A DNA stretch of 64,000 bases, from IMG/VR virus record IMGVR_UViG_3300024308_000018, positions 124,001 through 188,000 of that record; one strand, written 5' to 3'. Both the position numbers and the translations under genes were made by a program. Position 1 is the first letter of the stretch, and each line of letters begins with the position of its first letter. The notes below the pieces were generated by a model. The model was not told where the DNA came from and made no database searches. It saw nothing but the letters and a program-made list of their open reading frames with translations. Of the stretch, positions 1 through 64,000 are shown piece after piece.

Positions 1-31
1 TAGTGCCCCGTTTCATTGGAGAGCGCTACAC

Positions 32-406
32 ATGATAAGCCTCAACACTTTTATTGCCGCGCTGATGTTGGATGACAGCGAGTCTCGCCCCATCGTTATC
101 CACGAACGCGCATTCTACCGCCTGTCCCAGTACAGCAAGCGGGACTATCCGCCCGAAGAGCTGGCCGAGAAGCTGACCGCTGAGCTGGGCGGCCAATACT
201 GCGTCGTGTACGCGGCGAACGCCATGGGCCCCTCTGAAGATTACCGGTCGTCCGACTTCCTCGTCTTCAGCCCCAACGTTGATCTCAAAGCGTTGGCCGA
301 ATGCCTCGCTACCCTGTGCGACGAACCTTTCTCGTCCTGCGGCAGCGGCGAGTGTCCGGAATATGTAAACGAGTGGATAACGGCCCACACCAAAGGAGAT
401 GCTTGA
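32..406 (+). CDS. hypothetical protein
   Basis: GGAG RBS upstream; stop overlaps the next start (TGATG at 404-408). Confidence 0.7.
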   Translation: MISLNTFIAALMLDDSESRPIVIHERAFYRLSQYSKRDYPPEELAEKLTAELGGQYCVVYAANAMGPSEDYRSSDFLVFSPNVDLKALAECLATLCDEPFSSCGSGECPEYVNEWITAHTKGDA

Positions 407-1662
407 TGCACTGCACGCTATTTGAACCACTTGACCGTGGAGCGATAGGCAGCCACCGCTGGCTGCGACGCCATGAGATCGGACGTATCGGCCAGCCGAA
501 CTATCGGATGTTCGAATACCTCCCACGGATCAGCGTTGGTCAAGCGCGCCGCATTGTCGACAACGTTAGACGTGCCCCCGCGTCTGGCCCATTACGTGAC
601 CAGCTGGCTGAACTGATTCGCCAAGGTCTGGGTGTCCCGCAAGATCTGGATCGTCTGGCTGAGCTGCGCGATCTCGACATTGCACGCGACCCTGAAAAGT
701 TGCAGGCACTCAACGCGTACCTTGACGGTCTCGACGCGTCAATCACAACGATGGAACGTTACATGAGCCCGTGGCCCTTCCTCCCCAGCGCTGACTGGGT
801 GGCAGCGACCATTGGGCACGAAGCATGGCCGTTCTTCCGGCGCGAAAAGCCGAAGGGTCAAAGCGTCAGCGTTCCGGACTACGCGGCGTATGGCATTCTG
901 ATCTACATGCAGGACGGCGTTGAGTCGAAGACGTACACGCTGTGCGACTCGTATGTGCTGAAGCGTAAAAACGGTGTGGTGGCAATCCCCACGTTGTTCG
1001 CGCACCAGCAGTCACCCAACGAGCTACCTGCGGGTGCCGACCGTGCCAAGACCAAGCGAACGTACACGATGCGCTCGCGTATTCGCGGCACCATCGACGT
1101 GACGGGTGTGATGAAGAGCGACCGGAAATATTTTGCACTGTTCGGCCTGTTCTACTTCCACGACCGTCCGGATCAGGCGCAGCTGTTGAACAAGGCATTC
1201 AAGGTGGACGTATATAAGAACCTTGAGTCCGATGTGTTCGGACAGCCTGAGCGTGTCCAGAAACTGAAAGCAGCGTTGGATGAACTGCGCCCGCGTCACA
1301 CGTTGGCCGCTGATTTCGTCGCACGTAACCGTGCCCGTGTCAGCAGCGGTAACCCGTCCGAAAAGTTGCTTGCATCGTTCGCACGTGCCGAAGCAGTGAT
1401 TGAAGAGTTCGACCGAGCCAGTCGGCGTTACCATGACGCCGCTGAGTCTGCGCCACGCAACTCGCCGATCCGTGACCTATCGTTCTACGCGCTTGACGTG
1501 ATGTTGCCTTCAACGTTCAAGCCGGAAGAGATTGAATGGAGACCTATCTTGACGGACAAGTACGCACGCGTCGCTGATAGGCTCTACGGCAACGACAAAA
1601 CTGTAAACAAGTCGCGTACCGTACAATTTTCCCTAACGCCGAAAGGCTCCCGAATCTGGTAA
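406..1662 (+). CDS. hypothetical protein (start reassigned from 301 to 406)
   Basis: AAGGAG RBS and TGATG coupling to the upstream gene; no family recognised. Confidence 0.7.
   Translation: MHCTLFEPLDRGAIGSHRWLRRHEIGRIGQPNYRMFEYLPRISVGQARRIVDNVRRAPASGPLRDQLAELIRQGLGVPQDLDRLAELRDLDIARDPEKLQALNAYLDGLDASITTMERYMSPWPFLPSADWVAATIGHEAWPFFRREKPKGQSVSVPDYAAYGILIYMQDGVESKTYTLCDSYVLKRKNGVVAIPTLFAHQQSPNELPAGADRAKTKRTYTMRSRIRGTIDVTGVMKSDRKYFALFGLFYFHDRPDQAQLLNKAFKVDVYKNLESDVFGQPERVQKLKAALDELRPRHTLAADFVARNRARVSSGNPSEKLLASFARAEAVIEEFDRASRRYHDAAESAPRNSPIRDLSFYALDVMLPSTFKPEEIEWRPILTDKYARVADRLYGNDKTVNKSRTVQFSLTPKGSRIW
1597..1617 (+). promoter_or_regulatory. repeated phage promoter-like box (AAAACTGTAAACAAGTCGCGT)
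   Basis: Matches the AAWCTGTAAAYA-N6-GT consensus; about 70 nt upstream of the 1674 gene. Confidence 0.55.
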
Positions 1663-1673
1663 GGAGATATACC

Positions 1674-4241
1674 ATGTTGATGCTCATTATTGCTAACACT
1701 GAAGGACGCAACGGCGTTGTGGGTGTTCGTCCCATTCAGTTCAACAACGCACGTCAGGCACTCGAAGCTGTAAAGGGTCAGCTCAAGATGCACGTTGCCA
1801 CCATCCATGCCGAAACCCTCAACATTGACGACACCATCCCGTTGGTTGTCGGCTTTGTTGGTCGGGGCAACGCCGCTGAGTCTGTCCTCGCTAATGTGAT
1901 GACGGCTCAAGGGGACAACACTGCCGCGTTCCTCGAACGCTGTGGCGTTATCGGCGCGTATCACGTCCCTGAGACCGACGACGCTGAAATTCTGGCTGGC
2001 TACACCGACGCGGTATTCAACAACCTCGCCACTTACCTGCCGACCGAAGAAGGCGCACCCGGTTCCCGCGAGCCGCTGGCCGTTGACGGTCTGGAATTTC
2101 TGGCGGGCGCACCGCTTAACGTTGTCGTCCATGCTGACGGCGCGCAGCTGGGCCGCCCGTCTCCCCTGCAACAAATCGGCGGCAACTCTTACGCCGAGCA
2201 GGAAGTTGAAACTGAAATCGAAACCCCCGTTGTGGCAGAAGCCCAACCTGTAATCCAATCCAAAATCGAAACCGAGGAAACTGTCATGACCGCAACCCAA
2301 ATGACCAAAGCTGACCTGATGCGTGCCGCTCGCCAGTTGCACGGCGATCTGTCTGTCGCCGTCCCCAACTTCCAGCCCATCGAGATCGCGTTCGGCGACG
2401 CTTCCCGCCTGCGCCGCTTCTGCGGTCTGAAGCTGACCAACATGGATCAGGCTACTCTGGACGAGTTGCAATCCCGCGCCGAAGAAGTTTGCCAGTGCCT
2501 GAAAGAGCTGGCCGCGCTGACTGCCACTCAAGATGACGAGCTGGAAGTCACCGCGCACGTAAGCGCTGGTTCCGACGATGACGACTTCGCTCCGGTTCCG
2601 GATCAGCAACTGGCTGATGATGACGACGAAGAGTTCGACGAAGTTGATACCGAAGTTGAGACCGACATCGAACCCACCGCTGATCTGGTTGCCGATGACG
2701 AGCTGCCTGTCGAAGCCGACACCTCTGCCGACGATCTCGACCTGAACGACATGACCGTGCTGGCCGAGAAGCTGCCCGCCGTGTTCCTGCTGACTCAAGG
2801 TCGTCTGGATGAAGTGGAAGGCGCGATGTCCGCCGTTTCCGAGTTCGCGGTGAACCTCATTACTGAGCAGGGCGGCGACTTCAACGACTTCAACGAATCC
2901 GACGTTGCTGAAGCCGTCGAGTCCGGGGAGCTGGTCAACGTCGTCACTCTGCTGGACGAATCCGACTGGCTGAACGCTGCCTCCTTCGACCTGCTGTACG
3001 AGCTGGACGGCGCACTGACTGATGCGGCGGCCGCTTCCGGTATCGACGTGCAGGGTGAAGTCGACCAGTCCGGTATCGATCTGGATACCGACGACGAAGA
3101 GATGTTGACTGACAACGACAACGACACCGACAACGACTGGGAAGAAGATGACGAAGAAGAAGACGAAGACGCTGAGCCCGAAGCTGATCTGCAAATGCTG
3201 CAAGTCACCATCGTTCCGCGTCTGGTTCTGAACCTCGTCGCCGACTACAACGGTCACGTCTACACCAAGGAGCAACGTCACGCTCTGATGGCGATGCCGA
3301 CCGAAAGCGGTCGTGTCCTGAACCTCGCTTACGGTATCTCCGGCAACGACAGCAACAACGGATCCCAAGGTGCTTACGTCCGTGCCATCGGCCGTACTGC
3401 CAAGGCGCTGGGCCAACTGGCGAACGCAACCGTGCTGCTGCCGTCCAGCTACGCTGACGTGACCGCCGACAAGCTGGCTGCTGCCGTCACTGCCGCCGCC
3501 ACTGGCACCGACATCAACGAGCTGCTGTCCAACGTGCTGGCCGACCTGCAAGGTATCGAGGTCGACGAAGAAGGCAACGTGATGATCGGCTTTGCCGACG
3601 ACGAAGGCGACGAGACCGAGCCGAAGATTGCACTGTCTGACCTGTGCGACTTCGACGTCAAGTACAGCATGATGCGTGAGCACGACTTCGGGCCTGCCAC
3701 CATCGAAGTTACTGCGCTGCTCAACATGCGTATGCCGATCCTTGGGTTCGCCAAGTACCCCGAGAAGATCGCCGCACGTCTGGCCTCGCTGGCTGACAAG
3801 CAGTTCGACCGTCACGGCGTTGACGTGTATCCGGCAATCACCTTCAACGCTGTTGATCGTATCTTCAACCGCACTGAAGAGTTCAGCGACCGCAACATCG
3901 CGTGCCTGCCGGAAGTGATCAGCGCGCTGATCGCACAAGTCAACGTTGAAGAGAGCCCGTGGGCTGGTGCAGTTGTCGCTACCCATCGCGCCGTGGTCGA
4001 AACTGGCGTGTACGGTATCGGCCTGCTGGTTGACGACTCCGAAGTCGAGCAGTACGTCCCGCTGCACGAAGTTGTCGACATCGACGCTTACGCCAGTGTG
4101 GGCAACGATGCCTGTGCCGTCCTGTGCACTCCCATCGGCGAATCCCTGTTCGGCATGGGCGGTGATACCACCATCATGCTGACCCGTGCCAAGGACGACT
4201 CCGAAGAAGAGGACGAGACCGAGCTGGACGACGCCGAGTAA
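1674..4241 (+). CDS. large, very acidic (D/E-rich) protein
   Basis: AAGGAG RBS; strong codon bias; long D/E tracts separating folded-looking segments. Confidence 0.85.
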   Translation: MLMLIIANTEGRNGVVGVRPIQFNNARQALEAVKGQLKMHVATIHAETLNIDDTIPLVVGFVGRGNAAESVLANVMTAQGDNTAAFLERCGVIGAYHVPETDDAEILAGYTDAVFNNLATYLPTEEGAPGSREPLAVDGLEFLAGAPLNVVVHADGAQLGRPSPLQQIGGNSYAEQEVETEIETPVVAEAQPVIQSKIETEETVMTATQMTKADLMRAARQLHGDLSVAVPNFQPIEIAFGDASRLRRFCGLKLTNMDQATLDELQSRAEEVCQCLKELAALTATQDDELEVTAHVSAGSDDDDFAPVPDQQLADDDDEEFDEVDTEVETDIEPTADLVADDELPVEADTSADDLDLNDMTVLAEKLPAVFLLTQGRLDEVEGAMSAVSEFAVNLITEQGGDFNDFNESDVAEAVESGELVNVVTLLDESDWLNAASFDLLYELDGALTDAAAASGIDVQGEVDQSGIDLDTDDEEMLTDNDNDTDNDWEEDDEEEDEDAEPEADLQMLQVTIVPRLVLNLVADYNGHVYTKEQRHALMAMPTESGRVLNLAYGISGNDSNNGSQGAYVRAIGRTAKALGQLANATVLLPSSYADVTADKLAAAVTAAATGTDINELLSNVLADLQGIEVDEEGNVMIGFADDEGDETEPKIALSDLCDFDVKYSMMREHDFGPATIEVTALLNMRMPILGFAKYPEKIAARLASLADKQFDRHGVDVYPAITFNAVDRIFNRTEEFSDRNIACLPEVISALIAQVNVEESPWAGAVVATHRAVVETGVYGIGLLVDDSEVEQYVPLHEVVDIDAYASVGNDACAVLCTPIGESLFGMGGDTTIMLTRAKDDSEEEDETELDDAE

Positions 4242-4281
4242 TTCTGTAAACGATAATTGTAGGGGCCGCAGTTTGGCCCCT
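4240..4281 (+). promoter_or_regulatory. promoter-like box plus hairpin
   Basis: AATTCTGTAAACGATAATTGT immediately followed by AGGGGCC-N7-GGCCCCT, with no U-tract. Confidence 0.65.
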
Positions 4282-4301
4282 TCTACTCCGAGGACAAATC
4301 A

Positions 4302-4856
4302 ATGCAACGTATTTCCCAAGTTGGTGCCATGATGGCAAACTTCGGCGAGCTGCTGACTACTATGTCGCACGCTGTTGAAGACGAAATAAACACCGCGATT
4401 CGCGACGAACAGGCGAGCGCCGCTGAACAGCTGAAGCGCACGGTTGACGACGCCAACGCCAAGATCACGAACCTCAATGCGACGAACGAGTCGCTGTCTA
4501 CGCAACTGCTGCGCAGCAACCAGCAACTCAAGGTTGCAGCCGACAAGCTGGCCGAGCTGGAAACCGAAGTCCTGCCGCTGGCTGCCATCGACGCCGACGA
4601 CGTGTTCGACAAGCTGGAAGAGCTGGACTTGGTTGTCGGCAAGCCTAACGGCGCTGGCGTGAAAGAGTCGCGCGAGCTTATCCAGAAAGTGTGCCGTGAC
4701 CTTGAACCGTTGCGTGCACGTTGCTCCCAAGAAACCCCGGCCCCGAAGCCTGCACCGAAACTTGCAGACGTTGCTGAAGCCGTGGGGAAAGCAAGCGGCG
4801 CTGCGGTCGCTAATGTAGAGGGCAACGCCGAGCCCGAGATGCCCGTCAAAGCGTAA
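4302..4856 (+). CDS. coiled-coil hypothetical protein
   Basis: GAGG RBS; heptad-like central helix. Confidence 0.8.
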   Translation: MQRISQVGAMMANFGELLTTMSHAVEDEINTAIRDEQASAAEQLKRTVDDANAKITNLNATNESLSTQLLRSNQQLKVAADKLAELETEVLPLAAIDADDVFDKLEELDLVVGKPNGAGVKESRELIQKVCRDLEPLRARCSQETPAPKPAPKLADVAEAVGKASGAAVANVEGNAEPEMPVKA

Positions 4857-4963
4857 TGGGCAATCAGCAAGTTTTATCATCATCGTTCGCAAAAGGTTTC
4901 GCGCTGAGCATTCTAATTCTTACGGCGCTGACTTCTGCACTGTCACTGGCTGCCCTAGCCTGA
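4856..4963 (+). CDS. 35-aa hydrophobic (single-TM) peptide, not in the ORF track
   Basis: TAATG coupling to the upstream stop; MGNQQVLSSSFAKGFALSILILTALTSALSLAALA. Confidence 0.5.
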   Translation: MGNQQVLSSSFAKGFALSILILTALTSALSLAALA

Positions 4964-4968
4964 CACCG

Positions 4969-4989
4969 AATTCTGTAAATAGTAATTGT
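4969..4989 (+). promoter_or_regulatory. promoter-like box
   Basis: AATTCTGTAAATAGTAATTGT upstream of the 5023 gene. Confidence 0.65.
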
Positions 4990-5022
4990 TAGTCCAACTC
5001 ACAACCCCGAAAGGAATATCGT

Positions 5023-5562
5023 ATGGCTATCGCCCCTAAGAAGAAGCAAGTTCGTTCTGACCTGATCCCTACCCGTACCAGCCGCCTGCACAACAAGAGC
5101 AGCGTTGCCGTCGGTGCTGCGGTCGCCAAGTTGTTTACCGTGCTGGTCACCTGCCGCAAGCCCGAGCAGTTTGCCGCCGTGCTGCTGAGCGACGATGACA
5201 ACAGCATCATGGTGCGCCGCAAGAAAGGCTACGGCTCTTCCAAGGTTCTGGAAGTGATGATCAGCAAGAGCGACGTTCTGGAAATCACAGGCGCTGGCGT
5301 CGGCCACGAAGCGATCATCCGCGCTGTCGGCCAAGTGCCCGAGCTGAAGCTGCCGCACCAGAAGGTCAAGAACGTTGCAGGCTGGTTGATCTGTACCGAC
5401 GCCGAGACTGGCGAGCAGACCCGCATCAACACCCGCGCCCAAGGCGTTGAAGTTTCTGTCGTCGGTGAAGACGTCAAAGAAGGCTCCGGTAAAGCCGCCC
5501 CGAAGACTGCCAAGAAAACTGGCAACGTCTCCAAGCTGCCGTCCCGCAAGCGCGAAGTGTAA
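5023..5562 (+). CDS. basic hypothetical protein
   Basis: AAGGA RBS; K-rich termini. Confidence 0.8.
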   Translation: MAIAPKKKQVRSDLIPTRTSRLHNKSSVAVGAAVAKLFTVLVTCRKPEQFAAVLLSDDDNSIMVRRKKGYGSSKVLEVMISKSDVLEITGAGVGHEAIIRAVGQVPELKLPHQKVKNVAGWLICTDAETGEQTRINTRAQGVEVSVVGEDVKEGSGKAAPKTAKKTGNVSKLPSRKREV

Positions 5563-5581
5563 GGCTACACTCCGTCCGCAA

Positions 5582-5666
5582 AAATCTGTAAACAATAATT
5601 GTTGGGAGCGCTGAGCACGGTGCTCCAGAATAAAACTGTAAACAACACAAGTAGGCAACACCGCCT
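5582..5666 (+). promoter_or_regulatory. tandem promoter-like boxes, each followed by a hairpin
   Basis: CTGTAAACAATAATTGT (5586) + GGAGCGC/GTGCTCC stem; CTGTAAACAACACAAGT (5636) + AGGC/GCCT stem. Confidence 0.65.
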
Positions 5667-5690
5667 CGTATCTATAAGGGAATTTCAGTC

Positions 5691-6488
5691 ATGGCTAAAG
5701 CTAAAACCGCAACCACCAAAACCTCCGCTAAGTCCAACAAAGCCGCTGCTGCTCCGGTGAACGCCGCAACTACTCTGCTGCATACCCTGTGCCAGTCTCT
5801 GGCTGCTGCCATTAGCGAAGACCCGAAGATCGCCAAGTTGGCTGATTCCTACGGTCTGGGTTTGGTCGGTGAGGTAGCCGACAACGAGGAAGAGGAAGAA
5901 CTCGAAGAAGAAGACGAAGAGTTCGAAGAAGAGGACGAGGAAGAAGAAGCTCCGAAGTCCAAGAAAGCCGCTTCCAAGAAAGCTCCCGCCAAAGGCGGCA
6001 AGAAAAAGAAAGCGCTGACCGCTGACGACATCATCGAAATTCTGGACGGCGACGACGCCGACGCTGCCGAGGCCGCATTCAACGATCTGGAAGACGAAGA
6101 CATGATCCGCGAGATCGCCGTCACCCTGAAGCTGGTCAAGGCCAAGGCCGCTGCCAAGACCGACGCCGACACCCTGACCGAGATGATCGGTGAGCACTTC
6201 GGCATCGGTGAAGAGGAAGAGGACGAAGAAGAAGAAGGCATCGACCCGGACGAGATGTCCGAAGCCGAACTGCTCGAATTCGTTATCGAGCACAAGCTGG
6301 CCACCAAGGTCAAAGCCAAGAAGATGGACGAGGACGAACTTCGCGCCCTCGTTGAAGAATTCCTCGAAGAAGAAGAAGAGGAAGACGAAGACGAGGAAGA
6401 GGAAGAGGAAGACGAAGAAGAGTTCGACGACGAAGAAGAGGAAGAAGAAGACGAAGACGAATTCGACGACGAGTTCGACGAAGAATAA
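5691..6488 (+). CDS. extremely acidic protein with poly-E/D tracts and two Rho-N/HeH-like helical repeats
   Basis: Three long E/D tracts; repeats DMIREIAVTLKL..KTDADTLTEMIGEHF and MSEAELLEFVIEHKL..KMDEDELRALVEEFL. Confidence 0.8.
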   Translation: MAKAKTATTKTSAKSNKAAAAPVNAATTLLHTLCQSLAAAISEDPKIAKLADSYGLGLVGEVADNEEEEELEEEDEEFEEEDEEEEAPKSKKAASKKAPAKGGKKKKALTADDIIEILDGDDADAAEAAFNDLEDEDMIREIAVTLKLVKAKAAAKTDADTLTEMIGEHFGIGEEEEDEEEEGIDPDEMSEAELLEFVIEHKLATKVKAKKMDEDELRALVEEFLEEEEEEDEDEEEEEEDEEEFDDEEEEEEDEDEFDDEFDEE

Positions 6489-6514
6489 TCTTCCTCCGGT
6501 CTGAAAAGTTTTCC

Positions 6515-6556
6515 AATCCGAAAACAGTAATTGATGGGGCGGCAAGTTCCGCCCCA
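6515..6556 (+). promoter_or_regulatory. variant promoter-like box plus hairpin
   Basis: AATCCGAAAACAGTAATTGA followed by an 8-bp TGGGGCGG/CCGCCCCA stem. Confidence 0.5.
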
Positions 6557-6596
6557 ACTTAACCCCCCCAAGCATTTAATTCTCAAGGAGCCTATC

Positions 6597-7115
6597 ATGG
6601 CTAAGACTACCGTTGTTGAAACCGCCCAGCTGTCCGCCCTTCAGAAAACTCTGAAGTCCCTGAAGTCCCAGCACGCCAAGGCCCAGAAGCAGCACGACAG
6701 CTCTGTCGCTGCCCAGACCAAAGCTCAGGAAATTTCCTCCCAGTCGCTGGCTGCGCAGGAACAAAGCATCGCTGAACTGGAAGCCCAGCTGCTGGCCGCC
6801 AAGTCCGGCGAAGCTGCTCCGGCACCTGCTGCCAAGAAAGCTCCGGCCAAAGCCGCAGCCGCCAAGCCTGCCGCTGGCAAGAAAGCTCCGGCCAAAGCCG
6901 AGAAGCCTGCCGCTGGCAAGAAAGCTCCGGCCAAAGCTCCGGCCAAAGCCGAGAAGCCTGCTACCAAGAAAGCCCCGGCCAAACCCGCCAAAGCTGAAAA
7001 GCCTGCTGCCAAGCCTGCTGGCAAGAAAGCTCCGGCCAAAGCTGCAAAAGCCGCTCCGGCCAAGAAAGGTAAAGGCAAGGGCAAAGGCGACGACCTCGAA
7101 TTCGATCTGGGTTAA
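6597..7115 (+). CDS. histone H1-like / AlgP-like DNA-binding protein (coiled coil plus PAKKA repeats)
   Basis: AAGGAG RBS before ATG 6597; N-terminal coiled coil; about 90 aa of K/A/P repeats; acidic tail DDLEFDLG. Confidence 0.85.
   Translation: MAKTTVVETAQLSALQKTLKSLKSQHAKAQKQHDSSVAAQTKAQEISSQSLAAQEQSIAELEAQLLAAKSGEAAPAPAAKKAPAKAAAAKPAAGKKAPAKAEKPAAGKKAPAKAPAKAEKPATKKAPAKPAKAEKPAAKPAGKKAPAKAAKAAPAKKGKGKGKGDDLEFDLG
6864..6937 (+). repeat. 35-bp exact direct repeat (39-nt period) in the H1-like gene
   Basis: AAGCCTGCCGCTGGCAAGAAAGCTCCGGCCAAAGC at 6864 and 6903; near-copy at 7011. Confidence 0.9.
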
Positions 7116-7156
7116 TCACCGCCGCGCAATGCCAGAGGAATAAACATCCTCGGATC

Positions 7157-7182
7157 AGGGGAGCAACGTTGCTCCCCTTTTT
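7157..7182 (+). terminator. intrinsic terminator
   Basis: Perfect palindrome AGGGGAGCAACGTTGCTCCCCT followed by a T-tract. Confidence 0.85.
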
Positions 7183-7216
7183 CTATTCTCTGCCTCACAA
7201 AACGGACTTCGCGAAC

Positions 7217-7747
7217 ATGGCCCTGCACCTTGAACTTCTTCATTCCACGTTGGATGCCGCAATCAACGCCCGGCGCACTCTCGAAACTCTCGATGTATCT
7301 TCTGCAATAAGCGGCGTCGCCAAATCCAACTGCGCACTCGCCAAGAATATCGACAAGCATATCACCGATGGGTCTGCCCATTCTCTGCTTGGTGCTCTCT
7401 TTCTCGTAAGCGATGCGGAAGCCGTAGAAGTGGCGGCTGGTCAGCTCCGCATTAGCGATCTGCCGCAACGCCATGCAGACGTTGCAGTCCATGCGGTGCA
7501 TACCGCCAAGATGCGTAACACATACACTCGCGCTGAAGGTATACGCTGGCTCGCTGAAACCCTGTGCGACATCCCCAGCGTCGACATGTTGCAAGCGTTC
7601 AACAAGGATCAGCTGATCGCACTGCGTGACCTGATCGGGTTTGCCTCAGTCTCTGGTATCGCAGACGATCCGAAAGCCAGCGTGTCCAGCGTGGCTGATT
7701 CCCTCAAGGCGCTGCGCTACCAAGAAGGCGAGCACGACCACGACTGA
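7217..7747 (+). CDS. hypothetical protein
   Basis: ORF downstream of the terminator; ATG 7217 preferred over TTG 7169, which lies inside the terminator. Confidence 0.65.
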   Translation: MALHLELLHSTLDAAINARRTLETLDVSSAISGVAKSNCALAKNIDKHITDGSAHSLLGALFLVSDAEAVEVAAGQLRISDLPQRHADVAVHAVHTAKMRNTYTRAEGIRWLAETLCDIPSVDMLQAFNKDQLIALRDLIGFASVSGIADDPKASVSSVADSLKALRYQEGEHDHD

Positions 7748-7779
7748 CGAAAACCGGACTAGGTTTCTAGCACGTCAGT

Positions 7780-7788
7780 TGGTATAAT
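7780..7788 (+). promoter_or_regulatory. host sigma70-type extended -10 promoter (TGnTATAAT)
   Basis: TGGTATAAT in the intergenic region upstream of the 7821-gyrB-gyrA unit. Confidence 0.6.
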
Positions 7789-7820
7789 AAGTGCATGGGG
7801 ACAATCACGGGTAACTGACA

Positions 7821-8195
7821 ATGAAAGCTGAGATCACGAATGTCTACACGGACTTTGACGCGCTGATGCAACAAGTCAACGCATCGCTGTTCCGACTCTA
7901 CGCTGTGCGATCCACGGACGGCTTGAATACGCCGCTCGGGTTCGTTGTTGTGTACGCCGACCTTAATCAGGCAACTGGCTTCTCGCTGCGCGTGACAATG
8001 TGTCGCGCTATCGGGCAAACCATCGAGCTTGTTTCACAGGCTCCGCTCCCGCTGCTGTCACTGTACGTCGACATCAAGCGGCAGGTTGAGGAATGGGATG
8101 GCACGCTCGCCACCTATCCACTCGCCCCTATTGCAGAAGATGACGCCAGCGACTATTACGGCGAACTCGAAACACCAGAGGATGAACTGACATGA
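7821..8195 (+). CDS. hypothetical protein
   Basis: ATGA overlap with the topoisomerase B gene. Confidence 0.7.
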   Translation: MKAEITNVYTDFDALMQQVNASLFRLYAVRSTDGLNTPLGFVVVYADLNQATGFSLRVTMCRAIGQTIELVSQAPLPLLSLYVDIKRQVEEWDGTLATYPLAPIAEDDASDYYGELETPEDELT

Positions 8196-10228
8196 GCAAA
8201 GCGCCAGTAAAGACGCGCGTCGCCAAAGCCGTGAGCAAGGCCAGTACGCAAGAGGCCAAAGACTTTCAGATCAAGGAAGGCGTCGCGGGCATTCAGGCTA
8301 AGCCGACAATGTACCTTGGCGAACTCGGCCCGCAGATGGCTTACCGCTGCGTCAAGGAAGAAGTGGACAACGCGTTAGATGAAGCGTTGGCCGGACGTAA
8401 CAAGTGGATCGAAGTCTACTACGATTACGACGAGTCGATCACAATCGTGGCGGACAAGGCTGGTGGTATCCCAGTCGAAATGAAAACGCGTGAGAACGGT
8501 GACAAGATTTCGATCCTCACCGCTGCATTCACTATCACGCACGCGGGCGGCAAGTTCGAAGACAGCGCCTACAAAGTTTCGACAGGTACACACGGCGTCG
8601 GTGTCACTGCGGTGAACGCCGTCAGTGAATGGCTGGAAGTGTGGAGTAAGCGCAAGGGCAAAATCTATCACCAGCGCTTTGAGCTGGGCCGACCCGTGAA
8701 ACCGGATCCGGTAGTGGTCGCCAGTCTCCCGAAAAACGTTGCTGCGTTGCTGACGTCGAAGGACTACGGCACTGTGGTAATGAACAAGTTGAATCAGTCC
8801 ATCGTCAGCGAAGACGCGTCGAAGGGCAAGCTGCCGAAAAACTTCCGGCCCGCCAATCCCGAGTACAAGCAACTCGGCAACTGGCTGAAGTCGATCTCGG
8901 ATCTGAACCCCGGCCTGAACATCGTGCTCACTGCGAAGAAGGGCGCGAAGTCGAAGACCGTCAGCTTCCTGAACAAGCTGAGTCACGCGGAATTCCTCAA
9001 GCAACACGTCGCCGACATTCTGGGCGAAGAGGAAGACGCGAAGTTCAAGCCGTTCATCTTGCAGACCGACTACGTGACGGCGCTTCTGCAATGGACAACG
9101 CTGCCCAACGTGCAACTGCGTTCCTCTGCGAACAACTCGCCGACCGCGAACGGTGGTACTCACGTCCGTGGTTTGATCGACGCGCTGGTCGAGGCCGTCA
9201 AGCCTTACGAAAACAGCAAGCACTTAGACAAGAAGAAACGCAAGTACGCGTCTGAGGATCTGCTGTTCGGTCTGGTCGGCTTCTTCGACTGGCGGATGCA
9301 CGGCGCTGCATTCGACTCGCAAGTCAAAGACAAGCTGGTATCCAAAGTCCAGAACGAAGTCAAAGACGCGGTACTGCCTGAGCTGGTCAAACACTTCGCT
9401 GCCAACAAAGCGCTGCCCAAGTTCATCTTGGATCGTGCGGTGCAGGTAGAGACCGGACGTCTCGCAATGTCCAAGTCGTTGTCTGCGATGGCCGACGCCA
9501 AGCGCGCAACCAAGGGCGGGGCACTGCCGCAATGTCTGGATGCAGCAAGCACCAAGGACAACACCCTGCGCGAACTCTTCTTGGTGGAAGGGGACTCGGC
9601 GGGCGGTACTGCGAAGAACGCGCGCAACCCGGTCACGCAAGAAGTGTTCAAGGCGAGCGGTAAACCAGCCAACGCGCTGAACGCTCCGCTGGACAAAGTG
9701 ATCGGTAACCCCGTGGTCGGCAACTTCCTGATCTCGCTCGGCGTTGACTTCAAAGCATTCGATGCCCAAGTGAAAGCACGTGTGCCGAACCCGACATTCC
9801 CAGTGGACAAGCTGCGCGTCCAGCGCATCTACTTCCTCGCGGACGCGGACGTCGACGGCTATCACATCAACAGTCTGTTCCTCGCGATCATCTGGAAGCT
9901 GCTGCCTGACCTGCTCTATCAGGGCCGCGTCTATGTTGTGGACGCTCCGCTGTATAACGTCATGCACAAGAAGAAGCATTACGGTGGTGCCACCAAACAA
10001 GAACTGTTGCAGAACGCGCCATCTACTGTGAAGCCGTCTGACGTTACGCGCGCCAAAGGTTGGGGTGAAGTGTCGCCCGAGATCATGGAAGCCATCGCGT
10101 TCGACCCGTCTATCCGTCGCGTTATTCGCATTCAGCCGTTCGCCAAGCAGGAAAGTTTGGCGTGGTACAATCGAGTGCTCGGGGACGACGCCAGCGCACG
10201 CCGCCAACTGCTCGGCCTGTCCAGCTAA
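8192..10228 (+). CDS. gyrB: type IIA DNA topoisomerase subunit B (GyrB/ParE-like)
   Basis: GHKL motifs EEVDNALDE, HAGGKF, GTHGVGVTAVNA; TOPRIM motifs LVEGDSAGG, DADVDG, KGWGE. Confidence 0.95.
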   Translation: MSKAPVKTRVAKAVSKASTQEAKDFQIKEGVAGIQAKPTMYLGELGPQMAYRCVKEEVDNALDEALAGRNKWIEVYYDYDESITIVADKAGGIPVEMKTRENGDKISILTAAFTITHAGGKFEDSAYKVSTGTHGVGVTAVNAVSEWLEVWSKRKGKIYHQRFELGRPVKPDPVVVASLPKNVAALLTSKDYGTVVMNKLNQSIVSEDASKGKLPKNFRPANPEYKQLGNWLKSISDLNPGLNIVLTAKKGAKSKTVSFLNKLSHAEFLKQHVADILGEEEDAKFKPFILQTDYVTALLQWTTLPNVQLRSSANNSPTANGGTHVRGLIDALVEAVKPYENSKHLDKKKRKYASEDLLFGLVGFFDWRMHGAAFDSQVKDKLVSKVQNEVKDAVLPELVKHFAANKALPKFILDRAVQVETGRLAMSKSLSAMADAKRATKGGALPQCLDAASTKDNTLRELFLVEGDSAGGTAKNARNPVTQEVFKASGKPANALNAPLDKVIGNPVVGNFLISLGVDFKAFDAQVKARVPNPTFPVDKLRVQRIYFLADADVDGYHINSLFLAIIWKLLPDLLYQGRVYVVDAPLYNVMHKKKHYGGATKQELLQNAPSTVKPSDVTRAKGWGEVSPEIMEAIAFDPSIRRVIRIQPFAKQESLAWYNRVLGDDASARRQLLGLSS

Positions 10229-10237
10229 GGAACATGT

Positions 10238-11911
10238 ATGACAACTAAGAGAGTGGTGCGCCGACCCAAGGCCACCAAAGCTGCGAAGTCGACAGCGACC
10301 GAGATAGAATCCGGCACGCTGGTGAAAAAGCGCAAGCCTCTGCGAGCCAAGGCCACGGCAGCAACAGGCGAGCGCGAGGTCGGCACCGAAGCCCAGCTGA
10401 AGATGTCGCTGACTCCGACCGTCGACACGTACATCGAAGACAAGGAACTGCATGAATACACCGACCGCGCACTGTTCGAGTACGGTTCGTATGTCGTGCA
10501 AGACCGTGCGGTTCCCGAACTGCGCGATGGCCTGAAGCCGTCACACCGCGCGATGTTGTGGTCGGCCGTTGAACTTGGCCTGAGCCCCAGCGGTAGCTTT
10601 GCGAAGTCAGCCAAGGTTGTCGGCCATGCAATCGGTTCGTATCACCCGCACGGTGACGTCGCGTGTTATGATGCGGGTGTGTCTATCGCAAACTTCAACC
10701 CGCCTCTGCTGTGGGGCTCCGGTAACTTCGGCTCCCCAGTTGACGCACCCGCCGCGATGCGTTATTCGGAAATGAAGTTGTCACGCTTCAGCCAACTGTT
10801 CATGGCTGACAGCGGATACCTCAAGGCCGTGCCGTATCACCAGAACTTTTCTGAGGATAAGAAGTGGCCCGTCTACATGCCTGCGCTGCTGCCTATGCTG
10901 CTGCTCGCTGGCAACCCGACGATTCCGGCCTACGGTGTACGCTCCGGTAACCCCAGCTTTGAACTTGCTGGCGTTGCCCAGCTGACAATCGCGGCGTTGC
11001 GTGGTCGCAAGATCACAGCCAACGACATGATCAAGCGGCTGGTGGTGCAGCACCCCTACGGCGCTGTATGTGTTGCCGACGACGAGCAATTCGAGACCCT
11101 TATCTCGACCGGACGCGGCTCACTGCCGTTCCATCCGCAGATGATGGCCGACTACAAGCGCAAGCTGATCGTGTTGCAGAGCTACAGCCCACAAGTGTTG
11201 TCGAATGCCGTGTCCGTCGAGAAGACGATTCGTGCAATCGCCGACATGAAGGGCGTGTCGCAAGTGATGTCGTCCGGCGGCAAGAAGAACCCCGACGCGG
11301 GCACCTATGGTTGCGCCATCGCAATCACTGTTGGCCGTGGCGTTGGGGAAGACGAGTTCTACACTCTGGTGCAAGCTATCCGCAAGCGCCTGACCAAGAA
11401 CGAGTCGTACCAGCTCGGCGTCACGATACGCAAGCTGGGGGAGAAGTCGAAGTTCAGCCACTGCGACTTCCCTGCGTTCATCAACAACTGGGCCAAGTAT
11501 CGGATCTCGTTGGAGGTGGACTACCTGAACTACTTCAAGCAGCAAGCGCTCGACGCGCTCCACGTTGTGAACGGTAAACTTGTGGTTGTCGCAACCAAGG
11601 ATTCCCTTGACCGCGCTATTCACATCATCCGCACCGCGAAGGATCCGAAAGCCGCGCTGATGAAAGAGTTCAAGTTGGATGAAGTCCAAGTCGAAGCCAT
11701 CCTGAGCATGCAGCTCCGGTCGCTTGCAAAGTTGGTGCTCGACGAGCTGAAGAATATCAAAGCCAAGCTGGTCGCGGAGATCAAGGACTACGACCGTCGC
11801 CTGAAAGAACCCGGCCAGTCAGCCGCCGTGGACTTGAAGGAGCGACTGAAGAAGTACCTTGCCAAGCCAGACATGACTGTAAGCGGATTGCCTGTCTACA
11901 CGAAGGAATAA
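10238..11911 (+). CDS. gyrA: type IIA DNA topoisomerase subunit A (GyrA/ParC-like), no C-terminal pinwheel
   Basis: RAVPELRDGLKP, YHPHGD and catalytic AAMRY motifs; only 557 aa. Confidence 0.95.
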   Translation: MTTKRVVRRPKATKAAKSTATEIESGTLVKKRKPLRAKATAATGEREVGTEAQLKMSLTPTVDTYIEDKELHEYTDRALFEYGSYVVQDRAVPELRDGLKPSHRAMLWSAVELGLSPSGSFAKSAKVVGHAIGSYHPHGDVACYDAGVSIANFNPPLLWGSGNFGSPVDAPAAMRYSEMKLSRFSQLFMADSGYLKAVPYHQNFSEDKKWPVYMPALLPMLLLAGNPTIPAYGVRSGNPSFELAGVAQLTIAALRGRKITANDMIKRLVVQHPYGAVCVADDEQFETLISTGRGSLPFHPQMMADYKRKLIVLQSYSPQVLSNAVSVEKTIRAIADMKGVSQVMSSGGKKNPDAGTYGCAIAITVGRGVGEDEFYTLVQAIRKRLTKNESYQLGVTIRKLGEKSKFSHCDFPAFINNWAKYRISLEVDYLNYFKQQALDALHVVNGKLVVVATKDSLDRAIHIIRTAKDPKAALMKEFKLDEVQVEAILSMQLRSLAKLVLDELKNIKAKLVAEIKDYDRRLKEPGQSAAVDLKERLKKYLAKPDMTVSGLPVYTKE

Positions 11912-11956
11912 AATCTGTAAACAGTAGTTTGAGAGGGTGGAGTTATTCACCCTCTC
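11911..11956 (+). promoter_or_regulatory. promoter-like box plus 11-bp hairpin
   Basis: AAATCTGTAAACAGTAGTTT then GAGAGGGTGGA-GTTA-TTCACCCTCTC. Confidence 0.6.
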
Positions 11957-12045
11957 CCTTCTCGTCTCGGGATACTAATTTCGTATTCCCCTGACGCCGC
12001 CCACTTGGGCACTACGTGTAACCACGTCCATAAAGGAAAGACCCG

Positions 12046-13470
12046 ATGTCTCTATCGCTGATGCAGAAGAACCTGACTCATGCTCACCAAGTCCTGAGCA
12101 ACGGTCTGGTGTCTCTGCGCACCTCGAACAAACCCAGCCAGATCGCCCTGACAATCAACGGGGCCACTGCTGCGGCCACCGCTGATTTGCGGGCAGCGCC
12201 GAAGCAGTCTGTTGCAGTGATTACCGACCTTGCGGACGCGCGTGCTGTGCTCGACACAGTGAACAAGCGCCTGACCAGCCTCGCCAAAGTTGTGGCTGCT
12301 CGCAAGATTGCATTCGCTGACTATCGCAAAGAATGCAACTCACTCTCCGCCATGTTGGAAGGTGTCGAGTTGCAGCTGACCAACGCGCGCAACCTCATTG
12401 TCAAAGCTGAGACCGTGCGTGATGGAACAGCACCCGCCGAATCGATCACAACACCTGCATTCCTTGCTGCCCTGATCTCGACCGACTCCAAGGTTGAAAT
12501 CAAAGAGCTGACCAAGCGCTGGTTCGCTGGCCTGCCCCGCTCTGAGGCCGACCAGTATGCCCGCCGTCGCGGCCCGCTCGTTGACCAGCTGCTGTCCTAC
12601 ACGGATTCCGCCACGGCTCGCCTCGTACTGGAAACCGTCAGCGGCGCTCTGCTCAACACCGCCGACGACGCGGCCAAGCGCCAAGACACTGAAAGCGTCG
12701 TGCGTGCCACCCAAGCCGTGGAACTCACCCGCAAGCTCGAACGCGAATATGGCCCGAAGCTGAGTGCCCTGAACATCCGCCCCAACGGCATCAAGATGAT
12801 CAGCCTGCCCCTGCGCGTGACGTTCGCCCATCGCAGCATTCGCCCAGACACGCTGGCGAAGAACGGCATGAAGGCCCAGCCCTTCTCCTACGAGAAATTC
12901 AACAACGGGACTTTCATCGTCGAAGACCAATCGCTGATCGTAATGCGCCGCTCTGACGCAGAAGCATTCCATCGCGAATCCCAAAATGAGGCGCGGCGTT
13001 CGAACAGCGACCTCAAGATGCTCAAGAACCTCAAAGCCAGCTTGAAGAAAGTTGACACCGAGATTGCTGAGTTGACTGCCGCCAGTACGCAGCAGAAGAG
13101 CCAACGCGCACGCGTTGCAATCGCTGACCAACTGGCTGACCTGCGCGCTCGTTCCGACGAGTTGCAGAAGTCCATTACTACGGTGCAAGAAGGTGCGGAG
13201 GCAGCCAAGAAGCTGATCTCCAACAAGCACAAGCAAGCAAAGAAATCCTCTGACGAGATGGTGCGCGCGTATGCGGATCACATTCTCGACCTAGCCAACT
13301 CGAAGCTCTCCGTGGAATACGCGAAAGTTTCGGGCAAGCTGCTGCACAAGGTCAAGAACGTCGACTACGTGTATATGTGGGTCGCACCCAAGCACTACGT
13401 CCGAGCACTGCACGCGCTCTCCGGTGGTAACGGGGATCTTGTGACCAGCTGGACGCTCGCTTGGGCGTAA
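12046..13470 (+). CDS. coiled-coil-rich hypothetical protein
   Basis: AAGGA RBS; long helical segments; no family recognised. Confidence 0.8.
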   Translation: MSLSLMQKNLTHAHQVLSNGLVSLRTSNKPSQIALTINGATAAATADLRAAPKQSVAVITDLADARAVLDTVNKRLTSLAKVVAARKIAFADYRKECNSLSAMLEGVELQLTNARNLIVKAETVRDGTAPAESITTPAFLAALISTDSKVEIKELTKRWFAGLPRSEADQYARRRGPLVDQLLSYTDSATARLVLETVSGALLNTADDAAKRQDTESVVRATQAVELTRKLEREYGPKLSALNIRPNGIKMISLPLRVTFAHRSIRPDTLAKNGMKAQPFSYEKFNNGTFIVEDQSLIVMRRSDAEAFHRESQNEARRSNSDLKMLKNLKASLKKVDTEIAELTAASTQQKSQRARVAIADQLADLRARSDELQKSITTVQEGAEAAKKLISNKHKQAKKSSDEMVRAYADHILDLANSKLSVEYAKVSGKLLHKVKNVDYVYMWVAPKHYVRALHALSGGNGDLVTSWTLAWA

Positions 13471-13474
13471 CCAC

Positions 13475-13999
13475 GTGTCTGATCTGAAGGCAGCCGCCAT
13501 TACGAATGGTGCTCATACGCAGTGCTATATCTGTGAGCATTACTTCGCATCGATCCACTGGCACCACACTGTGCCGAGATCGTTGGGCGGCCACGCCGAA
13601 CTTCAGATACCGCTCTGTGGCTCATGCCACACAGCACTGCACGCAAAGGCTAGTGCAGTGTTCGCTATCGTTAGAGGAACGGGCAAGAAGAAGGTAGTCG
13701 GGAGTTACTGGGCCAGAGTATCGGACGAACAAAGAGCCGAGCGATGGTTACGGGTATTAGTTGGCGCTATGCTATTCCCTCCAGTCGAGCGCGAGGATAA
13801 AACGACCGTGCTACCTGCCTTGACCGTAGACCCATATCGTCGATACGTGCTTGAAGTGATCAAGCAGGATGCGAATCTGAAAAGCATATCACAGGCTTTG
13901 CTTTTCTGTATCGACTATACCGCATCGAGTAAAGGACTTAACAATAATGAAAAAGAAAACAAAACAAGGAAATCAGGGAATAACCGTAAGCTGTGGTGA
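13475..13999 (+). CDS. HNH-fold protein
   Basis: CYIC...HWHHTVPRSLGG...IPLCGSCH motif. Confidence 0.8.
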   Translation: MSDLKAAAITNGAHTQCYICEHYFASIHWHHTVPRSLGGHAELQIPLCGSCHTALHAKASAVFAIVRGTGKKKVVGSYWARVSDEQRAERWLRVLVGAMLFPPVEREDKTTVLPALTVDPYRRYVLEVIKQDANLKSISQALLFCIDYTASSKGLNNNEKENKTRKSGNNRKLW

Positions 14000-14834
14000 C
14001 TGCGAGGGATTATCGCGGCGCGCACTGCACCCGGTTGGCGACGACGGGAAGGCTGCCAAGGTCTGCTCCCAAACGGGAACGTTGCCGGAAACCAAGCCCT
14101 GTGCTCGGTTCCGCCCTGACGTGTTTTCTTTGGATACGGACGCGCGTGTTGCTTTGCGTCAGCTGTCCAATCTCATAAAGAAGTTCGATCCACGTGACCT
14201 ACGTATTGTGGCAGCAACCCTGATGAACGAGCACAAGACTCGCAATCACGGGCTGCGCTTTGGACAGCGGATGTTCGTTCGCTATCGCTCCTACGTTGGC
14301 CGTGACTACACCAGCAACTTCATGGCTTGCACCGTGATGGATGCTGGTGATGGCGTAGTGCGCCTGATGTCCAGTGATGGGCAGACGGCACTGACCTTCG
14401 ACCTGCCAGCGTCCGGCACGTTCGATGGCCCTGTGCTGTACGATGCTCCGTCTTTCAGACCTCTACTGAAGAAGATGAAACGGGATAAGAAATTCTTCGA
14501 CCCTCAGAACGAGACCAGTCGTCGCCTTGCTCCTGAAGAGCCAGTGACGTACAAGGTACGCAAGGAAGAACTGGGGGCAGTCATTCTCGATATTGAAGAC
14601 GCGTTGCGATCCAAACCGAAGCGCAAACGTGGAGCACAGGGCGACCGCAATCTGGTTGACCTGCGTGACATGGTAGACAAGTTGGAGCGAGGTGAATTCC
14701 TCGGCCGCGTTGGTGACGAGTTCACTGACGACGATGTTCAAGTGCTTGGCGATTCCGCTTACCGTAAAGGCAAGAAAAAGAAACGCCCCGTCCGCCGCTC
14801 TAGCGGTGAACTCGAACTGTCCTCCCTTGTCTAA
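13947..14834 (+). CDS. Cys-rich (Zn-finger-like) hypothetical protein with C-terminal GELELSSLV
   Basis: CGDC..C..C N-terminus; K/R-rich tail. Confidence 0.75.
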   Translation: MKKKTKQGNQGITVSCGDCEGLSRRALHPVGDDGKAAKVCSQTGTLPETKPCARFRPDVFSLDTDARVALRQLSNLIKKFDPRDLRIVAATLMNEHKTRNHGLRFGQRMFVRYRSYVGRDYTSNFMACTVMDAGDGVVRLMSSDGQTALTFDLPASGTFDGPVLYDAPSFRPLLKKMKRDKKFFDPQNETSRRLAPEEPVTYKVRKEELGAVILDIEDALRSKPKRKRGAQGDRNLVDLRDMVDKLERGEFLGRVGDEFTDDDVQVLGDSAYRKGKKKKRPVRRSSGELELSSLV

Positions 14835-14857
14835 CTTCAATCTTGAGAGCCTACACA

Positions 14858-15973
14858 ATGCGTAACGACCTGCACACTTTGATCGCCGCCAACGAACTCG
14901 ACGTCAACTCTCCGATTTTCGAAGAGGTGATTCTCTACCTACTGCGAGCCTACGGCAACCCGATCAAGGTGTACCATCAACGTTTTGCGAAAGCCTGCTC
15001 GTTCCATAGTGAACTGACTCCGGCGCGTTTCCGTACTGAACTGCACGACACTGAATACGTTGGTGTCGCGCTGAAATTCTTTGCCGGGTACGCGGCCCTC
15101 AAGTACGGCAAGGTGACTAACCGCCACCTTGTCGCGACTGCCCCCAAGTACGGCGTCAGCAAGTGCGACGCCAAGCGCGTGATTGCGATGTTCGGCCAGC
15201 GTCAGTACCTCAATGCGGTTCGCTCCCGCTTGACTGCTGAAGGCTTCACAGCCGAAAGCCTCGACCTCAATGCGTACCGTGATGCACTGCAACTCGGACA
15301 CACTGTTATCGTTGGCCTCACCGACTCCATCGCCAAGCACGTGAACCGCAACCTGCGCTGGGTGGCGAAAGCCCACAACTGCCGGACTGCGGATCTGAAC
15401 ACTGAGATCACGGCGCAAGTGATCTCTGTCTACTACGGCATGCTGCCGACACACAAGAGTGACGACCACGTGCAGAACTATCTGTGCAGCGCCCTGCATA
15501 GCCGCATCAAGAACCTCGCCAACTACCACTCCGCTGAGAAGCGCAAGCGGCAGGTGAAGGTGACTGAGAACGGCGAAGTGCGGTACAGCCTGATTGAGGC
15601 GAGCGAATCGCACCTCAACAAGTTCAGCTCTGGCAGTGACTCCGCTGTGTCTATCGAAGAGATGGGAGGATGCGACGATTCGCTTGAGCTTCACAATTTC
15701 GAATTCACACGCTCGGTCGATTCGCTGTTCAAGATCGCGAAGTGCAAACCCAAACGCTTTGCCCTCTACAGCGTATTGCTCGGTCGGAATGTTCCGGCCT
15801 TCGCAGAGTTCCTGCGACAAAAACGACTGCTCCGCTCTGAAACCAAAACAGTGCGCGAGTGGTTGATTGATAAGCCTGTGGCATATCTGGCTGATGTCCT
15901 CGGTAAATGGCTCGGGGTCTCCCCCGCCCACGTCCAGAAGGGCATGACTGAAATGGCGATGATTCTCCTATGA
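14858..15973 (+). CDS. putative divergent phage RNA polymerase sigma factor
   Basis: Region-2-like IAKHVNRNLRWVAK..ADLNTEI..NYLCSALHSRIKNLANYHSAEKRK; C-terminal HTH-like VLGKWLGVSPAHVQK. Confidence 0.55.
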   Translation: MRNDLHTLIAANELDVNSPIFEEVILYLLRAYGNPIKVYHQRFAKACSFHSELTPARFRTELHDTEYVGVALKFFAGYAALKYGKVTNRHLVATAPKYGVSKCDAKRVIAMFGQRQYLNAVRSRLTAEGFTAESLDLNAYRDALQLGHTVIVGLTDSIAKHVNRNLRWVAKAHNCRTADLNTEITAQVISVYYGMLPTHKSDDHVQNYLCSALHSRIKNLANYHSAEKRKRQVKVTENGEVRYSLIEASESHLNKFSSGSDSAVSIEEMGGCDDSLELHNFEFTRSVDSLFKIAKCKPKRFALYSVLLGRNVPAFAEFLRQKRLLRSETKTVREWLIDKPVAYLADVLGKWLGVSPAHVQKGMTEMAMILL

Positions 15974-16311
15974 TGAATGAAGCAATTATTTTCTCGTTCT
16001 TTCGTAACGCTCAGACGCCTGACTATCGGCGTCTCGTAATCGCAACTGCGATTGCCGAACTGTCCACCTTGCAAGACCCTGTTAGCATGGGCAAGTTGTT
16101 GAACCGTCTTCAGAAGCAACATGCGTTTACGCCTGACGCCTGTGAGGACGCCATTGCCGCATTACGATCCGTAGCTGGGTTCAATGCGCTGACCGTGTGG
16201 AACGCGAGCAAAACCCAACTGATGCGCCTGAAGGCCAGCCCCAAGCTCGATGCTTGGATGCAAGCCAACAGCGTGATCGTTGATGGGGTACGTCAAACGC
16301 TCGCAGCTTAG
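15970..16311 (+). CDS. hypothetical protein (possible winged helix)
   Basis: ATGA overlap with the upstream gene. Confidence 0.65.
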   Translation: MMNEAIIFSFFRNAQTPDYRRLVIATAIAELSTLQDPVSMGKLLNRLQKQHAFTPDACEDAIAALRSVAGFNALTVWNASKTQLMRLKASPKLDAWMQANSVIVDGVRQTLAA

Positions 16312-16319
16312 GTGGATCG

Positions 16320-17801
16320 ATGGAGCTACACTCACTAAACCTTGAGCTGCGCGCGCTGCGCAGCTTAACCGATGTCAAAGTCGACAAGCACTACCGCTTG
16401 TCTCTGCTCGGGCGACTCAATGCCAAACACTTCGGTGTGGATCCGACACGCAATGCCTTTGTGCGTTTGCAGCGTCTGGCCCGAGAAGACGGCGAGCTGC
16501 CTGACTGGGAAGCACTGTGTGAAGACCCCAGACTGAACGAAGAGGCGCGCGAGTTACTGCGTGACGAGGACGGCGTTAAGCCCGTACTGAAGAAGCACTA
16601 CGACAAGTTCGCTAGGGCTATGGGCAAGTACAGCAAACGTCGCGCACTGCTCGCCATCTCTCGGATGATCAACGATGGGCTGAAGGAAAAGGAGAGTGAA
16701 GATTTTGACGAGGAAGATCTACACGCCCGCATAATCGAAGGCATGCAGAACATCGGTCGCGACGCAATCGCCGAAGCCAAGATCTACGGCTTTGGTGCTG
16801 GGCAACGCGGCTCTGGCCTGAAGCTGGCGAAGCAGGTGCTAGATGCTCCGAAAGAAAAGCTGTACCTGACGGGACTGACGGAATACGATCAGCGCAACTT
16901 CGGCCTGCCTACTACAGGCGTCGTGCTGCTGGCGGCCACAACCTCTGGCGGTAAGTCTGCCGTGTCCATGAACATCGGGCACGACATGGCTATGCTCAAC
17001 GGGATTGCCGTCAGCCGGATCACGTTGGAGATGACGGCAGAGCAAGAGACCAAGCGCTATATGTCGGCAATGTCCGGCGTCGAGTTCAACAAGATCAAGA
17101 ACGCGACCCTGACCCGTGCCGAGAAGCGCCGTATCTACAACGCCATGGAGAAGATTGACCGCGACTTGGAGAAAGCTGGCGGTGCGTTCAAGTACACCTC
17201 GCCCCCTCGCGGGATGACTATGGACGACGTGCTGTATATGACGGCAGCCAACAACGACCAAGTTACCATCATCGACTACATCGGCCTGCTCGAAGACATC
17301 GACACCAACAACCAAGCCGCAACCCTCAGTGAGGCTGTGCGTAAAGCCAAGATTCACGCCACTCAAAACCAGCGCCTCTACATCATCCTTGTTCAGCTCG
17401 ATAGTGAGAGCGGTAAAGTCCGTTACTCACGTGGTATGAACGAGCATGCGGACGTGCTGATTACGTGGAGCTACGTGGATGCGGAAGTGCGCGCCACCCA
17501 CGAACTGCCAATGGAAGTTGAGAAAGCGCGTGACGGCGAACTGTTTGGGTTCCTCGTTGCCGAAGACTTTGCGACCATGAGTGCGGGTGCCCGTGCAGCC
17601 AAGGCCCAAGCCAGTCGGGGCGACACGAACCGCGACGACATGCGGCGAGAGCGACCTGAAGCCAAAGACGACGATGCGCCTACCCCCAAGAAGAAAAAGC
17701 GCCCCGCCGGATCTGGTGACCGTGAACGCTTCAGCCGGAAACCCAAAGACAAGCCGAAGGCCCGTGGCTTTGGTGAATTGGAGTTGAGTTCAGTTGTTTA
17801 A
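16320..17801 (+). CDS. dnaB: DnaB-like replicative helicase
   Basis: Walker A AATTSGGKS; ITLEM; IIDYIGLL; ILVQL; EKARDG. Confidence 0.9.
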   Translation: MELHSLNLELRALRSLTDVKVDKHYRLSLLGRLNAKHFGVDPTRNAFVRLQRLAREDGELPDWEALCEDPRLNEEARELLRDEDGVKPVLKKHYDKFARAMGKYSKRRALLAISRMINDGLKEKESEDFDEEDLHARIIEGMQNIGRDAIAEAKIYGFGAGQRGSGLKLAKQVLDAPKEKLYLTGLTEYDQRNFGLPTTGVVLLAATTSGGKSAVSMNIGHDMAMLNGIAVSRITLEMTAEQETKRYMSAMSGVEFNKIKNATLTRAEKRRIYNAMEKIDRDLEKAGGAFKYTSPPRGMTMDDVLYMTAANNDQVTIIDYIGLLEDIDTNNQAATLSEAVRKAKIHATQNQRLYIILVQLDSESGKVRYSRGMNEHADVLITWSYVDAEVRATHELPMEVEKARDGELFGFLVAEDFATMSAGARAAKAQASRGDTNRDDMRRERPEAKDDDAPTPKKKKRPAGSGDRERFSRKPKDKPKARGFGELELSSVV

Positions 17802-18495
17802 GAAACGCATTGCAGAGTCGTGGCCTTCGGGTCACGACTTTCACGTTGACAGGGAATACATGCTCGACTTCTGGCCGCTCGATATTGACGTGGAAGAAGC
17901 CAGTGACCCGCCGCCCGTCAAACATGACCCAGCTCCATATGCTCCACGCAAACCCAACAACGAGATCGACCTGTCGGAAGATGTCGAGTGGTTGGAGCGA
18001 GAGGCCGGATCCACGATCATGGTGACGCGCGAAACCGAGGACGTGCCCGAGAACTTTATCTCCTACACCGAGGTAGAGGAAGAGGAAGCACGCAAGCGGA
18101 TGGACGGGCTCACCTCAGAATTTAGAACCTTGCTCATGGAGCACGGCGGCCACAGCGTGTTAGCTGCTGACCGCGCCGCTTCAGAGTTCGAGGCAATCCT
18201 ACTTGACGTGTTTGGTATAGAGGCAACTGTAGACCGCAACGTCGAAGAAATGTCGTCCCTTGTGCTCGACATGGAGACCCTTGGACTCTTGCTATCCAAA
18301 ACAAAATTCATACCTAGCTCCGTAAAGAGAGCGACAATGCTACGCGCTATCGAGGACGGCTTCGAAACACTGAAGCAGAAGCGCGTATCGAAACAACGAA
18401 AGTTAGTGGCTTCCCTTATGAAAGCGAACGCGAACCTAGTAGCAGGCGCTGAGAACCCGGCCTCGCGAATGGCAGTGATCGGCAAACACACGTAA
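17794..18495 (+). CDS. hypothetical protein upstream of terminase (start uncertain)
   Basis: ORF fills the gap between helicase and terL; small-terminase position only, with no motif support. Confidence 0.65.
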   Translation: MFKKRIAESWPSGHDFHVDREYMLDFWPLDIDVEEASDPPPVKHDPAPYAPRKPNNEIDLSEDVEWLEREAGSTIMVTRETEDVPENFISYTEVEEEEARKRMDGLTSEFRTLLMEHGGHSVLAADRAASEFEAILLDVFGIEATVDRNVEEMSSLVLDMETLGLLLSKTKFIPSSVKRATMLRAIEDGFETLKQKRVSKQRKLVASLMKANANLVAGAENPASRMAVIGKHT

Positions 18496-18504
18496 GGGCA
18501 ATTC

Positions 18505-21500
18505 ATGACACGATCCAAGAAGCCGGATCTGACCGCGCGCCGCCGTTTGGTAGCGCGCCGTTCAGCCGCGACAGATTTCCTGATAGGTCTGGGTGGCGCT
18601 GACGCCGCCACAGACGATGCTGATATGGGCGTAGACATTGGTGATGCGCAAGGCGTCCCCAGTGAGATCGGCACTGCAAAGTCCATCGACATTCGCCAGA
18701 TTATCAAGCAAGCTCAGAAGACTCGTGTCCCCCGCGACTTGAAGTTCGACGACTCTTCTATGCCCGACGCTGCCAACTTCTACCGCTGGTGCACGGGCTC
18801 CGAATTCCTCAACGCCGAGCCATACCTTGAGCAGGTGCTGATCGGTGTACGTCTCTTTGGTGAATACTGCCCCATTTGCAGTGACACCGAGTGGATGAAG
18901 ATTGAAAACCATGAGCCGCAGGAAGGCTTGGCCGGAATGTTGGCTAAGGTGGTGCTGCTCGAACATGGCGTGTGCCCCAAGTGTAAGGGTCGCCGCTCTG
19001 AGTTCTTCCGCACCAACAAGCTCAAGTTCTACAACGAACTCGGGGTGAACGCCGGACAACGTTGTGTGACTGGTGACCAGCTGCTGTCTACTGGTGTCGG
19101 CCTGCGCCGCGTGCGTGACCTGCTGCCAGATGCAGAGTATGGCGAGAACGAAGTTGAAGGTCTGACCGCTGCCCTGACCGAGGGCCCTCTCAAGGTCAAC
19201 AAGATCGTGCGCATTGAAGCAGGTGAACGTCTGGTGTGTGCAACACTAGCCAACGGCACCGAGATCAAAGGCACCGCTACTCACGGCATCGAAGGCTGGG
19301 CCAAGAGCTACCGCCCGCTGCAAGACGCCGCCAAGTCTCCCGTGGTTATCGCCACCAATCACCACATCGGTGAGCCATTCCCAATTCGCGAGTACGCCGA
19401 AGGCATGGTGCGCCAAGGGGCCCTCCCCGAGAACTACAGCGCCAAGGCCATCCGCAACTACGCGATGATGCAGACAATGGCCCACGCCGTTATGGGTACG
19501 CTGCTCGTCCACAACAACGTTCCCTATGTCGAGGGCGGGCCAACACTTGACACCGTGTTCAAGTCGCTGACCGCTGGCTGCTACCGTGACAACAAGATGG
19601 TGCAGCTGCCCGACTACCTGTTGTCGAACGCTGCTCCCCTACTGCACACATTCTTCCGCACCCTCTTCCCTGACGACGAGATCGGCTTGTCCGTGATGGT
19701 CGACTCAGAGGAACTGGCGCGAGAGATTCAGGCCCTTGCCATTGCGTGCGGTTGGCCCTGCATGCGTGACGGTCACAGCCTTTGGCTCGACCAGTTGGCC
19801 TACAACGACTTCAGCGAGCTGCGCGAAACCGTGCTGCGCGTAGAACCCACTTTTTCAGCCGAGCGCTGGGATCGTGGGTCTCTTGCGTCTGCACTCGAAA
19901 ACATTGAGATCGACAGCCCCTTGTACTACCTCAAGCGGCTGGTCGACGGCGATTACGCGGTGTTCAATGCTGCGGTGGCCGACATCGAGCCCGAGGACAC
20001 TTGGACGTTCGAAGTCCCGAGCGGCCAGCGCTACATGATCGACAACATCGTGTGCGAAAACAGCGGCAAGTCCGTGGTGGTAGCAATGCTGTCCACGTAC
20101 ATGACGCACCGCGTGCTCAAGATGCAGAAGCCGACGCGCGTCTACGGTATCGGCGACAACCAGATCCTGCAAGGCACGTTCGTGGCCCTGACTCAGGCTC
20201 AGGCAAAGGACACGTTGTGGGAGCCGTACTTCGGCTACATCGTGGCGAGCCCTTGGTTCCAACGTTACCATGCGTTGATCAAGCGCTACGAATCCCTGTA
20301 CGGTGTCGAGGTGATGAAGATTCGGGACACGTTCGTTCTGTATCGCCATCGCAACCTCATTGTGTTCCCAGCGGGCCCCGACAAGCGTACCCTTCGTGGT
20401 CGAACTCGTATCTTCTACGCGATAGATGAAATCGGTTGGTTCGACAACGATGCGTCCAAGAACAAGATCAAGACAGGCGCTGCCGAAGTCTCGATTGCGT
20501 TGGAACGTTCGTGCCTGACTGTGCGGTCGGCGGAGGGACGGCTGGTCGCCAGTGGCAATGACATGTGCTACACGGCATATGGCTTCAACGTCAGTAGCCC
20601 GTCAGACTTCCGCGACAAGATCTGTGAGATTGTCCGGCAGGCTGAGACCAGTAACAAGATATTGGGTATTCATGCCCCGACGTGGAAGATGAACCCGAAC
20701 GTTACGCGGGAGATGCTGGAAGAAGAATTCCGCAAGAACCCGATAGCGGCGGCCCGAGATTATGGCGCGCAGCCGCCAGTGTCAGCGAACCCATTCATCT
20801 CGCCCGGTACGGTGGACGAGTGTATGCGTGACGTTGGCCGTAACGAGGTGGTCTACAACCAAGCTACCGACCGACGCAGTAATGGGATCTCGGTTGAGCG
20901 GACGGCCTACGGCAAGATCACCAAGATCAAGCAAGTCGACCGCCCCAGTGTGCTGGCGATGGATGCTGGGGAAACCAATAACAGTTTCGCGCTGTCCTGT
21001 ATGTCGCTGGTAAATGGTATCCCCAGCGTTGACCTGCTCGTTGAGATCATGCCGAGCCCCGGCGAACCGCTCAACTACACGTTGATCTTTGACCACATCA
21101 TTGTACCGATGATCAAGGCACGCAACGTTAAGGTGCTGCTCGCCGACCGTTGGAACTCCACGAAACTCCTGCAAGATGCGCTGGCCCTTGGGCTCGTACA
21201 GATTGCCAAGAAGTATTCGCTGAAGTACAACGACATGTGGGACGTCAAGAACCAGATGCAAGGCGGCACGTTCTCTTATCCACGTTCGCAGTTTGTGAAA
21301 TCCGTAATCGAGCTGCTGCACGATCAGGACTTGACCAACTACCCGGCATGCTTCGCCAACAAACCTGTCGAGCACTTCATGTACCAGTGCGTCACGATCC
21401 AAGATAGCCGCAATCAGGTTCTCAAGGGCGTGGGGCTCACCGATGACTTGTGGCGAGCAACAGCGTTGGCGGCCTACGGACTCAACAGTCCGGACTACGC

Positions 21501-21663
21501 ACCGTTTCTTGTAAATAGCCCTAACAGGCACATCGACCGGAACCCACAACGTCTCGGCGTTATTGGCAGTGCCAAAGCCGTCGGTACGGGCAGCGGTGCT
21601 CAGGCGCGCAGCGGAACGATTGGTAATTTCACAGCGGTACTCAGTTCAAGGAGAGCAAAATGA
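18505..21663 (+). CDS. terL: terminase large subunit, intein-containing
   Basis: Walker A reconstituted as AGQR|SGKS; Walker B YAIDEIGW; nuclease LAMDAG and DDLW; adjacent to portal. Confidence 0.9.
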   Translation: MTRSKKPDLTARRRLVARRSAATDFLIGLGGADAATDDADMGVDIGDAQGVPSEIGTAKSIDIRQIIKQAQKTRVPRDLKFDDSSMPDAANFYRWCTGSEFLNAEPYLEQVLIGVRLFGEYCPICSDTEWMKIENHEPQEGLAGMLAKVVLLEHGVCPKCKGRRSEFFRTNKLKFYNELGVNAGQRCVTGDQLLSTGVGLRRVRDLLPDAEYGENEVEGLTAALTEGPLKVNKIVRIEAGERLVCATLANGTEIKGTATHGIEGWAKSYRPLQDAAKSPVVIATNHHIGEPFPIREYAEGMVRQGALPENYSAKAIRNYAMMQTMAHAVMGTLLVHNNVPYVEGGPTLDTVFKSLTAGCYRDNKMVQLPDYLLSNAAPLLHTFFRTLFPDDEIGLSVMVDSEELAREIQALAIACGWPCMRDGHSLWLDQLAYNDFSELRETVLRVEPTFSAERWDRGSLASALENIEIDSPLYYLKRLVDGDYAVFNAAVADIEPEDTWTFEVPSGQRYMIDNIVCENSGKSVVVAMLSTYMTHRVLKMQKPTRVYGIGDNQILQGTFVALTQAQAKDTLWEPYFGYIVASPWFQRYHALIKRYESLYGVEVMKIRDTFVLYRHRNLIVFPAGPDKRTLRGRTRIFYAIDEIGWFDNDASKNKIKTGAAEVSIALERSCLTVRSAEGRLVASGNDMCYTAYGFNVSSPSDFRDKICEIVRQAETSNKILGIHAPTWKMNPNVTREMLEEEFRKNPIAAARDYGAQPPVSANPFISPGTVDECMRDVGRNEVVYNQATDRRSNGISVERTAYGKITKIKQVDRPSVLAMDAGETNNSFALSCMSLVNGIPSVDLLVEIMPSPGEPLNYTLIFDHIIVPMIKARNVKVLLADRWNSTKLLQDALALGLVQIAKKYSLKYNDMWDVKNQMQGGTFSYPRSQFVKSVIELLHDQDLTNYPACFANKPVEHFMYQCVTIQDSRNQVLKGVGLTDDLWRATALAAYGLNSPDYAPFLVNSPNRHIDRNPQRLGVIGSAKAVGTGSGAQARSGTIGNFTAVLSSRRAK
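19063..20061 (+). mobile_element. 333-aa intein with degenerate LAGLIDADG-like region
   Basis: Starts CVTGDQLL; block B GTATH; ends IVCEN followed by extein Ser; removal restores GQRSGKS. Confidence 0.9.
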
Positions 21664-21908
21664 CGAACAAGTTCAACAACCCAGCTGCAAATGTGCTGGC
21701 GGCGCGACAGGCGAAAGCCCAAGGGGTCGACATCGATCCGCGCACTACCGACAGCAACATGTTGTCGCAGTCGGCGCTCCACGTGGAGAGTGTGACCAAC
21801 TGCCCGAAGTGCGGTAATGCAACTACCTCCGCATCGTTGGCTGGCGGAATCCCCGCCCGCTTCTGCCCTGACTGTTCGGTGACAATGCCTGTCCCGATGG
21901 GGGAGTAA
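21660..21908 (+). CDS. small Zn-ribbon protein
   Basis: CPKC...FCPDC; AGGAG RBS. Confidence 0.75.
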   Translation: MTNKFNNPAANVLAARQAKAQGVDIDPRTTDSNMLSQSALHVESVTNCPKCGNATTSASLAGGIPARFCPDCSVTMPVPMGE

Positions 21909-21911
21909 GGC

Positions 21912-23822
21912 ATGGGAATCTCATTCAAGGCACAGAGCGATTTCAGAAATCGCGGCCCTGCGCCTGAATCGGGTGGTAAGCGGCAAGTTGGTGTGGCGTC
22001 TAGCGATGCCGCACTCAACAAGCTGGTGAAGACGATGCGCAACCGTGCGCGGCATGAGCAGTACAGTGAGCGCGTTGCGTCCACTTCTGCCGCTGGTGCT
22101 GGCTCCGGTAGCGCAATCGGCAATACCCAATTCGGCGCAGTGGCACTGGACATCGACGTTGATCCGTTGCTCGAAGGCATGGCCTACGACACGGATGACA
22201 AGTTCCTCTTCAACATCTACCGCGACATCTACAACTTCGATCCCATCGGCGGGTCGTTCGTAGACATGTTCAGCACGCTGCCTTATTCGGACTACACGTT
22301 CGGCGGGGCCAAGGATGCGTTGCTCGAACCGTACTACGAAACAAACGAGCGCCTGAAGATCGGAAGCATGCTTCCGGCAATCACTACCGACCGGATGGTG
22401 ACTGGTGCTCACGTGTCGTCGATGCTGTATAACAAGCAGCAGAAGAAATTCCTCGACCTCATGTGCCACCGTTACGATCACATCGACGTGTATCCCCTGC
22501 CGTTCAACAACCAAGACCCGATCTTGGAGTGGAACGTGCCGGAAGAAACGCGCACCGTGATGCAGCGCGACAACGATCGGATCAAACGCCTGCGCGAGTA
22601 CATCGGCAGTGATCTGTGCGCCAAAATCGACGGCGGCGAGAAGATTGAACTCGACCCGCTCGGCACAATCTGGCTGCCCCGTCGCCCGTACAGTACAGGC
22701 GCAGGCCAATCTGTGTACCGTCGCATCCTGCCCGTGTGGCTGATCGAGAAGAACCTGTACCGTGGCACGCTGATAGAAAGTGGTCGCCGCCAACGTGGTA
22801 TCCTTCACGCTCAACTCGGCGACGGGATGGAGTGGGAGCCCAGCGTTGAGGAACTGCAATACGTGACCGACTTGCTGTTGGCTGCGGATGCGGATCCCAT
22901 TGGTGCGGTAATCGCAACTCGCATGGGCGTGCAGGTGAACGAGTTCCGTCAAGGCGGCGACTTCTGGAAGATCACCGACATCTGGGACACCACCACGCAG
23001 TACAAACTGCGTGCGCTTGGTGCCAGTGAAGCCTTGCTGTCGGGCGACGCTACGTTTGCCAACGGCGAAACCGGAATGATGGCGTTTATGGAGAGCCTTG
23101 CGGCTTCCCGTAATGACCTGACCCGCCGCCTGTTCTACGAGAAGATCTTCCCGCTGGTTGCCGTTATCAACGGGCTGGCCGTGAACCGTAGTGGCAACGT
23201 GGTCAAGAAGTCTGGCATGATGAAGGGAGATGCGATGGACATCATGGAGCGCATGCAAGACGGCTCCAAGTTGTTTATCCCGACCGTGCATTGGACGAAG
23301 AAGCTGCGTCCGGAAAGCGATCAAGGTCAGATGGAAGCGCTGCGTGCGCTGACCGAAATGGGCGTACCTGTTCCGATCCGTGCTATTGCGGCGGCTGGCG
23401 GATACAGTCTGGATCAAATGGTTGGTGACCAAGATGAAAACTTGGCTATGCAGCGTAAGATCTACGACTACCAAAAGCGCAACGCCGAGCTGAAGAAGAA
23501 GTACGGGCCGAAAGAGGAAGGCGAAGAGGGCGGCGGTTCGTTCTCAAGCGCCGATCCGTTCGGTGGTGTACTCGGCGGCCAGCGGCGTCTCTCACTGAAA
23601 GACCGCGACTTCGGCCACCTCAGTGAGATGCACGAATACGGGAAGACGGGCAAGAAGAAATACCTGTTTGACCAACGTGCCGCCAACGACCGAGCCAACA
23701 ACGCGATCTACAAATCTGTAAAGACCATAGACAAGCAGGGAGCTAACCCTCTGCTGTCTAATGCTGCTGTTTCCCGCAAGGCAAGTCCGCGTGAGCAGCG
23801 TGCAATGCTCCGTCTGTATTGA
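21912..23822 (+). CDS. putative portal protein
   Basis: Size and position after terL; portal-like helical pattern (KLRALGASEALLSG...RNDLTRRLFYEKIF). Confidence 0.7.
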   Translation: MGISFKAQSDFRNRGPAPESGGKRQVGVASSDAALNKLVKTMRNRARHEQYSERVASTSAAGAGSGSAIGNTQFGAVALDIDVDPLLEGMAYDTDDKFLFNIYRDIYNFDPIGGSFVDMFSTLPYSDYTFGGAKDALLEPYYETNERLKIGSMLPAITTDRMVTGAHVSSMLYNKQQKKFLDLMCHRYDHIDVYPLPFNNQDPILEWNVPEETRTVMQRDNDRIKRLREYIGSDLCAKIDGGEKIELDPLGTIWLPRRPYSTGAGQSVYRRILPVWLIEKNLYRGTLIESGRRQRGILHAQLGDGMEWEPSVEELQYVTDLLLAADADPIGAVIATRMGVQVNEFRQGGDFWKITDIWDTTTQYKLRALGASEALLSGDATFANGETGMMAFMESLAASRNDLTRRLFYEKIFPLVAVINGLAVNRSGNVVKKSGMMKGDAMDIMERMQDGSKLFIPTVHWTKKLRPESDQGQMEALRALTEMGVPVPIRAIAAAGGYSLDQMVGDQDENLAMQRKIYDYQKRNAELKKKYGPKEEGEEGGGSFSSADPFGGVLGGQRRLSLKDRDFGHLSEMHEYGKTGKKKYLFDQRAANDRANNAIYKSVKTIDKQGANPLLSNAAVSRKASPREQRAMLRLY

Positions 23823-23830
23823 GGGTCGTC

Positions 23831-24457
23831 ATGTTCAAATCATGGTTTAAGAAAGGGGAGCATGACTCCCCACCTTCTCCAACTCTCTCGCTGCTTGCCG
23901 TACTCGCTGACGGGCCGGAAACTCCGGATCCCGAGTGGGAGCAGCTGCGGGGGAGATTCGTGGAAGCGTGCAACTACATCTATCAGGATCGTGGCACTGT
24001 CCATAGCACCTACCACAGCGCGCAACGTAGCATTCACGAATTCGTGGAACGCTACCTGCCGCACTGGTCACTGTCCAGCGACAAGCCTGAACTCGAAACC
24101 GCGTTCGTCTGGGCCATCGCTAAGGTAGTGTCGAGCAATGCGGTTGTGGCTTCCGTGGCGGGAATGCTGATTGACAAGTTCATTGCCAACGGTGCAGTTG
24201 TTGCCGCCCTGCGCACCAAGCTCAACCCTACGGGACTGCGCAAGGTGCTGAACCTTGGGGCATCAAAGTTTAGCGAGATGGAAGCCGCAATCTGCAAGCG
24301 TCAGGGTTTCGACTCTGCCGACGCGTTCGAGTTCCTGAATTTGCAGTTCATGCAACTGCGCCAAGTGAGCTATCTCAGCTGGCACAGCAGCGCCCCCAAG
24401 GAGCTGGCCGACAAGTTCCCCAACGTTGTTGCGTATCGCACTCTGAGAGGTAAGTGA
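23831..24457 (+). CDS. hypothetical protein
   Basis: GAGG RBS before ATG 23831. Confidence 0.7.
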   Translation: MFKSWFKKGEHDSPPSPTLSLLAVLADGPETPDPEWEQLRGRFVEACNYIYQDRGTVHSTYHSAQRSIHEFVERYLPHWSLSSDKPELETAFVWAIAKVVSSNAVVASVAGMLIDKFIANGAVVAALRTKLNPTGLRKVLNLGASKFSEMEAAICKRQGFDSADAFEFLNLQFMQLRQVSYLSWHSSAPKELADKFPNVVAYRTLRGK

Positions 24458-24822
24458 TGATCTCTCTGACGCGCGGCGCACTGGCCGAGTTCTATCAGCA
24501 GGCAGGAAACCACAACGTCTCTTTCGAGGTCGAGGTTCCTGACTCGCACGTGTTCGTCGGTATCCGCCATCCCATGTACGGGCAGTCTGGCGCTGTGCAA
24601 GGCACGCCGTTCATCGCCCTCATTAACCTGATGGCTCCGGATCCCGCCTCCAAGGTTCTCACCAAGATTGCAGACCTGCATTCAGGTGAAGAAGCTGCCG
24701 CGTTTCTCAAAGTCGTATCGGTCGTCGTGACCTCGCGAGAAGCCCGCAGCGCTCAAGAGTGGGCCGAATACCTTCAGGCCCAAATCGGTAGTAACGTCAA
24801 GGTATCTAACTATGCTGGATAA
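24454..24822 (+). CDS. hypothetical protein
   Basis: GTGA overlap; GAGG RBS. Confidence 0.7.
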   Translation: MMISLTRGALAEFYQQAGNHNVSFEVEVPDSHVFVGIRHPMYGQSGAVQGTPFIALINLMAPDPASKVLTKIADLHSGEEAAAFLKVVSVVVTSREARSAQEWAEYLQAQIGSNVKVSNYAG

Positions 24823-25138
24823 GGTCGAAACACAAGAGCTTGTCAATCTGCTGGTCACTACAAAGAACATGGCAGATACACACGTAGTCAAGGCACTGGT
24901 CTCCGATGTTCCCCTCAATATCGGAATCGCAATCTCCGAACTCAAGCAAGTGTTTGGTGACAAGGACATCCTCGTCATTACGGACGAGCTGGCCTACGCC
25001 GCCAACGACATCGCTTCTGCTGGGCCGGGGTACAGTGTCGACGGCCCCTCTCGTTTCTACTGCCAACTGCTGATGACCGACAAGGCAGCACTGGCAAAAG
25101 CAATCAACGCAATTATGGTAATGGAGAAATCTGTATGA
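24812..25138 (+). CDS. hypothetical protein
   Basis: Overlapping, co-directional ORF. Confidence 0.7.
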   Translation: MLDKVETQELVNLLVTTKNMADTHVVKALVSDVPLNIGIAISELKQVFGDKDILVITDELAYAANDIASAGPGYSVDGPSRFYCQLLMTDKAALAKAINAIMVMEKSV

Positions 25139-25503
25139 TCAAGTCGTCCCTACTCGAAGGTGGTCTGCGTCTGTACGAAGGCAAAGGTACTGGCCTGCAC
25201 TTCGTGTTCACTCCGCTGGGTGAAAACGTGCTCGGCGCCTGCGAGAAGCTGCAAACTTACGCGGCTGGTGAAGAGCAGATGGAGCACGCTGTCGGCATGA
25301 TACTCGGTGACGGCACCGCAGAACTCGGCATCGACTACCCGCAGTGTACCGAAGTCGTCAGCAACTGGGTGGAAGAACTCGGTCTCGAATTCGACGCGGC
25401 CCCGATGGACGTAATCGAGATCAAGGTCGGCAAGGAAGCCGTTGTCGTTATCACGGTCGGGGTCAGTGACCCGTCCGAGACGGCGGACTCTGAGTGGAAC
25501 TAA
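25135..25503 (+). CDS. acidic hypothetical protein
   Basis: GGAG RBS; ATGA overlap; followed by a terminator. Confidence 0.75.
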   Translation: MIKSSLLEGGLRLYEGKGTGLHFVFTPLGENVLGACEKLQTYAAGEEQMEHAVGMILGDGTAELGIDYPQCTEVVSNWVEELGLEFDAAPMDVIEIKVGKEAVVVITVGVSDPSETADSEWN

Positions 25504-25516
25504 TCCGACCGGATTT

Positions 25517-25540
25517 AAGGGGGCCTTCGGGCCCTCTTTT
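25517..25540 (+). terminator. intrinsic terminator
   Basis: AAGGGGGCC-TTCG-GGCCCTCTTTT. Confidence 0.8.
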
Positions 25541-25668
25541 CGTTTCCAGACACGTCACTTGCTGTCTGAACCTGCTCGCGTCTAACTCCGCCGTGTACTG
25601 CGCAATGTACGTAATCAACAACATTGCACGCGAAGAGCGGGAGACGCTGTACGCACAGTTGCCGCCTG

Positions 25669-25688
25669 AATCTGTAAATAGTCTACGT
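25669..25688 (+). promoter_or_regulatory. promoter-like box
   Basis: AATCTGTAAATAGTCTACGT about 40 nt upstream of 25715, just after a terminator. Confidence 0.6.
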
Positions 25689-25714
25689 CGGGCAGTAAAG
25701 CAAATCGAGGGCGT

Positions 25715-26155
25715 ATGAAATTCTTGACCTGTAAGTTGTCGAAGCACCGTGGTGTTTACGACATGGTGTTCTGCGACGCGGGTTCGGAGAAAGATTGCTT
25801 GCGGTTGCTTGCACCCGACGGCGTGATTGTGATCTTCGATCACGTACCGGATGGGGCGTGGGTCTATAAGTCGAATCTCTATCTCCGGCTCTATAAGCTC
25901 ATGAACCCAATGTTCGATGTTCCGACCTCAGTGGTGTCAATGCTTAGCCCAAAGATGCTGCCGAAGTTTGATCATCCATTAGTCTACGATGGACAGTCGT
26001 GCCTCTACCAGTTGCACTGGATGCACGAATTCGAATGCCTGCGCACTCTCGTAGTCGGGTCGCGGGTGAATATGATGGCCGACGCGTTGCGCGCACAGGA
26101 AGGCGCAGCATGGTACGGCGATTATTCTGTCCACTTCATACGGGATGCTTCATGA
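25715..26155 (+). CDS. hypothetical protein
   Basis: GAGG RBS; ATGA overlap with the exonuclease gene. Confidence 0.7.
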   Translation: MKFLTCKLSKHRGVYDMVFCDAGSEKDCLRLLAPDGVIVIFDHVPDGAWVYKSNLYLRLYKLMNPMFDVPTSVVSMLSPKMLPKFDHPLVYDGQSCLYQLHWMHEFECLRTLVVGSRVNMMADALRAQEGAAWYGDYSVHFIRDAS

Positions 26156-27120
26156 AAAATGTAGTCTACCACATCCACGCCATTGACCTGAGCAACTGGC
26201 TGCACCGCGCTTACCACGTAGTGCGTCCGGAAGACATGATGGTCAACGGTAAACCAACTGGGGCCGTGAAGGTTTTCATCAACATGGTGGAATCCCTGCT
26301 CGGCAAAATCCGCGATACGAAAAAGAAGGGAGAGAAGCACCACCTCGTATTCGCCGTCGACTGCTCACGCGTTAAGAGCTGGCGCTACCTGATGGTCAAG
26401 CCGTGGGCTGAAGAGCGTGCCCGTGACCTCGGGGTGCCGCCGACGGAGCTTTACTACAAGGGCAAGCGCACCACGGATCAGGAGAAGCGTGATGCTCTCC
26501 GCTTCCAAACCAAACTGCTGTTGGAGATGCTTGAGACGTCCGGCTTTCCGTGCATCGGTGATAGCGACGCGGAAGCTGACGACATACTCGGCACCATTGC
26601 CCGCAACTTCAGCAAGAGACCTAACGTTGTCGTGCACCTCCACACACGCGACAAGGATGCGGCCCAGCTGCTGATATTCCCCAACACCGAAATCGTACAC
26701 CCTGCAATCGGTCAGTCCCCTGAGCGCATACTCCGCAGCTCGCAAGATTGCATTGACGTGTACGGTGTTCCGCCCGAGCGTATCGTTGATTACCTCGCCA
26801 TGTGTGGCGATGCTGTCGACAACGTTCCCGGCATTCCCGGCGTTGGTGATAAGACCGCAATCAAACTGCTTTCCAAGTACGGCTCGTTCTCGCAGGTTGT
26901 CGAGAATCCGGAAGCTGTGAAATCGGTGAAGGCATTGCGTGAAGGCAACCTGCCAATGAGCCCAGACATGCTGGTCGATCTGATCAAGCTGGACTGTCGC
27001 ATCAAGTCGGTGCCGAAGAAAGCAAGCGCGTTCGCACGTGCGAAACTCACGGAAGAGCGGATCGCAGCAATGACTAAGCTGCGCCGTAAATACAAATTCA
27101 ACTCACTGTTCGGGGCATAA
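26152..27120 (+). CDS. 5'-3' exonuclease / flap endonuclease (Pol I N-terminal domain / T4 RNase H family)
   Basis: IDLSNWLHRAYH, YYKGKR, EADDILG, TRDKD, GDAVDNVPGIPGVGDKTA. Confidence 0.95.
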   Translation: MKNVVYHIHAIDLSNWLHRAYHVVRPEDMMVNGKPTGAVKVFINMVESLLGKIRDTKKKGEKHHLVFAVDCSRVKSWRYLMVKPWAEERARDLGVPPTELYYKGKRTTDQEKRDALRFQTKLLLEMLETSGFPCIGDSDAEADDILGTIARNFSKRPNVVVHLHTRDKDAAQLLIFPNTEIVHPAIGQSPERILRSSQDCIDVYGVPPERIVDYLAMCGDAVDNVPGIPGVGDKTAIKLLSKYGSFSQVVENPEAVKSVKALREGNLPMSPDMLVDLIKLDCRIKSVPKKASAFARAKLTEERIAAMTKLRRKYKFNSLFGA

Positions 27121-27124
27121 TATC

Positions 27125-27988
27125 ATGGTAGACATGAACAAACTTCAAGAGCTGGTAACCAACGGCGTGGGCAGCAAGGTCGCAGTCAAGGCACCCAAGT
27201 TGCCGCGCGAAGTCACTGCCGCTACCTCTGCCGTCAAGCGCGGTATGGGCGAAATCCAGAAGGTGGCTGACAACGTGTTCATCTGCGTTGGTGGGATTGC
27301 GGGCACCGCAGTTCGCGCTGGCCTGATCGACGTTGCTGGTGTCGAGTGCATGCCACGCGTTAAGTGGGGCACTACTCCGAGTTCCAAGTTCATCGGACAG
27401 GACTTCCCCAGCGCCAAGGACAGCTACCTGAAGCTGACGGCACTGATGAAGAAGCACGCCGAAGACCAGAAGCAAGACTACGTGTCGATGGTGACTGGTA
27501 TGTCGTTGCTCGCTCCCTTGAAGGTTGGGGCTGACCGGACTGATGCGCCGATGGTCGCCTACATGTTTGCCGACTATGGCCCGCACGGGGATAGCCGTGA
27601 CTTCAGTACCTCGAAGGGTAATCCGGTTCCGCGTCCGCGCTTCCACCGCAACGTGTTCGACTCATGCTTCCGTGCCCTCGCCAATCAGGTGAAGACCCAG
27701 CCGAAGTACCAGCAGCTGGGCCGCCCTGCTCGCGTCGGGATCCCGCGCCTCTATGGTGCAATCGGTGGTGTGCAGTTCATGCAGCTGGTTGAACTCGTTA
27801 CCTCTGCCGCCGAAGCGTATCCTGAGATCGAGTTCTACCTGTTCGCCTCCAAGAAGCCGGACGACGCGCTGATCTGCCCGACTGACATTCACCGCCAGCC
27901 GAAGAAGCGCCGCACTGGTGGCAAGCCCAACAACCGCCGTGCGCGCCCTGTTGCCCGTGGTGCGGTCGGGGTGTCCGATGGTAAATAA
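27125..27988 (+). CDS. divergent macrodomain protein (Poa1p/DarG-like)
   Basis: VEC..KWG..FIGQDFP and RVGIPRLYGAIGGVQF..VELV..IEFYLF resemble macrodomain motifs. Confidence 0.55.
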   Translation: MVDMNKLQELVTNGVGSKVAVKAPKLPREVTAATSAVKRGMGEIQKVADNVFICVGGIAGTAVRAGLIDVAGVECMPRVKWGTTPSSKFIGQDFPSAKDSYLKLTALMKKHAEDQKQDYVSMVTGMSLLAPLKVGADRTDAPMVAYMFADYGPHGDSRDFSTSKGNPVPRPRFHRNVFDSCFRALANQVKTQPKYQQLGRPARVGIPRLYGAIGGVQFMQLVELVTSAAEAYPEIEFYLFASKKPDDALICPTDIHRQPKKRRTGGKPNNRRARPVARGAVGVSDGK

Positions 27989-28568
27989 CCCGTTCGTCGG
28001 GGGCCGCTGCTCATTGCAGTCCGTCCTCGATTTCTGCTCCGCTCACCAAGTCGGTGAAATCAAACGACTCTGTGCAGAGGTAGCCGCCGCATCGTCAACC
28101 CGAACCCTGACACGCAACGTCAGACTGGCTATCGCAATCCTGAGCAGGATGAAGGCCGCTAATTTACCAGTGCCCTCCACTTACTGCCTCACGCGCCGCC
28201 CCAAGGATGGCTACGTGCTACACGCGTTCACTTTCTACACGAAGGGAAGCACGTCGTACACGGCACTGGCTGATAAGACAGGCATCATCATTGTGCGCGA
28301 CTTCCACAGTACACACCCGATGGTAATGCGCTGCCTACACAACCAGAAGCAGCACATGCTGGTGAGCGATCAAATTCCCGACGCCGACGAGCTGAAGGAA
28401 CTTGACGAGAGCATTGTGCCTTGGTTCAACCAGTTCATGTTCGCGTTGCGTACACATATCAGAAGCGAAGTGCCGAAGATTGTGTACTCCATCGCAGGAG
28501 ATGTAAGAGGGGATGGCTATGCGAAACGAAGTAGTGAAGAGATACACAGTCACTGCGGCCCAGTGTAA
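27978..28568 (+). CDS. hypothetical protein
   Basis: ATG 27978 overlaps the upstream stop. Confidence 0.6.
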   Translation: MVNNPFVGGRCSLQSVLDFCSAHQVGEIKRLCAEVAAASSTRTLTRNVRLAIAILSRMKAANLPVPSTYCLTRRPKDGYVLHAFTFYTKGSTSYTALADKTGIIIVRDFHSTHPMVMRCLHNQKQHMLVSDQIPDADELKELDESIVPWFNQFMFALRTHIRSEVPKIVYSIAGDVRGDGYAKRSSEEIHSHCGPV

Positions 28569-28830
28569 TAACGTGCCCGTCGCGTTGGGTGAGTTTGAAT
28601 ACGAAGAAGGATCTACGTTGAGCATTCCGGTAGCTGCTATCGACTGGACTAAGACCAGTCAGGTGTTGCAGGTGGAAACAACCGACGGCCCCCTCACGTT
28701 CACTCTCACGTGTGCCCCAATACCTAAAGCCCTGCGCGATGTCGTCAGCACGGTGCGGGTAGCGGTGCTGAAGACCGATGCTGCGTGCCCGTCTCTGTTC
28801 AGGAGTTCAGGGAATGCTGAAGACCAATGA
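28513..28830 (+). CDS. hypothetical protein
   Basis: GAGG RBS; overlapping chain of genes. Confidence 0.6.
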   Translation: MAMRNEVVKRYTVTAAQCNNVPVALGEFEYEEGSTLSIPVAAIDWTKTSQVLQVETTDGPLTFTLTCAPIPKALRDVVSTVRVAVLKTDAACPSLFRSSGNAEDQ

Positions 28831-29488
28831 AGTAGAAACCAAGCTAAAGAAATGGTGCCAGTACGTTCATCAAACAATCCGGCCTATGCCTGAGAACTTG
28901 ATTGACCGTTGCCTGTCGCTGACTTACTCGCACATCACGAGCTCGCCCGATAGACCGCTCAACGTGTTCGACGGCTTCAGCCTTAACGAAGTCGGGGAGA
29001 CAATGTTTGGTCGCGCCATGACGCTGCGTGCACGCTTCGGACTTGCTAACTACAATGCAGTGGAAATCGGGATGCTACTCGACGTTCACTTCCTTATCGT
29101 GCTTGCTTTTGTCGAGCGCTACGGGATGGACTGGGGCATCAAGATGGACGTCAAGCTGCTGAAGAGAATGCGGGATAAACACACTCTCTTCCATTACGTG
29201 CACGACGAAATGTGGCATACTCCGGAGACCTTTCACCACGTGTATGCTACTCCGGTGAAGCAAGTTGTGAAGTGCCTGCAAGACGGGAAAGTTCCCGACT
29301 GCCACCGGACGTCAGACGTTGCACGGATGAAGTATTTCAAGCAGCAGGCTGAAGAGCTTGGTGTTGTTCGTGACGGCTTCGGCCCCGCAAGCAATTATCT
29401 ACGCATGCCCCTGTATCGAGAACTGCACATCACGCGCACCGATCCTCGCAAGCGACCCACTCCGGTTGCACGCAAGGAGACCGCGTGA
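28814..29488 (+). CDS. hypothetical protein
   Basis: AGGAG RBS before ATG 28814. Confidence 0.7.
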   Translation: MLKTNEVETKLKKWCQYVHQTIRPMPENLIDRCLSLTYSHITSSPDRPLNVFDGFSLNEVGETMFGRAMTLRARFGLANYNAVEIGMLLDVHFLIVLAFVERYGMDWGIKMDVKLLKRMRDKHTLFHYVHDEMWHTPETFHHVYATPVKQVVKCLQDGKVPDCHRTSDVARMKYFKQQAEELGVVRDGFGPASNYLRMPLYRELHITRTDPRKRPTPVARKETA

Positions 29489-29519
29489 ACGCGATAATTT
29501 GTGTCTAGGCACAAACCAT

Positions 29520-29549
29520 AGGGGCCCCAGTGGCCCCTCTTTTCGTTTT
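29520..29549 (+). terminator. intrinsic terminator
   Basis: AGGGGCC-CCAGT-GGCCCCT then CTTTTCGTTTT. Confidence 0.7.
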
Positions 29550-29560
29550 GGAGCAAAATC

Positions 29561-29851
29561 ATGGGCAAACCAGTCATTCGCTTAGGCGTCGATAAGTCCA
29601 AGGGCCACGGCTGCTTCCCGCCGACGCAACCTGTCTCCGCATCATCCAACGTTAAGGCCAACGGCATTCGCGTTGTCAGAATGGGCGACAAGTATTCACC
29701 GCATCGTTGCAAGAAAGTCGTGCACGGTTCACGCATCGCGCAATCCCCGTCTACAGTCAAAGTGAATGGTCGGCCCGTACACAGATCAGGTGACCAGATC
29801 AGCTGTGGGGATTCAGCGGGCAAGGGATCCAAGAACGTGAGGGCAGGATAA
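29561..29851 (+). CDS. PAAR-family baseplate spike tip protein
   Basis: PVIRLGVD..GHGCFPP..NVKANG..RMGD..PH..VNGRPVHRSGD..SCG. Confidence 0.92.
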   Translation: MGKPVIRLGVDKSKGHGCFPPTQPVSASSNVKANGIRVVRMGDKYSPHRCKKVVHGSRIAQSPSTVKVNGRPVHRSGDQISCGDSAGKGSKNVRAG

Positions 29852-30288
29852 TGGCAGCTCTATCAGACGTCAGCTTGGACTACGGGCAGCAGGCAGCGGA
29901 CACCGTTACCGATGTTGACTCCGCAGTCCAGAAGCTGATTGTTGTTCTCAGTGTGCCGCGCGGTGCACGCAAGCGCTACGAAGACTTCGGCAGTACCACC
30001 TACACCCAATTGTTCGAGCCGTTCGATGACATCACCGCAGGCTGGATTGGCGTGGGCATCCAAGAAGCCATCGAGAATCCAGCCAACGAGATACGCGACC
30101 TGTTCACCGACTTGCGTATCTCAGTCACGCGCGGCCCGCAGACCTACTTCTGCGCGTTAGACTTCCGCGTCATTCTCCCGAGCGGCGAGAAGAGCGCGAT
30201 GATCAACTACAAATTCCAACTTCAACCGCAGGGCAATGCCCTCAGTCTTCCGCGTCGCGTGGCCGGATTAAGGAGCAACAATGGCTAA
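29851..30288 (+). CDS. baseplate wedge protein, T4 gp25-like
   Basis: VLSVPRGAR..YEDFGS..LFEPFD motif; position after PAAR. Confidence 0.8.
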   Translation: MAALSDVSLDYGQQAADTVTDVDSAVQKLIVVLSVPRGARKRYEDFGSTTYTQLFEPFDDITAGWIGVGIQEAIENPANEIRDLFTDLRISVTRGPQTYFCALDFRVILPSGEKSAMINYKFQLQPQGNALSLPRRVAGLRSNNG

Positions 30289-31735
30289 CCTAACGCAGCT
30301 GACAACCCACCGTCAGATCGTCGATTACATCTTGGCGAAGGCCAGCGAAAGCACCCAGTGGAGCGACAAGCAAGCGGCTTCCATGCTGGTGCTGTTAGCG
30401 GACGTGCTCGGTGACATCGGCGAAGCCAACTCCGCAGCAATCAACATTGCAGCGCGGGAAGCATTCATCCAGTTGTCGCGCCGCCAGTCCAGCACCTACG
30501 CTGGTGCTCGCTTCCTCGGCATTCCCATCAAGCGCAAGTCGCCCGCTGTTACCACGGCGCGTTTCACCAACGGTACGTCTGACGCAATCAGTTACGACCG
30601 TGGAACGCCGCTGACGGTCGGCGGGCGTAGTGCGTTCCTCACCCAAACTCTCAGCCTGCAAGCGGGCCAAACTGGCGACGCCACTGTTGAGATCGGTGAA
30701 GTCCGTGTCGAGAGCTTCACGCTGACCGAACGTTACGAGCTGCTGACCGTGCCGTTGTCCGCCACCAACTTCACCATCTCGTCTTACGAAGTGTGGACGG
30801 AAGACGCACAGGGTGCTGTCTATCCCTACACCGTGATCGACCGCGCATTGACTCGCGCTGAAGTCGGTGACCGCGTGGTGACTGACGTGACCAACGAAGA
30901 TGGATCGGTAACCCTGCTGTTCGGTGGCCGATACTTCGGCTACGCTCCGGACAAAGACCACAAGCTGTTCGTGCGCTACCACGTAAGCGGCGGCCTCAGT
31001 GACAACAATGACAGCGTTGGGCTGCTGACTGAAGTCGTGGAGAACACCAACGTCGCGGGCCGCACTCTTGAGCCTCTGCTCGGTGCCGACGATGAATTGC
31101 CGTTCGAGTTCTACAAGCAGTTCGGCCCCATCCTGCATCTTAGCGAAGGTCGCCTGTCTCGCCCGGACGAATGGCGCGCTGCAATCTTGGCATTCCCCGG
31201 TGTGGCGGACTGCGCAATTCTGAGCCAGCGTGACGTTGCACCCAGCGACCCGACTTGGCAGCTGATGCTGCGGGTCTGCGTGCTGGCGGAATCAGGCTCA
31301 ACGTTCGGTGGCGTGAACCCCAACCCGACCTCCGCTGCGTGGGAGCGACTGCTGGCAATGCTCGCCAAGTACAAGCCGTTCCACACTGTGCAGACGTGGA
31401 ACCCAACGCGCATTCTGGTGCCAGTAGTCGTCGAGGTCGCGGTGCACGAATGGTACACTGGTGACCTGCGCGACGTTGAACTCCGCTCTATGCGCAAGAT
31501 CAACGAGCTGTTCAAACCGCGTGCCGGAATCTTGGGCCGCATGCTGGCAATCGACGACCTGAGCGACTGCTGCCGTATCGAGGGCAAGCAGCGTCTGGAT
31601 TACGTGGATTACGTGCGCGTGTTGTCCCCCGAAGAAGACCTGACACCGGGATCGAAACTCGAATACATCGGACTGCGTAGCGTGCGCGTGACCGTAGTCT
31701 ACAGCAAACGAGGTGACTCTAATGCTTTCATCTGA
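30281..31735 (+). CDS. baseplate wedge protein (gpJ / T4 gp6-like)
   Basis: AREAFIQLSR..GIPIKRKSPA; LLFGGRYFGYAP..VRYHVSGG; GADDEL. Confidence 0.85.
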   Translation: MANLTQLTTHRQIVDYILAKASESTQWSDKQAASMLVLLADVLGDIGEANSAAINIAAREAFIQLSRRQSSTYAGARFLGIPIKRKSPAVTTARFTNGTSDAISYDRGTPLTVGGRSAFLTQTLSLQAGQTGDATVEIGEVRVESFTLTERYELLTVPLSATNFTISSYEVWTEDAQGAVYPYTVIDRALTRAEVGDRVVTDVTNEDGSVTLLFGGRYFGYAPDKDHKLFVRYHVSGGLSDNNDSVGLLTEVVENTNVAGRTLEPLLGADDELPFEFYKQFGPILHLSEGRLSRPDEWRAAILAFPGVADCAILSQRDVAPSDPTWQLMLRVCVLAESGSTFGGVNPNPTSAAWERLLAMLAKYKPFHTVQTWNPTRILVPVVVEVAVHEWYTGDLRDVELRSMRKINELFKPRAGILGRMLAIDDLSDCCRIEGKQRLDYVDYVRVLSPEEDLTPGSKLEYIGLRSVRVTVVYSKRGDSNAFI

Positions 31736-34700
31736 TCTGCCGTCGTTGGATGTCCTTGAGGAAAACCCGGCGTGGGTGGAACTCATTGACATACTGCGAT
31801 CCACTAACGACACGTTGATCCTTCCGCAGATTGAAGCCCTGATGGCGGTGCGCAAAGTTGCCGACTCCGACGAGTACGCGGTGGCCGAAGCCAGCCTCCG
31901 GATGATTGGCATCAACATCAGCAGCGGGATCATGCGTAAGCAGGCCCTGCGTCTCGCTGCCGCGTTCGATACAGTCAACCAATATCGCCAAGTCATGGAC
32001 ACCGCGAACTGGGATAAGTTCGCAGCGTTCTTGATCGATGATCTGTTCAACGTCACTCGTCTCTGGACTTCAGACTACCGCAGCTTCTACGCTGCGCCGC
32101 AAGGCCGGACGATTGGCGAAGGCGGCAAGTGGTATCCGACCACCCACATGGAGCTGGAAGTCGGGGCCTCTGCTGAGAATGCCGGATTCGAACTCACCAT
32201 TAGCCACAGCATGGTTCCAGAGATCATCGAGCTATTGGTTTCCGGCAACTGGATGAACGAAGACGACGCGCGCGAGTGGGCCACCAACCACGTCGGCCTG
32301 CAACTGAACAACGAGACGCTGCACAAGTCCTACGTGCGGGCCTACCTGTTCGGCAAGCGCATCACCGAATTCTTCTACCAGTGGGCACCCATCGAAGACG
32401 TGCTCGAATCCATCATCATTACCACACAAGCCAGCGCCAAGCTCATGTTCGGTGCCCGCTTGATTCACGAACCGTTCCGCTACAACAGCGCAGGCGGCAA
32501 GGCCATCGACTTGGGAGCCAGTGGCTTTGAGTACGGTGGCCCCGTGATTCGTGCTGGTGCCCGCTTCACCTTCAGCTACGTGACTCGCTACCAAGACGGC
32601 ACGACTTCCGTCCATCAGGCTTATTGCGTGTCACCAGAGATCGAGTCCGCCGACATCGGCTGGTGCATGTTCAAGGTGCCTGAGTTCAAGAAAGCGATCC
32701 GCGTCGAACTCCGCTACCGCGATCAGTCGAAGTTCGTGGAGCTGCAACTGGAGTCCAACATCAACGTTGTGGATCCCGTGACGCTTTCGATTCGTGCGCA
32801 GAACCCATCCTACGGCGGACGTCGTGTTCCCTTCACGGCTTATGCCCAATACGCGGGAACCTCAACCGTGGACATCACGGAGGAAAGCGGCTTCCTCAAA
32901 TGGGAAACCGACTTCGGTGTGTTCGAGGGCGCGACCTTGGTGCTGCCTAATGTGCTGGCCGACGGCGTTGCCAACGTTCGCTGCACTTACATCGGTGTAG
33001 ACCGTGAGCTGGTCGCCACATTCCAGCTGAAGGTACTGCGCAACGTGGCAGAGCGCTACGCGGTGGAACTCGAATTCATCACGCCGCTGAGTGTGCCGCA
33101 GGGCCAGAACTTCACGGTGCTGACTCGTGCCAAGTTCAACGACGACACGGTGGAAGAGGTGCAGGCCGTCTTGTATTCCAGCACCAACAAGCTGGACATA
33201 CAGGACAACACTGTCGTGACTTCCGTGCAGAGTACCGACTACATCGCAACCCTGATCGCCGAGTACCAGACGCCGGGCGGCCCACGCCTGACCAAGCGCA
33301 ACACGGTACGCGTCATTGCTCGCCGTTGGGGAGTCGTGGCTACTAGAATCCGGGTGCCTGATCGCATCGTAGAGCGCGCAACCTTCATTCCGGAAGCTCA
33401 ACTCTACATCGTGGATCTCGATGCGCCGCCCGCCGAGATAGAAGCGGGCAATCCCCTGTACGTTCGCGGCTGGCGTGCTGCCCACAACTGCCGTTGGTAC
33501 GGGGTAACAGGCGCTGACTACGGTGCACTGAATCCCCATCCGGTAACCGGAGAGTTCACGGCACCTGTTGTTGCCGCCGACACCAAGTGCGGCATTGGGT
33601 TCACCGCGCAGTACAACACGGCGACCGTCTCTGGCTTCAAGTCAGTGGTTGTCTACGACGAGCTGTTGCAGTTGCAGACGCTTGATGTGCTGATGAACAC
33701 GTTCATCGCCAGCCAGACCCAGAACTCGCTGCGCTCCATCGGGGAATGGAACTCTGGTGCCCAGACCGAACTCAACGCTCAGTACGAAGTAACGTTCATT
33801 CCTAGCGAGTCGAGCATTGCGCAAGTGAAGGCCGACATCATTGCGGAAATCGAACGTCGCTTGGCTGCCGGAGAGGACGCGTCGGATCTGAATCCCAACA
33901 ACCCAGATTACTCGCAGTACGTGGAACTCGGTTTCCGTGACAGCACAGTCGAAGGCTACGACTCGGTGAAGGACGTGAAGTTCTTGCGCCAGCTGCTGGT
34001 GTTCCGTGGTACGCTGCATGGCCGCGCCCTGCTCACCGCCAAGTACGAGCACAATGGCAAGGTGCTGGTGAACGAGACAACGATTTCGCTGTCGCCGCTC
34101 CGCAACCGCGTGGTTGCCCTGCACATGGAGGCCCCGCAGGTTGTCGGCGAGCGCAGCCGGACTTTCGTGCGTGCGAAAGTCCAGTACGACACCGGAGACC
34201 GTGCTTACATCGGCGCAATCTGGGAGGCCGACTGGTATGAGGATGACCAGTACACCGACCTCATTACGTTCAGCGCTAGGGATTGGCCGGGTCTGGAGCT
34301 GGTCACCGTGTTGGAGAACCGCGAGCCCAAAGACTTCGACGACTTCCTGACCATGCAGGCTTCCCGTCTCCCAGTGTTTGCCGACGTGCGCTCAATGGAA
34401 GACCTCAAGTTGCTTGTGGCGGCTGGTGCTATCATGCAGATCGACACGGTAACGGAGCTGAAGCTGGCGCGCCTGACCGCTCGTTACTTCAACGTGAAGA
34501 CCCACCTCGACATCACGGTAACCCCGGCGGTGCCGACGCCGATCAACACGATTACCAACTCCTACATCATCGGCCCCACCGAAGTGAACGCCGACCAGCT
34601 CTACGCGTCTTACGCTCTGGTGAACACCTACGCGATGACAGGCGACTTGGTGCTGTTGGATGGTTCGGAGATTGACGGGCAGCCGTATGAGTTTGAGATG

Positions 34701-36242
34701 GAGGTGTCGAGTGACTGGGTAATCATCAGCAACGAAGAACTTCAGCCTGACGGATCGTATCTGCCTGCTGCGTCAGCGTTGGTATCCATCGACGGGGACG
34801 GCTACATGCGCCCAATGCGTAACGTTGATGGACGCGTGCTGGTGCGTGCGGTGTTCAATGACAACTTCAACAAGTTCAGCCGTGACCTGATGGTGTTCAT
34901 CCGTCGCGCCAACACATACCTGAAGAGTCTCGACATCCTCGGGCAATCCGAAGTAAGCGATTCTCCTTCCGGTAACCCGACCGTCGAGTACGTCGATGGC
35001 TTGTGGTACGTGCCGTATAACCTGCGCCTCGTTACCGCAGACGACGCCGAAGGCATTCTGATTCCGGCAACCGATGCTCTGTGGTCGCTGGTCGGCCCCG
35101 TCAGTATGTCAGGTGTATCGCTCGGTGAAAGCAACGGCCACCTGTATGTGACGAAGCAACTGAGTGACGCGCAGATCACGATCAGCGCCAAGCTGTCGTA
35201 TCCGAAACCTGACGGCACGATGGAGACAATCGTGGGAATGATGACGATCATGGTGCGGGCGTCGCGCAGTATTATCAGCGCGTACATCGACTTCACCGAT
35301 TCCAACATCGCCCCCGATACCGACATCCAGATGGTCATGCACTGGGAGCGGCGCAATCAGGACAAGGGCAGCTCGCTCAGTCCAGTGATCGGCGTTGGCT
35401 ACCAGTGGGCGCTGCGCACTCCCATCGGTGAAGGCATCACGTTGTCTAGCGATGGTATCCTGCGATTCCGGCCGAGCAACGTTGCACAGGATGCAGTCGT
35501 GGAATGTACGCTCACCGAAGATCGCACCAAGATCGTGGAAGCTATTCGCGTGACATGTCCCGGTGTCGGCTACCCAACGAGCGTTGTAATCGAGGGCTTT
35601 AAGCGCGTGCGCGACGACAGCTCGATCCAGTTGAAGGGCATTGTGAAGCGTGCTGCTCGTCCCGAGACTGACGAGACTGCGAACTGCTTCTGGACGTTGC
35701 GTAACGCCAACGGCGACGAGGTGAACTACGCGGGAATCACAATCAATCCACGTAGCGGCATGCTGACCTCAACACAGCTTGCACAGGACGCCAAGGTCTA
35801 CGTGCACTGCTTGTTCCTTGAAGGCAAAATCCGACTGGAAGCAACGCACGTTGTCGACGTTATCAGCAGCATTCCGTATTACGGGGAAGCAGCGTTCGGC
35901 GTCAACACGTTGGTGGAAGTGCTGGCGCTTGGTCGCCGACTCAACGCGCAGGGTGGCGGGAGCTTCATCATCGACGCGCGCGCCGATCAGTACGGCTACT
36001 TCTGTTGCCGTGAGGATGCGGGAGCCGCCGAGTTGATTCCCACAGCGTTGCCGAATGGTGTACTCAACACTGGTTACGAAGGTTGGGATGGTGCAAGCTG
36101 GACACTCAGTGACTTCAGCGGCCGTGGCCCCATCTACATCGAGATCGTGTACGAGAACATCACCGAACGTCTCGCTCTGTACCGCACAAATAAACGTGCT
36201 GCGATGCTCGCAAAGTTCACCGTCAAGTATCTCAAACCCTAA
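31722..36242 (+). CDS. large baseplate/tail protein with Ig-like repeats
   Basis: GAGGTG RBS; wedge-like N-terminus followed by many beta-rich Ig-like repeats. Confidence 0.75.
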   Translation: MLSSDLPSLDVLEENPAWVELIDILRSTNDTLILPQIEALMAVRKVADSDEYAVAEASLRMIGINISSGIMRKQALRLAAAFDTVNQYRQVMDTANWDKFAAFLIDDLFNVTRLWTSDYRSFYAAPQGRTIGEGGKWYPTTHMELEVGASAENAGFELTISHSMVPEIIELLVSGNWMNEDDAREWATNHVGLQLNNETLHKSYVRAYLFGKRITEFFYQWAPIEDVLESIIITTQASAKLMFGARLIHEPFRYNSAGGKAIDLGASGFEYGGPVIRAGARFTFSYVTRYQDGTTSVHQAYCVSPEIESADIGWCMFKVPEFKKAIRVELRYRDQSKFVELQLESNINVVDPVTLSIRAQNPSYGGRRVPFTAYAQYAGTSTVDITEESGFLKWETDFGVFEGATLVLPNVLADGVANVRCTYIGVDRELVATFQLKVLRNVAERYAVELEFITPLSVPQGQNFTVLTRAKFNDDTVEEVQAVLYSSTNKLDIQDNTVVTSVQSTDYIATLIAEYQTPGGPRLTKRNTVRVIARRWGVVATRIRVPDRIVERATFIPEAQLYIVDLDAPPAEIEAGNPLYVRGWRAAHNCRWYGVTGADYGALNPHPVTGEFTAPVVAADTKCGIGFTAQYNTATVSGFKSVVVYDELLQLQTLDVLMNTFIASQTQNSLRSIGEWNSGAQTELNAQYEVTFIPSESSIAQVKADIIAEIERRLAAGEDASDLNPNNPDYSQYVELGFRDSTVEGYDSVKDVKFLRQLLVFRGTLHGRALLTAKYEHNGKVLVNETTISLSPLRNRVVALHMEAPQVVGERSRTFVRAKVQYDTGDRAYIGAIWEADWYEDDQYTDLITFSARDWPGLELVTVLENREPKDFDDFLTMQASRLPVFADVRSMEDLKLLVAAGAIMQIDTVTELKLARLTARYFNVKTHLDITVTPAVPTPINTITNSYIIGPTEVNADQLYASYALVNTYAMTGDLVLLDGSEIDGQPYEFEMEVSSDWVIISNEELQPDGSYLPAASALVSIDGDGYMRPMRNVDGRVLVRAVFNDNFNKFSRDLMVFIRRANTYLKSLDILGQSEVSDSPSGNPTVEYVDGLWYVPYNLRLVTADDAEGILIPATDALWSLVGPVSMSGVSLGESNGHLYVTKQLSDAQITISAKLSYPKPDGTMETIVGMMTIMVRASRSIISAYIDFTDSNIAPDTDIQMVMHWERRNQDKGSSLSPVIGVGYQWALRTPIGEGITLSSDGILRFRPSNVAQDAVVECTLTEDRTKIVEAIRVTCPGVGYPTSVVIEGFKRVRDDSSIQLKGIVKRAARPETDETANCFWTLRNANGDEVNYAGITINPRSGMLTSTQLAQDAKVYVHCLFLEGKIRLEATHVVDVISSIPYYGEAAFGVNTLVEVLALGRRLNAQGGGSFIIDARADQYGYFCCREDAGAAELIPTALPNGVLNTGYEGWDGASWTLSDFSGRGPIYIEIVYENITERLALYRTNKRAAMLAKFTVKYLKP

Positions 36243-36270
36243 TTTAGGGTAGATACCCGAGGAAACATCC

Positions 36271-38613
36271 ATGTATGTAGAAACTCTACGATTGACCCCG
36301 CAAGGGATGCAGGCTTTCACGTCTGCTAAAGATGGTGGGCTGTACTTGCGGCCCACCCGCTGTTCCTTTGGCGACTACAAGGGAAGTGAGCCGACCGCAG
36401 TGCCCGAGACCCTGATCGGTAACAAGGTTGCGGAAGTGACGGGCATTCGTTTCCTTGAAGTGCTCGGAGGCAATCTTGTGCGCTTCACGTTCGACATTCC
36501 GACCAACGTTCCCGACCAAGGCGAAGCCCTTATCGGTGAAGTGCTGGTCAGTCTGGAAGACGGCATTCCGTTCGCTCACGTTGTGCTCGCCGAGCCCATC
36601 CACAAGTTCAGGGGGAACGCACACCGTGTAAGCCTCCTGCTCTACATGGTAGGTGAGCACGACATTGGCCGCGTGTTCAACGTCAGCATGGGGGAGCACG
36701 TTACGCTTCCTCAAGTCACGTCAGTCAACTGGCTGCCGCCGATTGAAAGTGGCATGACTGCGGCCTCCGTGATCGTCGCCGACCTGTTCACTACTGCTGA
36801 CGGTGGCAAGGTTCCCGGCATGGCATTCCGCGCTGGCATCGGCGGTAACGCGTGGTCGTTCGCTGGTCATGATCGCGTGTGGAGTGATCCGGCAGGCACG
36901 CGCTTCATCTCCCCCACGCAAATCAACGCTGAAGGAATCGAGGGCCTGAAGGTCACCGACAGCATTATCGTCAGCGTGGTCAGTGGTGGCGGCGCTGGCT
37001 ATTGCCGCTCAGCTGAATTCGACGGCAAGCTCTTGCAGCTTAATACCGATGTCCCCGAAATCCCGCTGTTCACGGCAACGTCGGTGATCGCAGTGTGGGT
37101 CGCTGGAACTGCGCACAGCTCTGGCGGTGGGATTCCGTTGCCTGACAACACCGACGACGTGCCGCCCGACTGGGTGCTCACGCCCGGCGAACCCGGCAAG
37201 CCTCCGGTGTGGTCGCCGCCCCCGAGCGCTGGCTCTAATCCGGCGCAGGGTGTGGTGCTGTACTCGCCGCCTTCCAAGTTGGTGAGCAAATCGCTGGTGA
37301 CTACCGCGACACCTAGTTCGATGGTGTACGAAATGCTGGAAGCCGTGGAGACCAGTGCCGACGTCATGCTGGTCGTTGGGGGCGCAACGCAGCCGCGTAC
37401 CGCATTCGACGTCAGCGAAGGTGATCAGCTGATTCTCAGTGAAGCGCCCGACACCAACATGGATCTCAACGCGCGGGCTTTCGTGCGTGAACCTACCACG
37501 GGCCATGAGCTGGAAATCACCGTGCTGACTGTGACAGGCGATGGTGGTTCCCCGGAGATTGATCTTGGTGCAGGCATCACCGACGTTGAGCAAGTCATTG
37601 CTGTCGTGAGTCGCTTGCAGAACCCTGTGACGGCCTACACGATTACTGACGGCAAGCTGCGCTTCACTGAAAACATTCCGGCAGGTGTTCAGGCCGATCT
37701 CTACTGCATGCGCCACAATGCCCGCATCGGGGCCAGCACCAAGATCATTCCCCACCAATTCCAGATCGACTTGGAGACCTCAAGTTTCCAACTCACGGTT
37801 GCGCCCGTGGCGAAGTCCCACGTTATCGTGATCGACACTGGTACGGTGGTGATGCAATCGGAGTTCCAGCTGATCGGTGACCACATCGTGATGAATACTC
37901 CGCTGCCTGCGCACAGCAATCGCTTCATCGAGATTTTGGTGTTCCAGAATCAGGTGAACAGCGGCAGCCCTGACCGCAGCCTCGAAGGCGTATTCACTCA
38001 CGCGTACTTGACTCCTAGCGGGATTCAGATTGAACGTCACGGTCGTCCGCCTCTCAAAGTCCCGTGCCCGCGTCCTATCTTCACTGGGCGCGACGGTATT
38101 GAAGTTGACGACACGCAATACCCGCTCGTCCGTTTGAGCTACGCGCCTGACCAAGATCCTGCGGCCAAGAAGCGCACGCAGATCATTGCAGGCCAACGCA
38201 GCGCTAAGGACTCCGAAGAGATTGTCTTCACGCAGAAGATTCAAATCCCCGAAGACGTGTCGATGATGATCAACGCTGAGTTCAGTGCAAGTCTCGGGCC
38301 GGGTTTCTCCAGCGAACTTCACCGCGAAGCCATTGAGTGCGTCGTTGCCATCGTGGAGATTGGAGATAAGACCCCAGAGTATGGCTCCAATGCACGCGGT
38401 ACTGGGCGCGCTGGTTTCTCTGCGCACGGTGCGTCAGACGATCAGGCCGTGGTCTACGCCGACCGTCACCTGACGTACTCTGCTGACATCGTTGCGAGCA
38501 ACTATAAGGCACGTGCCGTTGAAGTCGTTGCCAAGATGCGCGTTACTGGCGCCAAGGTTTCGGCATACGGCAGCAACCTCAACGTGCAAGTGAACATCAT
38601 GATGGCGAGGTAA
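36271..38613 (+). CDS. tail fibre / baseplate attachment protein
   Basis: N-terminal LTPQG..FGD..IGEV..DG..FA tail-fibre anchor pattern; three internal beta repeats. Confidence 0.7.
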   Translation: MYVETLRLTPQGMQAFTSAKDGGLYLRPTRCSFGDYKGSEPTAVPETLIGNKVAEVTGIRFLEVLGGNLVRFTFDIPTNVPDQGEALIGEVLVSLEDGIPFAHVVLAEPIHKFRGNAHRVSLLLYMVGEHDIGRVFNVSMGEHVTLPQVTSVNWLPPIESGMTAASVIVADLFTTADGGKVPGMAFRAGIGGNAWSFAGHDRVWSDPAGTRFISPTQINAEGIEGLKVTDSIIVSVVSGGGAGYCRSAEFDGKLLQLNTDVPEIPLFTATSVIAVWVAGTAHSSGGGIPLPDNTDDVPPDWVLTPGEPGKPPVWSPPPSAGSNPAQGVVLYSPPSKLVSKSLVTTATPSSMVYEMLEAVETSADVMLVVGGATQPRTAFDVSEGDQLILSEAPDTNMDLNARAFVREPTTGHELEITVLTVTGDGGSPEIDLGAGITDVEQVIAVVSRLQNPVTAYTITDGKLRFTENIPAGVQADLYCMRHNARIGASTKIIPHQFQIDLETSSFQLTVAPVAKSHVIVIDTGTVVMQSEFQLIGDHIVMNTPLPAHSNRFIEILVFQNQVNSGSPDRSLEGVFTHAYLTPSGIQIERHGRPPLKVPCPRPIFTGRDGIEVDDTQYPLVRLSYAPDQDPAAKKRTQIIAGQRSAKDSEEIVFTQKIQIPEDVSMMINAEFSASLGPGFSSELHREAIECVVAIVEIGDKTPEYGSNARGTGRAGFSAHGASDDQAVVYADRHLTYSADIVASNYKARAVEVVAKMRVTGAKVSAYGSNLNVQVNIMMAR

Positions 38614-38615
38614 CC

Positions 38616-39560
38616 ATGCCAAGCACTGATCAGGTAATAGCGATTGGTGGCACAGATGGCGACAAAGTTGTTGTTGGGCCCGACGGAGTATTGGAGACAA
38701 CGCCTGCTCCGTCGGCGTCTGACCTAGTTGTGGTGCACGCAGTGTATGACAACGAAGCGGGAATCCTGACATTGGTTCGCAAAAACGGCGACACCGAAGA
38801 GATCTCAGGATTCCCAACAGCTGCGCAAGTACAGCCTGCCAAGCGTGGCCGCAAAGGTCGACGAGGTTTGGCTGGGCGTGATGGTCGCGATGGTGCTACC
38901 GGAAACACGGGCCCCGATGGGTGCGACGGCATCAAAGGCGCAGTGGGGGCCGATGGCGATACGGGGGAGGACGGTGAAGATGGGCCGGACGGCGCACAAG
39001 GTCTGATGGGGCGTCGCGGTATTTCCGGAATCGAGGGGTACGAGGGCGAAGAAGGGGAAGATGGTGACGAAGGCGTGGTAGGCCCACCGGGCCCGTCGTG
39101 CATTGTTGGCAAACGCGGGCCAGCGGGCCCTGCGCCGCGAGGCACTGTCGTCTATGGGCCGAACTTGCCAACGGATCCCGCCGTGTTTCTCTGGCTGCTG
39201 CCTCTCGACGGTTTCGATCGGCCGGAAGTTCCGAAGTGGAGCGACGTCACTGTGGTCGTCAAAGATCGCTCGGTGCAGGCGCAACGTTTCCAGCAGACCA
39301 ACATGTTCTCCGCGCTATTCGACGTGGAAGCAACCGCAGTGGGTGGAAGTGGCGTGTACGAGTTCACGTGGATTGTGCCGGAAGTGCAGGGCGTCAAGTT
39401 CAAGCCTTCTGGTTTACGTCTCACGGTCGACTACTCACGCCGTGCACCGAACTCAAGTTACCCCGGAGAAATCTTTACCGTGAAACTTGTGGTGCGTGAC
39501 GTTGCCCGACCCGGCAAGCCATCATTCTTCGACACTGCCGAAGTAAGGATAAAGGTGTAA
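38616..39560 (+). CDS. collagen-like fibre protein 1
   Basis: Gly-X-Y run; C-terminal Ig-like domain. Confidence 0.85.
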   Translation: MPSTDQVIAIGGTDGDKVVVGPDGVLETTPAPSASDLVVVHAVYDNEAGILTLVRKNGDTEEISGFPTAAQVQPAKRGRKGRRGLAGRDGRDGATGNTGPDGCDGIKGAVGADGDTGEDGEDGPDGAQGLMGRRGISGIEGYEGEEGEDGDEGVVGPPGPSCIVGKRGPAGPAPRGTVVYGPNLPTDPAVFLWLLPLDGFDRPEVPKWSDVTVVVKDRSVQAQRFQQTNMFSALFDVEATAVGGSGVYEFTWIVPEVQGVKFKPSGLRLTVDYSRRAPNSSYPGEIFTVKLVVRDVARPGKPSFFDTAEVRIKV

Positions 39561-39561
39561 C

Positions 39562-40188
39562 ATGCTATCTCGTTTGAACATGAGCATGATCACTGCACCC
39601 GCAGCCGCCGCAGGTAAGCAGGTGAAGGTGGAGGATCAGCGCCTCTCAACAGGTGATGTGCAATCAACTCAGCCCCAGAACATTAAGTCCGGCCGATTCG
39701 ATCCGATCCTCGGCGTCCTCACGCTTGAGTATTACGACGGCACGATAACTACGGTCACGGGTTTCCCCAGCGAGAACAACTTGCCGCAAGGTCTACAGGG
39801 CGAACCCGGCGATCCGGGCCGTGACGGACGTGATGGGCGTGACGGTGCGCAGGGGCCCGATGGGCAAGCAGGGTGCGAGGGCCCCGAGGGTGAACGTGGT
39901 GCAACAGGTGCACCGGGCAAAGATGGGCGACCCGGAAGACCCGGCCCCGTTGGCATGCCCGGCCCTGACGGCAATCCGGGGCCGCGTGGACGTGAAGGCC
40001 CACGTGGTAAGCGTGGCCCAACGGGCCCTACTGGGCCGACTGGTGTTACGGGCCCTACTGGGCCGACTGGTAACCCCGGCCCTCCCGGTGTCGTGAACAT
40101 CGTGGTGTCTGCAACCGACCCCGGCAACGTTGCGGCAGGAACAATTTGGGTTAACCCCAACGTGGATCAACCGCCCGTGTGGATTTAA
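39562..40188 (+). CDS. collagen-like fibre protein 2
   Basis: Gly-X-Y run; 24-bp exact duplication at 40021/40048. Confidence 0.85.
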   Translation: MLSRLNMSMITAPAAAAGKQVKVEDQRLSTGDVQSTQPQNIKSGRFDPILGVLTLEYYDGTITTVTGFPSENNLPQGLQGEPGDPGRDGRDGRDGAQGPDGQAGCEGPEGERGATGAPGKDGRPGRPGPVGMPGPDGNPGPRGREGPRGKRGPTGPTGPTGVTGPTGPTGNPGPPGVVNIVVSATDPGNVAAGTIWVNPNVDQPPVWI

Positions 40189-40198
40189 GGAGTACGTG

Positions 40199-40702
40199 AT
40201 GCAAAAGGTTAACGTCGAACAAATCGGCACTAACGCAGAAGGCTCGCTGGCGGCCGTCGATGGTGGCGTGGTGGTAACGCCAGCAGCAGAAGGCGCAGTA
40301 ACGGAACCCAGCGGAAAGTTTGATGCCGTGTCAGGCCAACTCACGATCAGTCTCCCCAACATGGGGACTTTTGTCATTTCGGGCCTTCCAAAAACCAGCG
40401 ACATGGGCTCAGGCCCCGCAGGTGCTGACGGCTCTCGCGGTCGTGACGGTATTGCTGGTTTGAACCCGCGCGATGGTCAACGCGGCCCCGATGGCTGCAT
40501 CGGTGCTGACGGGCAAGAAGGCATGCCGGGTAAGGATGGCCCGCGCGGACGTGAAGGTGATCCGGGCGGCCCCGGCCCAGAAGGCAAGCAAGGTGAACCC
40601 GGCCAAGACGGTCGCTTTGCTGTCTACATGCAGAGCACCGATCCCGGCCCCGTTGGTGCTGGGTCTGTCTGGATTCGCCCGCGAGCTAAAGCAACGCGTT
40701 AA
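40199..40702 (+). CDS. collagen-like fibre protein 3
   Basis: AAGGAG RBS; Gly-X-Y run. Confidence 0.85.
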   Translation: MQKVNVEQIGTNAEGSLAAVDGGVVVTPAAEGAVTEPSGKFDAVSGQLTISLPNMGTFVISGLPKTSDMGSGPAGADGSRGRDGIAGLNPRDGQRGPDGCIGADGQEGMPGKDGPRGREGDPGGPGPEGKQGEPGQDGRFAVYMQSTDPGPVGAGSVWIRPRAKATR

Positions 40703-40711
40703 GGAGATACG

Positions 40712-43324
40712 ATGGGTGACTCACTCGTAAGATCCCGTATGCGTATCCGCAACATCCTGAACAATGGCTGGGATGATCTTGCGGACTGCGAAGTGTTTGT
40801 TCGTGACCCCGATAACTTGGACTGGATACGCCTCGTCCCCGGCGACTTCAGTATCAGGAATCAGACGAACAGCGGATGGATCGACATTGACAACGAAGCA
40901 GAGCCGGACATCGACGACCCGTGCGCACGCATGACGATGCCGGGTTCGTGCAACGGTGGAATCGAAGATAAGGAAATGGGATCCGGTGACGGCTTTGGTT
41001 CGGGCGGCGCAGTGTGGGAGCAAGTTGCGGGTTATCCTGCTGGCTACGACATGCCTGACGCGGGCCTCGCTGGTTTCGGCGTGGAGCCCGTCGACATGTG
41101 GCCGACTGGATTTGCGTTGCGTCGCACTGGTGCCGAAATGGTGGAGAGCTATGACAACGCTCCGGTGGCTGCCCACAACGGTGACGCTTCCTACGCGAAC
41201 CCAGCGCCCGCATGGACTTCCGTGTTCGGGCGCGGTGCGGCAATCACTGAGTTCTGCTACATGCTAGGGCAGACGCCCGGCTACGTGGATCTCACGTGGG
41301 TGTGCTGGGAACAGTTCGGGATGTCGGTCGACGTCTACTATCTGGGAATACGTCGTGGCACTAGCTGCGGTAAGAAAACCGGACGCGGACGCCTGCGCTT
41401 CTACTACGACCCAGCAGAAGGTAACGGCGAAGAGCGGATCATGGTTCGCGTGCGATGCAATGAAGCCGGACGTTGGGCGCTGCATTGCCGAGCACCAAGC
41501 GAGTTGCTTGCCTCAGAAGTCAACAACCTGCGGCCCGACTACTACAAGCCGTATGCGATCACCAGCATGCCGGACGTGTTGTCGCCGCACTATCTGGGCA
41601 CTCCGATTTTCCCCGCGCCCTGTCACGCTGCGGTGTACGTGAAGCCCGAGCGTCTGTCGATGCGCGGCCACTTCGAATACTACCACCACGTTGGGGAACT
41701 CGCGGGCTGGATGTATCTGGACTTCAAGTCGTGGAACAACAAGGATTTCGTTGAGGTGTACCACTATGGTCGCCGTATTGCCACGACACTGGATCCAGAA
41801 AGCGGACGCGGTTACCTGAAGTTCTACTTCGACCCGACGCAGAACCAGTGTCAGGATATTGTGGTGCGTGTTGTTAGTGAAGATTTCGCAGAGGTGCAGC
41901 CAGATGGCAGCAAGCCAGATGCGACTTCCGTTTACTACGGCCTGTGGTGTCCGGAAACGCGCGGTGCCCGAGAGTTCCGCCACCCCTGCGGTGCTTACGA
42001 GGTAACGAGCGCGGGCCACCCGACCACTGAAGACAACTTCGACTTGCAGAACAAGTTCAAGGACGACGTGTGCGGCATCCTGATCAACTGCCAAGCTGGC
42101 AACCAGAAAGCGAAGTTCGAAGTGTTCGACGTCAACGACAACCTGTTGGATACTCAGATCGTGGAAGCCGGACAGACGGGCAACCTCGAATACTGGGCAC
42201 CGATAGGCGACAGAGACGTTCGTTATCCTCGCGTTCACGTTACGTCTGGCATCGGCTGTAGCTGGCGCTACTTCGTGCACTGCGCCATCCAGAAACCTGA
42301 CGTCGAAGTTCCGTCAACTATCATCCCGTTCACTTGCGTTGAGACCCCGAAGGCCGATGACCTGCCGGGCGGGAACGGCGCGTGGCGTCTGGTGGTCGAT
42401 AACGTGTGGGCCGACTGGATCAGCTATCCGTGGCGCGAAGACTGCGAATACTACATCGTGGGAACGAACCATGACGACATCATGGTGCGCAACATTGTTC
42501 CGTATGCACCGATTGCGATGTCGATTGGAACAACGGAAGAGATGTTCTACGATGGTGGTGACAACGCTCCGCGTGTTCGTATGGGCCGTGGCAATCGCGC
42601 AGACCCTAACACTGGGTTCATCGCGTGGATGGGGATTCGGCAGGTGTACGAGCGGGAAATCATTATTTCCCCGGACACTGAGGGAACGGAGTTCGATAAC
42701 AGCTGGCGCATTGTAGCGAATGGCAGTGGCGCAATCCTCGGCAGCGTTGCGTGGGAACATGGCTATGAATATTTCATATTCTCGTCCGATGACCACGGAG
42801 CCCAAGAGATTTCGCAGACGCACTTCTTCATGCCGCAGCCAGATCGTTTCCCCAAGTGGCCGACAGATGATGCGCGCTGGTGTATCACAACGTCTAACTC
42901 CAACGACTTCAGTTTTTGGAAGGACAAGACGATGCGTGCTTCTCGCGCGTGGGACACCAACTACAAGACCATGATGGTAATCCGCCGTCCGATCTTCGAA
43001 TCGCAAGGCGACCTCGATTATTTGGGCTGGCGCGAAGACCTCTACGACCCGTGGGCAGAAGGTCACGCTGGACGTGCGTTCCCTTGGGTGGCCGGACGCG
43101 AATATGCGCTCTGGAACATTGCGAAGGACTACCGCACTGATCAGCACTCGATCTGTTCGCACAACCACATCGTCGGTCTGGGCAAAAACGGTATTGCGTC
43201 GTTCGGTTACGGCAACACCAAACTCAAGTACCCAGTAGGGAACGGGATTGAATGTTGGTACGATGACTGGTCGTGCTTCTACCTGATGTCGCGTCCGTTC
43301 GTAGTGGAAGGGCTCGATGTTTAA
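40712..43324 (+). CDS. Cys/Trp-rich repeat-containing fibre-associated protein
   Basis: AAGGAG RBS; internal repeats (GRGRLRFYYDP / GRGYLKFYFDP). Confidence 0.75.
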   Translation: MGDSLVRSRMRIRNILNNGWDDLADCEVFVRDPDNLDWIRLVPGDFSIRNQTNSGWIDIDNEAEPDIDDPCARMTMPGSCNGGIEDKEMGSGDGFGSGGAVWEQVAGYPAGYDMPDAGLAGFGVEPVDMWPTGFALRRTGAEMVESYDNAPVAAHNGDASYANPAPAWTSVFGRGAAITEFCYMLGQTPGYVDLTWVCWEQFGMSVDVYYLGIRRGTSCGKKTGRGRLRFYYDPAEGNGEERIMVRVRCNEAGRWALHCRAPSELLASEVNNLRPDYYKPYAITSMPDVLSPHYLGTPIFPAPCHAAVYVKPERLSMRGHFEYYHHVGELAGWMYLDFKSWNNKDFVEVYHYGRRIATTLDPESGRGYLKFYFDPTQNQCQDIVVRVVSEDFAEVQPDGSKPDATSVYYGLWCPETRGAREFRHPCGAYEVTSAGHPTTEDNFDLQNKFKDDVCGILINCQAGNQKAKFEVFDVNDNLLDTQIVEAGQTGNLEYWAPIGDRDVRYPRVHVTSGIGCSWRYFVHCAIQKPDVEVPSTIIPFTCVETPKADDLPGGNGAWRLVVDNVWADWISYPWREDCEYYIVGTNHDDIMVRNIVPYAPIAMSIGTTEEMFYDGGDNAPRVRMGRGNRADPNTGFIAWMGIRQVYEREIIISPDTEGTEFDNSWRIVANGSGAILGSVAWEHGYEYFIFSSDDHGAQEISQTHFFMPQPDRFPKWPTDDARWCITTSNSNDFSFWKDKTMRASRAWDTNYKTMMVIRRPIFESQGDLDYLGWREDLYDPWAEGHAGRAFPWVAGREYALWNIAKDYRTDQHSICSHNHIVGLGKNGIASFGYGNTKLKYPVGNGIECWYDDWSCFYLMSRPFVVEGLDV

Positions 43325-43325
43325 C

Positions 43326-43348
43326 GAGGGGGCTTCGGCCCCTTCTTT
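43326..43348 (+). terminator. intrinsic terminator
   Basis: GAGGGGGC-TTCG-GCCCCTTCTTT. Confidence 0.7.
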
Positions 43349-43359
43349 GGAGAATTTGG

Positions 43360-46300
43360 ATGTCAAACCTCTGCACGTTTACCAGACCACTTGCGTGCGC
43401 TTGGTCTGGGAACCATAACCCGTTAGCGGGCAAGGCATCGTTGATGGCGGACACACAACCAGCCACCAACATGTGGACAGCGTTCGCGATCCGTAACGAG
43501 CAGACTGCTGGCTACTGCTTCGGCTACGGATCAGCATTCATGAATGGATACTTCGATTCCAAAGACCGTCCGGTAGGCAACGGAATTTTTGGCGACTTCA
43601 GCAAACCCGAGTACCTGACACAAGGTGCTATGGTGCAGCTGAAGATTGCACTATCGTTGGCGGCACGCGTCGAGCGCGGATCCATGACGCTTGTCCTTAA
43701 CGACTCGCCTGATTGGGCGAACCATCTCACCAACATGGACGGCAACGCCAAATCCTACGGGCAGCTCATGAAGTATTTGAGCGCCACGGAGCCGATGGCA
43801 ATGCTGACCATGAACGAACTTCAAAACGGCGCACTCAACTACGACGGCACCGTTGCATTCTTCGAGAAGTTCAAGCGCATCATCATTCTGCTTAGCGGTT
43901 CCCCAAACTGGCTAGTAGGTGACGCGCTGTGTAAAAACCTGTCCGACGCAATCGGACGCGGAGCCCCAGTCGTCTGCGTGCACGCCGATGGGTACAGTTG
44001 GAATTCCAATCACACGTTCAACCGCATTTTTGGTGTGGTTGGAATGCAAGTGGCAGGTGCCAACTACACCCACCTTTACGCGGAAGCCATCACTGACTAC
44101 AAGAACATCTATGGCGATGACTTGTCATGGAAGTCGATCACGTCACTGTACGGCGGGCGTCGCATGTTCATCTCTGGGGCTGCGGCGTACAGCCACTCGC
44201 GCTCCATGCCTACGGCGGGGCTCGACGGCTTCCCCGGCACGTGGGCTCAAGGTGTTTGTGTTGACGTGCCGTTTACCGACAGCATCTACATTCCGAACAT
44301 CGTGGTGTTCCGGCCGAACTGTTGTTACAACGAAGGCGACGTGTACTCCATGGAGTTCGACGTTCCGGCCACCGTGGTAAAGCCCACCGACTTCAAGACG
44401 GATCTGGCGAACGGGATTCTACACTTCGACTGGTGGCACGAACTTCAGACCGCCGAGCACGCACCGGAAGTCCTTCACGTTCGGGCACGCGGGTGGCATG
44501 TGGGCGGTGGCATGACGTACACCACTAATGCCATCCGTTACCGTGGAAGCAAGTGGGATGCACAGCGCAGCTACAACGTCATGGTGTTCAGCCGTGCGAC
44601 TGGCGATGTGCTGGACTACCGCTCATTCGACGTGTACGGCAACGCGGCGAAAGCCGCAGAGTGTGCGGCTTTCCTCAATGCGCAGGACGCCAGCCGCATC
44701 GTGTTGGTGGTGACCAGCGACGAGCCGACCCGTAACTTGACTGCCGAGTTGCAGAGTGCGCTGATTCGCATTGGTGCGGGGGCCGCAACGCTACGCAAAA
44801 TGAAAGTGCGTAGTGCCTACATGCTGCTCGGTATTCCCGGCGTGCCCGTGGGGATCGAGCGGTACAAGGGGGCCATGGATGAAGACCCGAACGCCGTAGT
44901 GGATGCAGCGTTTGACTTCCGCCCCGACGGTGCCCGCCCCATCGAGCCGCGCATGTCGGACACCACAGGCAAAGTGATTGTCGCAACGTTGCAGGGTATT
45001 GCGGAGCGTGCGTTGTTCCAAGCCAACTGGGATTCGTACCAAAACCAGAAGGCCATCGGCAATCCGGCGGTCGCAGCATTCAACGCCCGCTGGGTGAAGA
45101 ACGCGCTGAACTGGATTCGACGCGGAACCACGATGGAAGTTCTGTTCGTGCCGACCAAGATGGCGACCACTGGCGACTGGAATCCGATGAACACGGATCC
45201 CAACGGCTGCTCGTCCATCATGGACTACATCAGGGCTGCTGGATTCAACGTGTCGGTGCTCGACCACACCAAGATCAGCAAACCCGTCGCCAGTGCCTAC
45301 GGCAAGTACGACGTCGTGGTGTTCTGGGCAGCAGGTGGTGGCTCCGATGATCCGGCGCGCATGCAGATTCTGATGCCTGTGCTGCAAACCGTGGTCAAGG
45401 GCGGCGCTGGGCTGTTCGCGATTTCTGATACCGCGCACCCGACGATGAATGCGCTGGCTGACATGTACTCGGTGCAAACGAACTTCGTTGCGGGCATCCA
45501 ACCGGATTCCTTCAACGTGGAGCGTGCGCGTGCCCAACATGGTGACCACGTGATATTCGAGGGCCTGCAAGGCTCGTTCGCCAATGACAGCGCAGCTGGC
45601 GGTTTCCTCACCCAGACCCGTTTGCTTTGGCCGTACTGTGTGGACGGTGAGGCGTTGGAAGTTGTGCAGCTAAAGGAGAACGGACGTATCGCGCGTTTCC
45701 GCTACACCAAGATCCTCGACGGCATGGATAACCGCAAAGTCTTTACCCTCGACGCATGGACGAAGCTCACTGACCTGCGCTTTAAGAAGATCGACATGAG
45801 TGACACCGACAAGTGGCCGCTCACAATCGAGATGCCGTGCGCATTGGTCGATGACGTTCCGCAGTACCGCATCGACGACGTGGAAGTCGAGGAAGGTAAC
45901 AGCGGCCACACTCAAGCAGTGTTCACCGTGTCACTTGCGTGGCCCCTGCGCGGGCGTCCCGCTATCATCAGCTGGAAAGTTGTTGATGGTACAGCAACCA
46001 CGGCGATCAGCAGCAACGCGGAGAAGATGCCGAAGTCGCTTCTGATTGACGAGCATGGGAACTGGCACTCGGTTTACATTGAGTATGATCTGGTGCGCAT
46101 TGCTGCTGATGGCGCGTTCCCCAAGTTCTACAACGGGACAATGCTGTCTGGTTCGTGGCAGCGCCGCTACTTCAAGAACATACTGGACTGGATGCAACGG
46201 GGTCGCGCGAAACGCCGTGTGCTGTTCCTTGGCGACCAAGCGGACGTCAACGTGAACTACGCGACGCTAGGCGCTAAGGGTGTCGACTTCGGTGACGCAG

Positions 46301-47382
46301 TGCCAGCCACTATCCGCGAAGCAGGGTACACAGTGGACTCCATGGTGTGGCAGAACTTCTACGGCGGCAAGCCCTCCGTTGATAACTTCCTTGTCTATGA
46401 CTCCATCGTGTTTATCAGCTCTACGACTGGAGCCAGCACTGCGATTCCGCCGCAGTTCTCCAAGAACATGGAGGCCGCTGTCCGCAAGGGCATGGGGCTG
46501 TTCGCAATTACTGACCACGATGTGTTCACGAAATCGTTCACCAGCATCATGAACCGTTTCGGTGTCCGCATCTACAATGACCCGACTGAAGCAAGCATGG
46601 TGTACCTCGACCAGTGCCGAGCAGCGCTTGAAAACAAAGCGCTGCTCGAAGGCATTACGATTCCGGTATTCCAAGCGCCCGGTTCGATCTCGGCGTTCAT
46701 TGTCGACCCAGCTGTTATGGCACCGCCTGATCTCGACCCGCCGTTCAGTGGGGAGTTGATCTTCTCTCAGAACGAGATTCAGAAGCAGATTGCCATCAAC
46801 GTAATAGGCGAGCTGTTGCCTGAAGATGACGAGTTCTTCTACGTCGACTTGTTCAATCAGAGTCGCGGGGACATCATTAAGGGCCGTGGCGTTGGCACCA
46901 TCATCAACGACGATGGCGATCTGTTCAACACCAGACAGCTCGACAAGATTGTTTCGTGGAGTGGTTACATTGCGGGTGGGGATTGGCCCACTGTACCAGA
47001 CGTCAGCCTGTTCCTGATTCCTGTTCCCGCGAAGTACGGGCACACCGAAGAGGGCGGCACCGTCTGGATTTCTACAGACAGGGTGGACGTTGTTCAAGCT
47101 GACCGCAGTGGGTGGAACGCTACGTACAAGTTTACCGTGGGACGTCAGACGGCGTGCACCATTCGCATTGTCGACGATGACTCAAGCAACACCAAGATCT
47201 ACAACTCCGCAGGCGGTCTTGTGTTCGAGTGGGGCTCGGGTGGTGGTGGGTCGTCCATGCAGCAACCGTTGTTGCTCCAAGCAGATGAATACACCGTTGT
47301 CTGCTGGGTACACAACGATGCGAACGGCAATGACTATTGGAGCAACCCCGGCTACTTGGGCGTCTCAATAAGGAGAGCATGA
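43360..47382 (+). CDS. multidomain adhesin-like protein (ILEI/GG-lectin, split Calx-beta, three GATase-like folds)
   Basis: ILEI: YNVMVFSR..RSFDVY..IVLVVTSDEP..RSAYMLLG; Calx-beta halves VEEGNSG..FTVSL..DGTA and GELIF..EDDEFFYVDL..GTIINDD. Confidence 0.75.
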   Translation: MSNLCTFTRPLACAWSGNHNPLAGKASLMADTQPATNMWTAFAIRNEQTAGYCFGYGSAFMNGYFDSKDRPVGNGIFGDFSKPEYLTQGAMVQLKIALSLAARVERGSMTLVLNDSPDWANHLTNMDGNAKSYGQLMKYLSATEPMAMLTMNELQNGALNYDGTVAFFEKFKRIIILLSGSPNWLVGDALCKNLSDAIGRGAPVVCVHADGYSWNSNHTFNRIFGVVGMQVAGANYTHLYAEAITDYKNIYGDDLSWKSITSLYGGRRMFISGAAAYSHSRSMPTAGLDGFPGTWAQGVCVDVPFTDSIYIPNIVVFRPNCCYNEGDVYSMEFDVPATVVKPTDFKTDLANGILHFDWWHELQTAEHAPEVLHVRARGWHVGGGMTYTTNAIRYRGSKWDAQRSYNVMVFSRATGDVLDYRSFDVYGNAAKAAECAAFLNAQDASRIVLVVTSDEPTRNLTAELQSALIRIGAGAATLRKMKVRSAYMLLGIPGVPVGIERYKGAMDEDPNAVVDAAFDFRPDGARPIEPRMSDTTGKVIVATLQGIAERALFQANWDSYQNQKAIGNPAVAAFNARWVKNALNWIRRGTTMEVLFVPTKMATTGDWNPMNTDPNGCSSIMDYIRAAGFNVSVLDHTKISKPVASAYGKYDVVVFWAAGGGSDDPARMQILMPVLQTVVKGGAGLFAISDTAHPTMNALADMYSVQTNFVAGIQPDSFNVERARAQHGDHVIFEGLQGSFANDSAAGGFLTQTRLLWPYCVDGEALEVVQLKENGRIARFRYTKILDGMDNRKVFTLDAWTKLTDLRFKKIDMSDTDKWPLTIEMPCALVDDVPQYRIDDVEVEEGNSGHTQAVFTVSLAWPLRGRPAIISWKVVDGTATTAISSNAEKMPKSLLIDEHGNWHSVYIEYDLVRIAADGAFPKFYNGTMLSGSWQRRYFKNILDWMQRGRAKRRVLFLGDQADVNVNYATLGAKGVDFGDAVPATIREAGYTVDSMVWQNFYGGKPSVDNFLVYDSIVFISSTTGASTAIPPQFSKNMEAAVRKGMGLFAITDHDVFTKSFTSIMNRFGVRIYNDPTEASMVYLDQCRAALENKALLEGITIPVFQAPGSISAFIVDPAVMAPPDLDPPFSGELIFSQNEIQKQIAINVIGELLPEDDEFFYVDLFNQSRGDIIKGRGVGTIINDDGDLFNTRQLDKIVSWSGYIAGGDWPTVPDVSLFLIPVPAKYGHTEEGGTVWISTDRVDVVQADRSGWNATYKFTVGRQTACTIRIVDDDSSNTKIYNSAGGLVFEWGSGGGGSSMQQPLLLQADEYTVVCWVHNDANGNDYWSNPGYLGVSIRRA

Positions 47383-47606
47383 TGGCAGCGTATGGAGTTT
47401 TAGCAATCCGCGACCCTGCGACAGGCAACTGGTACGATAATTTACGTGAACGTGGTTATCGTGTGCGATATTTGGATCCCGCGCTGGGATCCTTTCGCTG
47501 GGTTCTCATGACCGTGAACAACACGCGAATCAGAAATCCCGAGCATAACCCAGCTGTGCACCAACCAAACGATCCGGTGTATCCGAAATGGACAACTCCG
47601 GTCTAA
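47379..47606 (+). CDS. small fibre-associated protein resembling the N-terminus of 40712
   Basis: AAGGAG RBS; IRDP..W / RIRNP pattern. Confidence 0.65.
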   Translation: MMAAYGVLAIRDPATGNWYDNLRERGYRVRYLDPALGSFRWVLMTVNNTRIRNPEHNPAVHQPNDPVYPKWTTPV

Positions 47607-47617
47607 GGAAATAGACG

Positions 47618-48442
47618 ATGGTAATGCAGAAGATTAACACCTCCATGATCGACGCTTCCGCTGCGGAAGAAGGCTCGCGCCTTGAAGTCGCTGGCGGTGG
47701 CACTGCGGACTTCGTACCTCCCGGTGCTAGTGACCCGTTATTTGAAGGCGATGCCGCTTACAACTATGACCCTGAAACCGGAACGTTGACTGTCTCGTAC
47801 CCAGACGGACGCCAGCAATCGGTGAAAGGATTCGTGCGGACGAGTGACCTTCAACAAGCAATGCGTGGTGCGCCGGGGCTTCCGGGTGCGCCGGGCACGC
47901 CGGGGAAAGACGGACGCGCAGGGCGAGACGGAGAGCAGGGCTGTCAGGGGCGAAAGGGTGACCGTGGGCGGATGGGCCCAACTGGTGGGACGGGCCCTCG
48001 CGGCTCGACTGGTAACACTGGCCCCACTGGTGATACTGGCCCCACTGGCCCCGATGGCCCTCCCGGCAAGGACGCGGTGAAAGCAGATTATACCGTCGTG
48101 CAGTACGTGGATCCCGATACCGAGATCCCATACGAGCAAGCATACTCCGGCTACGATCATGATGTGATGACTGGTCGCATTACGAACGGCGGGCGAGTGA
48201 TTGCGCGTGCACTGCGCGATACTATAAACGTGACGTTCCAAAAGCCGTTTCAGAACCACGTACTGTCCGTGACCATTACGTTCATGGACATGACTACGAA
48301 TCAAGCCAAGACGTTCAAGTTGTATAACCACGCGCGCAAAGATGGCACGTTTGAAAACAGCATGCTTGGTGGGTTCGTGATCAAGTGCTCGGGGGTGAAC
48401 ACGGCGGACTGGGATTTCTTCTACACCGCAATAGGGGATTAA
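47618..48442 (+). CDS. collagen-like fibre protein 4
   Basis: Gly-X-Y run; C-terminal beta-sandwich typical of fibre tips. Confidence 0.85.
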   Translation: MVMQKINTSMIDASAAEEGSRLEVAGGGTADFVPPGASDPLFEGDAAYNYDPETGTLTVSYPDGRQQSVKGFVRTSDLQQAMRGAPGLPGAPGTPGKDGRAGRDGEQGCQGRKGDRGRMGPTGGTGPRGSTGNTGPTGDTGPTGPDGPPGKDAVKADYTVVQYVDPDTEIPYEQAYSGYDHDVMTGRITNGGRVIARALRDTINVTFQKPFQNHVLSVTITFMDMTTNQAKTFKLYNHARKDGTFENSMLGGFVIKCSGVNTADWDFFYTAIGD

Positions 48443-48443
48443 A

Positions 48444-49223
48444 ATGTCGAGCGTTCAGGGATTTGCCGCTTCCTTGTATAACCTCGCACTAGAGAGTGGG
48501 CTGCAAAACGGCCCACTTGTCTATCAGGTTCGTGCAGGGACGGATAAGTACGTCGTGGTTTCCAATGTGGAGCCCACGGAGTTGGTACTGCCGCTGAATA
48601 TCCTTTGGGTGCATCTGGAAAACGGTACGCCTACGCTGCTGCGTCGCGTATCGAAAGAAGCTGGCTCCGGCACGCTTCACACATGGGCACCCGAAACCAA
48701 CTACGATGCAATCTTCACCACGGAAAATGTTTGGGCACCCGAAGACCAAGTTGTGCGCTCCGCTAATTTAGTGGAAGGTGGGCAGCTAACTGGCCCATTG
48801 TATCCTGTGGCGAAAGACGTCTACGAAGAAACTGAAGTGCCTCCGGTTAGCTGGGTGCGGAAGTTCGTAAACGGCGTTCGCAACTCTCTGATGTCCATGT
48901 ACCAGAACATGAACAACCGAGTGCTGTACGATGACCAGCGGATTCGTGCTCTTACGTTGCGGACGGAAGAGACGGTTGCGCGGGTACAAACGCTGGAAGG
49001 CAGCGCCTCCAACAACCAACATCTGCACTCGCAAGAGATGGAATCAGGCGTCTGGGTTGTCGACCACGGATTTGGCCCCGACATGATCGTGACCATTTTT
49101 GTGACTGACAGTAATGGGGATAATATATGGCCCGACAGAGTGCAAAGAGAGGGCGATACGCACGTAGTGTATTTCTCGCTTGCGCTATCTGGCTATGCGT
49201 TGGCAATTGGAATGAAGCCGTAG
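48444..49223 (+). CDS. virion fibre-associated protein
   Basis: C-terminal WVVDHGFG..V.D..G domain shared with 51530, 53293 and 53911. Confidence 0.7.
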   Translation: MSSVQGFAASLYNLALESGLQNGPLVYQVRAGTDKYVVVSNVEPTELVLPLNILWVHLENGTPTLLRRVSKEAGSGTLHTWAPETNYDAIFTTENVWAPEDQVVRSANLVEGGQLTGPLYPVAKDVYEETEVPPVSWVRKFVNGVRNSLMSMYQNMNNRVLYDDQRIRALTLRTEETVARVQTLEGSASNNQHLHSQEMESGVWVVDHGFGPDMIVTIFVTDSNGDNIWPDRVQREGDTHVVYFSLALSGYALAIGMKP

Positions 49224-50026
49224 CTGGCCCGCGCACCATTCTCGTAATCCGCAGTGAGTCGGTTTCACCTTACAGCGGCACGCAGTATGGTGCGCAATTG
49301 CTTGGCAGCGGCTACACTCACGTGATTACCCTGTACCTGCCGAGTGCAGCGAACGGCAACACGTGGATCAGTGACCAATATGAAGCGCGTATTCTGGAAG
49401 CGGTAAAAAGGTGGCAACCAGAATTGGTAGTGTCTGCCGAAATCGACTTGGACAATTTCCCGACCTTGCGCACTGCCCTCGGCCCCAAACTTCGCACCGT
49501 GAAGCCTTTGGGGGTATTGGACGTAGCGCGTTCGTCGTTCGAGCGACTGCATAAGTTCCTCGTTACTACGGGGATCAGCGACCGCAAGTTCTATCTCCTG
49601 TACCGACCGGAGTATGGGCCGCTGTATGATGACGTCGCTCGCGAATCAGGGTTCAAGTCACTGGAGCCCATCGCGGTCTCCACGCTCGGCGAACTGAAGT
49701 CCGCGCTCGCCAGTATTCCACGCGACGACAACGTTGCAATCATCAATGCTTTGACGCACGTAGAGGACATAGAGTTCAACTACGCGCTGCTCGGCCCGAA
49801 GGTAGCGAGTATCATTCGTCGCACGGGCTTGCTCGACCTGAGTGTGATTGACAGTGCCCCCGGTGCTGTGAGCGTGCGACATAGTGCCGCACAGATCAAC
49901 TTTGAGGCGAGTACCATCACAGCAGGTAACGTTGTTCTGTGTGTGGATCCAAAGCGTCTGCGCGCCCTTGGTCTCAAAGAGGTCTACGTTGTAGGGTTCG
50001 CTGACATAGATTCCATCACTCAATAA
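49127..50026 (+). CDS. exported periplasmic solute-binding-like protein (ABC_sub_bind type)
   Basis: Signal peptide ending AVA-G; RTILVIRS..TLYL..EAVKRWQPELVV, VSTLGELKSAL, VDPKRLRALGL. Confidence 0.55.
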   Translation: MARQSAKRGRYARSVFLACAIWLCVGNWNEAVAGPRTILVIRSESVSPYSGTQYGAQLLGSGYTHVITLYLPSAANGNTWISDQYEARILEAVKRWQPELVVSAEIDLDNFPTLRTALGPKLRTVKPLGVLDVARSSFERLHKFLVTTGISDRKFYLLYRPEYGPLYDDVARESGFKSLEPIAVSTLGELKSALASIPRDDNVAIINALTHVEDIEFNYALLGPKVASIIRRTGLLDLSVIDSAPGAVSVRHSAAQINFEASTITAGNVVLCVDPKRLRALGLKEVYVVGFADIDSITQ

Positions 50027-50040
50027 TTTGAAGGCACACA

Positions 50041-50331
50041 ATGGACGATAAAATCGTGGCCCTCGTCAGACGCGCATTGATTGTTGCCGCAATAGTCCTG
50101 CTCGGTTCTGTCGTGTGGACGGGTTCTCGTAGCCGTGAGCCCTCACCATCTTCAGCTGACGAGCAGGTGTTTTGCGCGTCGGCCATCTGTTTCTACGATT
50201 CGGTTAGAGGCAAGGAATGCCTCGACTTCCAACCTACAGTCAGCAAGCTCATTCCAGTACCGGACGTTCGCGGCGATAGCGTTCGGCTGGTAATCGAAGC
50301 GACTGGGAAAGAATGCAAGGAACGAAGATGA
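50041..50331 (+). CDS. small N-anchored membrane protein with four Cys
   Basis: TM ALIVAAIVLLGSVVW; four Cys in the soluble domain. Confidence 0.7.
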   Translation: MDDKIVALVRRALIVAAIVLLGSVVWTGSRSREPSPSSADEQVFCASAICFYDSVRGKECLDFQPTVSKLIPVPDVRGDSVRLVIEATGKECKERR

Positions 50332-50777
50332 TGGACTTCATTCAAACCCTGCTTAACGGAAACTTCGCTACCGTAATCTCGGTCTTGATCTCAGCCGCGC
50401 TTATCGCGTTTACGTGGTACATTGCGTTGCCTGCGATCACGGAAAGAAACCAACTGCGAGAGCAGCTGAAGGAAAACCACTCACCTGAGCGCGTGGAAAA
50501 TCTGGTTGAGCGCATGTCCGAGGAACTAGCTTCGGTCACGCAGCAAATGACGGAGTTGAGTCGAGTTCTTGCAGAGATGCAAACTCACGCTACCGTTACC
50601 TCGCGTGCTGAAGGAACGGCACAGGCCGAGTTGTATACGCTGCTGGATGAAATACGCCAGCAGATGCACAACCTTGCCACCCGCTTCGTCAGCTTAACCA
50701 ACACCGTTAACGCAATGGGTGGACAACGCCAAGTGCCGCGTTCACCTGACGGCCTTAACGTTCGAGGACTCAGATAG
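50328..50777 (+). CDS. single-TM coiled-coil membrane protein (holin-like architecture)
   Basis: TM FATVISVLISAALIAFTWYIAL followed by about 100 aa of heptads. Confidence 0.7.
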   Translation: MMDFIQTLLNGNFATVISVLISAALIAFTWYIALPAITERNQLREQLKENHSPERVENLVERMSEELASVTQQMTELSRVLAEMQTHATVTSRAEGTAQAELYTLLDEIRQQMHNLATRFVSLTNTVNAMGGQRQVPRSPDGLNVRGLR

Positions 50778-51517
50778 TGAGTAAATATCTCCGAAACAAC
50801 ATAGGCTTTCGCCGCAGCAGTGCAGCGCAGTATGCTGGATTCTATAGCGCTAAGTCCTATATGCTCGGGGAGATTCTTGATGGGCCCAAATCCAACATCT
50901 TCTCCCCAACGGCCCGCGAGATACTGCTTCAGTATTTCTCGGCAATGGAGCTTCTTCTCCGTGACATCGAAGTTGCTTTCATCGCGTGTAGCGATGGGGT
51001 GGTCTCTGATGTCGCGGTCTCGAAGTGTAAGGTGTCGGCTCGGGAATTCAGTTCGAGCCTGCACCAAATCATTAAAGATAACCCGCAAGACTTCGACCCA
51101 GTGTTTGCTGAGCCGTGGGCTGCGGTGGTCGCTGAATCTGCTACGCCGTTGCTGGATGCCGCGCGTGACCTTCTCGAAGGTGACATCGAATCCGCGTTCT
51201 GCATGGCAGTTGGCTTCTGCACGTCGTACCTCAATCACATCATGTTCATCTTGCATGAGCTGGTGTGCTTGCTAAATGGCGCGGCACCAATCCTGTACCT
51301 GAGTGACATTGACATTCGGATTCAGGCCCGAAAATCTTACAGCTTGTCCCGCGCCCGCTTGAACGTGTACCGCACATTCAACCTGCTGAAGGATGACGCT
51401 GAGATCAAAGTTCTATGCGAGTTCGATGACGCAAAGGTGCGTGACGACGAGCGTAGTTTGGTGGCGTACAGAGCACTCCTTGATTCTGTATCCACCTACT
51501 CACTGAAACTGTCTTAA
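50777..51517 (+). CDS. helical hypothetical protein
   Basis: TAGTG coupling with the upstream gene; GAGG RBS. Confidence 0.7.
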   Translation: MSKYLRNNIGFRRSSAAQYAGFYSAKSYMLGEILDGPKSNIFSPTAREILLQYFSAMELLLRDIEVAFIACSDGVVSDVAVSKCKVSAREFSSSLHQIIKDNPQDFDPVFAEPWAAVVAESATPLLDAARDLLEGDIESAFCMAVGFCTSYLNHIMFILHELVCLLNGAAPILYLSDIDIRIQARKSYSLSRARLNVYRTFNLLKDDAEIKVLCEFDDAKVRDDERSLVAYRALLDSVSTYSLKLS

Positions 51518-51529
51518 CGGAGAGACAAC

Positions 51530-53224
51530 ATGAACGTAGCTGGTAATCTGAAACTGCTGGGCCAAGGCCAAATCAAGAACTTCCTGCCTGAAGTTCTGGC
51601 CGTCGACCCGTCCGGTGTCGAGCTGTTTGAAGGTCGCGGCTGGTGGAACTCTACCTCCAAGTCTCTGAAGTTCTACAACGGCACCGAAGTGATCACTCTG
51701 GCCGTCGGTGGCGACCTGAGCGACTACATCCGCGCCGACGGCACCGTTGCCATGACTGGCGATCTGCTGCTGTCCAGCACTGACCAATCCGGTTCCGACG
51801 CCAAGGCCGCCATCTCCAAAGGCTACGCCGAGACCCTGCTGCAAGCCAAGCAAAACACCGTAACTGGTGCTGCCTCCACCATCGTTGCTGCCGACCTGAC
51901 CGCCAACAAAGCGGTGATCTCCGATGCACAAGGTAAAGTCGTGGCCGCTGCGGCGACCGCTGCTGAAATCGAACATCTGGCTGGCGTCACTGCTCCGATC
52001 CAAACTCAGATCGACGGCAAGCAAGCTGCGCTGGGCTTCACCCCGCTGAACAAGGCTGGTGACAACCTCGACGGCGACATCAACGCCAACGGTCACAAGA
52101 TCTCTGGTCTGGGTGCTCCGGCTGCTCCGACTGATGCCGCTCGTCAGATCGACATCGACAACGCGCTGTCCGGCCTGAACTGGCAAGAAGACGTGAAGGG
52201 TGTGCAGGCTGATGCCACTCTGGATCCGGGTACTCCGGTGAAAGGTGATCGCTACATCATCACCGACTCCGCTGCTCTGCACGCTGGCTTCGGCACCATC
52301 GCTGGTGTTGGTAACGGCGACATCGTTGAGCACGACGGCACCGAGTTCGTTGTTGTGTTCGACGTGAGTGCTGAAGGCGAGAAAGCCAACGGTACTCTGG
52401 TGTGGGACAACGGCACCACTACCTACAAACGCTTCCTGTCCGGCGCATGGGGTTCCTTCGGCGGCCTGAGCGACATCAACGCTGGTACTGGTCTGGAGCA
52501 GATCGGCAACACCATCAACGTCAAGATGGGTGCTGGTATCGTTGAGCTGCCGGAAGATGGCGTCGGTATCGACCTGCGCGCTGAATCCGGTCTGGCTCTG
52601 CTGGATGCTGGTGGTGCTGAATCCACCGCAGCCGATGCCAAGCTGACCGTCAAGCTGGACGGCAACTCCCTGACCAAGGGCGCCAACGGTCTGAAGATCG
52701 CTGCCGCTGGTGTTGGCGCCGCTGAACTGGCTGCCGCTGCTCTGGGTAACGGTCTGGTTGGTGGTGAAGGTTCCGTCGTTACCGTGAAAGCCAAGGCCGC
52801 TGGTGGCGTTGTTGTTGACGCCGAGGGCGTGTCCGTGGACAACGCGGTGCTGGAACTGACCTTCCTGAAAGAGACTGGCGACACTGCCGCCGACCTGAAG
52901 GTTACCGCTGTCCCCGCTGCCGACACCGACGTCGTGCGCCTGCTGGAACTGAACGCCGCCAAGGCCGAAGCTACCGCTGCCGCCGAGACCGTGAACACTC
53001 GCCTGACCAACAGCGAGTACGTTTACAACGGTCTGGCCAACGTGCAAGCTACCCACACCATCACCCACGGCCTCAACAACGCGTACCCGCAAGTTGAAGT
53101 CATGGACGCCGACGGCGCTACCGTAATGGTAGACTCCATCGTGCGTGTAGACGCCAACACCGTAAGCGTAAGCGTTCTGCCTGCTTCCGGTATCCGTGTC
53201 GTAGTTCGCGGCAACAAGAACTGA
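51530..53224 (+). CDS. abundant fibre/whisker structural protein
   Basis: GGAG RBS; extreme codon bias; TDAA stalk motif; G/A-rich beta repeats; followed by a terminator. Confidence 0.8.
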   Translation: MNVAGNLKLLGQGQIKNFLPEVLAVDPSGVELFEGRGWWNSTSKSLKFYNGTEVITLAVGGDLSDYIRADGTVAMTGDLLLSSTDQSGSDAKAAISKGYAETLLQAKQNTVTGAASTIVAADLTANKAVISDAQGKVVAAAATAAEIEHLAGVTAPIQTQIDGKQAALGFTPLNKAGDNLDGDINANGHKISGLGAPAAPTDAARQIDIDNALSGLNWQEDVKGVQADATLDPGTPVKGDRYIITDSAALHAGFGTIAGVGNGDIVEHDGTEFVVVFDVSAEGEKANGTLVWDNGTTTYKRFLSGAWGSFGGLSDINAGTGLEQIGNTINVKMGAGIVELPEDGVGIDLRAESGLALLDAGGAESTAADAKLTVKLDGNSLTKGANGLKIAAAGVGAAELAAAALGNGLVGGEGSVVTVKAKAAGGVVVDAEGVSVDNAVLELTFLKETGDTAADLKVTAVPAADTDVVRLLELNAAKAEATAAAETVNTRLTNSEYVYNGLANVQATHTITHGLNNAYPQVEVMDADGATVMVDSIVRVDANTVSVSVLPASGIRVVVRGNKN

Positions 53225-53241
53225 TAGTTGACACGTCATGG

Positions 53242-53266
53242 AGGGGAGCGCAATGCTCCCCTTTTT
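53242..53266 (+). terminator. intrinsic terminator
   Basis: AGGGGAGC-GCAAT-GCTCCCCTTTTT. Confidence 0.85.
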
Positions 53267-53292
53267 AGTTTTCATTCTGCGGAGAAACGCAC

Positions 53293-53901
53293 ATGAAATG
53301 TCTAGGTAACGTTAACATGCTGGGGAACAAGATCCAGAGCATGTCCCTCGAAAACAAGAATGAGTATCCGGCCACCCCGACTATCGGATCTCTGGAACTC
53401 ATTCAGAAGCGCCTGATGCTGTGCATCGACGTTGGCACGGACGCACAAAATCCGCTGCCGATGTGGGTTCCGCAGTCCAGCGAAGTGCAGATGTTCCGCT
53501 TCAACCAGCCGACCAACTCCACCACGTGGCTGGTAGAACATGGCCTGAACAACTCCACTCCTGTGTTCCAGATTTACGACGCGAACGGCCACATCTTCAC
53601 GCCGGACGAAGTTGTGATCGTGGATCCCGACACCATCTCCATCTCGCTGAACACTCCGATGATGGGCAGCGTTACCGTCCTGTCCGGCACCATGTATGGC
53701 TCGCCTGCGCTGTCCCCTGTAGTGACCCAGAAGTTCACCGCTGCCACCACGTGGACGCTGGCGCACAACTTGGGTCGCATTCCCACTGTTCGCATCTACG
53801 TGAACGGCGCAGAAGTGCAGGCTCCGGTAACTGTCGACGCGAACAACGTCAGCGTGGACTTCGGCACCAACTCAGTAGCTGGTACTCTGCTGCTGTTCTA
53901 A
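53293..53901 (+). CDS. fibre-associated protein, paralog of the 51530 termini
   Basis: N-terminus similar to 51530; two W-x3-H-x-L domains. Confidence 0.75.
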   Translation: MKCLGNVNMLGNKIQSMSLENKNEYPATPTIGSLELIQKRLMLCIDVGTDAQNPLPMWVPQSSEVQMFRFNQPTNSTTWLVEHGLNNSTPVFQIYDANGHIFTPDEVVIVDPDTISISLNTPMMGSVTVLSGTMYGSPALSPVVTQKFTAATTWTLAHNLGRIPTVRIYVNGAEVQAPVTVDANNVSVDFGTNSVAGTLLLF

Positions 53902-53910
53902 GGAGGCGCT

Positions 53911-54141
53911 ATGTCTTTTTCAATTCCGCGTGAGAAGACCCACCACCAAACGGTTCCAGCCGCCGAGTGGGACATCTATCACGGTTTCGGTCGCGAGCCT
54001 GCGGTCGACGTATACATCCAGCTGACTGGATGGGCAACGCCGCGCAAAGCCCTGCCGGAAGAAGTGAAGATCGTGTCTGCTAACGAAGTGAAGATCACGT
54101 TCGCGGGAATCCCAACTGCTGGTACTGCGGTACTGCGCTAA
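53911..54141 (+). CDS. small single-domain fibre-associated protein
   Basis: AGGAGG RBS; WDIYHGFGREPAVDV domain. Confidence 0.75.
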   Translation: MSFSIPREKTHHQTVPAAEWDIYHGFGREPAVDVYIQLTGWATPRKALPEEVKIVSANEVKITFAGIPTAGTAVLR

Positions 54142-54186
54142 TCAAAGTGTGGGGGCACGTCCCCCACCTTCTAAGGGACATGTACC

Positions 54187-54648
54187 ATGATGCTCAACGT
54201 AATAAATTTTGCTGCCCCGCTGTTCACGTACTCGGAAATCGCTACGGCGCACGCCGGACAGAACCCAGCGAACGGAATGTTCGACGGGTCGCTCGGCAAC
54301 GTGACGTCTTCAGGTTCCGCATACGGGGCGGTAACACTCAACGCCAAATACGCTGGCTGGAAAGTTGTAGGTTTGCGTTACATCCGCCAGAACCACAACA
54401 ACAGTGTGAAGGCCGACGCAGTTAAAGACGCGCGGATCGAGGTGTTGGGTGAGGATAACGTGTGGCGCGTTCACGCAACAGTGCGCTTCCCATACGGGGA
54501 ATACAACTCGCTTATCAAGTTGGAGAACAACCCAATTGCTCCGATTCCAGTAAACAGCAAGCGTCAGTTCCGAATTGGCTCCATCAATACGTGGGGCGGA
54601 AGCACTGCCACTCACTGGTGCGAGTTCCAATTGGTTGTCGGCTACTAA
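54187..54648 (+). CDS. discoidin (F5/8 type C)-like protein
   Basis: PANGMFDG..VKDARIEV..W..RQFRI..TWGG..EFQL. Confidence 0.65.
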   Translation: MMLNVINFAAPLFTYSEIATAHAGQNPANGMFDGSLGNVTSSGSAYGAVTLNAKYAGWKVVGLRYIRQNHNNSVKADAVKDARIEVLGEDNVWRVHATVRFPYGEYNSLIKLENNPIAPIPVNSKRQFRIGSINTWGGSTATHWCEFQLVVGY

Positions 54649-54657
54649 GGAGAGTCC

Positions 54658-55248
54658 ATGATCATCTATGACCCTGCTCATGCTGCTCCCCTAGATGTCA
54701 GCCACAAGCTGACGGCACCACCAACGCAGCGCGTAGTGACTAACTCTGCGATTCCCGAGTCTGGTTTTCAACTCAACTGGATCAACGCGGATGGTGCGCC
54801 CGGCGCAGAAGGTCAGCTGTTCAACGTGCTCGGTGTCGATAAGATCCAGAGCCTGAAGGGTAGGCCGAACCTGTCGCTGTTCTTTGCGCCGCTCAACTTC
54901 AGCCGCCTGATTCACCCCGGCGAAAAGAAAGCGCTTCGTGTTTGGTGCGGTGGCGCAGGCGATGCAAGCGATAACGCGTTCATCCTGCGCCGCTTCATCT
55001 CCGAGAGTAACCGACCGCAGCTCAAATACGGCGATGCCGTTGACGCGTGGGGCTGGCAGTGGATGTACTTCGACTATGCTGCCAACGGTTACCTGAGATG
55101 GTGGGCGCAATACGGCGGCGACAGCTATGCAGGTTACCCCGGCGGGCCAGTCACGTTCGATTGTGCGACACGTCGAGCCTACCAACAATTCCAACTGGAC
55201 TTGGGCCGCGATGGAACGGCACCACCCGCTGGTTGGGTCTGGGTGTAA
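54658..55248 (+). CDS. SPRY/ConA-like virion protein
   Basis: AAGGAG RBS; C-terminal LDLGRDGTAPPAGWVWV shared with the 58985-60554 paralogs. Confidence 0.65.
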   Translation: MIIYDPAHAAPLDVSHKLTAPPTQRVVTNSAIPESGFQLNWINADGAPGAEGQLFNVLGVDKIQSLKGRPNLSLFFAPLNFSRLIHPGEKKALRVWCGGAGDASDNAFILRRFISESNRPQLKYGDAVDAWGWQWMYFDYAANGYLRWWAQYGGDSYAGYPGGPVTFDCATRRAYQQFQLDLGRDGTAPPAGWVWV

Positions 55249-55257
55249 GGAGAGACA

Positions 55258-55983
55258 ATGCCTATTCTGAGTGGAACACCAATAGCGTGGAGCAAGGCGT
55301 TCGACGTTGAGCGCAGTGTGGATCTTTTCCTCGGCTGTGCAGCAACCAGCGTTGCCGAGATGCTGAAGATTTCCCACAAGTGCGTCGGCACCACGAAGGC
55401 ACCGGAGGATGCGACGACCCAACTGTGCTCCATCAAGTTTGGGAACATCAAGGCCATGCAGCAGATGCCCAATGGGTTCAGCGCAACGCAGAACACTGTG
55501 AGCGGCTACAACAACGGCGTCATTGACTCGATGCCTATTGCCATGCTGTTCAGTGGTGGGCTGATGCGAGGCCACAAGTCAATGACGTTGAATCTGACGT
55601 ACACTGGCGGTCTCGCACTCACTACCTTGACGCCGAACCTGATGCCGGATCCTGACTCGGGTACGTACCCGAGCGGTGCAACTTATAAGGTTGTTGCCGA
55701 TGGTGCTACCGTGGCTGAAGCCAGCTTCGTCCCGTCCGCCACTCCACTCAACATTGCGGTGAACAAGACGGTAACGAACTTGGCTATCACGATCAGTATC
55801 GAGGACGGTGGCTGCCTGATGTGTAACTGGCTGCCGAACTCTGCGGTGTTGCAGAATGCGCCGTTCCCCTCTTTCGGCGTACTGCTGGATCCATGGGGTG
55901 GCAACTCCATCACACTGCCCGGTCTCACCATTGCCTACGGGGTATCGATCACTACGCTGCTCGTTACGCCAAACTTCGTGTGA
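55258..55983 (+). CDS. putative virion protein
   Basis: AAGGAG RBS; beta-rich. Confidence 0.7.
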   Translation: MPILSGTPIAWSKAFDVERSVDLFLGCAATSVAEMLKISHKCVGTTKAPEDATTQLCSIKFGNIKAMQQMPNGFSATQNTVSGYNNGVIDSMPIAMLFSGGLMRGHKSMTLNLTYTGGLALTTLTPNLMPDPDSGTYPSGATYKVVADGATVAEASFVPSATPLNIAVNKTVTNLAITISIEDGGCLMCNWLPNSAVLQNAPFPSFGVLLDPWGGNSITLPGLTIAYGVSITTLLVTPNFV

Positions 55984-55989
55984 GGACAT

Positions 55990-56634
55990 ATGATCGCAGA
56001 TTACATGTTCAATAAGTTCACGGTTCCCGCAGGCTACCGACTGTGTGTCGTGCTCTCTTCGGGGCCGATGTCGTCAGGTGCGCTAGGGAACTTGACGGGG
56101 AAGACGCTTGCAGACATACGTGCACTGGGATCCACACTGGCGACTGCCGTTCCCAATGCTGACGTCGGTGCGTTTGGCTTTCGCATCGAGCGTAGTCAGA
56201 CGTCGGCCTACGGACAGAAATATGTGCCAGCGTTTTCGGTTCCTAGCCAGTGCGTGTACTCGCCAGTCAAAAGCGGCACCGTCACTTACGTGATTCTCGT
56301 ACTGCTCGATGGCAGCACTGCGGCGGCCAAGGTCGTGCGTTGTTATCAATGCAGTGCCGGACTGACTGGCGCGGAAGCCAATCTGTCACGCGTTACCGTC
56401 AGTGCCGAGGACAAAGCGTTCACCGCCAAGCTGGAACTGACTGGGATCCCCGGCCAGCAGATTGGGGCCCAAGAGAAAACTCTGCGTGCTGCTGCCGTCC
56501 CGATCCCGATTATGCTTCCTCGGTCGAGCGAAGATACGCTGCGGGTCAATCCCCAATCGCTGTCTAACATAGCTACCAGCGAACAGGTGACTAAGACCGT
56601 TACCGCGAGCGCAATATCAGTAGGGAACTTGTGA
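55990..56634 (+). CDS. putative virion protein (paralog family with 56839 and 57861)
   Basis: GAGG RBS; SGTVTYVIL..SAG..AEANL pattern. Confidence 0.7.
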   Translation: MIADYMFNKFTVPAGYRLCVVLSSGPMSSGALGNLTGKTLADIRALGSTLATAVPNADVGAFGFRIERSQTSAYGQKYVPAFSVPSQCVYSPVKSGTVTYVILVLLDGSTAAAKVVRCYQCSAGLTGAEANLSRVTVSAEDKAFTAKLELTGIPGQQIGAQEKTLRAAAVPIPIMLPRSSEDTLRVNPQSLSNIATSEQVTKTVTASAISVGNL

Positions 56635-56834
56635 TGCTATTAAACATAATGGTATGGATGCCTACGGTTAGAGATACCAGCCGCATACTTAGGCCCTCCG
56701 CAAAAGCACTGCCAATACTTCTATCAACCAAGATAGAGAGATCCTTGCACGGTGCGCCATCTGCTATACAAGCAGTACGCATCTCGCAATCTACCAGCGG
56801 CCAGCTACGCCCGTCCGCATCCACTGTGAGGTAA
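56631..56834 (+). CDS. small protein resembling the C-terminus of 55990
   Basis: GTGA overlap; RILRPSAKALPILL vs KTLRAAAVPIPIML. Confidence 0.5.
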   Translation: MMLLNIMVWMPTVRDTSRILRPSAKALPILLSTKIERSLHGAPSAIQAVRISQSTSGQLRPSASTVR

Positions 56835-56838
56835 TGTT

Positions 56839-57847
56839 ATGGAGCTTATGAAAGAGACCAGCTTGATACAGTCACTTGTCAACCAAGTGTTTATGATCTT
56901 GTTCATGGGAGGTACTCCGCCATCGAATGCGGCGGAGTTGAACGCTGCTGTGCGTATGTCAGATTTCACCGATATGTGGAACAAGAGCCTTGGCTGCGCG
57001 TATGCTGGGGCGTCAAAGAACGCGCCCGCTGGCAGCAGTGCAGAGTACACAATGCTGCTTAGTCCAAGGGCAGGGTGCGGCCAGCTAAAGGGTGCGGCCA
57101 ATCGTCTTGACGGTCTGTCTTTTGTAGGCACTGGTTACGCGGTAACTCCGGACACCATAGCCCTCGAAACAGCGGCGGGCGTTCCGATTACAGACTCCGG
57201 ATGGCTTGGGCTATTCGCAGCGAACGTGCTATGTCGCGTTCCAAAGGGGGATGGCTTTGGCGCTGCCTCACTTAGCCCGCGCCAAATCACGGAATTTACA
57301 CCAGTCGGTTATTTGGTTGTAGGATTTAACACACCCAAGACCATAACCGGGATCCAGTGCGAGCGTAATCCAGTAGGGTCAGCTTCCGCCTATGCGGTGG
57401 ACTACTGGGACGGGTCTGGGTGGGTAGAGTGCGTGGCTACCAGAAGTTCCGCTCGGGGTTGGGTTGCCATTGCATCTCAGCCAGTCACTACCAAGATGCG
57501 AATCCGTGTTAGCGCTGGTGCTCTCCCAGCAGGATCCGAGATCACAGATAGTTTCGTATTCGGTGCGGTAGAAGCACCGGAAGTCCGTGCAGTCCCTGCG
57601 ATTACTTGGGCCCCTAGTGGTGCCTATATGTAGTCGTCCGTCGGCGCCCGGTGCTGCCTCACCATATCTCGCACTTATAACCGAGGGAAGCATCAAGCGC
57701 GGAGGCAGCGTGCCGCTGTATGCGCTGACTGCGGCTGGCCCCGGAGGTAATGCCGAGCTGATTTTGACAAAGGCTTCTGGGCTTCAATCCAACGACACTC
57801 CGCAAATAACTGGTGTCTATATCCAGCCCGGCAACCTAATAGAGTAA
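56839..57847 (+). pseudogene. virion protein with discoidin-like insert, split by an apparent 1-nt frameshift at 57608-57614
   Basis: Deleting one C from GGGCCCC fuses 56839..57633 and 57587..57847 into a 335-aa ORF reading ITWA-LVVP, matching the paralog's PTWGILYF..VG..NAD pattern. Confidence 0.6.
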
Positions 57848-57860
57848 AAGGACACGAACC

Positions 57861-58358
57861 ATGATTGTATCAAGTGCAATGCTGCTGGCTGAGCTGGTAA
57901 GCAACCGAACTCAGAACCCTACATGGGCCATGATTCTGGCCTCTGGCAATCGCCCTACTCCGACTCAGCTCAGGAGTCTTATTTACGGAGGGTATGGATT
58001 TTACGTATCGGATGGGACTTTCAGCAATCTGGTAACTGCGGTTGGTGGCAAGCAAGTCATTCGCTTCGTCAGCCTTAACCCTGTAACTACTGAACTCACT
58101 CCGCAGAAACTGACCTTCAAACTGAGTGAGGTTGTCGCTAAGGGCTCCAGCCTGCAAAACGATCCTCCCACTTGGGGGATCCTGTATTTCGACATGCGCT
58201 CAACAGGTGCTGCCGACTTCCAAGGATGGCGCGCAGTCTACTTCACGGTCGGCGACGAGAACAGCAACGCTGACATGAAGATTCAGGGAGGCTTCATTCC
58301 GAAGGATAGTGAGTGGAAACCCAACGACATCACAATCAACTTCGCCGGACTGGCGTAA
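57861..58358 (+). CDS. putative virion protein
   Basis: AAGGA RBS; ILASGNRP..TWGIL..TVGDENSNADM. Confidence 0.75.
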   Translation: MIVSSAMLLAELVSNRTQNPTWAMILASGNRPTPTQLRSLIYGGYGFYVSDGTFSNLVTAVGGKQVIRFVSLNPVTTELTPQKLTFKLSEVVAKGSSLQNDPPTWGILYFDMRSTGAADFQGWRAVYFTVGDENSNADMKIQGGFIPKDSEWKPNDITINFAGLA

Positions 58359-58374
58359 CTAAGAGGACGTACAG

Positions 58375-58926
58375 ATGAAAGCATTCGGTATCACTCTGCC
58401 TGAAGGCAGCAAGATCGAAACTGCACCGCTCGACAACAGCAAGCGCGGCACCGCATTCCCCTCCAATCCCCAGCATCTCGACATCTTCGAGATCATCGCA
58501 GGCGGCGCTACCCCAGTAGGCATCTATGCCTACAACCAACGCACCACTCAGTGGGTGCTCAAGGAAACCGTGTCGTACCCCTACGACGTAGGCATGTCTA
58601 TCGCGGGCAAGCCCGAAGCTAACAAGACCGTGGCAATGGCCATCCTCGTTCGCCCCACGATCCTGCCGAAAGATTTTGTCGGCAGCAGAGCAGCGTGCGA
58701 CGTTCCGGCCACTGGTGCCGTGGCGTTCCCGATCAAGTTGAACGGCGTTCAGATCGGCTCAATCAACTTCGCGGCAGGCGCAGCGGTCGGCACCTTCAGC
58801 TACTCCCCGACCGCAAGCCTGCTGGTCGGTGCTGGTGACAAGTTGACTATCAGCTCTCCGGTAACTGCGGACGCAACTCTGTCCTACGTAGCGGCAACCC
58901 TGATGGGCAGCCAGCTTTCCGCGTAA
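58375..58926 (+). CDS. fibre-associated virion protein
   Basis: GAGGA RBS; AFPSNP neck motif; C-terminal beta-sandwich; followed by a terminator. Confidence 0.75.
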   Translation: MKAFGITLPEGSKIETAPLDNSKRGTAFPSNPQHLDIFEIIAGGATPVGIYAYNQRTTQWVLKETVSYPYDVGMSIAGKPEANKTVAMAILVRPTILPKDFVGSRAACDVPATGAVAFPIKLNGVQIGSINFAAGAAVGTFSYSPTASLLVGAGDKLTISSPVTADATLSYVAATLMGSQLSA

Positions 58927-58941
58927 AGGCATCATGTAGAT

Positions 58942-58963
58942 GGGGGCTTAGTGCCCCCTTTTT
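58942..58963 (+). terminator. intrinsic terminator
   Basis: GGGGGC-TTAGT-GCCCCCTTTTT. Confidence 0.8.
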
Positions 58964-58984
58964 CAGATCTGCTCTGGGGGATCT

Positions 58985-59482
58985 ATGCTTCTATCAGTTC
59001 AAAGTTACCAAGCGCCTCGCGTGCTGTCGACCATTGACGTCAATACAATTCAGGCAAACTTCAAGCTCGCTACTCCTGACCAGTATGCGCTGGATAAGGG
59101 TGGCACATTGCTGCGTAAAGTTGGCGGGGCGGCAGGCGATAGTCGTTCCTGTGAGGTGTTGGGTAAGCCGCGCCCCGGCAAGTTCTTCATGCGCGTCAAA
59201 TTCAACGGCCCTAGCTACTCAGTTATCACGATCTCCAATGGCCTCGTCAGTCCGAACAACCAAGTTGCTTGGACAACGGGCTCGCTTGCCGCCAACGTGT
59301 GGCATGCAATCCGTATTGAGCACGTATCGGGCGACACCTACAAGTTTACGGTGAACAGTACCGTTCTTTATCAAGGCACAGCGAAGAACTTGACGTTCTA
59401 TGGGCACAGCGCCGTTACGGAAATGGAATTCGACCTCGGCCAGTTGGGCACCGCTCTCCCCGCTGGGTTTGACTGGTATTGA
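58985..59482 (+). CDS. SPRY/ConA-like paralog 1
   Basis: GKPRPGKFFMRVKF..WHAIRIE..FDLGQLG. Confidence 0.7.
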   Translation: MLLSVQSYQAPRVLSTIDVNTIQANFKLATPDQYALDKGGTLLRKVGGAAGDSRSCEVLGKPRPGKFFMRVKFNGPSYSVITISNGLVSPNNQVAWTTGSLAANVWHAIRIEHVSGDTYKFTVNSTVLYQGTAKNLTFYGHSAVTEMEFDLGQLGTALPAGFDWY

Positions 59483-59508
59483 TTCCACGTTCCGTCATAG
59501 GAGGATTT

Positions 59509-59994
59509 ATGTTTTTGAACGTCCCATCAATGGGGGCCACTCAAGCACCCATCGGCTATGCGGTCGACCGCTCTTGGATCGTGAAGGGCACTGGCGGTAA
59601 CCGCCCCGCTGCCGTGGAGGGTTACGACTTCACGCTCACCGAAAACGATACGAAGCTCGTTGCCAAGATCAACCAGTATCTGGGGTTCCGCGTGCTGCCA
59701 TCGCGGGTAGCCAAAGGCCGCAACCTTTACTTCCGCGTCTACTTCCCTTACAACATCCAGATTGCAGTATGGGGAGCAGGCAACGCGTTCTCACGTTGGT
59801 ACTCTCCCGGCTGGCACACGGTTCAGTGCGAGTACATGCTGAATGGCACTTGCCGTTACACCATTGATGGTGGCGTGGTCTACACTGGCGCTATCATCGG
59901 GGCCCCAGATTTCTACGGAGTTGGTGTCGGCACCATCCTGTTCGACATCGGTAACCGTGGAGGCACGCTGCCTGCAAACTATGAGTGGTGGTAA
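59509..59994 (+). CDS. SPRY/ConA-like paralog 2
   Basis: AGGAGG RBS; YFRVYF..WHTVQCE..FDIGNRG. Confidence 0.7.
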   Translation: MFLNVPSMGATQAPIGYAVDRSWIVKGTGGNRPAAVEGYDFTLTENDTKLVAKINQYLGFRVLPSRVAKGRNLYFRVYFPYNIQIAVWGAGNAFSRWYSPGWHTVQCEYMLNGTCRYTIDGGVVYTGAIIGAPDFYGVGVGTILFDIGNRGGTLPANYEWW

Positions 59995-59996
59995 TC

Positions 59997-60554
59997 ATGA
60001 TCTTAGTCCCCGCGCACGTCACACCAGTGAACATGATCCACGAAGTAGAGGCCCCTGAAATGCTGCTTACCGTTCAGAATGCTCGGATGCCGGATTACTC
60101 AGTGCTTGATCCAACTACCATAATGCGTAACTGGATCAACGAAGGGCCGACTGCAAAATCGCGCATCGGGGACTTCGGTAGATCGATCACCAACTTGGAG
60201 AAGACCACAACTCTCATGTGCTGCGCGGTAGGCAAGCCCCGCCTCGGCAAGTACATGATGCGTGTAAAGTTCACTGGGTCGGGAACGTACTACTGCGCGG
60301 TCGTTGCCCTTAGTTCGTACTCACTGGCGGGGCGCATTGCGTATACCGACTACCTAGCGTTGAACACGTGGCATACGGTCAAAGTGGAAATGGGTGCTGA
60401 CGGCTTGTGCAAAGTATACGTCAACAGTACGCTGACCTGCTCAAGCAAGCTAGTTAAGGATGTCGGGCTCTACGTGTTCAATAATATCGACAAGGTTGAG
60501 ATAGATGCTGGACAGTTAGGAAGTCCGTTGCTGGATGGGTATGAGTGGCTGTAA
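59997..60554 (+). CDS. SPRY/ConA-like paralog 3
   Basis: GKPRLGKYMMRVKF..WHTVKVE..IDAGQLG. Confidence 0.7.
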   Translation: MILVPAHVTPVNMIHEVEAPEMLLTVQNARMPDYSVLDPTTIMRNWINEGPTAKSRIGDFGRSITNLEKTTTLMCCAVGKPRLGKYMMRVKFTGSGTYYCAVVALSSYSLAGRIAYTDYLALNTWHTVKVEMGADGLCKVYVNSTLTCSSKLVKDVGLYVFNNIDKVEIDAGQLGSPLLDGYEWL

Positions 60555-60597
60555 CCGCCCACGGTAATTTAGGGTGTCCACCAATAGGAGATAGGGA

Positions 60598-60849
60598 ATG
60601 CAAGTAGCGAAACGTCATCAAACTTCTGGGATGCGCGCGGTGTGTGCCCAGATCATGCAGAGCGTGTCGGAAGACCAGCAGCAATCTCCAAAGCAGCTGG
60701 CCTACGACAAGTTGTTCCGTGACAAGTGCGCGGAGAACAAGGTGAATCACCCGTTCGAACTCGGCGAACCTAACGCGATCAAAAAGTTCTTCTCTGAGCT
60801 TCAGATAGCGTGGGCTGAGTACAAAGACAAGCACGATATGGTTGACTAA
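60598..60849 (+). CDS. small hypothetical protein
   Basis: AGGAG RBS; preceded by a TAATTT box. Confidence 0.7.
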   Translation: MQVAKRHQTSGMRAVCAQIMQSVSEDQQQSPKQLAYDKLFRDKCAENKVNHPFELGEPNAIKKFFSELQIAWAEYKDKHDMVD

Positions 60850-60906
60850 GGCCCGTGCTCCCTGCCGTGACCAGTGCACGGCAGTTCTAACATCATTAGG
60901 AGACCT

Positions 60907-61230
60907 ATGAAATTCTCGGAACTTTTTGCATCGTTCACTGTGGAGCAAAGCATTTACATTCTCTACTGGATTGCTGGCATCGCAACGCATTGGGGAATGA
61001 AACTGCAACGCGAAGGTGTAACGGCCAAGCAATACTGGGCAAGCAAACCCCTCAACAGTATTGCCAGTATCCTCGTCAGCTTCGCGGTAGTGCTGAACTC
61101 GCTCTTGACGGGCGACAACGAATTCATGACTTACTTCGGCGCGGGTTTCGTAGCCGAGGCATTCATCAATCGTTACGTGGCTACCCAAGGAGGTGACCCA
61201 AATGTTGGAAAAGCTGAAAGCGTGCGGTAG
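60907..61230 (+). CDS. putative holin
   Basis: AGGAG RBS; 107 aa with 2-3 TM segments; upstream of spanin-like genes. Confidence 0.6.
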   Translation: MKFSELFASFTVEQSIYILYWIAGIATHWGMKLQREGVTAKQYWASKPLNSIASILVSFAVVLNSLLTGDNEFMTYFGAGFVAEAFINRYVATQGGDPNVGKAESVR

Positions 61231-61480
61231 CTGGCTGCTGGGGTTGCTCGCGCTGCTGGCTGCCGTCCTGTTCGGAGCGAACATGCTTCGTGGGAGAAAG
61301 CAGTCAGAAGCAGGCGACGCAAGCGCGCCCGCAGGCAAGGCCCCCATGGTGGAGGCGCAAGCCAAGGAGACGGACACGGTAAACATCAAGGTTGAGGAAA
61401 TCAACGAGGTGAAGCCGCCCGCCAAGACTCCCAAGGATAAAAACATGGAGGCCATGCTTGAAGACTATGACCGGCTTTAG
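61202..61480 (+). CDS. putative i-spanin-like inner-membrane protein
   Basis: GGAGG RBS; N-terminal TM WLLGLLALLAAVLFG; overlaps the lipoprotein gene. Confidence 0.55.
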   Translation: MLEKLKACGSWLLGLLALLAAVLFGANMLRGRKQSEAGDASAPAGKAPMVEAQAKETDTVNIKVEEINEVKPPAKTPKDKNMEAMLEDYDRL

Positions 61481-61958
61481 TGCGCGCGTTATCCTGTTCT
61501 GCGTAGTGCTGCTTTGCGCGGTGGCACTCAGTGCATGTAGCACTGTTCCGCAGGCAGGCCCCGAGCCCCGCACCAGTATCGAGCAGATCCCCGACATGAA
61601 GCAGGTGCAGGTTCCAAAGTTGGAGCCAGCGGCAAAGCCGAGGTTGGTGGTGCGTGAGATTGAAGGTGTGAAGGTGCCAACTCTCGGTAACGAGGGCATG
61701 GCGCAGCTGATAGACCTATACAAGCACGATGGGTATGCGACGAGCACCGCGAACTCTGCGGTGGAAGTTGCGAACGCCGCAATTGCGGAACGTAACCGAC
61801 TGCTTGCATTGGCTAAGGCGGAAGAGGCGGAGGGGAATCGACTACGTGCTGAGTTACACGTCGAGAAGGAGGCGAGAAAGGACGAGCGAATGTGGGGCAA
61901 CGTTGAACTCAACGCGACGCGTGCCCTGTTGCTGCTGTCCATTCTGGCCGGAATGTAG
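61467..61958 (+). CDS. lipoprotein, spanin-like
   Basis: Lipobox LSAC; Pro-rich linker; coiled coil; hydrophobic C-terminus. Confidence 0.65.
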   Translation: MTGFSARVILFCVVLLCAVALSACSTVPQAGPEPRTSIEQIPDMKQVQVPKLEPAAKPRLVVREIEGVKVPTLGNEGMAQLIDLYKHDGYATSTANSAVEVANAAIAERNRLLALAKAEEAEGNRLRAELHVEKEARKDERMWGNVELNATRALLLLSILAGM

Positions 61959-61995
61959 AAGAGGGGAGATCCAAGCTACTGGATCTCCCCTCTTT
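61959..61995. terminator. bidirectional terminator between convergent units
   Basis: 15-bp stem AAGAGGGGAGATCCA / TGGATCTCCCCTCTT. Confidence 0.85.
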
Positions 61996-61999
61996 GCAT

Positions 62000-62575
62000 T
62001 TAATCGTAATACGCGATCATGCGGATGCCGTCTTCGGCGTAGGTGGCATGGTTCCACATATCGGTGTCCGGCACGTTGGCGGCAGCGGCGGCCGCAGAGA
62101 GCAGCAGACCGTACACACCATCTTGGCCTTCGCTTGCCATGGTCTCGACGTCGAACACGCGGGCACCGCTCTGCGCGTCTGACGCTACCTCGGTGAAATC
62201 CGCGTGGTCGCAGGCACTGATCACCTTGTCGCCGACCAGCACAACGAACGACGCCTCCTTCGGAACTCTAGTTCCCTGCACCAACAGCTCGTACTGCTCA
62301 ACGTAGAATGGCGACAGAGTTTTCACCGCGTCCGGTTTGCGGTCGAACATGAACTCGCCGTCGCCTGCAACTTCCAGATCCGGATACAGGTAGACTTGGG
62401 CGCTGGCCGCAAGTGACAGCTTCGTGGTGTCCAGCCCAGCGAACGGCGCGCTGTCCTCAGTCTCACCCGATACGCGGGCCCACGTGTTGATAGCACTCAA
62501 CACGCTTTGCGACGTGCTCAGGTAGGGCACTTCTTCGTGACGCATCACGTAGACTTTTGCAACTACAGATTCCAT
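62000..62575 (-). CDS. hypothetical protein (paralog of 62586)
   Basis: Shares VYV.R, LYP..V.G, PDAV..SPF..E..EL and SF.V..G motifs with its neighbour. Confidence 0.75.
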   Translation of the reverse strand: MESVVAKVYVMRHEEVPYLSTSQSVLSAINTWARVSGETEDSAPFAGLDTTKLSLAASAQVYLYPDLEVAGDGEFMFDRKPDAVKTLSPFYVEQYELLVQGTRVPKEASFVVLVGDKVISACDHADFTEVASDAQSGARVFDVETMASEGQDGVYGLLLSAAAAAANVPDTDMWNHATYAEDGIRMIAYYD

Positions 62576-62585
62576 GGCAGTTACC

Positions 62586-63158
62586 TTACAGTGGATCGCT
62601 CATGCGATTCAGGTTTACGATCATAGCGATGTTGTCTTCGGCACTAACGTGGACTTCCGCGCTATCGAATCCAGTATCCGGCAGGTTGGCCGCTGCATTG
62701 ATTACCGAACGATACAGGCCGACAAAGCCGTCACAGTCGTCAGCAATCTCTTCGACCTCGAAGAAGTCCCAGCCGCCCCACGTGTGCTCAATCGCGTAGT
62801 CGAGATCATGCTTGCCGTACTGCTCCATGGTCTGCGGCCCGAGGAACACAGCGAACGAGCATTCGGTCGGAACTACTTCGGCACTCACACTAAGTTCGTG
62901 CAGCTCCAAAGAGAATGGTGACGGCGACTGTACGGCGTCCGGCCCGCGCTCTTCGAACCAGAAGCCCTCGACTTTCTGCTCTGGATACAGGTTGACGGGC
63001 ACGGAGGTTCCGGAGTGCATGCTGACATAGCGCACGTCCTTGAAGTCGGTGCTCTTATCGGCCCACTCCTTGAACGCCTTGATTACCGCGTCCTGTGCTT
63101 CGCTGGTGCTGACAGTGTTGTCGCGCACGACATAGACTTGCATGTCTTTCATTTTCAT
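62586..63158 (-). CDS. hypothetical protein (paralog of 62000)
   Basis: Same shared motifs as 62000. Confidence 0.75.
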   Translation of the reverse strand: MKMKDMQVYVVRDNTVSTSEAQDAVIKAFKEWADKSTDFKDVRYVSMHSGTSVPVNLYPEQKVEGFWFEERGPDAVQSPSPFSLELHELSVSAEVVPTECSFAVFLGPQTMEQYGKHDLDYAIEHTWGGWDFFEVEEIADDCDGFVGLYRSVINAAANLPDTGFDSAEVHVSAEDNIAMIVNLNRMSDPL

Positions 63159-63167
63159 AGAGTGCCT

Positions 63168-63671
63168 TCAGTAGATTGAAGTTATGTACTCGGCTGCACC
63201 GCGCAGCGACGAGTGACGGGGACGCAACGTCAACACGGAATACGTCGGGTGGTCAACGCGGTTTTCAACATTCCAGCCGTGCACGCCGATAGGGAACTTG
63301 ACGTGGGGCTCAGGCACTTGCATTGGAATGATTGAGAGGTAAAGGACGTTGACGAACGGCATGGCCTGCTTATAGATTTCGGCCCCGCCGATCACAATCG
63401 GCTGATTGCGTGCAATAGACAACGCCTCTTCAATGCTACTGACGCAATCAACGCCACGGATCCGACGATTGGTCAGCACAATGTTGTGACGTCCGGGCAG
63501 AGGCTTCTTCGGCAGCGAATCCCACGTCCTGCGCCCCATAATGATCGAGCGATTAGCGGTAATTCCCGAGAACCACGCCAGATCTTCCGGAACGTGCCAC
63601 GGCAACGTGCCATCCATCAAACCTATCGCCAAGTTATTGGACACGGCGGCGATCATATCGAGCTTCTGCAT
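63168..63671 (-). CDS. folA: dihydrofolate reductase
   Basis: IAAV..IG..LPWHVPEDL, IMGRRTWDSLP..PLPGRHNIVLT, VIGGAEIY. Confidence 0.97.
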   Translation of the reverse strand: MQKLDMIAAVSNNLAIGLMDGTLPWHVPEDLAWFSGITANRSIIMGRRTWDSLPKKPLPGRHNIVLTNRRIRGVDCVSSIEEALSIARNQPIVIGGAEIYKQAMPFVNVLYLSIIPMQVPEPHVKFPIGVHGWNVENRVDHPTYSVLTLRPRHSSLRGAAEYITSIY

Positions 63672-63836
63672 CTAAATCACCCCGTTACCCATGAAGTCCA
63701 TGAGATCTTCGTAGTCGGAGATCGCAGCAGCCAGTTCCTCTATGCGTGCGTTGCTTTCGTCGTCCGTGTTGTCCAGTATGGCTTCGAGTTCAGCCAGCGC
63801 TGCTTGGTACGCGTCGTCGGTTTCAATCTTTTGCAT
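63672..63836 (-). CDS. 54-aa protein resembling the N-terminal domain of HigA antitoxin (not in the ORF track)
   Basis: GGGAG RBS; MQKIETDDAYQAALAELEAILDNTDDESNARIEELAAAISDYEDLMDFMGNGVI; stop abuts the DHFR ATG. Confidence 0.7.
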   Translation of the reverse strand: MQKIETDDAYQAALAELEAILDNTDDESNARIEELAAAISDYEDLMDFMGNGVI

Positions 63837-63999
63837 CTATAACTCCCTTGATGGTATTGACGCGGTGAATCGCAAGACCCTCATTGCGGGCTTTCACCAT
63901 CGTGTCCCAGAAGTTACCGCGCAGCGGGCACGCAATGGTCACGATGTCGCCGTTATCAGCACAGAAGATTTCGGCATTCCGTAGGCAGTCACCGTGGTG
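63823..63999 (-). CDS. partial CDS (3' end), possibly SLOG-like
   Basis: Open from the window edge: HHGDCLRNAEIF..IACP..W.T..AR..G; stop overlaps the next start. Confidence 0.5.
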   Translation of the reverse strand, partial: HHGDCLRNAEIFCADNGDIVTIACPLRGNFWDTMVKARNEGLAIHRVNTIKGVIDAKD

Positions 64000-64000
64000 G

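What the first reader, a model, noticed from the sequence alone, without database searches (positions are those of the whole stretch)
14858..15973. Divergent sigma-factor-like protein: candidate reader of the phage promoter boxes
Seen: a central segment fits the sigma70 region-2 pattern (IAK..LRWVAK..DL..EI..NYL..ALHSRIKNLA..AEKRK), there is a C-terminal HTH-like helix pair, and there is an extra N-terminal domain of about 150 aa. Inference: a phage sigma that redirects host RNAP to the CTGTAAA or TAATT promoters. Similarity is weak and judged by eye.
Basis: inference. Interest (0 to 1): 0.6.

Follow-up and report, generated by a model that had tools for sequence, protein, structure and literature searches.

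The report
Divergent sigma-like protein of jumbo phage
This gene of an uncultured 230-kb phage that has no RNA polymerase of its own most likely encodes a very divergent sigma factor (two sigma domains behind a unique N-terminal domain) that steers the host polymerase to phage promoters; the idea was already raised tentatively for its relative in phage PaBG, and which promoters it reads is still unknown.

Summary
It belongs to a large, conserved family: PHROG 19229 "unknown function", 189 clusters at 50% identity, and 63 jumbo phages where it is always labelled "hypothetical". No curated sigma model passes its threshold.

Several independent weak-to-moderate signals still point to a sigma70-family protein:
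- **Structure:** a high-confidence AlphaFold model (pLDDT 93) has a sigma2-like bundle (residues 137-231) and a sigma4-like HTH domain (277-371). About 22 of the 50 best PDB matches are sigma factors.
- **Profile comparison:** hhalign against ECF sigmas gives P=2e-4 for sigma2 and P=0.008 for sigma4, both above every shuffled control.
- **Family scans:** the hits that recur across members are sub-threshold matches to sigma models (Sigma70_r2, TIGR02937).
- **Literature:** HHpred gave 97% probability for the PaBG orthologue gp112.
- **Core binding:** co-folding with the beta' clamp helices gave only weak support.

The genome shows no RNA polymerase and carries a second, more canonical phage sigma. 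The CTGTAAAC box is real (consensus aAAtCTGTAAACAA, 30 copies), but nothing links it to this protein rather than to the other sigma.

This is a new, divergent member of a known kind.

The parts
14858..15973 (+). CDS of the sigma-like protein (P0001, 371 aa, stop included)
   Evidence: ORF list and translation. PHROG 19229, E=4e-46. The family has 189 representatives at E<=1e-3.
14858..15265 (+). N-terminal all-alpha domain (aa 1-136), unique to this family, with nearly invariant R59 and D104
   Evidence: Model m51dfa825e3f6 has block pLDDT of about 95-99 beyond the first ten residues here. Conservation comes from A4. No informative fold or feature match was found. hhalign against sigma templates gives P=0.19.
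15266..15550 (+). Sigma2-like helical domain (aa 137-231), carrying D179-L-x-x-E183, the loop with near-invariant P197, N207-Y-L...N219, and the basic K228-R-K-R231
15551..15685 (+). Beta-hairpin (aa 232-245) and acidic, less ordered linker (aa 246-276) between the two sigma-like domains
   Evidence: Secondary structure, with pLDDT falling to 64-78. The global hhalign places this segment opposite the ECF sigma2-sigma4 linker.
15686..15970 (+). Sigma4-like domain (aa 277-371) with the terminal helix-turn-helix (helices 341-352 and 356-370), near-invariant F315 and L319, and an insertion of about 24 aa before the HTH
15970..16311 (+). Small ORF (113 aa, phrog_27753) whose ATG overlaps the stop of the sigma-like gene (ATGA); conserved next to it in all relatives examined; function unknown
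   Evidence: Synteny is seen in Yoloswag, PaBG, Lu11 and fHe-Yen9-02. The Atlas search was uninformative.
11912..11956 (+). Nearest upstream copy of the aAAtCTGTAAACAA box (CTGTAAAC at 11915-11922), followed by a hairpin (about 11931-11956). It sits in the 134-nt gap that opens the tightly packed + strand gene array containing the sigma-like gene.

Best explanation
The gene encodes a highly divergent member of the sigma70 family found in PaBG/Y3/Yoloswag-type jumbo phages.

**Architecture.** A family-specific all-alpha N-terminal domain of about 136 aa is followed by a sigma2-like domain, a linker with a beta-hairpin and an acidic stretch, and a sigma4-like HTH domain. This is the two-domain layout of group-4 (ECF) sigmas with an extra N-terminal domain.

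**Proposed mechanism.** The phage has no RNA polymerase. The proposal is that this protein binds the host core enzyme and directs it to a class of phage promoters, most likely middle or late ones. In this proposal sigma2 contacts the beta' clamp helices and sigma4 contacts the beta flap. It would work alongside, or in succession with, the second and more canonical phage sigma encoded at 81.0-82.1 kb of the genome.

**What is shown.** The ORF, its wide conservation, the two sigma-like domains in the correct order, and the absence of detectable polymerase genes.

**What is inferred.** Binding to core, promoter-specific initiation, and the timing of expression.

**What is unknown.** Which promoter it reads. 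The aAAtCTGTAAACAA box is one candidate. The role of the N-terminal domain is also unknown.
For: - **Foldseek.** Top rows against PDB and BFVD are mostly sigma chains, but none is significant (E>0.1).
- **Profile comparison.** hhalign against 35 sigma sequences gives P=2.1e-4 for sigma2, P=0.008 for sigma4 and P=3.5e-4 for a collinear global alignment of 171 columns. The N-terminal domain gives P=0.19. Real scores of 27.7 and 18.3 compare with shuffled maxima of 15.1 and 13.3 and reversed-template scores of 12.5 and 13.0.
- **Family scans.** Sigma70_r2 is the Pfam family hit by the most members, jointly with DUF3189 (3 of 130 each; best E 0.004 for Sigma70_r2). TIGR02937 sigma70-ECF is hit by 2 of 9 members tested (E about 0.004), spanning sigma2 into sigma4.
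- **Literature.** PaBG gene 112 is the tblastn hit H68. It was called a possible sigma factor with HHpred probability 97.2% (PMC7412058).
- **Genome context.** No beta, beta' or T7-type RNA polymerase domain was found. Iyer et al. place Lu11 and PaBG in subgroup 2.2, and describe group 2 phages as lacking a polymerase and all encoding sigma factors (PMC7824862).
- **Core binding.** Co-folding residues 137-235 with E. coli beta' 240-330 gave weak support: score 0.33, best of 3 controls 0.09. The mark was reached by 58 of 80 solved complexes and 2 of 110 mismatched pairs. At 0.60 or under it was reached by only 7 of those 80 solved complexes and by both mismatches that passed. Runs agree in at least 90% of contacts, and partner pLDDT is at least 62.
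Against: - No curated model passes. Pfam and NCBIfam give nothing for this protein, and relatives reach only about 17 bits against cut-offs of 24 and 42.9.
- A profile of 140 family members finds no sigma among PDB sequences.
- Foldseek E-values are above 0.1.
- hhalign probability is only 46% without secondary-structure scoring.
- The co-fold is rated weak, [quoted passage not shown].
- The gene sits in a conserved block with a topoisomerase-labelled protein and DnaB, which would also fit a replication role.
- There is no direct evidence on expression timing, core binding or promoter recognition.
Confidence: 0.62

Rival explanations
1. It is a replication protein, for example a DnaB helicase loader or an origin-binding initiator. 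Its helical bundles and HTH would then only resemble sigma domains.
Against: None of those rows covers more than one bundle. Sigma rows cover both domains in the right order. The sequence-profile signal is specific to sigma templates and in register with the structural alignment. The same block also holds terminase and portal genes, so position does not define function. From general knowledge, T4 gene 55 also lies among replication and recombination genes.
Confidence: 0.1
2. It is sigma-derived but is not an initiation factor. It could be a DNA-binding transcription activator or repressor. It could instead be an RNAP-binding appropriator or decoy that modifies host holoenzyme specificity, in the manner of T4 MotA/AsiA or gp33, without replacing sigma.
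For: The family lacks the aromatic-rich region 2.3 of primary sigmas. Only Y208 aligns with the conserved Trp. The phage already has a canonical sigma. A large, conserved N-terminal domain of unknown role is present. Support for core binding is only weak.
Against: Both domains that a sigma needs are retained, collinear and conserved over 189 clusters. ECF sigmas likewise lack most aromatic residues of region 2.3 (general knowledge of ECF sigma structures). The motif pattern D-L-x-x-E ... N-Y-L-x-R...N...N parallels the ECF pattern D-L-x-Q-E ... T-W-L-x-R-I-A-x-N.
Confidence: 0.18
3. It is a conserved phage protein of unrelated function, and the sigma resemblance is a coincidence of all-alpha folds.
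Against: Five independent methods all return the same family, for two separate domains, in the correct order and register: fold search, hhalign with controls, Pfam, NCBIfam and published HHpred.
Confidence: 0.1

Closest known systems
Pseudomonas phage PaBG gene 112 product (PaBG_00112, AGS81997.1), with orthologues in Erwinia phages Y3, Yoloswag and Alexandra, Dickeya phages AD1 and JA11, Yersinia phage fHe-Yen9-02 and Pseudomonas phage Lu11 (PHROG 19229)
   Same: Same family: tblastn 22-30% identity over 74-94% of the protein for most records (Lu11 only 35% coverage), and PHROG E=4e-46. Same length (about 370 aa). Same gene neighbourhood: topoisomerase-labelled protein, this gene, small ORF, DnaB, then terminase. 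PaBG gp112 was tentatively called a sigma factor from HHpred (PMC7412058).
   Different: Only 22-30% identical. All database records still read "hypothetical protein". The closest relatives (43-95% identity) are known only from metagenomes.
Group 4 (ECF) sigma factors, e.g. E. coli RpoE/sigmaE and M. tuberculosis SigE, SigK, SigL and SigH
   Same: Two-domain sigma2-linker-sigma4 layout without sigma3. These give the best structural and profile matches. Motifs are parallel: D-L-x-x-E in region 2.1/2.2 and [NT]-[YW]-L-x-R...N in region 2.3/2.4.
   Different: It has an extra N-terminal domain of 136 aa, a longer linker with a beta-hairpin, and an insertion of about 24 aa in sigma4. It fails PF04542, PF08281, PF04545 and TIGR02937 thresholds. 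No anti-sigma partner is evident.
The phage's own second sigma (genome 81,001-82,104; phrog_17569 "RNA polymerase sigma factor"; orthologue of PaBG gene 118)
   Same: Similar length (367 aa), with the sigma2 region in the middle of the protein. It is conserved in the same four relatives.
   Different: It is clearly recognisable as a sigma (PHROG E=3e-94, Sigma70_r2 17-19 bits, published HHpred 99.9%). Similarity to the present family is not significant (hhalign P=0.077, sigma2 region only).
T4 gp55 late sigma (with gp33 and the gp45 clamp)
   Same: It is a phage-encoded, highly divergent sigma that redirects host RNAP. Its gene lies among replication genes, and its promoters are a single short block (general knowledge). 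The candidate box here is also a single block.
   Different: From general knowledge, gp55 is about 185 aa, has only a sigma2-like domain and carries a clamp-binding tail. The present protein has a sigma4-like domain and an N-terminal domain and no such tail. No gp55 PHROG was hit.
Sigma-like specificity subunits of jumbo-phage polymerases (AR9 gp226, phiKZ gp68)
   Different: They serve phage-encoded multisubunit polymerases. This genome shows no such polymerase.

Membership tests
sigma70 family | Sigma2 domain (regions 2.1-2.4 helical bundle) | tested here: met
sigma70 family | Sigma4 domain (regions 4.1-4.2, HTH) C-terminal to sigma2 | tested here: met
sigma70 family | Scores above the curated thresholds of the family models (PF04542, PF04545, PF08281, TIGR02937) | tested here: not met
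   This protein gets no hit. Relatives reach about 17 bits against cut-offs of 24 and 42.9.
sigma70 family | Binds RNAP core through the beta' clamp helices | tested here: inconclusive
   Co-fold with E. coli beta' 240-330: weak support, score 0.33, best of 3 controls 0.09. The mark was reached by 58 of 80 solved complexes and 2 of 110 mismatched pairs. At 0.60 or under it was reached by only 7 of those 80 solved complexes and by both mismatches that passed. Runs agree in at least 90% of contacts, and partner pLDDT is at least 62. The host is unknown, so E. coli beta' served as a proxy.
sigma70 family | Confers promoter-specific initiation on core RNAP | not testable with these tools
   This needs in vitro transcription or in vivo 5'-end mapping.
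ECF (group 4) sigma | Only sigma2 and sigma4, about 170-220 aa, usually paired with an anti-sigma | tested here: not met
   The protein is 371 aa, with an additional conserved N-terminal domain of 136 aa and a 45-aa linker. No anti-sigma was recognised next to it. The 113-aa neighbour is unassigned.
T4 gp55-type late sigma | Small sigma2-only protein with a C-terminal clamp-binding tail; membership of the gp55 family | tested here: not met
   The PHROG scan returns only phrog_19229. A sigma4-like domain is present. The C-terminus ...EMAMILL is part of the last HTH helix.
PHROG 19229 / PaBG gp112 family | Full-length sequence match and conserved neighbourhood | tested here: met
   E=4.2e-46 over residues 20-367. 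Synteny holds in four relatives.

The most novel reading that the evidence does not exclude
This family would be a distinct, phage-only class of sigma. Its conserved N-terminal domain would couple it to the replication machinery encoded around it (DnaB, the topoisomerase-like protein, or their shared GELELSS[LV]V tails), in analogy to clamp-activated T4 late transcription. The protein would read the single-block aAAtCTGTAAACAA promoters without a -35 element.
Probability: 0.12. Interest if true: 0.7.

Novelty: new member of a known kind. Interest (0 to 1): 0.45.

Why it matters
Most jumbo phages lack their own polymerase and are thought to reprogram the host enzyme with phage sigmas, yet this has hardly been studied for the PaBG/Y3/Lu11 clade.

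If this family is a working sigma, these phages carry a two-sigma cascade. One member is invisible to standard annotation: PHROG lists it as "unknown function" and every GenBank record as "hypothetical".

Recognising it would improve annotation of at least 63 sequenced jumbo phages and about 190 metagenomic clusters. It would also give a concrete protein to test for middle or late promoter control in cultured relatives that infect Erwinia, Dickeya, Yersinia and Pseudomonas.

Tried and rejected
- **Direct family and PDB sequence searches.** Pfam, NCBIfam and PDB sequence searches with the single protein gave only noise. A profile of 140 members against PDB sequences also gave only noise.
- **DNA search.** Megablast of 6 kb against the phage collection found no match.
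- **Foldseek.** Neither model gave a match at E<=0.001 against PDB.
- **ESM Atlas.** The feature and shape searches were uninformative for the N-terminal domain, the whole model and the 113-aa neighbour. The N-terminal domain therefore remains unassigned.
- **RpoE word search.** The word search with E. coli RpoE returned only orthologues at 86% identity or more. It was useless as a diverse template. Thin templates gave non-significant hhalign results: P=0.1 with a single sequence and P=0.024 with six E. coli sigmas.
- **Failed search set-ups.** `genome search` with 'relatives' and with 'of' are not available for virus or W records. Two alignments exceeded the residue limit of the family scan.
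- **Motif in relatives.** The exact CTGTAAAC word is not enriched in Yoloswag, PaBG, Lu11 or fHe-Yen9-02. The box could therefore not be tied to the conserved protein by co-conservation.
- **RNA evidence.** Metatranscriptome contigs overlap the gene. As contigs from mixed libraries they show neither transcription nor 5' ends.
- **Helicase-loader idea.** This was considered because of synteny. It was ranked low because no loader or initiator fold covers the protein.

Full report
**The object.** The window is bases 124,001-188,000 of a 229,746-bp IMG/VR virus record that CheckV rates as complete. GC content is 56.6%. The finding corresponds to an ORF on the + strand from the ATG at 14858 to the stop at 15971-15973, encoding 371 aa (P0001). 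An upstream TTG at 14843 is not the start, because all close homologues begin at the same Met.

**Conservation and context.**
- Pfam finds nothing.
- PHROGs places the protein in phrog_19229, "unknown function" (E=4e-46).
- tblastn finds it in 63 jumbo-phage records, always annotated "hypothetical protein". These are Erwinia phages of the Y3, Yoloswag and Alexandra types, Dickeya phages AD1 and JA11, Yersinia phage fHe-Yen9-02, and Pseudomonas phages PaBG, HRDY3 and Lu11. Identity is 21-30%.
- The word search gives 11 metagenomic relatives at 43-95% identity.
- The exhaustive profile search gives 189 clusters at 50% identity with E<=1e-3, nearly all 350-400 aa long.
- The neighbourhood is conserved in Yoloswag, PaBG, Lu11 and fHe-Yen9-02. 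The order is an HNH-like small protein (in this phage), a 295-aa protein of phrog_17701 labelled "DNA topoisomerase", this gene, a 113-aa ORF whose ATG overlaps its stop, DnaB, a 233-aa ORF, then the large terminase.
- Upstream lie the two topoisomerase II subunits. Downstream lie portal and baseplate genes.
- From 12,046 to about 48,400 the genes form a tightly packed + strand array.

**Is it a sigma? Fold.** With only 12 sequences the model was poor (pLDDT 67). With 130 diverse family members it became confident (pLDDT 93.1, pTM 0.72).

The model has four parts:
- an all-alpha N-terminal domain (residues 1-136);
- a helical bundle (137-231);
- a beta-hairpin and an acidic, less ordered linker (232-276);
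- a C-terminal helical domain (277-371) ending in a helix-turn-helix.

Foldseek gives no significant PDB match, but its top rows are mostly sigma chains of holoenzyme structures.

The Foldseek-independent search of 48,161 PDB representatives returns sigma factors in about 22 of its 50 best entries:
- SigW, SigK, SigL, SigH, SigR, RpoS, sigma32 and SigA domain 2;

**Is it a sigma? Sequence profiles.** A profile of the family finds no sigma among PDB sequences, so I compared profile with profile.

Thin templates gave little. A single RpoE sequence gave P=0.1, and six E. coli sigmas gave P=0.024. The aligned segments were nevertheless already the ones expected from the structure.

I then built a 35-sequence template (Neff 6) from three sources:
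- 19 ECF sigmas from five gammaproteobacterial genomes;
- RpoE orthologues;
- the six E. coli sigmas.

| Query segment | Result | Aligned regions |
|---|---|---|
| sigma2 (137-235) | score 27.7, P=2.1e-4, 69 columns | residues 144-222 vs RpoE 19-87 |
| sigma4 (277-371) | score 18.3, P=0.008 | residues 347-366 vs the RpoE HTH 158-177 |
| sigma2 through sigma4, global | P=3.5e-4, 171 collinear columns | not separately recorded |
| N-terminal domain (1-136) | P=0.19 | not relevant |

Sixty column-shuffled templates gave 7.5 +/- 1.7 (maximum 15.1) for sigma2 and 7.3 +/- 1.6 (maximum 13.3) for sigma4. The reversed template gave 12.5 and 13.0.

The family consensus D-L-x-x-E-L ... H-x-x-N-Y-L-x-R-x-x-x-N-x-x-x-N aligns with the ECF pattern D-L-x-Q-E ... 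F-x-T-W-L-x-R-I-A-x-N. The nearly invariant residues of the family fall into three groups:
- P197, N219 and R231 in or just after sigma2;
- F315 and L319 in sigma4;
- R59 and D104 in the N-terminal domain.

**Is it a sigma? Family scans and literature.** When 130 members were scanned individually, Sigma70_r2 matched as many members as any Pfam family, tied with DUF3189. Each matched 3 members, and the best E for Sigma70_r2 was 0.004. Two of nine members tested hit TIGR02937 sigma70-ECF at E of about 0.004, across sigma2 into sigma4. All these hits are below the curated cut-offs.

Independently, Evseev et al. 2020 reported that PaBG gene 112 is "possibly" a sigma factor. HHpred gave 97.2% probability (E=0.2), with 96.9% to SigmaE. 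They judged the function uncertain (PMC7412058). PaBG_00112 is exactly the tblastn hit for this protein.

**Does the phage need it?** No beta, beta' or T7-type polymerase domain is detectable in the genome. Iyer et al. 2021 place Lu11 and PaBG in subgroup 2.2. They describe group 2 jumbo phages as lacking a polymerase and all encoding sigma factors (PMC7824862).

The genome also holds a second, more canonical sigma at 81,001-82,104:
- It matches phrog_17569 "RNA polymerase sigma factor" at E=3e-94 and Sigma70_r2 at 17-19 bits.
- It is conserved in all four relatives tested.
- In PaBG it lies where that paper's sigma70-like gene 118 is.

The clade therefore carries two sigma-like proteins. This fits a temporal cascade but does not prove one.

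**Core binding.** I co-folded residues 137-235 with E. coli beta' residues 240-330 (the clamp helices). The verdict was weak support:
- The score was 0.33, and the best of 3 controls was 0.09.
- The mark was reached by 58 of 80 solved complexes and 2 of 110 mismatched pairs.
- At 0.60 or under it was reached by only 7 of those 80 solved complexes and by both mismatches that passed.
- Runs agree in at least 90% of their contacts, and partner pLDDT is at least 62.

This nudges the odds upward but proves nothing. It may simply reflect likeness to solved sigma-beta' complexes.

**The promoter boxes.** CTGTAAAC occurs 25 times in the genome, against about 5 expected from base composition. With CTGTAAA[CT] there are 30 copies, and they share flanks. 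The consensus is aAAtCTGTAAACAA, a single block with no second conserved element.

Where a strand could be assigned, most copies are co-oriented with the local genes (14 against 4). They lie either 15-80 nt upstream of start codons or just after a stop codon and before a hairpin. "TAATT" is a TAATTGT two bases downstream of the box in three neighbouring copies, not a separate class.

One copy at 11915 opens the gene array that contains the sigma-like gene. Between 12,000 and 64,000 the only other CTGTAAA[CT] copy is a CTGTAAAT variant at 25,672. The box is thus a credible phage-specific regulatory signal.

Nothing links the box to this protein rather than to the second sigma or to another factor. 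The copies that sit directly in front of terminator-like hairpins are awkward for a simple promoter reading. The exact word is not enriched in four distant relatives.

**Occurrence.** The DNA is found nearly intact in 16 runs from subsurface, groundwater, wetland, fish-gut, bird and wastewater metagenomes. In all, 20 runs from 11 studies hold at least part of it. Short contigs of the gene occur in four metatranscriptome libraries. That does not prove transcription.

**Verdict.** The best explanation is a very divergent sigma70-family protein with an ECF-like two-domain core and a unique N-terminal domain, used to direct host RNAP to phage promoters.
- I put about 0.8 on sigma ancestry and fold.
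- I put about 0.6 on its acting as a true initiation factor.

The rivals are a sigma-derived regulator or appropriator, a replication protein, and coincidence. It fails the curated thresholds of the sigma models, so I file it as "works like, and probably descends from, a sigma" rather than as a certified family member.

The idea is not new for the family, since PaBG gp112 was flagged in 2020. I therefore rate it a new, divergent member of a known kind, of moderate interest.

Noticed in passing
window 14810-14834 and 17777-17801: The phrog_17701 "topoisomerase"-labelled protein (13947-14834) and DnaB (16320-17801) both end in a K/R-rich linker followed by GELELSS[LV]V. No other ORF or six-frame stretch of the 229.7-kb genome has this tail. 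It may be a shared docking peptide for a common partner.
   Followed up: partly
window 18505-21663: The large terminase is 1052 aa, and PHROG 17415 matches it in two stretches (C-terminal part 491-1039). The inserted segment begins CVTGDQLL right after NAGQR and ends IVCEN before SGKS. That places it inside the Walker A loop, as in terminase inteins. Pfam recognised no intein family.
   Followed up: partly
window 4240-5700: Four + strand copies of the CTGTAAA(C/T) box lie at 4244, 4973, 5586 and 5636. Three are followed by TAATTGT, and some by hairpins. They sit in a stretch where only minus-strand ORFs could be called. The stretch may hold small + strand genes or non-coding RNAs.
   Followed up: no
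genome G000:81001-82104 (outside the window, about 43 kb upstream): This is a second, canonical phage sigma factor: phrog_17569 at E=3e-94 and Sigma70_r2 at 17-19 bits. It is conserved in Yoloswag, PaBG (gene 118), Lu11 and fHe-Yen9-02.
   Followed up: yes
genome G000:1-130 and 229540-229746 (outside the window): Both ends of the record carry the same 21-bp coding tandem repeat GAAGAGGAAGACCCCGACGCT. The contig was probably broken inside a repeat of a complete, circularly permuted or circularly assembled genome.
   Followed up: partly
window 15970-16311: A 113-aa ORF (phrog_27753, unknown function) is translationally coupled to the sigma-like gene through an ATGA overlap. It is conserved beside it in all relatives examined, and could be a partner or regulator. 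The Atlas search was uninformative.
   Followed up: partly
window 13475-13999: A small HNH-endonuclease-like ORF matches sub-threshold in Pfam (HNH_5/HNH, E=2e-4 to 1e-3). It is inserted between the 474-aa conserved ORF and the topoisomerase-like gene.
   Followed up: no
window 11801-17800: The phage occurs in metagenomes from subsurface, groundwater, wetland, fish gut, bird and wastewater samples. In all, 20 runs from 11 studies hold at least part of the stretch, and 16 of them hold half of its words or more. Short contigs of this stretch are present in wastewater and leaf-litter metatranscriptome libraries. The host remains unknown.
   Followed up: partly

Follow-up and report, generated by a model that had tools for sequence, protein, structure and literature searches.

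The window analysed here, a 64,000-nt stretch of DNA, belongs to the 229.7-kb genome of an uncultured jumbo phage of the PaBG/Lu11/NCTB/Alexandra lineage, in which the four genes under study, hereafter g1 to g4, sit at 173 kb. All four are open reading frames on the plus strand, flanked by fibre-like genes. Immediately upstream is a fibre-like gene of 259 aa (48444-49223, plus strand); a neighbouring fibre-like protein goes by the public name "HNH endonuclease". The module begins with g1 (49127-50026), encoding a predicted exported protein of 299 aa, followed by g2 (50041-50331), a bitopic inner-membrane protein of 96 aa, g3 (50313-50777), a single-TM protein of 154 aa (149 aa from the alternative start, the ATGA overlap at 50328), and g4 (50777-51517), a predicted cytoplasmic protein of 246 aa which starts with GTG and overlaps the g3 stop codon by 1 nt. 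Shine-Dalgarno-like sites and overlaps of 1-4 nt are found along g1-g4. Neither a sigma-70-like promoter nor a plus-strand terminator was detected between 47618 and 53240, and the first intrinsic-terminator-like hairpin downstream of the module (53240-53264, plus strand; an 11-bp stem with 6 GC pairs, then a T run) ends a transcription unit comprising the fibre genes, g1-g4 and a gene for a 564-aa virion protein. Metatranscriptome contigs hold fragments of all four genes at a depth like that of their neighbours, a weak observation given that DNA carry-over is possible. The first-pass annotation had described four tightly linked genes interrupting the fibre region, with no permease, ATPase or kinase beside them, and both statements hold: Pfam recovers none of these domains in the genes neighbouring the module, and no ABC ATPase (PF00005) occurs in the whole 229.7-kb genome, the control search being positive in 14 of 14 genomes.

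The g1 reading frame begins with an ATG in the upstream gene, and the last 97 nt of that gene (49127-49223, plus strand) are dual coding, with the 3' end of the fibre-like gene in one frame and the g1 signal peptide in a second. A Shine-Dalgarno-like GGGG is placed 7 nt upstream of this ATG, and no other canonical in-frame start was found ahead of the conserved core. The resulting N-terminus comprises a basic n-region, a hydrophobic core and an A-V-A site, the signal peptide extending over approximately residues 1-33 with a predicted cut after A-V-A. Most gene callers set the start of g1 about 39 codons too late and thereby miss the signal peptide, and in public records g1 starts without one. 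In every relative examined the in-frame extension is open and offers a start codon, a hydrophobic core and an AxA-like site. The NCTB homologue has a textbook signal peptide, equivalent overlaps of approximately 100-190 nt with a signal peptide of the same type occur at loci L002, L003, L005, L006, L010, L012 and L014-L031, and the overlapping-frame signal peptide is retained in g1 relatives down to approximately 20% identity. The signal peptide originally proposed in the 97-nt overlap is thus confirmed and kept in relatives, and g1 is predicted to be exported by a conserved Sec-type signal peptide.

The AF2 model of g1 (pLDDT 78.5, pTM 0.70) adopts a type-I periplasmic-binding-protein (PBP) fold, with two Rossmann-like alpha/beta lobes and a hinge. 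Foldseek relates it with probability 1.00 to many SBPs and LacI-family cores, and VIA-align returns 69 chains with Z of at least 8, the best being CD0873 (Z 13.1, 231 residues aligned, g1 residues 35-299); PnrA, LacI/CcpA and the ribose-binding protein are further matches in the Foldseek and VIA comparisons, while in AFDB the N-terminal portion of a diguanylate cyclase of 850 aa ranks first. In our reading of the model, the residues common to distant g1 homologues would sit at the C-terminal strand ends, the ligand region of type-I PBPs. The suggestion that g1 is of the ABC_sub_bind type stands by fold, through CD0873, which we take to be a PF04392 member, and by a language-model lead (PF04392 in 77 of 100 neighbours, score 0.80; a lead only), but not by the Pfam HMM, since the scan of g1 gives no family at E<=0.1 and the PF04392 threshold is not reached. 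A profile search of 1.8 billion representatives recovered only 11 proteins, with PF04392 or another binding-protein family in none of the nine scanned, a PDB profile search gave nothing relevant, and no bacterial sequence relative was found; as judged from these searches, the g1 family is phage-specific. Nevertheless, a predicted periplasmic-binding fold and a conserved signal peptide concur with the exported sensor-like protein first envisaged.

An orphan solute-binding protein could in principle be an auxiliary metabolic gene, docking onto a host ABC importer or chemoreceptor so as to boost the uptake of nutrients in the infected cell, in the manner of cyanophage PstS, with g2-g4 as unrelated neighbours. 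An exported PBP fold nearest to ABC-type binding proteins is what such a gene would provide. Moreover, no cognate ABC permease or ATPase was found nearby (Pfam, neighbouring genes) and no signalling output domain is fused to g1, and any g1-linked transport must therefore use host parts. However, the handful of proteins in the profile search, devoid of binding-protein family relatives among those scanned, indicates that g1 is not a recently captured host gene; in addition, g1 is co-conserved with g2-g4 across phages of different host genera and resides in a late structural operon. We consider this explanation improbable.

In g2, an RR pair precedes the N-terminal TM segment (N-in), and a predicted periplasmic domain of about 55 aa follows. 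Exactly four Cys come after the TM segment in 18 of 18 viral loci holding the module (C45, C50, C60 and C92 in g2), and there is neither a lipobox nor a Cys adjoining the hydrophobic core. The 96-aa N-anchored protein with four Cys recognised at the outset is therefore a conserved entity, its cysteines being invariant across relatives. The gene also exists in Lu11 and HRDY3, whose public records omit it.

The g3 protein combines a short acidic or neutral N-terminal tail, one TM segment with K/R after it, two heptad-regular helical segments (approximately residues 68-95 and 105-138) and a conserved C-terminal R-x-L-R, so that the single-TM coiled-coil protein of the initial description is upheld, with the coiled coil in two segments. 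Around the TM segment of 12 homologues, 0-1 K/R are counted before and about three after, and by the positive-inside rule, the one basis for this orientation, g3 is probably N-out/C-in with a cytoplasmic coiled coil. It matches phrog_31730 ("membrane protein", 4e-7). Its language-model look-alikes, which are leads only, include the Mu releasin DUF2730 (Atlas score 0.87) and the BhlA holin (Holin_BhlA); PF10805 (DUF2730) is missing from the g3 Pfam matches at E<=0.1. A Psp identity was rejected, PspC reaching 21.5 bits (cut-off 104) and PspA 16.4 bits (cut-off 243), matches that probably stem from the TM-plus-coiled-coil composition.

The architecture of g3, an N-terminal TM followed by two coiled-coil segments, resembles that of Rz-type i-spanins, and with Holin_BhlA among the look-alikes one could picture g3 as an i-spanin or class III holin and g2 as its partner, that is, as core lysis proteins. 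This is highly improbable: no lipobox o-spanin ORF exists in or after g3, g2 has no lipobox either, spanin homology was not found in the module, the charge pattern predicts that the g3 coiled coil is cytoplasmic, and a u-spanin-like lipoprotein and a holin-like protein are encoded at 60874-61958. The latter form a holin-like and spanin-like cassette at 60.6-62.0 kb of the window, about 9 kb downstream of the module, in which the holin-like protein is multi-TM and the lipoprotein (61458-61958) bears a C-terminal TM segment. By eye, the holin-like protein is similar to a Lu11 counterpart found in a small cassette ending in an M15 endolysin. With this cassette in place, lysis would have no obvious need of g1-g4. 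Muralytic genes map to genome positions 14.5 kb, 109.6 kb and 205 kb, distances of about 63 kb and about 158 kb separating such genes from the module, and the genome encodes an exported SLT-domain protein and a soluble lysozyme. Taken together, the phage's own cassette and the muralytic enzymes elsewhere imply that the module is not core lysis machinery and is at most an accessory regulator.

The AF2 model of g4 (pLDDT 91.3, pTM 0.88) consists of five long helices and a small alpha/beta C-terminal part, in accordance with the 246-aa helical protein anticipated. The model has no PDB match, and its AFDB and phage matches are all uncharacterised proteins; g4 is predicted to represent a new helical fold. 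The protein carries no export signal, displays the conserved motifs NNIxFR, ARE(I/T)LL, NPxDF and LHE, matches phrog_19088 (2e-43) and has a homologue in 71 phage records. The name "ABC transporter", given to g4 in public records through its RefSeq homologues and phrog_19088, can be discarded: g4 and 14 homologues contain no Pfam family, the modelled protein is soluble and helical with no structural counterpart in the PDB, and PF00005 is absent from the genome.

The order g1-g4 is identical in all full-length relatives checked, among them Alexandra, JA11, fHe-Yen9-02, PaBG, Lu11, HRDY3, NCTB and metagenome loci, and is kept in 18 of the 19 viral contigs that hold g4. In Alexandra the four homologues are gp100-103. 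Far from being unlinked, the genes are thus co-conserved, and such strict synteny across distant relatives makes them far more than chance ORFs. Approximately 70 jumbo phages with sequenced genomes, infecting Pseudomonas, Erwinia, Dickeya and Yersinia, carry the module, as do environmental relatives that are widespread; on the sequences compared, it is confined to the "hairy" jumbo myoviruses of the PaBG/Lu11/NCTB/Alexandra lineage. Two partial versions are informative. In 195-kb Vibrio phages, g3 and g4 are paired without g1 and g2, amid small non-structural genes; an endolysin is encoded 3.5 kb downstream. In the Alcaligenes phage Afa-NA1, an in-frame g1-g4 fusion leaves little of g1 and nothing of g2 or g3, and most of g4 is retained between fibre genes; judged from this fusion the module looks dispensable, in a record that is only 78 kb long and may not represent a viable complete phage. 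Both cases suggest that g3-g4 came first as a core, to which the periplasmic g1-g2 part was added later.

The persistent association with fibre genes invites the view that the module is a membrane-anchored platform on which fibres or tail "hairs" are assembled or chaperoned; g4, anchored by g3, would help to fold or attach the flanking fibre proteins. In most relatives the module is indeed preceded by the 259-aa fibre-like gene and followed by the gene for the 564-aa virion protein, its genes are translationally coupled to fibre genes, and g4 is what Afa-NA1 keeps between fibre genes after the loss of g1-g3. Yet a cleavable signal peptide on g1 and a Cys-rich domain beyond the g2 anchor would be pointless in cytoplasmic virion assembly, the upstream neighbour differs in Lu11 and HRDY3, and the non-structural surroundings of g3 and g4 in the Vibrio phages do not fit. 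Moreover, the PaBG virion proteome of 14 proteins, a shallow survey, does not include gp230-233, the module homologues. We hold this platform to be rather improbable. The signal peptide and the four invariant Cys past the g2 anchor likewise argue against ordinary virion components, the outcome that would have deprived the first-pass proposal of its basis.

Llp- and Cor-type exclusion genes typically encode exported or membrane-anchored proteins and lie beside genes for receptor-binding proteins, a setting that g1 and g2 resemble. Superinfection exclusion, or progeny protection, would have g1 and g2 block an envelope step of an incoming related phage (e.g., its tail-tip lysozyme or DNA-transfer channel) or mask a receptor from the periplasm, with g3 and g4 as membrane partners, in parallel to T4 Sp/Imm and T5 Llp. 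A rate of evolution of g1-g3 close to that of the neighbouring fibre genes, the apparent dispensability in Afa-NA1, and a small, putatively disulfide-bonded g2 domain similar in size and location to T4 Sp or RI are in line with this scenario. Exclusion, however, is normally set up early, whereas this unit has no internal promoter and is transcribed together with late fibre genes; PHROGs and PADLOC revealed no relationship to exclusion proteins already described; and the module is common to phages of Pseudomonas, Erwinia, Dickeya and Yersinia with different fibres and receptors, which speaks against the masking of one specific receptor. We regard exclusion as unlikely.

In this context, we put forward, with somewhat less than even confidence, that g1-g4 form a late, translationally coupled, non-virion module spanning the inner membrane, which links periplasmic binding to an inner-membrane step, most likely the timing or execution of lysis. 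Assuming from gene linkage that the proteins cooperate, g1 and the disulfide-bonded g2 domain would work together in the periplasm, while g3, N-out/C-in, would keep g4 at the membrane through its cytoplasmic coiled coil; the assembly would tie a periplasmic binding event to a late-infection inner-membrane step. Its target may be a holin-like protein or an exported muralytic enzyme encoded elsewhere, under antiholin-like or releasin-like control, and its role would be that of an accessory regulator. Pfam, NCBIfam and PADLOC give no family match above threshold for g1-g4 and no homology to lysis proteins. The link to lysis is circumstantial, consisting of the late operon, the nearby cassette of Lu11 and HRDY3, the Vibrio endolysin, the releasin and BhlA look-alikes of g3, its predicted releasin-like topology, and the SLT protein and lysozyme; placement in a fibre operon suits a fibre or adsorption role equally. 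In Lu11 and HRDY3 that cassette is one virion-protein gene away from the module and consists of genes for a TM protein with an N-terminal anchor, a holin-like protein with two TM segments, a coiled-coil protein and an M15 endolysin. The sensing or lysis-timing role of the first-pass annotation is thus supported in part and may be correct.

A more specific version, which we think doubtful, casts g1 as receptor and g2 as co-receptor, signalling through g3 to g4 as effector, so that the phage reads an external or periplasmic cue and adjusts lysis timing. Candidate cues would be lysis debris, superinfection, a quorum signal or a fragment of the cell wall, and the phage would thereby possess a counterpart to lysis inhibition whose components are unrelated to those used by T4. 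Lysis control and envelope-level decisions are understood in few model phages, and the lysis genes of jumbo phages are mostly unassigned. If a periplasmic ligand is indeed read by the module, this would be the first case of a phage encoding a PBP-type receptor that is coupled to a decision in infection, an idea directly testable in the cultivable relatives PaBG, Alexandra, Y3, AD1 and fHe-Yen9-02. Should exclusion or assembly prove to be its role instead, the catalogue of phage proteins would still gain two useful entries, an orphan exported protein with a PBP fold and the new fold of g4.

Set against known systems, g1 has export and a two-lobed alpha/beta fold in common with ABC_sub_bind/Bmp-type PBPs such as CD0873 and PnrA, but shows no detectable sequence relationship to ABC_sub_bind PBPs and has no permease or ATPase partner; it also resembles the PBP-type sensor domains fused to diguanylate cyclases, without their fused output domain. 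Cyanophage PstS, a type-II PBP and clear host-gene homologue that feeds host PstCAB, is likewise a phage-encoded exported binding-protein fold lacking a phage transporter, whereas no bacterial relative of g1 was found by sequence and g1 forms a fixed part of a four-gene membrane module. The T4 lysis-inhibition set (T, RI, RIII) parallels the module: in each, a single-TM protein is accompanied by a cytoplasmic partner and by a Cys-containing protein of the periplasm that is small (about 96 aa) and either exported or N-anchored. Both sets are late and non-virion, and the T4 t gene adjoins fibre genes. In contrast, the T4 set has no PBP-fold component and its genes are scattered while g1-g4 form an operon, and PHROGs and Pfam place g2-g4 in no holin or antiholin family that would indicate homology to T, RI or RIII. 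T4 T also has a large periplasmic domain, whereas of g3 probably no more than about 10-17 residues reach the periplasm; its probable N-out/C-in orientation would make g3 unlike this holin and closer to proteins whose cytoplasmic part is tethered to the membrane, of which the Mu releasin is an example. The latter, gp25, is a late gene product with an N-terminal TM, N-out/C-in, and a tethered helical cytoplasmic domain (PMC9239132), and g3 shares its TM-tethered helical domain and lateness and, by the positive-inside rule, probably its topology. Nonetheless, g3 is about 50 aa longer, ends in RxLR, has no DUF2730 Pfam match and is not within a few genes of a SAR endolysin as the releasin is; and whereas Mu has no g4, g3 is always paired with it.

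The source record, an IMG/VR virus entry of which the window spans 124001-188000, is 229,746 bp long and complete according to CheckV, and both nucleotide and protein searches group this phage with PaBG, Lu11, NCTB, the Erwinia phages Alexandra, Y3 and Yoloswag, the Dickeya phages AD1 and JA11 and the Yersinia phage fHe-Yen9-02. These relatives are jumbo "hairy" myoviruses, and the PaBG/Lu11/NCTB/Alexandra group has been named "Lupandier" (PMC7412058). DNA near-identical to positions 47600-53300 (0.68-0.98 of sampled words) is found in metagenomes of several studies, with subsurface, wetland, groundwater, wastewater, fish-gut and bird sources; thus, the uncultured phage or its close kin is widespread. 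The four ORFs under study lie on the + strand at exactly the coordinates claimed in the first-pass annotation: g1 (49127-50026, 299 aa), g2 (50041-50331, 96 aa), g3 (50313-50777, 154 aa) and g4 (50777-51517, 246 aa, GTG start), each with a Shine-Dalgarno-like motif. The start of g1, 97 nt inside the upstream gene, was likewise confirmed. At 50328 an ATGA overlaps the g2 stop with an internal ATG of g3 which, judging from the N-termini of homologues, is likelier to be the g3 start than 50313, while the g3 stop and the g4 GTG overlap by 1 nt.

Upstream, the module is flanked by a collagen-like fibre gene (47618-48442, +) and a 259-aa fibre-like gene (48444-49223, +), and downstream by a gene for a 564-aa virion structural protein (51530-53224, +; phrog_16122). 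Neither a sigma-70-like promoter nor a + strand terminator was found between 47618 and the strong terminator-like hairpin at 53240-53264 (+), the first one downstream of g1-g4, and so the four genes belong to the late fibre transcription unit. Contigs with pieces of all four genes occur in four metatranscriptomes at a depth similar to that of the flanking genes, indicating presence only, not regulation. Such a setting raises the possibility that g1-g4 form a platform for fibre or hair assembly. Their evolutionary rate is about that of the neighbouring fibre genes, g3 being the fastest. Regarding the virion proteomes of relatives, we found only a shallow 14-protein gel survey of PaBG, in which gp230-233, the PaBG homologues of g1-g4, are not listed, and a Dickeya phage paper without mass spectrometry. 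Overall, we consider an assembly platform unlikely.

Directly upstream of the fibre genes, 43273-47382 (+) encodes a very large protein of some 1,300-1,400 aa, whose homologues show a match to ILEI (PF15711) and a faint one to Calx-beta; that of JA11 is an "ILEI domain-containing protein" in RefSeq, ILEI being an uncommon domain in phage tail proteins. The 259-aa protein and its homologues in compared loci L002, L007, L010 and L012 are named "HNH endonuclease" in RefSeq and phrog_24148. Pfam yields no HNH match for this protein, and phrog_21918 matches its C-terminal part, the C-terminus of the 564-aa virion protein and almost the whole length of a 202-aa protein at 53293-53901. Since the 259-aa gene sits in the fibre operon, this seems to be a misannotated fibre-like protein. 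Long ORFs, the longest of 591 aa, run antisense to real + strand genes (51500-53275, 44791-45570 and 60478-61455, all on the - strand, and others); their translations are low-complexity and they look like codon-bias by-products in a 57% GC genome, not genes. A 167-aa ORF resembling dihydrofolate reductase by eye (63168-63671, -) lies where the structural and lysis block of the + strand gives way to metabolic genes on the - strand.

The anticipated co-occurrence of the four genes was recovered, with g1-g4 in the same order in Alexandra, JA11, fHe-Yen9-02, PaBG, Lu11, HRDY3, NCTB and metagenome loci, and all four present in 18 of the 19 IMG/VR contigs with g4. Two departures from this pattern provide clues on the history of the module. 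The 195-kb Vibrio phages have g3 and g4 only; the genes around this pair are small and non-structural, and 3.5 kb downstream lies an endolysin. In Alcaligenes phage Afa-NA1 (PV550095.1), the g4-containing ORF (4857-5711 of compared locus L009) extends upstream into the preceding fibre gene, and the signal peptide and first beta-strand of g1 are in frame with g4, joined at about residue 21. The fusion appears to be a natural deletion that removed g2, g3 and the greater part of g1. Considering the Vibrio pair and this fusion, g3-g4 looks like the older pair and g1-g2 like a periplasmic addition. Judged from Afa-NA1, whose record is only 78 kb versus 230-310 kb in relatives, the module may be dispensable.

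Of the g1 homologues in the protein database, most have gene calls that fall some 39 codons short of g1. The DNA upstream of these short-called homologues contains, every time, the same in-frame extension. It comprises a start codon, several Arg/Lys residues and an AxA-like site, and its hydrophobic core has L-G-A-x-L-W as a recurring motif. Most members of the lineage encode it within the 3' end of the upstream fibre-like gene; the overlap with the upstream gene is only 1-4 nt in NCTB and PaBG, and Lu11 has none. In the NCTB homologue (25% identity) the N-terminus is a textbook signal peptide. The extension in the DNA of relatives bears out the proposal that the 97-nt overlap encodes the g1 signal peptide, and an export signal kept in an overlapping frame across such divergence is strong evidence for the predicted export of g1. 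A lipoprotein reading, suggested by a Cys in the hydrophobic core (LGAC in the Erwinia phages), was rejected by eye: under the standard lipobox rule the neighbouring charged residues are too near this Cys, and NCTB lacks a Cys at that place.

The AlphaFold model of g1, built from a 13-sequence alignment (pLDDT 78.5, pTM 0.70), alternates strands and helices and resembles type-I periplasmic binding proteins and LacI-family cores with a Foldseek probability of 1.00. In VIA-align the top match is CD0873, at Z 13.1 with 231 residues aligned across model residues 35-299; PnrA, ribose-binding and LacI-type proteins come next. Among AlphaFold-DB clusters an 850-aa diguanylate cyclase ranks first, its alignment covering g1 residues 10-299. 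As a lead only, 77 of 100 language-model neighbours fall in one set whose top clusters carry PF04392, the ABC_sub_bind family (score 0.80). The Pfam scan of g1 gave no match, a profile search of 1.84 billion representatives retrieved 11 matches, none with a binding-protein domain, and a PDB profile search returned nothing relevant, with one chance match only. The earlier assignment to ABC_sub_bind is thus upheld in part: g1 appears like these proteins in its modelled fold, but membership in the family is not established by sequence. Given no Pfam, profile-search or PDB link, and no ABC ATPase in the phage genome, g1 is best described as a predicted exported protein of periplasmic-binding fold, an orphan specific to phages. 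Such a fold might also be expected of an orphan nutrient-binding auxiliary gene, a reading we find very unlikely for a gene that keeps the company of g2-g4.

In g2, an RR motif precedes a strongly hydrophobic N-terminal segment and some 55 residues with four Cys, as in the N-anchored four-Cys protein first described. None of the four Cys varies between the window and PaBG, NCTB and Lu11, and exactly four follow the TM segment in 18 of 18 viral loci with the module. This fits an N-in/C-out anchor bearing a putative disulfide-bonded periplasmic domain. Lu11 (3208-3492 of locus L011) and HRDY3 (3237-3524 of L013) have an unannotated ORF of 94-95 aa, with an N-terminal TM segment and four Cys, that takes up the space left between the two annotated genes, g1-like and g3-like; this is a g2 homologue missed by public records. 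No g2 relatives outside the module were found in Pfam or PHROGs, and an Atlas search gave no informative neighbour.

The g3 protein starts with a tail of 10-17 residues that has no more than one basic residue and in which (D/E)-x-I-x-x-L-L is conserved. After it come a single TM segment, some three Lys/Arg and two heptad-regular segments, and R-x-L-R is conserved at the C-terminus, in agreement with the single TM and coiled coil noted initially. Under the positive-inside rule the predicted topology is N-out/C-in, which would place the coiled coil in the cytoplasm. Its sole named family match is phrog_31730 ("membrane protein"), the others being sub-threshold coiled-coil noise, including PspC at 21.5 bits (cut-off 104), and tblastn against phages gave no match owing to low complexity and divergence.

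A confident AlphaFold model (pLDDT 91.3, pTM 0.88) supports the proposed helical nature of g4, whose five long helices are accompanied by a small alpha/beta part at the C-terminus. We searched this fold with Foldseek against the PDB, AFDB clusters, ESM Atlas and BFVD, and with a wide VIA-align. Among solved structures (Foldseek PDB, wide VIA-align) there was no match, the best VIA-align Z being 8.8, to a designed bundle, and the rest generic helical bundles; structural matches were confined to one AFDB cluster (TM 0.8) and four phage proteins, all uncharacterised. We regarded GldL/PorL and hemerythrin-like rows as non-specific, and a putative His/Asp metal site was dropped, its residues not being invariant across the wider family. 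That family, phrog_19088, has homologues in 71 phage records and conserved NNIxFR, ARE(I/T)LL, NPxDF and LHE motifs. The name "ABC transporter" (RefSeq, PHROG) is unsupported, with no Pfam family and no ABC ATPase in the genome. Pfam, NCBIfam and PADLOC scans of g1-g4 gave nothing above threshold, and PHROGs only unnamed or misnamed families.

Muralytic candidates, three in number, lie elsewhere in the genome. A soluble 161-aa Phage_lysozyme gene (genome positions 14508-14993, -) has no membrane-protein neighbours. Outside the window, a 218-aa SLT-domain protein (genome positions 109610-110266, +) has as its probable start an internal Met, then a hydrophobic export segment ending V-S-A, and is a predicted exported or SAR-type muralytic enzyme; a third candidate, a large SLT-containing protein at 205 kb of the genome, is probably a virion protein. 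Four + strand genes at 60598-61958 form a candidate lysis cassette. The first product is 83 aa long (phrog_28651); next come a multi-TM holin-like protein of 118 aa (60874-61230), an N-anchored one of 95 aa (61193-61480) and one of 166 aa (61458-61958) that combines an L-S-A-C lipobox and a coiled coil with a hydrophobic tail at its C-terminus. This 166-aa protein matches phrog_23384 ("lipoprotein", 1.6e-24) and, weakly, P2 LysC, and resembles a unimolecular spanin. In Lu11 and HRDY3, a cassette with a two-TM holin-like protein, resembling by eye the 118-aa protein, and an M15 endolysin begins one gene downstream of g4. Given the separate muralytic genes and holin/spanin-like cassettes, g1-g4 are not the core holin/endolysin/spanin set, yet they lie near it in the late region; that the membrane proteins of the module act as a core spanin or holin is highly improbable.

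The anatomy of the module is well supported: an exported protein of periplasmic-binding fold and a putatively disulfide-bonded periplasmic anchor, together with a coiled coil tethered to the membrane and a predicted cytoplasmic partner, all produced as a set late in infection. We tentatively infer that g1-g4 would exert accessory control over an inner-membrane event late in infection; the timing of lysis or muralytic-enzyme release is the most plausible one. This reading is favoured by late expression, non-virion localisation signals, apparent dispensability, the neighbourhoods in Lu11, HRDY3 and the Vibrio phages, and architectural parallels with antiholins and releasins. The narrower idea of the first-pass annotation, a periplasmic sensor feeding lysis timing, seems to us doubtful. 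Superinfection exclusion or progeny protection is a rival reading that we judge unlikely. For accessory control of a late inner-membrane event, the language-model neighbours of g3 (0.85-0.89) provide a point of comparison, comprising unnamed phage or prophage proteins and single clusters of BhlA holin and Mu releasin (DUF2730). At 99 aa, Mu releasin is a cytoplasmic protein tethered to the membrane N-out/C-in, and it liberates a SAR endolysin (PMC9239132); the likeness of g3 to it is one of architecture rather than of demonstrated homology.

What the first reader, a model, noticed from the sequence alone, without database searches (positions are those of the whole stretch)
63672..63836. Orphan mini-antitoxin: HigA N-terminal domain without HTH or toxin
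Seen: a 54-aa ORF below the track cutoff, with a good RBS and coupling to DHFR. Its sequence, I.TDDAYQAALAELEAILD....NARIEELAAAISDYE, matches from memory the I..E.DY..AL..LE.L.D......LE.L..LI..YE pattern of the toxin-binding N-terminal helices of E. coli-type HigA. The DNA-binding HTH is missing, and no HigB-like gene is adjacent within the window. Knowledge: some HigBA and toxin-antitoxin-chaperone systems act in anti-phage defence, and phages encode antitoxin mimics (e.g. T4 Dmd). Inference: a stand-alone HigB neutraliser acting as an anti-defence protein.
Basis: partly seen in the sequence, partly recalled or inferred. Interest (0 to 1): 0.7.

Follow-up and report, generated by a model that had tools for sequence, protein, structure and literature searches.

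The report
Phage orphan HigA-like helical hairpin
A 230-kb wastewater phage carries a conserved, very acidic 54-residue two-helix protein that is related in sequence to the non-DNA-binding half of E. coli-type HigA antitoxins but has no DNA-binding domain and no toxin partner. It may disarm a host toxin, but a related phage has it fused to dihydrofolate reductase and another lacks it, so its job is still open.

Summary
Window 63672-63836 (minus strand) is a real 54-aa gene with a good Shine-Dalgarno site. Its start overlaps the upstream gene by 14 nt, and its TAG stop abuts the DHFR ATG, in frame. It is under purifying selection (pN/pS 0.10-0.15).

The HigA resemblance is more than a remembered pattern. 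I built a profile from 38 bacterial E. coli-type HigA proteins, 33 of them with a HigB gene directly upstream. Among all 2,490 ORFs of the 229,746-bp phage it hits only this ORF (E 4e-6; next best about 1). The real score is 23.8 bits against a maximum of 12.7 for 5,000 shuffles. The match covers HigA residues about 23-64 (helices 2-3). Helix 1, the linker and the HTH are absent, and the phage has no HigB.

The anti-HigB function is untested; the in-silico complex with E. coli HigB gave no answer. The gene's distribution complicates the story. It always sits just upstream of DHFR, it is fused to DHFR in one relative, and it is cleanly absent in another whose DHFR is 80% identical. 79 more distant phage DHFR loci lack it.

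Best reading (0.35): a minimal decoy antitoxin that binds a basic HigB-family protein. Main rival: a DHFR-linked module. I rate it a new variant of a known kind, with moderate interest.

The parts
63672..63836 (-). 54-aa ORF encoding an acidic two-helix hairpin (net charge -13.5, pI 4.05), homologous to helices 2-3 of the N-terminal domain of E. coli-type HigA
   Evidence: ORF list; HigA HMM E 4.4e-6, the only hit in the genome; shuffle control; AF2 hairpin H7-22/H26-51, pLDDT 80; pN/pS 0.10-0.15 and charge
63843..63849 (-). Shine-Dalgarno site AAGGGAG, 6 nt upstream of the ATG
   Evidence: read directly from the sequence; conserved in L007 and, with changes, in L008
63669..63674 (-). TAG|ATG junction: the stop of the mini-gene abuts the DHFR start, in frame. 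The preceding GGGGTGAT can serve as the DHFR ribosome-binding site.
   Evidence: the junction is identical in four phage relatives; the phage has no suppressor tRNA, indeed no tRNA at all
63168..63671 (-). dihydrofolate reductase, 167 aa, basic (pI 9.5), translationally coupled to the mini-gene
   Evidence: PF00186 E 1.9e-35; phrog_316 E 3e-39; pI
63823..64000 (-). 3' end of the upstream 211-aa gene of unknown function (genome 187823-188458). It overlaps the mini-gene start by 14 nt.
   Evidence: no Pfam or PHROG match; its homologue is directly coupled to DHFR in L091, where the mini-gene is absent

Best explanation
The gene encodes a free-standing copy of the helix 2-helix 3 hairpin of the N-terminal, non-DNA-binding domain of E. 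coli K-12-type HigA antitoxins. It is translated from a long minus-strand operon of nucleotide-metabolism genes, coupled to both of its neighbours. It has no HTH, so it cannot act as a repressor. It lacks HigA helix 1, so it probably does not form the HigA dimer. It carries a net charge of about -13.5. The most likely mode of action is stoichiometric binding of a basic partner protein through the face that HigA turns towards its toxin. The most plausible partner is a HigB-family (RelE-like) component of a host higBA, HigBAC or PD-lambda-2-type system, which would make the protein a minimal decoy antitoxin (counter-defence). Shown here: the gene is real, conserved and under purifying selection; it is homologous to the HigA hairpin; the HTH and any phage-encoded HigB are absent; the gene is accessory (present, fused or absent among relatives). 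Inferred, not shown: that it binds a HigB-like protein at all, that the hairpin alone is sufficient, and that this helps the phage.
For: Homology: an independent HigA HMM has this ORF as its only hit in the genome, E 4.4e-6 against about 1 for the next best. Shuffles reach at most 12.7 bits against 23.8. hhalign probability is 87%. The alignment keeps Y10, L14, I39 and E43 of the family. Structural alignment falls in the same register, HigA 21-74. 33 of the 38 HigA genes used have a HigB gene directly upstream, so the profile represents real toxin-antitoxin pairs. In E. coli K-12 HigA the HTH is C-terminal (PMC6987408), and type II antitoxins generally pair a DNA-binding domain with a separate toxin-neutralising domain (PMC8138530), which places the hairpin in the neutralising half. 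The same N-terminal region matches PD-Lambda-2_B (E 2.6e-3), the HigA-like partner of a HigB-like protein in a validated anti-phage system (PMC9519451). The protein is acidic (-13.5) and E. coli HigB is basic (pI 9.5). There is no HigB in the phage. The gene is accessory: it is absent from L091, whose DHFR is 80% identical. It is more conserved (91-94% aa) than the neighbouring DHFR (77-83%). There is precedent: Dmd, orphan DarG-like enzymes and orphan HigA-like ORFs in phages (PMC11257639; PMC7354431).
Against: There is no evidence of binding: the predicted complex with E. coli HigB did not reach the mark, although that is uninformative. The protein has only two of the helices of HigA. From my memory of Yang et al. 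2016 (paper not held), HigA clamps HigB with both domains, so a bare hairpin may bind weakly or not at all. Every relative that has the gene carries it immediately upstream of DHFR, and one has it fused to DHFR. The gene sits in a metabolic operon, not in an obvious anti-defence cluster. The host is unknown, so whether it has an E. coli-type higBA is also unknown. The family is very rare: 5 relatives among 1.8 billion representatives, and none in the IMG/VR or JGI scans. Short helical hairpins can resemble each other by convergence; TPR- and PPR-like repeats also hit the profiles.
Confidence: 0.35

Rival explanations
1. The hairpin is a DHFR-linked module: an accessory subunit or N-terminal extension of the phage dihydrofolate reductase. 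It might mediate oligomerisation, or dock the basic DHFR to other enzymes of the phage dNTP-synthesis machinery. On this reading the likeness to HigA reflects reuse of a protein-binding hairpin.
For: The order 211-aa gene, mini-gene, DHFR is kept in the window, L007 and L008 (mini-gene then DHFR also in the short L009), with an abutting in-frame TAG|ATG. In L003 and L004 the module is the N-terminus of a single 205-aa DHFR protein, seen in two separate sequencing runs. The fused hairpin still matches the HigA profile and keeps the conserved residues. The charges are opposite (-13.5 and +4).
Against: L091 has a DHFR 80% identical to the window's but no module, and shows no special change in its DHFR. 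79 other phage DHFR loci lack the module. A second homologue, P0128, sits among small phage genes with no DHFR nearby. The mini-gene evolves more slowly than the DHFR, which does not suggest co-adaptation. In the AF2 model of the fusion the linker has low confidence (pLDDT 68) and pTM is only 0.74 despite a mean pLDDT of 90.6, which suggests a tethered rather than a docked hairpin. With in-frame abutting genes, a fusion needs only the loss of one stop codon.
Confidence: 0.2
2. The hairpin has been exapted to bind some other partner: the co-translated upstream 211-aa protein, another phage protein, or a host protein unrelated to toxins. The descent from HigA, or a convergent likeness to it, then says nothing about the present function.
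For: The ORF is coupled to the upstream gene by a 14-nt overlap. All neighbours except DHFR have no known family. The query and P0128 both hit phrog_10398, a family of small phage proteins of unknown function. The fold is a generic hairpin: VIA-align Z for HigA is 5.4-6.1, no higher than for unrelated hairpins.
Against: The sequence match is specific to HigA among 2,490 phage ORFs. The 211-aa gene persists without the module in L091. No positive evidence points to any particular partner.
Confidence: 0.25
3. The real product is an N-terminally extended DHFR made by read-through of the in-frame TAG, and the 54-aa protein is only the termination product.
For: TAG and ATG abut in frame. A natural fused form exists. 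TAG is the rarest stop, 16 of 148 long ORFs.
Against: The genome has no tRNA gene at all, so no suppressor. TAG ends 16 other long ORFs. The TAG is kept in four diverged relatives and in an independent wastewater assembly. An SD-like GGGGTGAT and an ATG are kept for an independent DHFR start.
Confidence: 0.05
4. The ORF is a decaying remnant or a chance ORF with no function.
For: It is short. HTH-less HigA fragments that may be debris occur in bacterial TA islands. The gene is absent from one relative.
Against: pN/pS is 0.10-0.15, with synonymous divergence (pS) of 0.18-0.43. The RBS is good and the gene is coupled on both sides. The hairpin is conserved down to 42-49% identity in P0127 and P0128. 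The AF2 hairpin is confident.
Confidence: 0.03

Closest known systems
E. coli K-12-type HigA antitoxin (YgjM; PDB 5IFG, 6JQ4, 6KML), N-terminal domain
   Same: The helix 2-helix 3 hairpin is homologous. The profile match covers HigA residues about 23-64 at 24-36% identity to family members, with Y, L, I and E conserved. The acidic character is shared. The predicted structure superposes in the same register.
   Different: It lacks helix 1 (from memory, the dimerisation helix), the linker and the whole C-terminal XRE helix-turn-helix. There is no upstream higB. It is encoded by a lytic-type jumbo phage inside a nucleotide-metabolism operon, so it cannot be an autorepressor or half of an addiction module.
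PD-lambda-2 component B (HigA-like Xre-peptidase fusion of an E. coli anti-phage system; Vassallo et al. 2022, PMC9519451)
   Same: Residues 3-44 match profile positions 6-50 of PD-Lambda-2_B (E 2.6e-3). PD-lambda-2B works with a HigB-like partner, PD-lambda-2A.
   Different: PD-lambda-2B has about 400 residues, with an HTH and a peptidase domain, and is itself toxic. The phage protein corresponds only to the first 50 or so residues. The match is weak.
Phage-encoded antitoxins, antitoxin mimics and orphan antitoxins (T4 Dmd against RnlA/LsoA; orphan DarG-like enzymes against DarTG1, PMC11257639; ICP1 antitoxin mimic, bioRxiv 10.1101/2023.12.14.571748; orphan HigA-like ORFs in mycobacteriophages noted in PMC7354431)
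   Same: The logic is the same: the phage carries only the neutralising half of a toxin-antitoxin pair, without the toxin.
   Different: Activity against a toxin has been shown for Dmd and the DarG-like proteins, but not here. This protein is cut down to a single hairpin and is genetically tied to DHFR. As far as the papers I searched show, no phage inhibitor of a HigB-family toxin has been demonstrated.
phrog_10398 (small phage proteins, profile of 66 positions, unknown function)
   Same: It is the best PHROG match for the query (E 1.2e-4) and for its distant homologue P0128 (E 7.7e-4). The size is similar.
   Different: The family has no assigned function. The matches are weak, and I could not inspect its members.

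Membership tests
E. coli-type HigA antitoxin (HigBA type II TA) | N-terminal helical domain homologous to HigA residues about 1-70 | tested here: met
   Met for helices 2-3 only: HMM E 4.4e-6, the sole hit in the genome; shuffle control; hhalign 87%. Helix 1 is absent, since the protein starts at the hairpin.
E. coli-type HigA antitoxin (HigBA type II TA) | C-terminal XRE-type helix-turn-helix DNA-binding domain | tested here: not met
   The protein ends 11 residues after the hairpin. There is no PF01381 or other HTH match. The full-length HigA HMM aligns only over the hairpin.
E. coli-type HigA antitoxin (HigBA type II TA) | Adjacent cognate higB (PF09907) gene, usually overlapping upstream | tested here: not met
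   The neighbours are a 211-aa protein of unknown function and DHFR. Neither PF09907 nor PF05015 matches anywhere in the genome. The HigB HMM has a best E of 0.35. As a control, 33 of 38 bacterial HigA loci have a HigB gene upstream.
E. coli-type HigA antitoxin (HigBA type II TA) | Binds and neutralises HigB | tested here: inconclusive
   Complex prediction with E. coli HigB scored 0.20 against a mark of 0.34, which gives no answer either way. A wet-lab test is needed.
Phage orphan antitoxin / antitoxin-mimic counter-defence | Homology or mimicry of the toxin-binding part of an antitoxin, with no cognate toxin in the phage | tested here: met
Phage orphan antitoxin / antitoxin-mimic counter-defence | Accessory gene, variably present among related phages | tested here: met
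   Present in the window, L007, L008 and L009; fused in L003 and L004; absent from L091.
Phage orphan antitoxin / antitoxin-mimic counter-defence | Relieves a host TA-based defence during infection | not testable with these tools
   The host is unknown. Portal relatives infect Erwinia, Pseudomonas, Dickeya, Burkholderia and others.
DHFR accessory domain or subunit | Consistent genetic linkage or fusion with DHFR | tested here: met
   It is adjacent and coupled in four relatives and fused in P0127. However, all of these belong to one narrow phage clade.
DHFR accessory domain or subunit | DHFR of the clade depends on it or co-varies with it | tested here: not met
   The L091 DHFR (80% identical) lacks it. 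79 other phage DHFR loci lack it. The homologue P0128 is not next to a DHFR.
DHFR accessory domain or subunit | Physical packing against the DHFR fold | tested here: inconclusive
   AF2 model of the natural fusion: hairpin pLDDT 84-87, linker 68, DHFR above 92, pTM 0.74. No contact data are available.

The most novel reading that the evidence does not exclude
The protein is the first phage-encoded inhibitor of HigB-family toxins: a 54-residue antitoxin reduced to a single acidic helical hairpin. It would neutralise or sequester the HigB-like component of host higBA, HigBAC or PD-lambda-2-type abortive-infection systems. It would also remain active when fused to an unrelated enzyme (DHFR), which would define the smallest toxin-binding unit of the HigA family.
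Probability: 0.3. Interest if true: 0.75.

Novelty: new variant of a known kind. Interest (0 to 1): 0.5.

Why it matters
HigB-type toxins take part in validated anti-phage systems: PD-lambda-2 (PMC9519451) and toxin-antitoxin-chaperone systems (bioRxiv 10.1101/2024.02.24.581848). In the papers I could search, no phage counter-measure against them has been demonstrated. If this hairpin binds HigB-family proteins, it would add a counter-defence class and show that two helices of HigA are enough for toxin recognition. It would also give a compact tool for inhibiting or probing these RNases. The natural series of free, DHFR-fused and deleted forms in co-occurring wastewater phages provides ready comparison material. 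If it turns out instead to be a DHFR partner, it would be an unusual case of an antitoxin domain recruited into phage nucleotide metabolism. In either case the gene is cheap to test.

Tried and rejected
- **Single-sequence searches.** BLASTP against E. coli HigA found nothing. phmmer against PDB sequences found only noise. Pfam and NCBIfam had nothing above threshold. The homology appears only at profile level.
- **Profile of the mini-family against PDB.** No HigA hit. Adding the two divergent homologues lowered the hhalign probability to 53%, so the homology is probable, not certain.
- **Fold searches.** HigA entries recur (Foldseek ranks 3, 4, 14, 17, 26, 33; VIA-align Z 5.4-6.1) but do not stand above generic helical hairpins, so the result does not discriminate.
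- **Complex prediction of the mini-protein with E. coli HigB.** Score 0.20 against a mark of 0.34: no answer. I do not count it for or against binding.
- **Search for more relatives.** The IMG/VR scan and the JGI metagenome scan with the family alignment returned nothing except the source contig. tblastn against GenBank phages gave only E of about 10.
- **Suppressor tRNA or recoding.** No tRNA genes were found, and TAG is used as an ordinary stop. I rejected recoding.
- **Expression.** Metatranscriptome contigs cover parts of the DHFR gene and the downstream gene but not the mini-ORF, at very low depth. This is uninformative.
- **Literature on the HigA-HigB interface.** The primary structure papers (PubMed 27601326 and 33000860) are not held. 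What I say about the clamp and helix 1 is from memory.
- **Promoter and terminator scan.** Nothing on the minus strand near the gene, consistent with a position inside an operon.

Full report
**What is there.** The window is bases 124001-188000 of a 229,746-bp virus record with 56.6% G+C. Its portal protein is about 53% identical to those of jumbo phages of Erwinia, Pseudomonas, Dickeya, Burkholderia and related hosts. The same sequence occurs in wastewater, subsurface, groundwater and bird metagenomes from about ten studies. The finding is a 54-aa ORF on the minus strand, 63672-63836. It has a Shine-Dalgarno site, AAGGGAG, 6 nt before its ATG. The stop codon of the upstream 211-aa gene lies 14 nt inside it. 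Its own TAG is followed directly, and in frame, by the ATG of a dihydrofolate reductase gene (PF00186, E 2e-35). No sigma-70-like promoter or terminator lies on that strand nearby. The gene therefore sits inside a long minus-strand operon that also carries dCMP deaminase and thymidylate synthase further upstream.

**Is it a real gene?** Yes. Three near-identical proteins (89-94% identity) exist in other metagenomes, and each is in the same place, directly before DHFR. Pairwise pN/pS is 0.10-0.15, with synonymous divergence (pS) of 0.18-0.43. That is at least as constrained as the DHFR next door, which has pN/pS 0.15-0.21. AlphaFold2 predicts a two-helix hairpin (helices 7-22 and 26-51, mean pLDDT 80). 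The protein is extremely acidic, with net charge -13.5 and pI 4.05.

**Is the HigA resemblance real?** Single-sequence methods see nothing. There are weak leads:
- the N-terminus of phrog_1373, annotated 'transcriptional regulator' (E 5e-3);
- phrog_10398 (E 1e-4);
- the N-terminus of PADLOC's PD-Lambda-2_B (E 2.6e-3);
- a 58-aa ESM Atlas cluster named 'antitoxin HigA family' (score 0.87, a lead only).

I therefore built an independent test.
- I took E. coli K-12 higA and higB from the annotated genome.
- I collected relatives and then 80 loci from species-representative genomes.
- From 38 of these loci, spanning 41-100% identity to E. coli HigA, I built HMMs. 33 of the 38 have a HigB homologue directly upstream, so they are true higBA pairs.
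- Searched against all 2,490 ORFs of 30 aa or more in the phage genome, the HigA N-domain HMM hits only this ORF (E 4.4e-6, 23.9 bits) and the full-length HMM does the same (E 3.5e-5). The next best ORFs have E of about 1-2.
- 5,000 composition-preserving shuffles of the query reach at most 12.7 bits, and the reversed sequence scores 1.4 bits.
- 3,720 ORFs from 80 other phage DHFR loci reach at most 9.9 bits.
- hhalign of the mini-family against 17 enterobacterial HigA proteins gives probability 87% (P 4e-6). This falls to 53% when two divergent homologues are added.

The match covers HMM positions 22-64, which correspond to E. coli HigA residues about 23-64 (helices 2 and 3). A joint alignment keeps Y10, L14 and E43 invariant and I39 nearly so. 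Structural comparison puts the model on HigA residues 21-74, the same register, with Z 5.4-6.1. Unrelated hairpins score as high, so the fold alone proves nothing. TPR- and PPR-like repeat proteins also touch these profiles, so some risk of convergence remains. I put homology at about 80%.

**What is missing.** The protein starts at the hairpin and ends 11 residues after it. It therefore lacks HigA helix 1, the linker and the C-terminal HTH. PMC6987408 confirms that the HTH of K-12 HigA is C-terminal. The phage encodes no HigB: PF09907 and PF05015 give nothing, and a HigB HMM built from the 33 cognate toxins has a best E of 0.35. The module is present once in the genome. So the protein is not a HigA antitoxin in the family sense, because two defining features were tested and not met. 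It is a domain fragment of one.

A full-database profile search found only five relatives.
- One, P0127, is a 205-aa protein in which the hairpin (residues 1-45) is fused by a linker of about 10 residues to a DHFR domain. It comes from two sequencing runs and lies in a syntenic phage locus. One of those runs also contains a split-gene relative, L008.
- The four split forms share the junction GTGATTTAGATG.
- L091, from the same metagenome as L007, has a DHFR 80% identical to the window's. Its upstream 207-aa gene runs straight into the DHFR start, with no mini-gene. No copy lies elsewhere in the 130 kb held of that record, which is about 49% complete; the positive control is.
- 79 more distant phage DHFR loci have no such module, either free or fused.
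- The other short homologue, P0128 (56 aa), lies among small overlapping phage genes beside a ProQ-like gene, with no DHFR nearby. It shares phrog_10398 with the query.
- The AF2 model of the natural fusion has a confident hairpin (pLDDT 84-87) and DHFR domain (above 92), but a weak linker (68) and pTM 0.74. This looks like a tethered rather than a docked hairpin, although no contact data are available.
- There is no tRNA gene in the genome and TAG is an ordinary stop, so programmed read-through is unlikely.

**Interpretation.** The module is self-contained, selected and accessory. It works free or attached to DHFR, and DHFR works without it. That pattern fits a small add-on gene better than an obligate enzyme subunit. 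The narrowness of the clade means the adjacency may be mere inheritance, and with abutting in-frame genes a fusion needs only the loss of one stop codon. An acidic hairpin taken from the non-DNA-binding half of an antitoxin most plausibly binds a basic protein, and HigB-family toxins are the family's known partners. E. coli HigB has pI 9.5, but so does the phage DHFR.

HigB/HigA-like pairs take part in validated anti-phage systems. In PD-lambda-2, component A is HigB-like and component B is HigA-like with a peptidase domain (PMC9519451). Phage or plasmid orphan antitoxins are an established idea (PMC11257639 and PMC11541004). PMC7354431 even notes orphan HigA-like ORFs in mycobacteriophages.

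I therefore rank the options as follows:
- decoy antitoxin, 0.35;
- another binding partner, 0.25;
- DHFR-linked module, 0.20;
- read-through product, 0.05;
- non-functional remnant, 0.03.

The one in-silico binding test allowed, with E. coli HigB, gave no answer. From my memory of Yang et al. 2016 (paper not held), helix 1 of HigA is needed for dimerisation but not for forming the HigB-HigA heterodimer, and HigA clamps HigB with both domains. The first point favours a helix-1-less binder. The second warns that a bare hairpin may bind weakly.

**Related observation in bacteria.** A profile of hairpins recovers many 59-98-aa HTH-less HigA N-domain ORFs. Several are probably truncated genes. Others recur:
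- P0151 in an Aeromonas toxin-antitoxin island;
- P0146 in at least 24 contigs of a prophage, beside Fic and a Gp49/HI1420 pair;
- P0178 in a Spirosomataceae genome.

None has an adjacent E. coli-type HigB. Free-standing HigA N-domains are therefore not unique to this phage, but their function is equally untested.

**Verdict.** DHFR linkage is a real competing clue. Against what is known, this is a new variant of a known kind (orphan antitoxin-like proteins on mobile elements) and not a member of the HigA antitoxin family proper. Interest is moderate (0.5). It would rise to about 0.75 if HigB binding were shown.

Noticed in passing
window 63669-63674 (-); L003:6001-6618; L004:4724-5341: The mini-gene's TAG and the DHFR ATG abut in frame. 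In a related phage the two are one 205-aa fused ORF (P0127), seen in two sequencing runs, one of which also holds a split-gene relative (L008).
   Followed up: yes
L091:1878-3004: A natural deletion variant. A related phage from the same metagenome as L007 has the 207-aa gene running straight into a DHFR 80% identical to the window's, with no mini-gene. The 130 kb held of that record has no copy elsewhere.
   Followed up: yes
window 62586-63158 (-) and 62000-62575 (-): Two tandem paralogues (190 and 191 aa, 35% identical, E 2e-22) of unknown function lie directly downstream of DHFR. The related loci L007 and L003 show only one such gene after DHFR.
   Followed up: partly
whole genome G000 (229,746 bp): ARAGORN finds no tRNA or tmRNA gene in this 230-kb phage. 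Stop codon use among 148 long ORFs is TAA 74, TGA 58, TAG 16.
   Followed up: partly
window 60598-61958 (+): A plus-strand cluster converges on the minus-strand operon. It holds small ORFs that look membrane-associated and a 166-aa ORF (61458-61958) with a signal-peptide-like N-terminus and a lipobox-like LSAC motif. It may be a lysis or spanin cassette.
   Followed up: no
L171:2501-2749; L173:1499-1750 to L176; L177:2501-2707: HTH-less HigA N-domain ORFs of 68-83 aa occur in bacteria without an adjacent E. coli-type HigB: in an Aeromonas TA island, in a recurrent prophage beside Fic and a Gp49/HI1420 pair, and in a Spirosomataceae genome. They may be debris or free-standing modules.
   Followed up: partly
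P0001 (L007:101-265): One source names the 54-aa homologue 'predicted metal-dependent enzyme (double-stranded beta helix superfamily)'. This cannot be right for a 54-residue two-helix protein.
   Followed up: no
window 63168-63836 against L007 and L008: The mini-gene is more conserved (91-94% aa; pS 0.18-0.39) than the DHFR gene it is coupled to (77-83% aa; pS 0.57-0.66). Either it is under unusually strong constraint, or it has been exchanged recently between these phages.
   Followed up: partly
window 62500-64000: The locus is held at 70-100% of sampled words in wastewater, subsurface, groundwater and bird metagenomes from about ten studies. Two metatranscriptome runs have contigs over the DHFR gene and the downstream gene but none over the mini-ORF, at very low depth.
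   Followed up: partly
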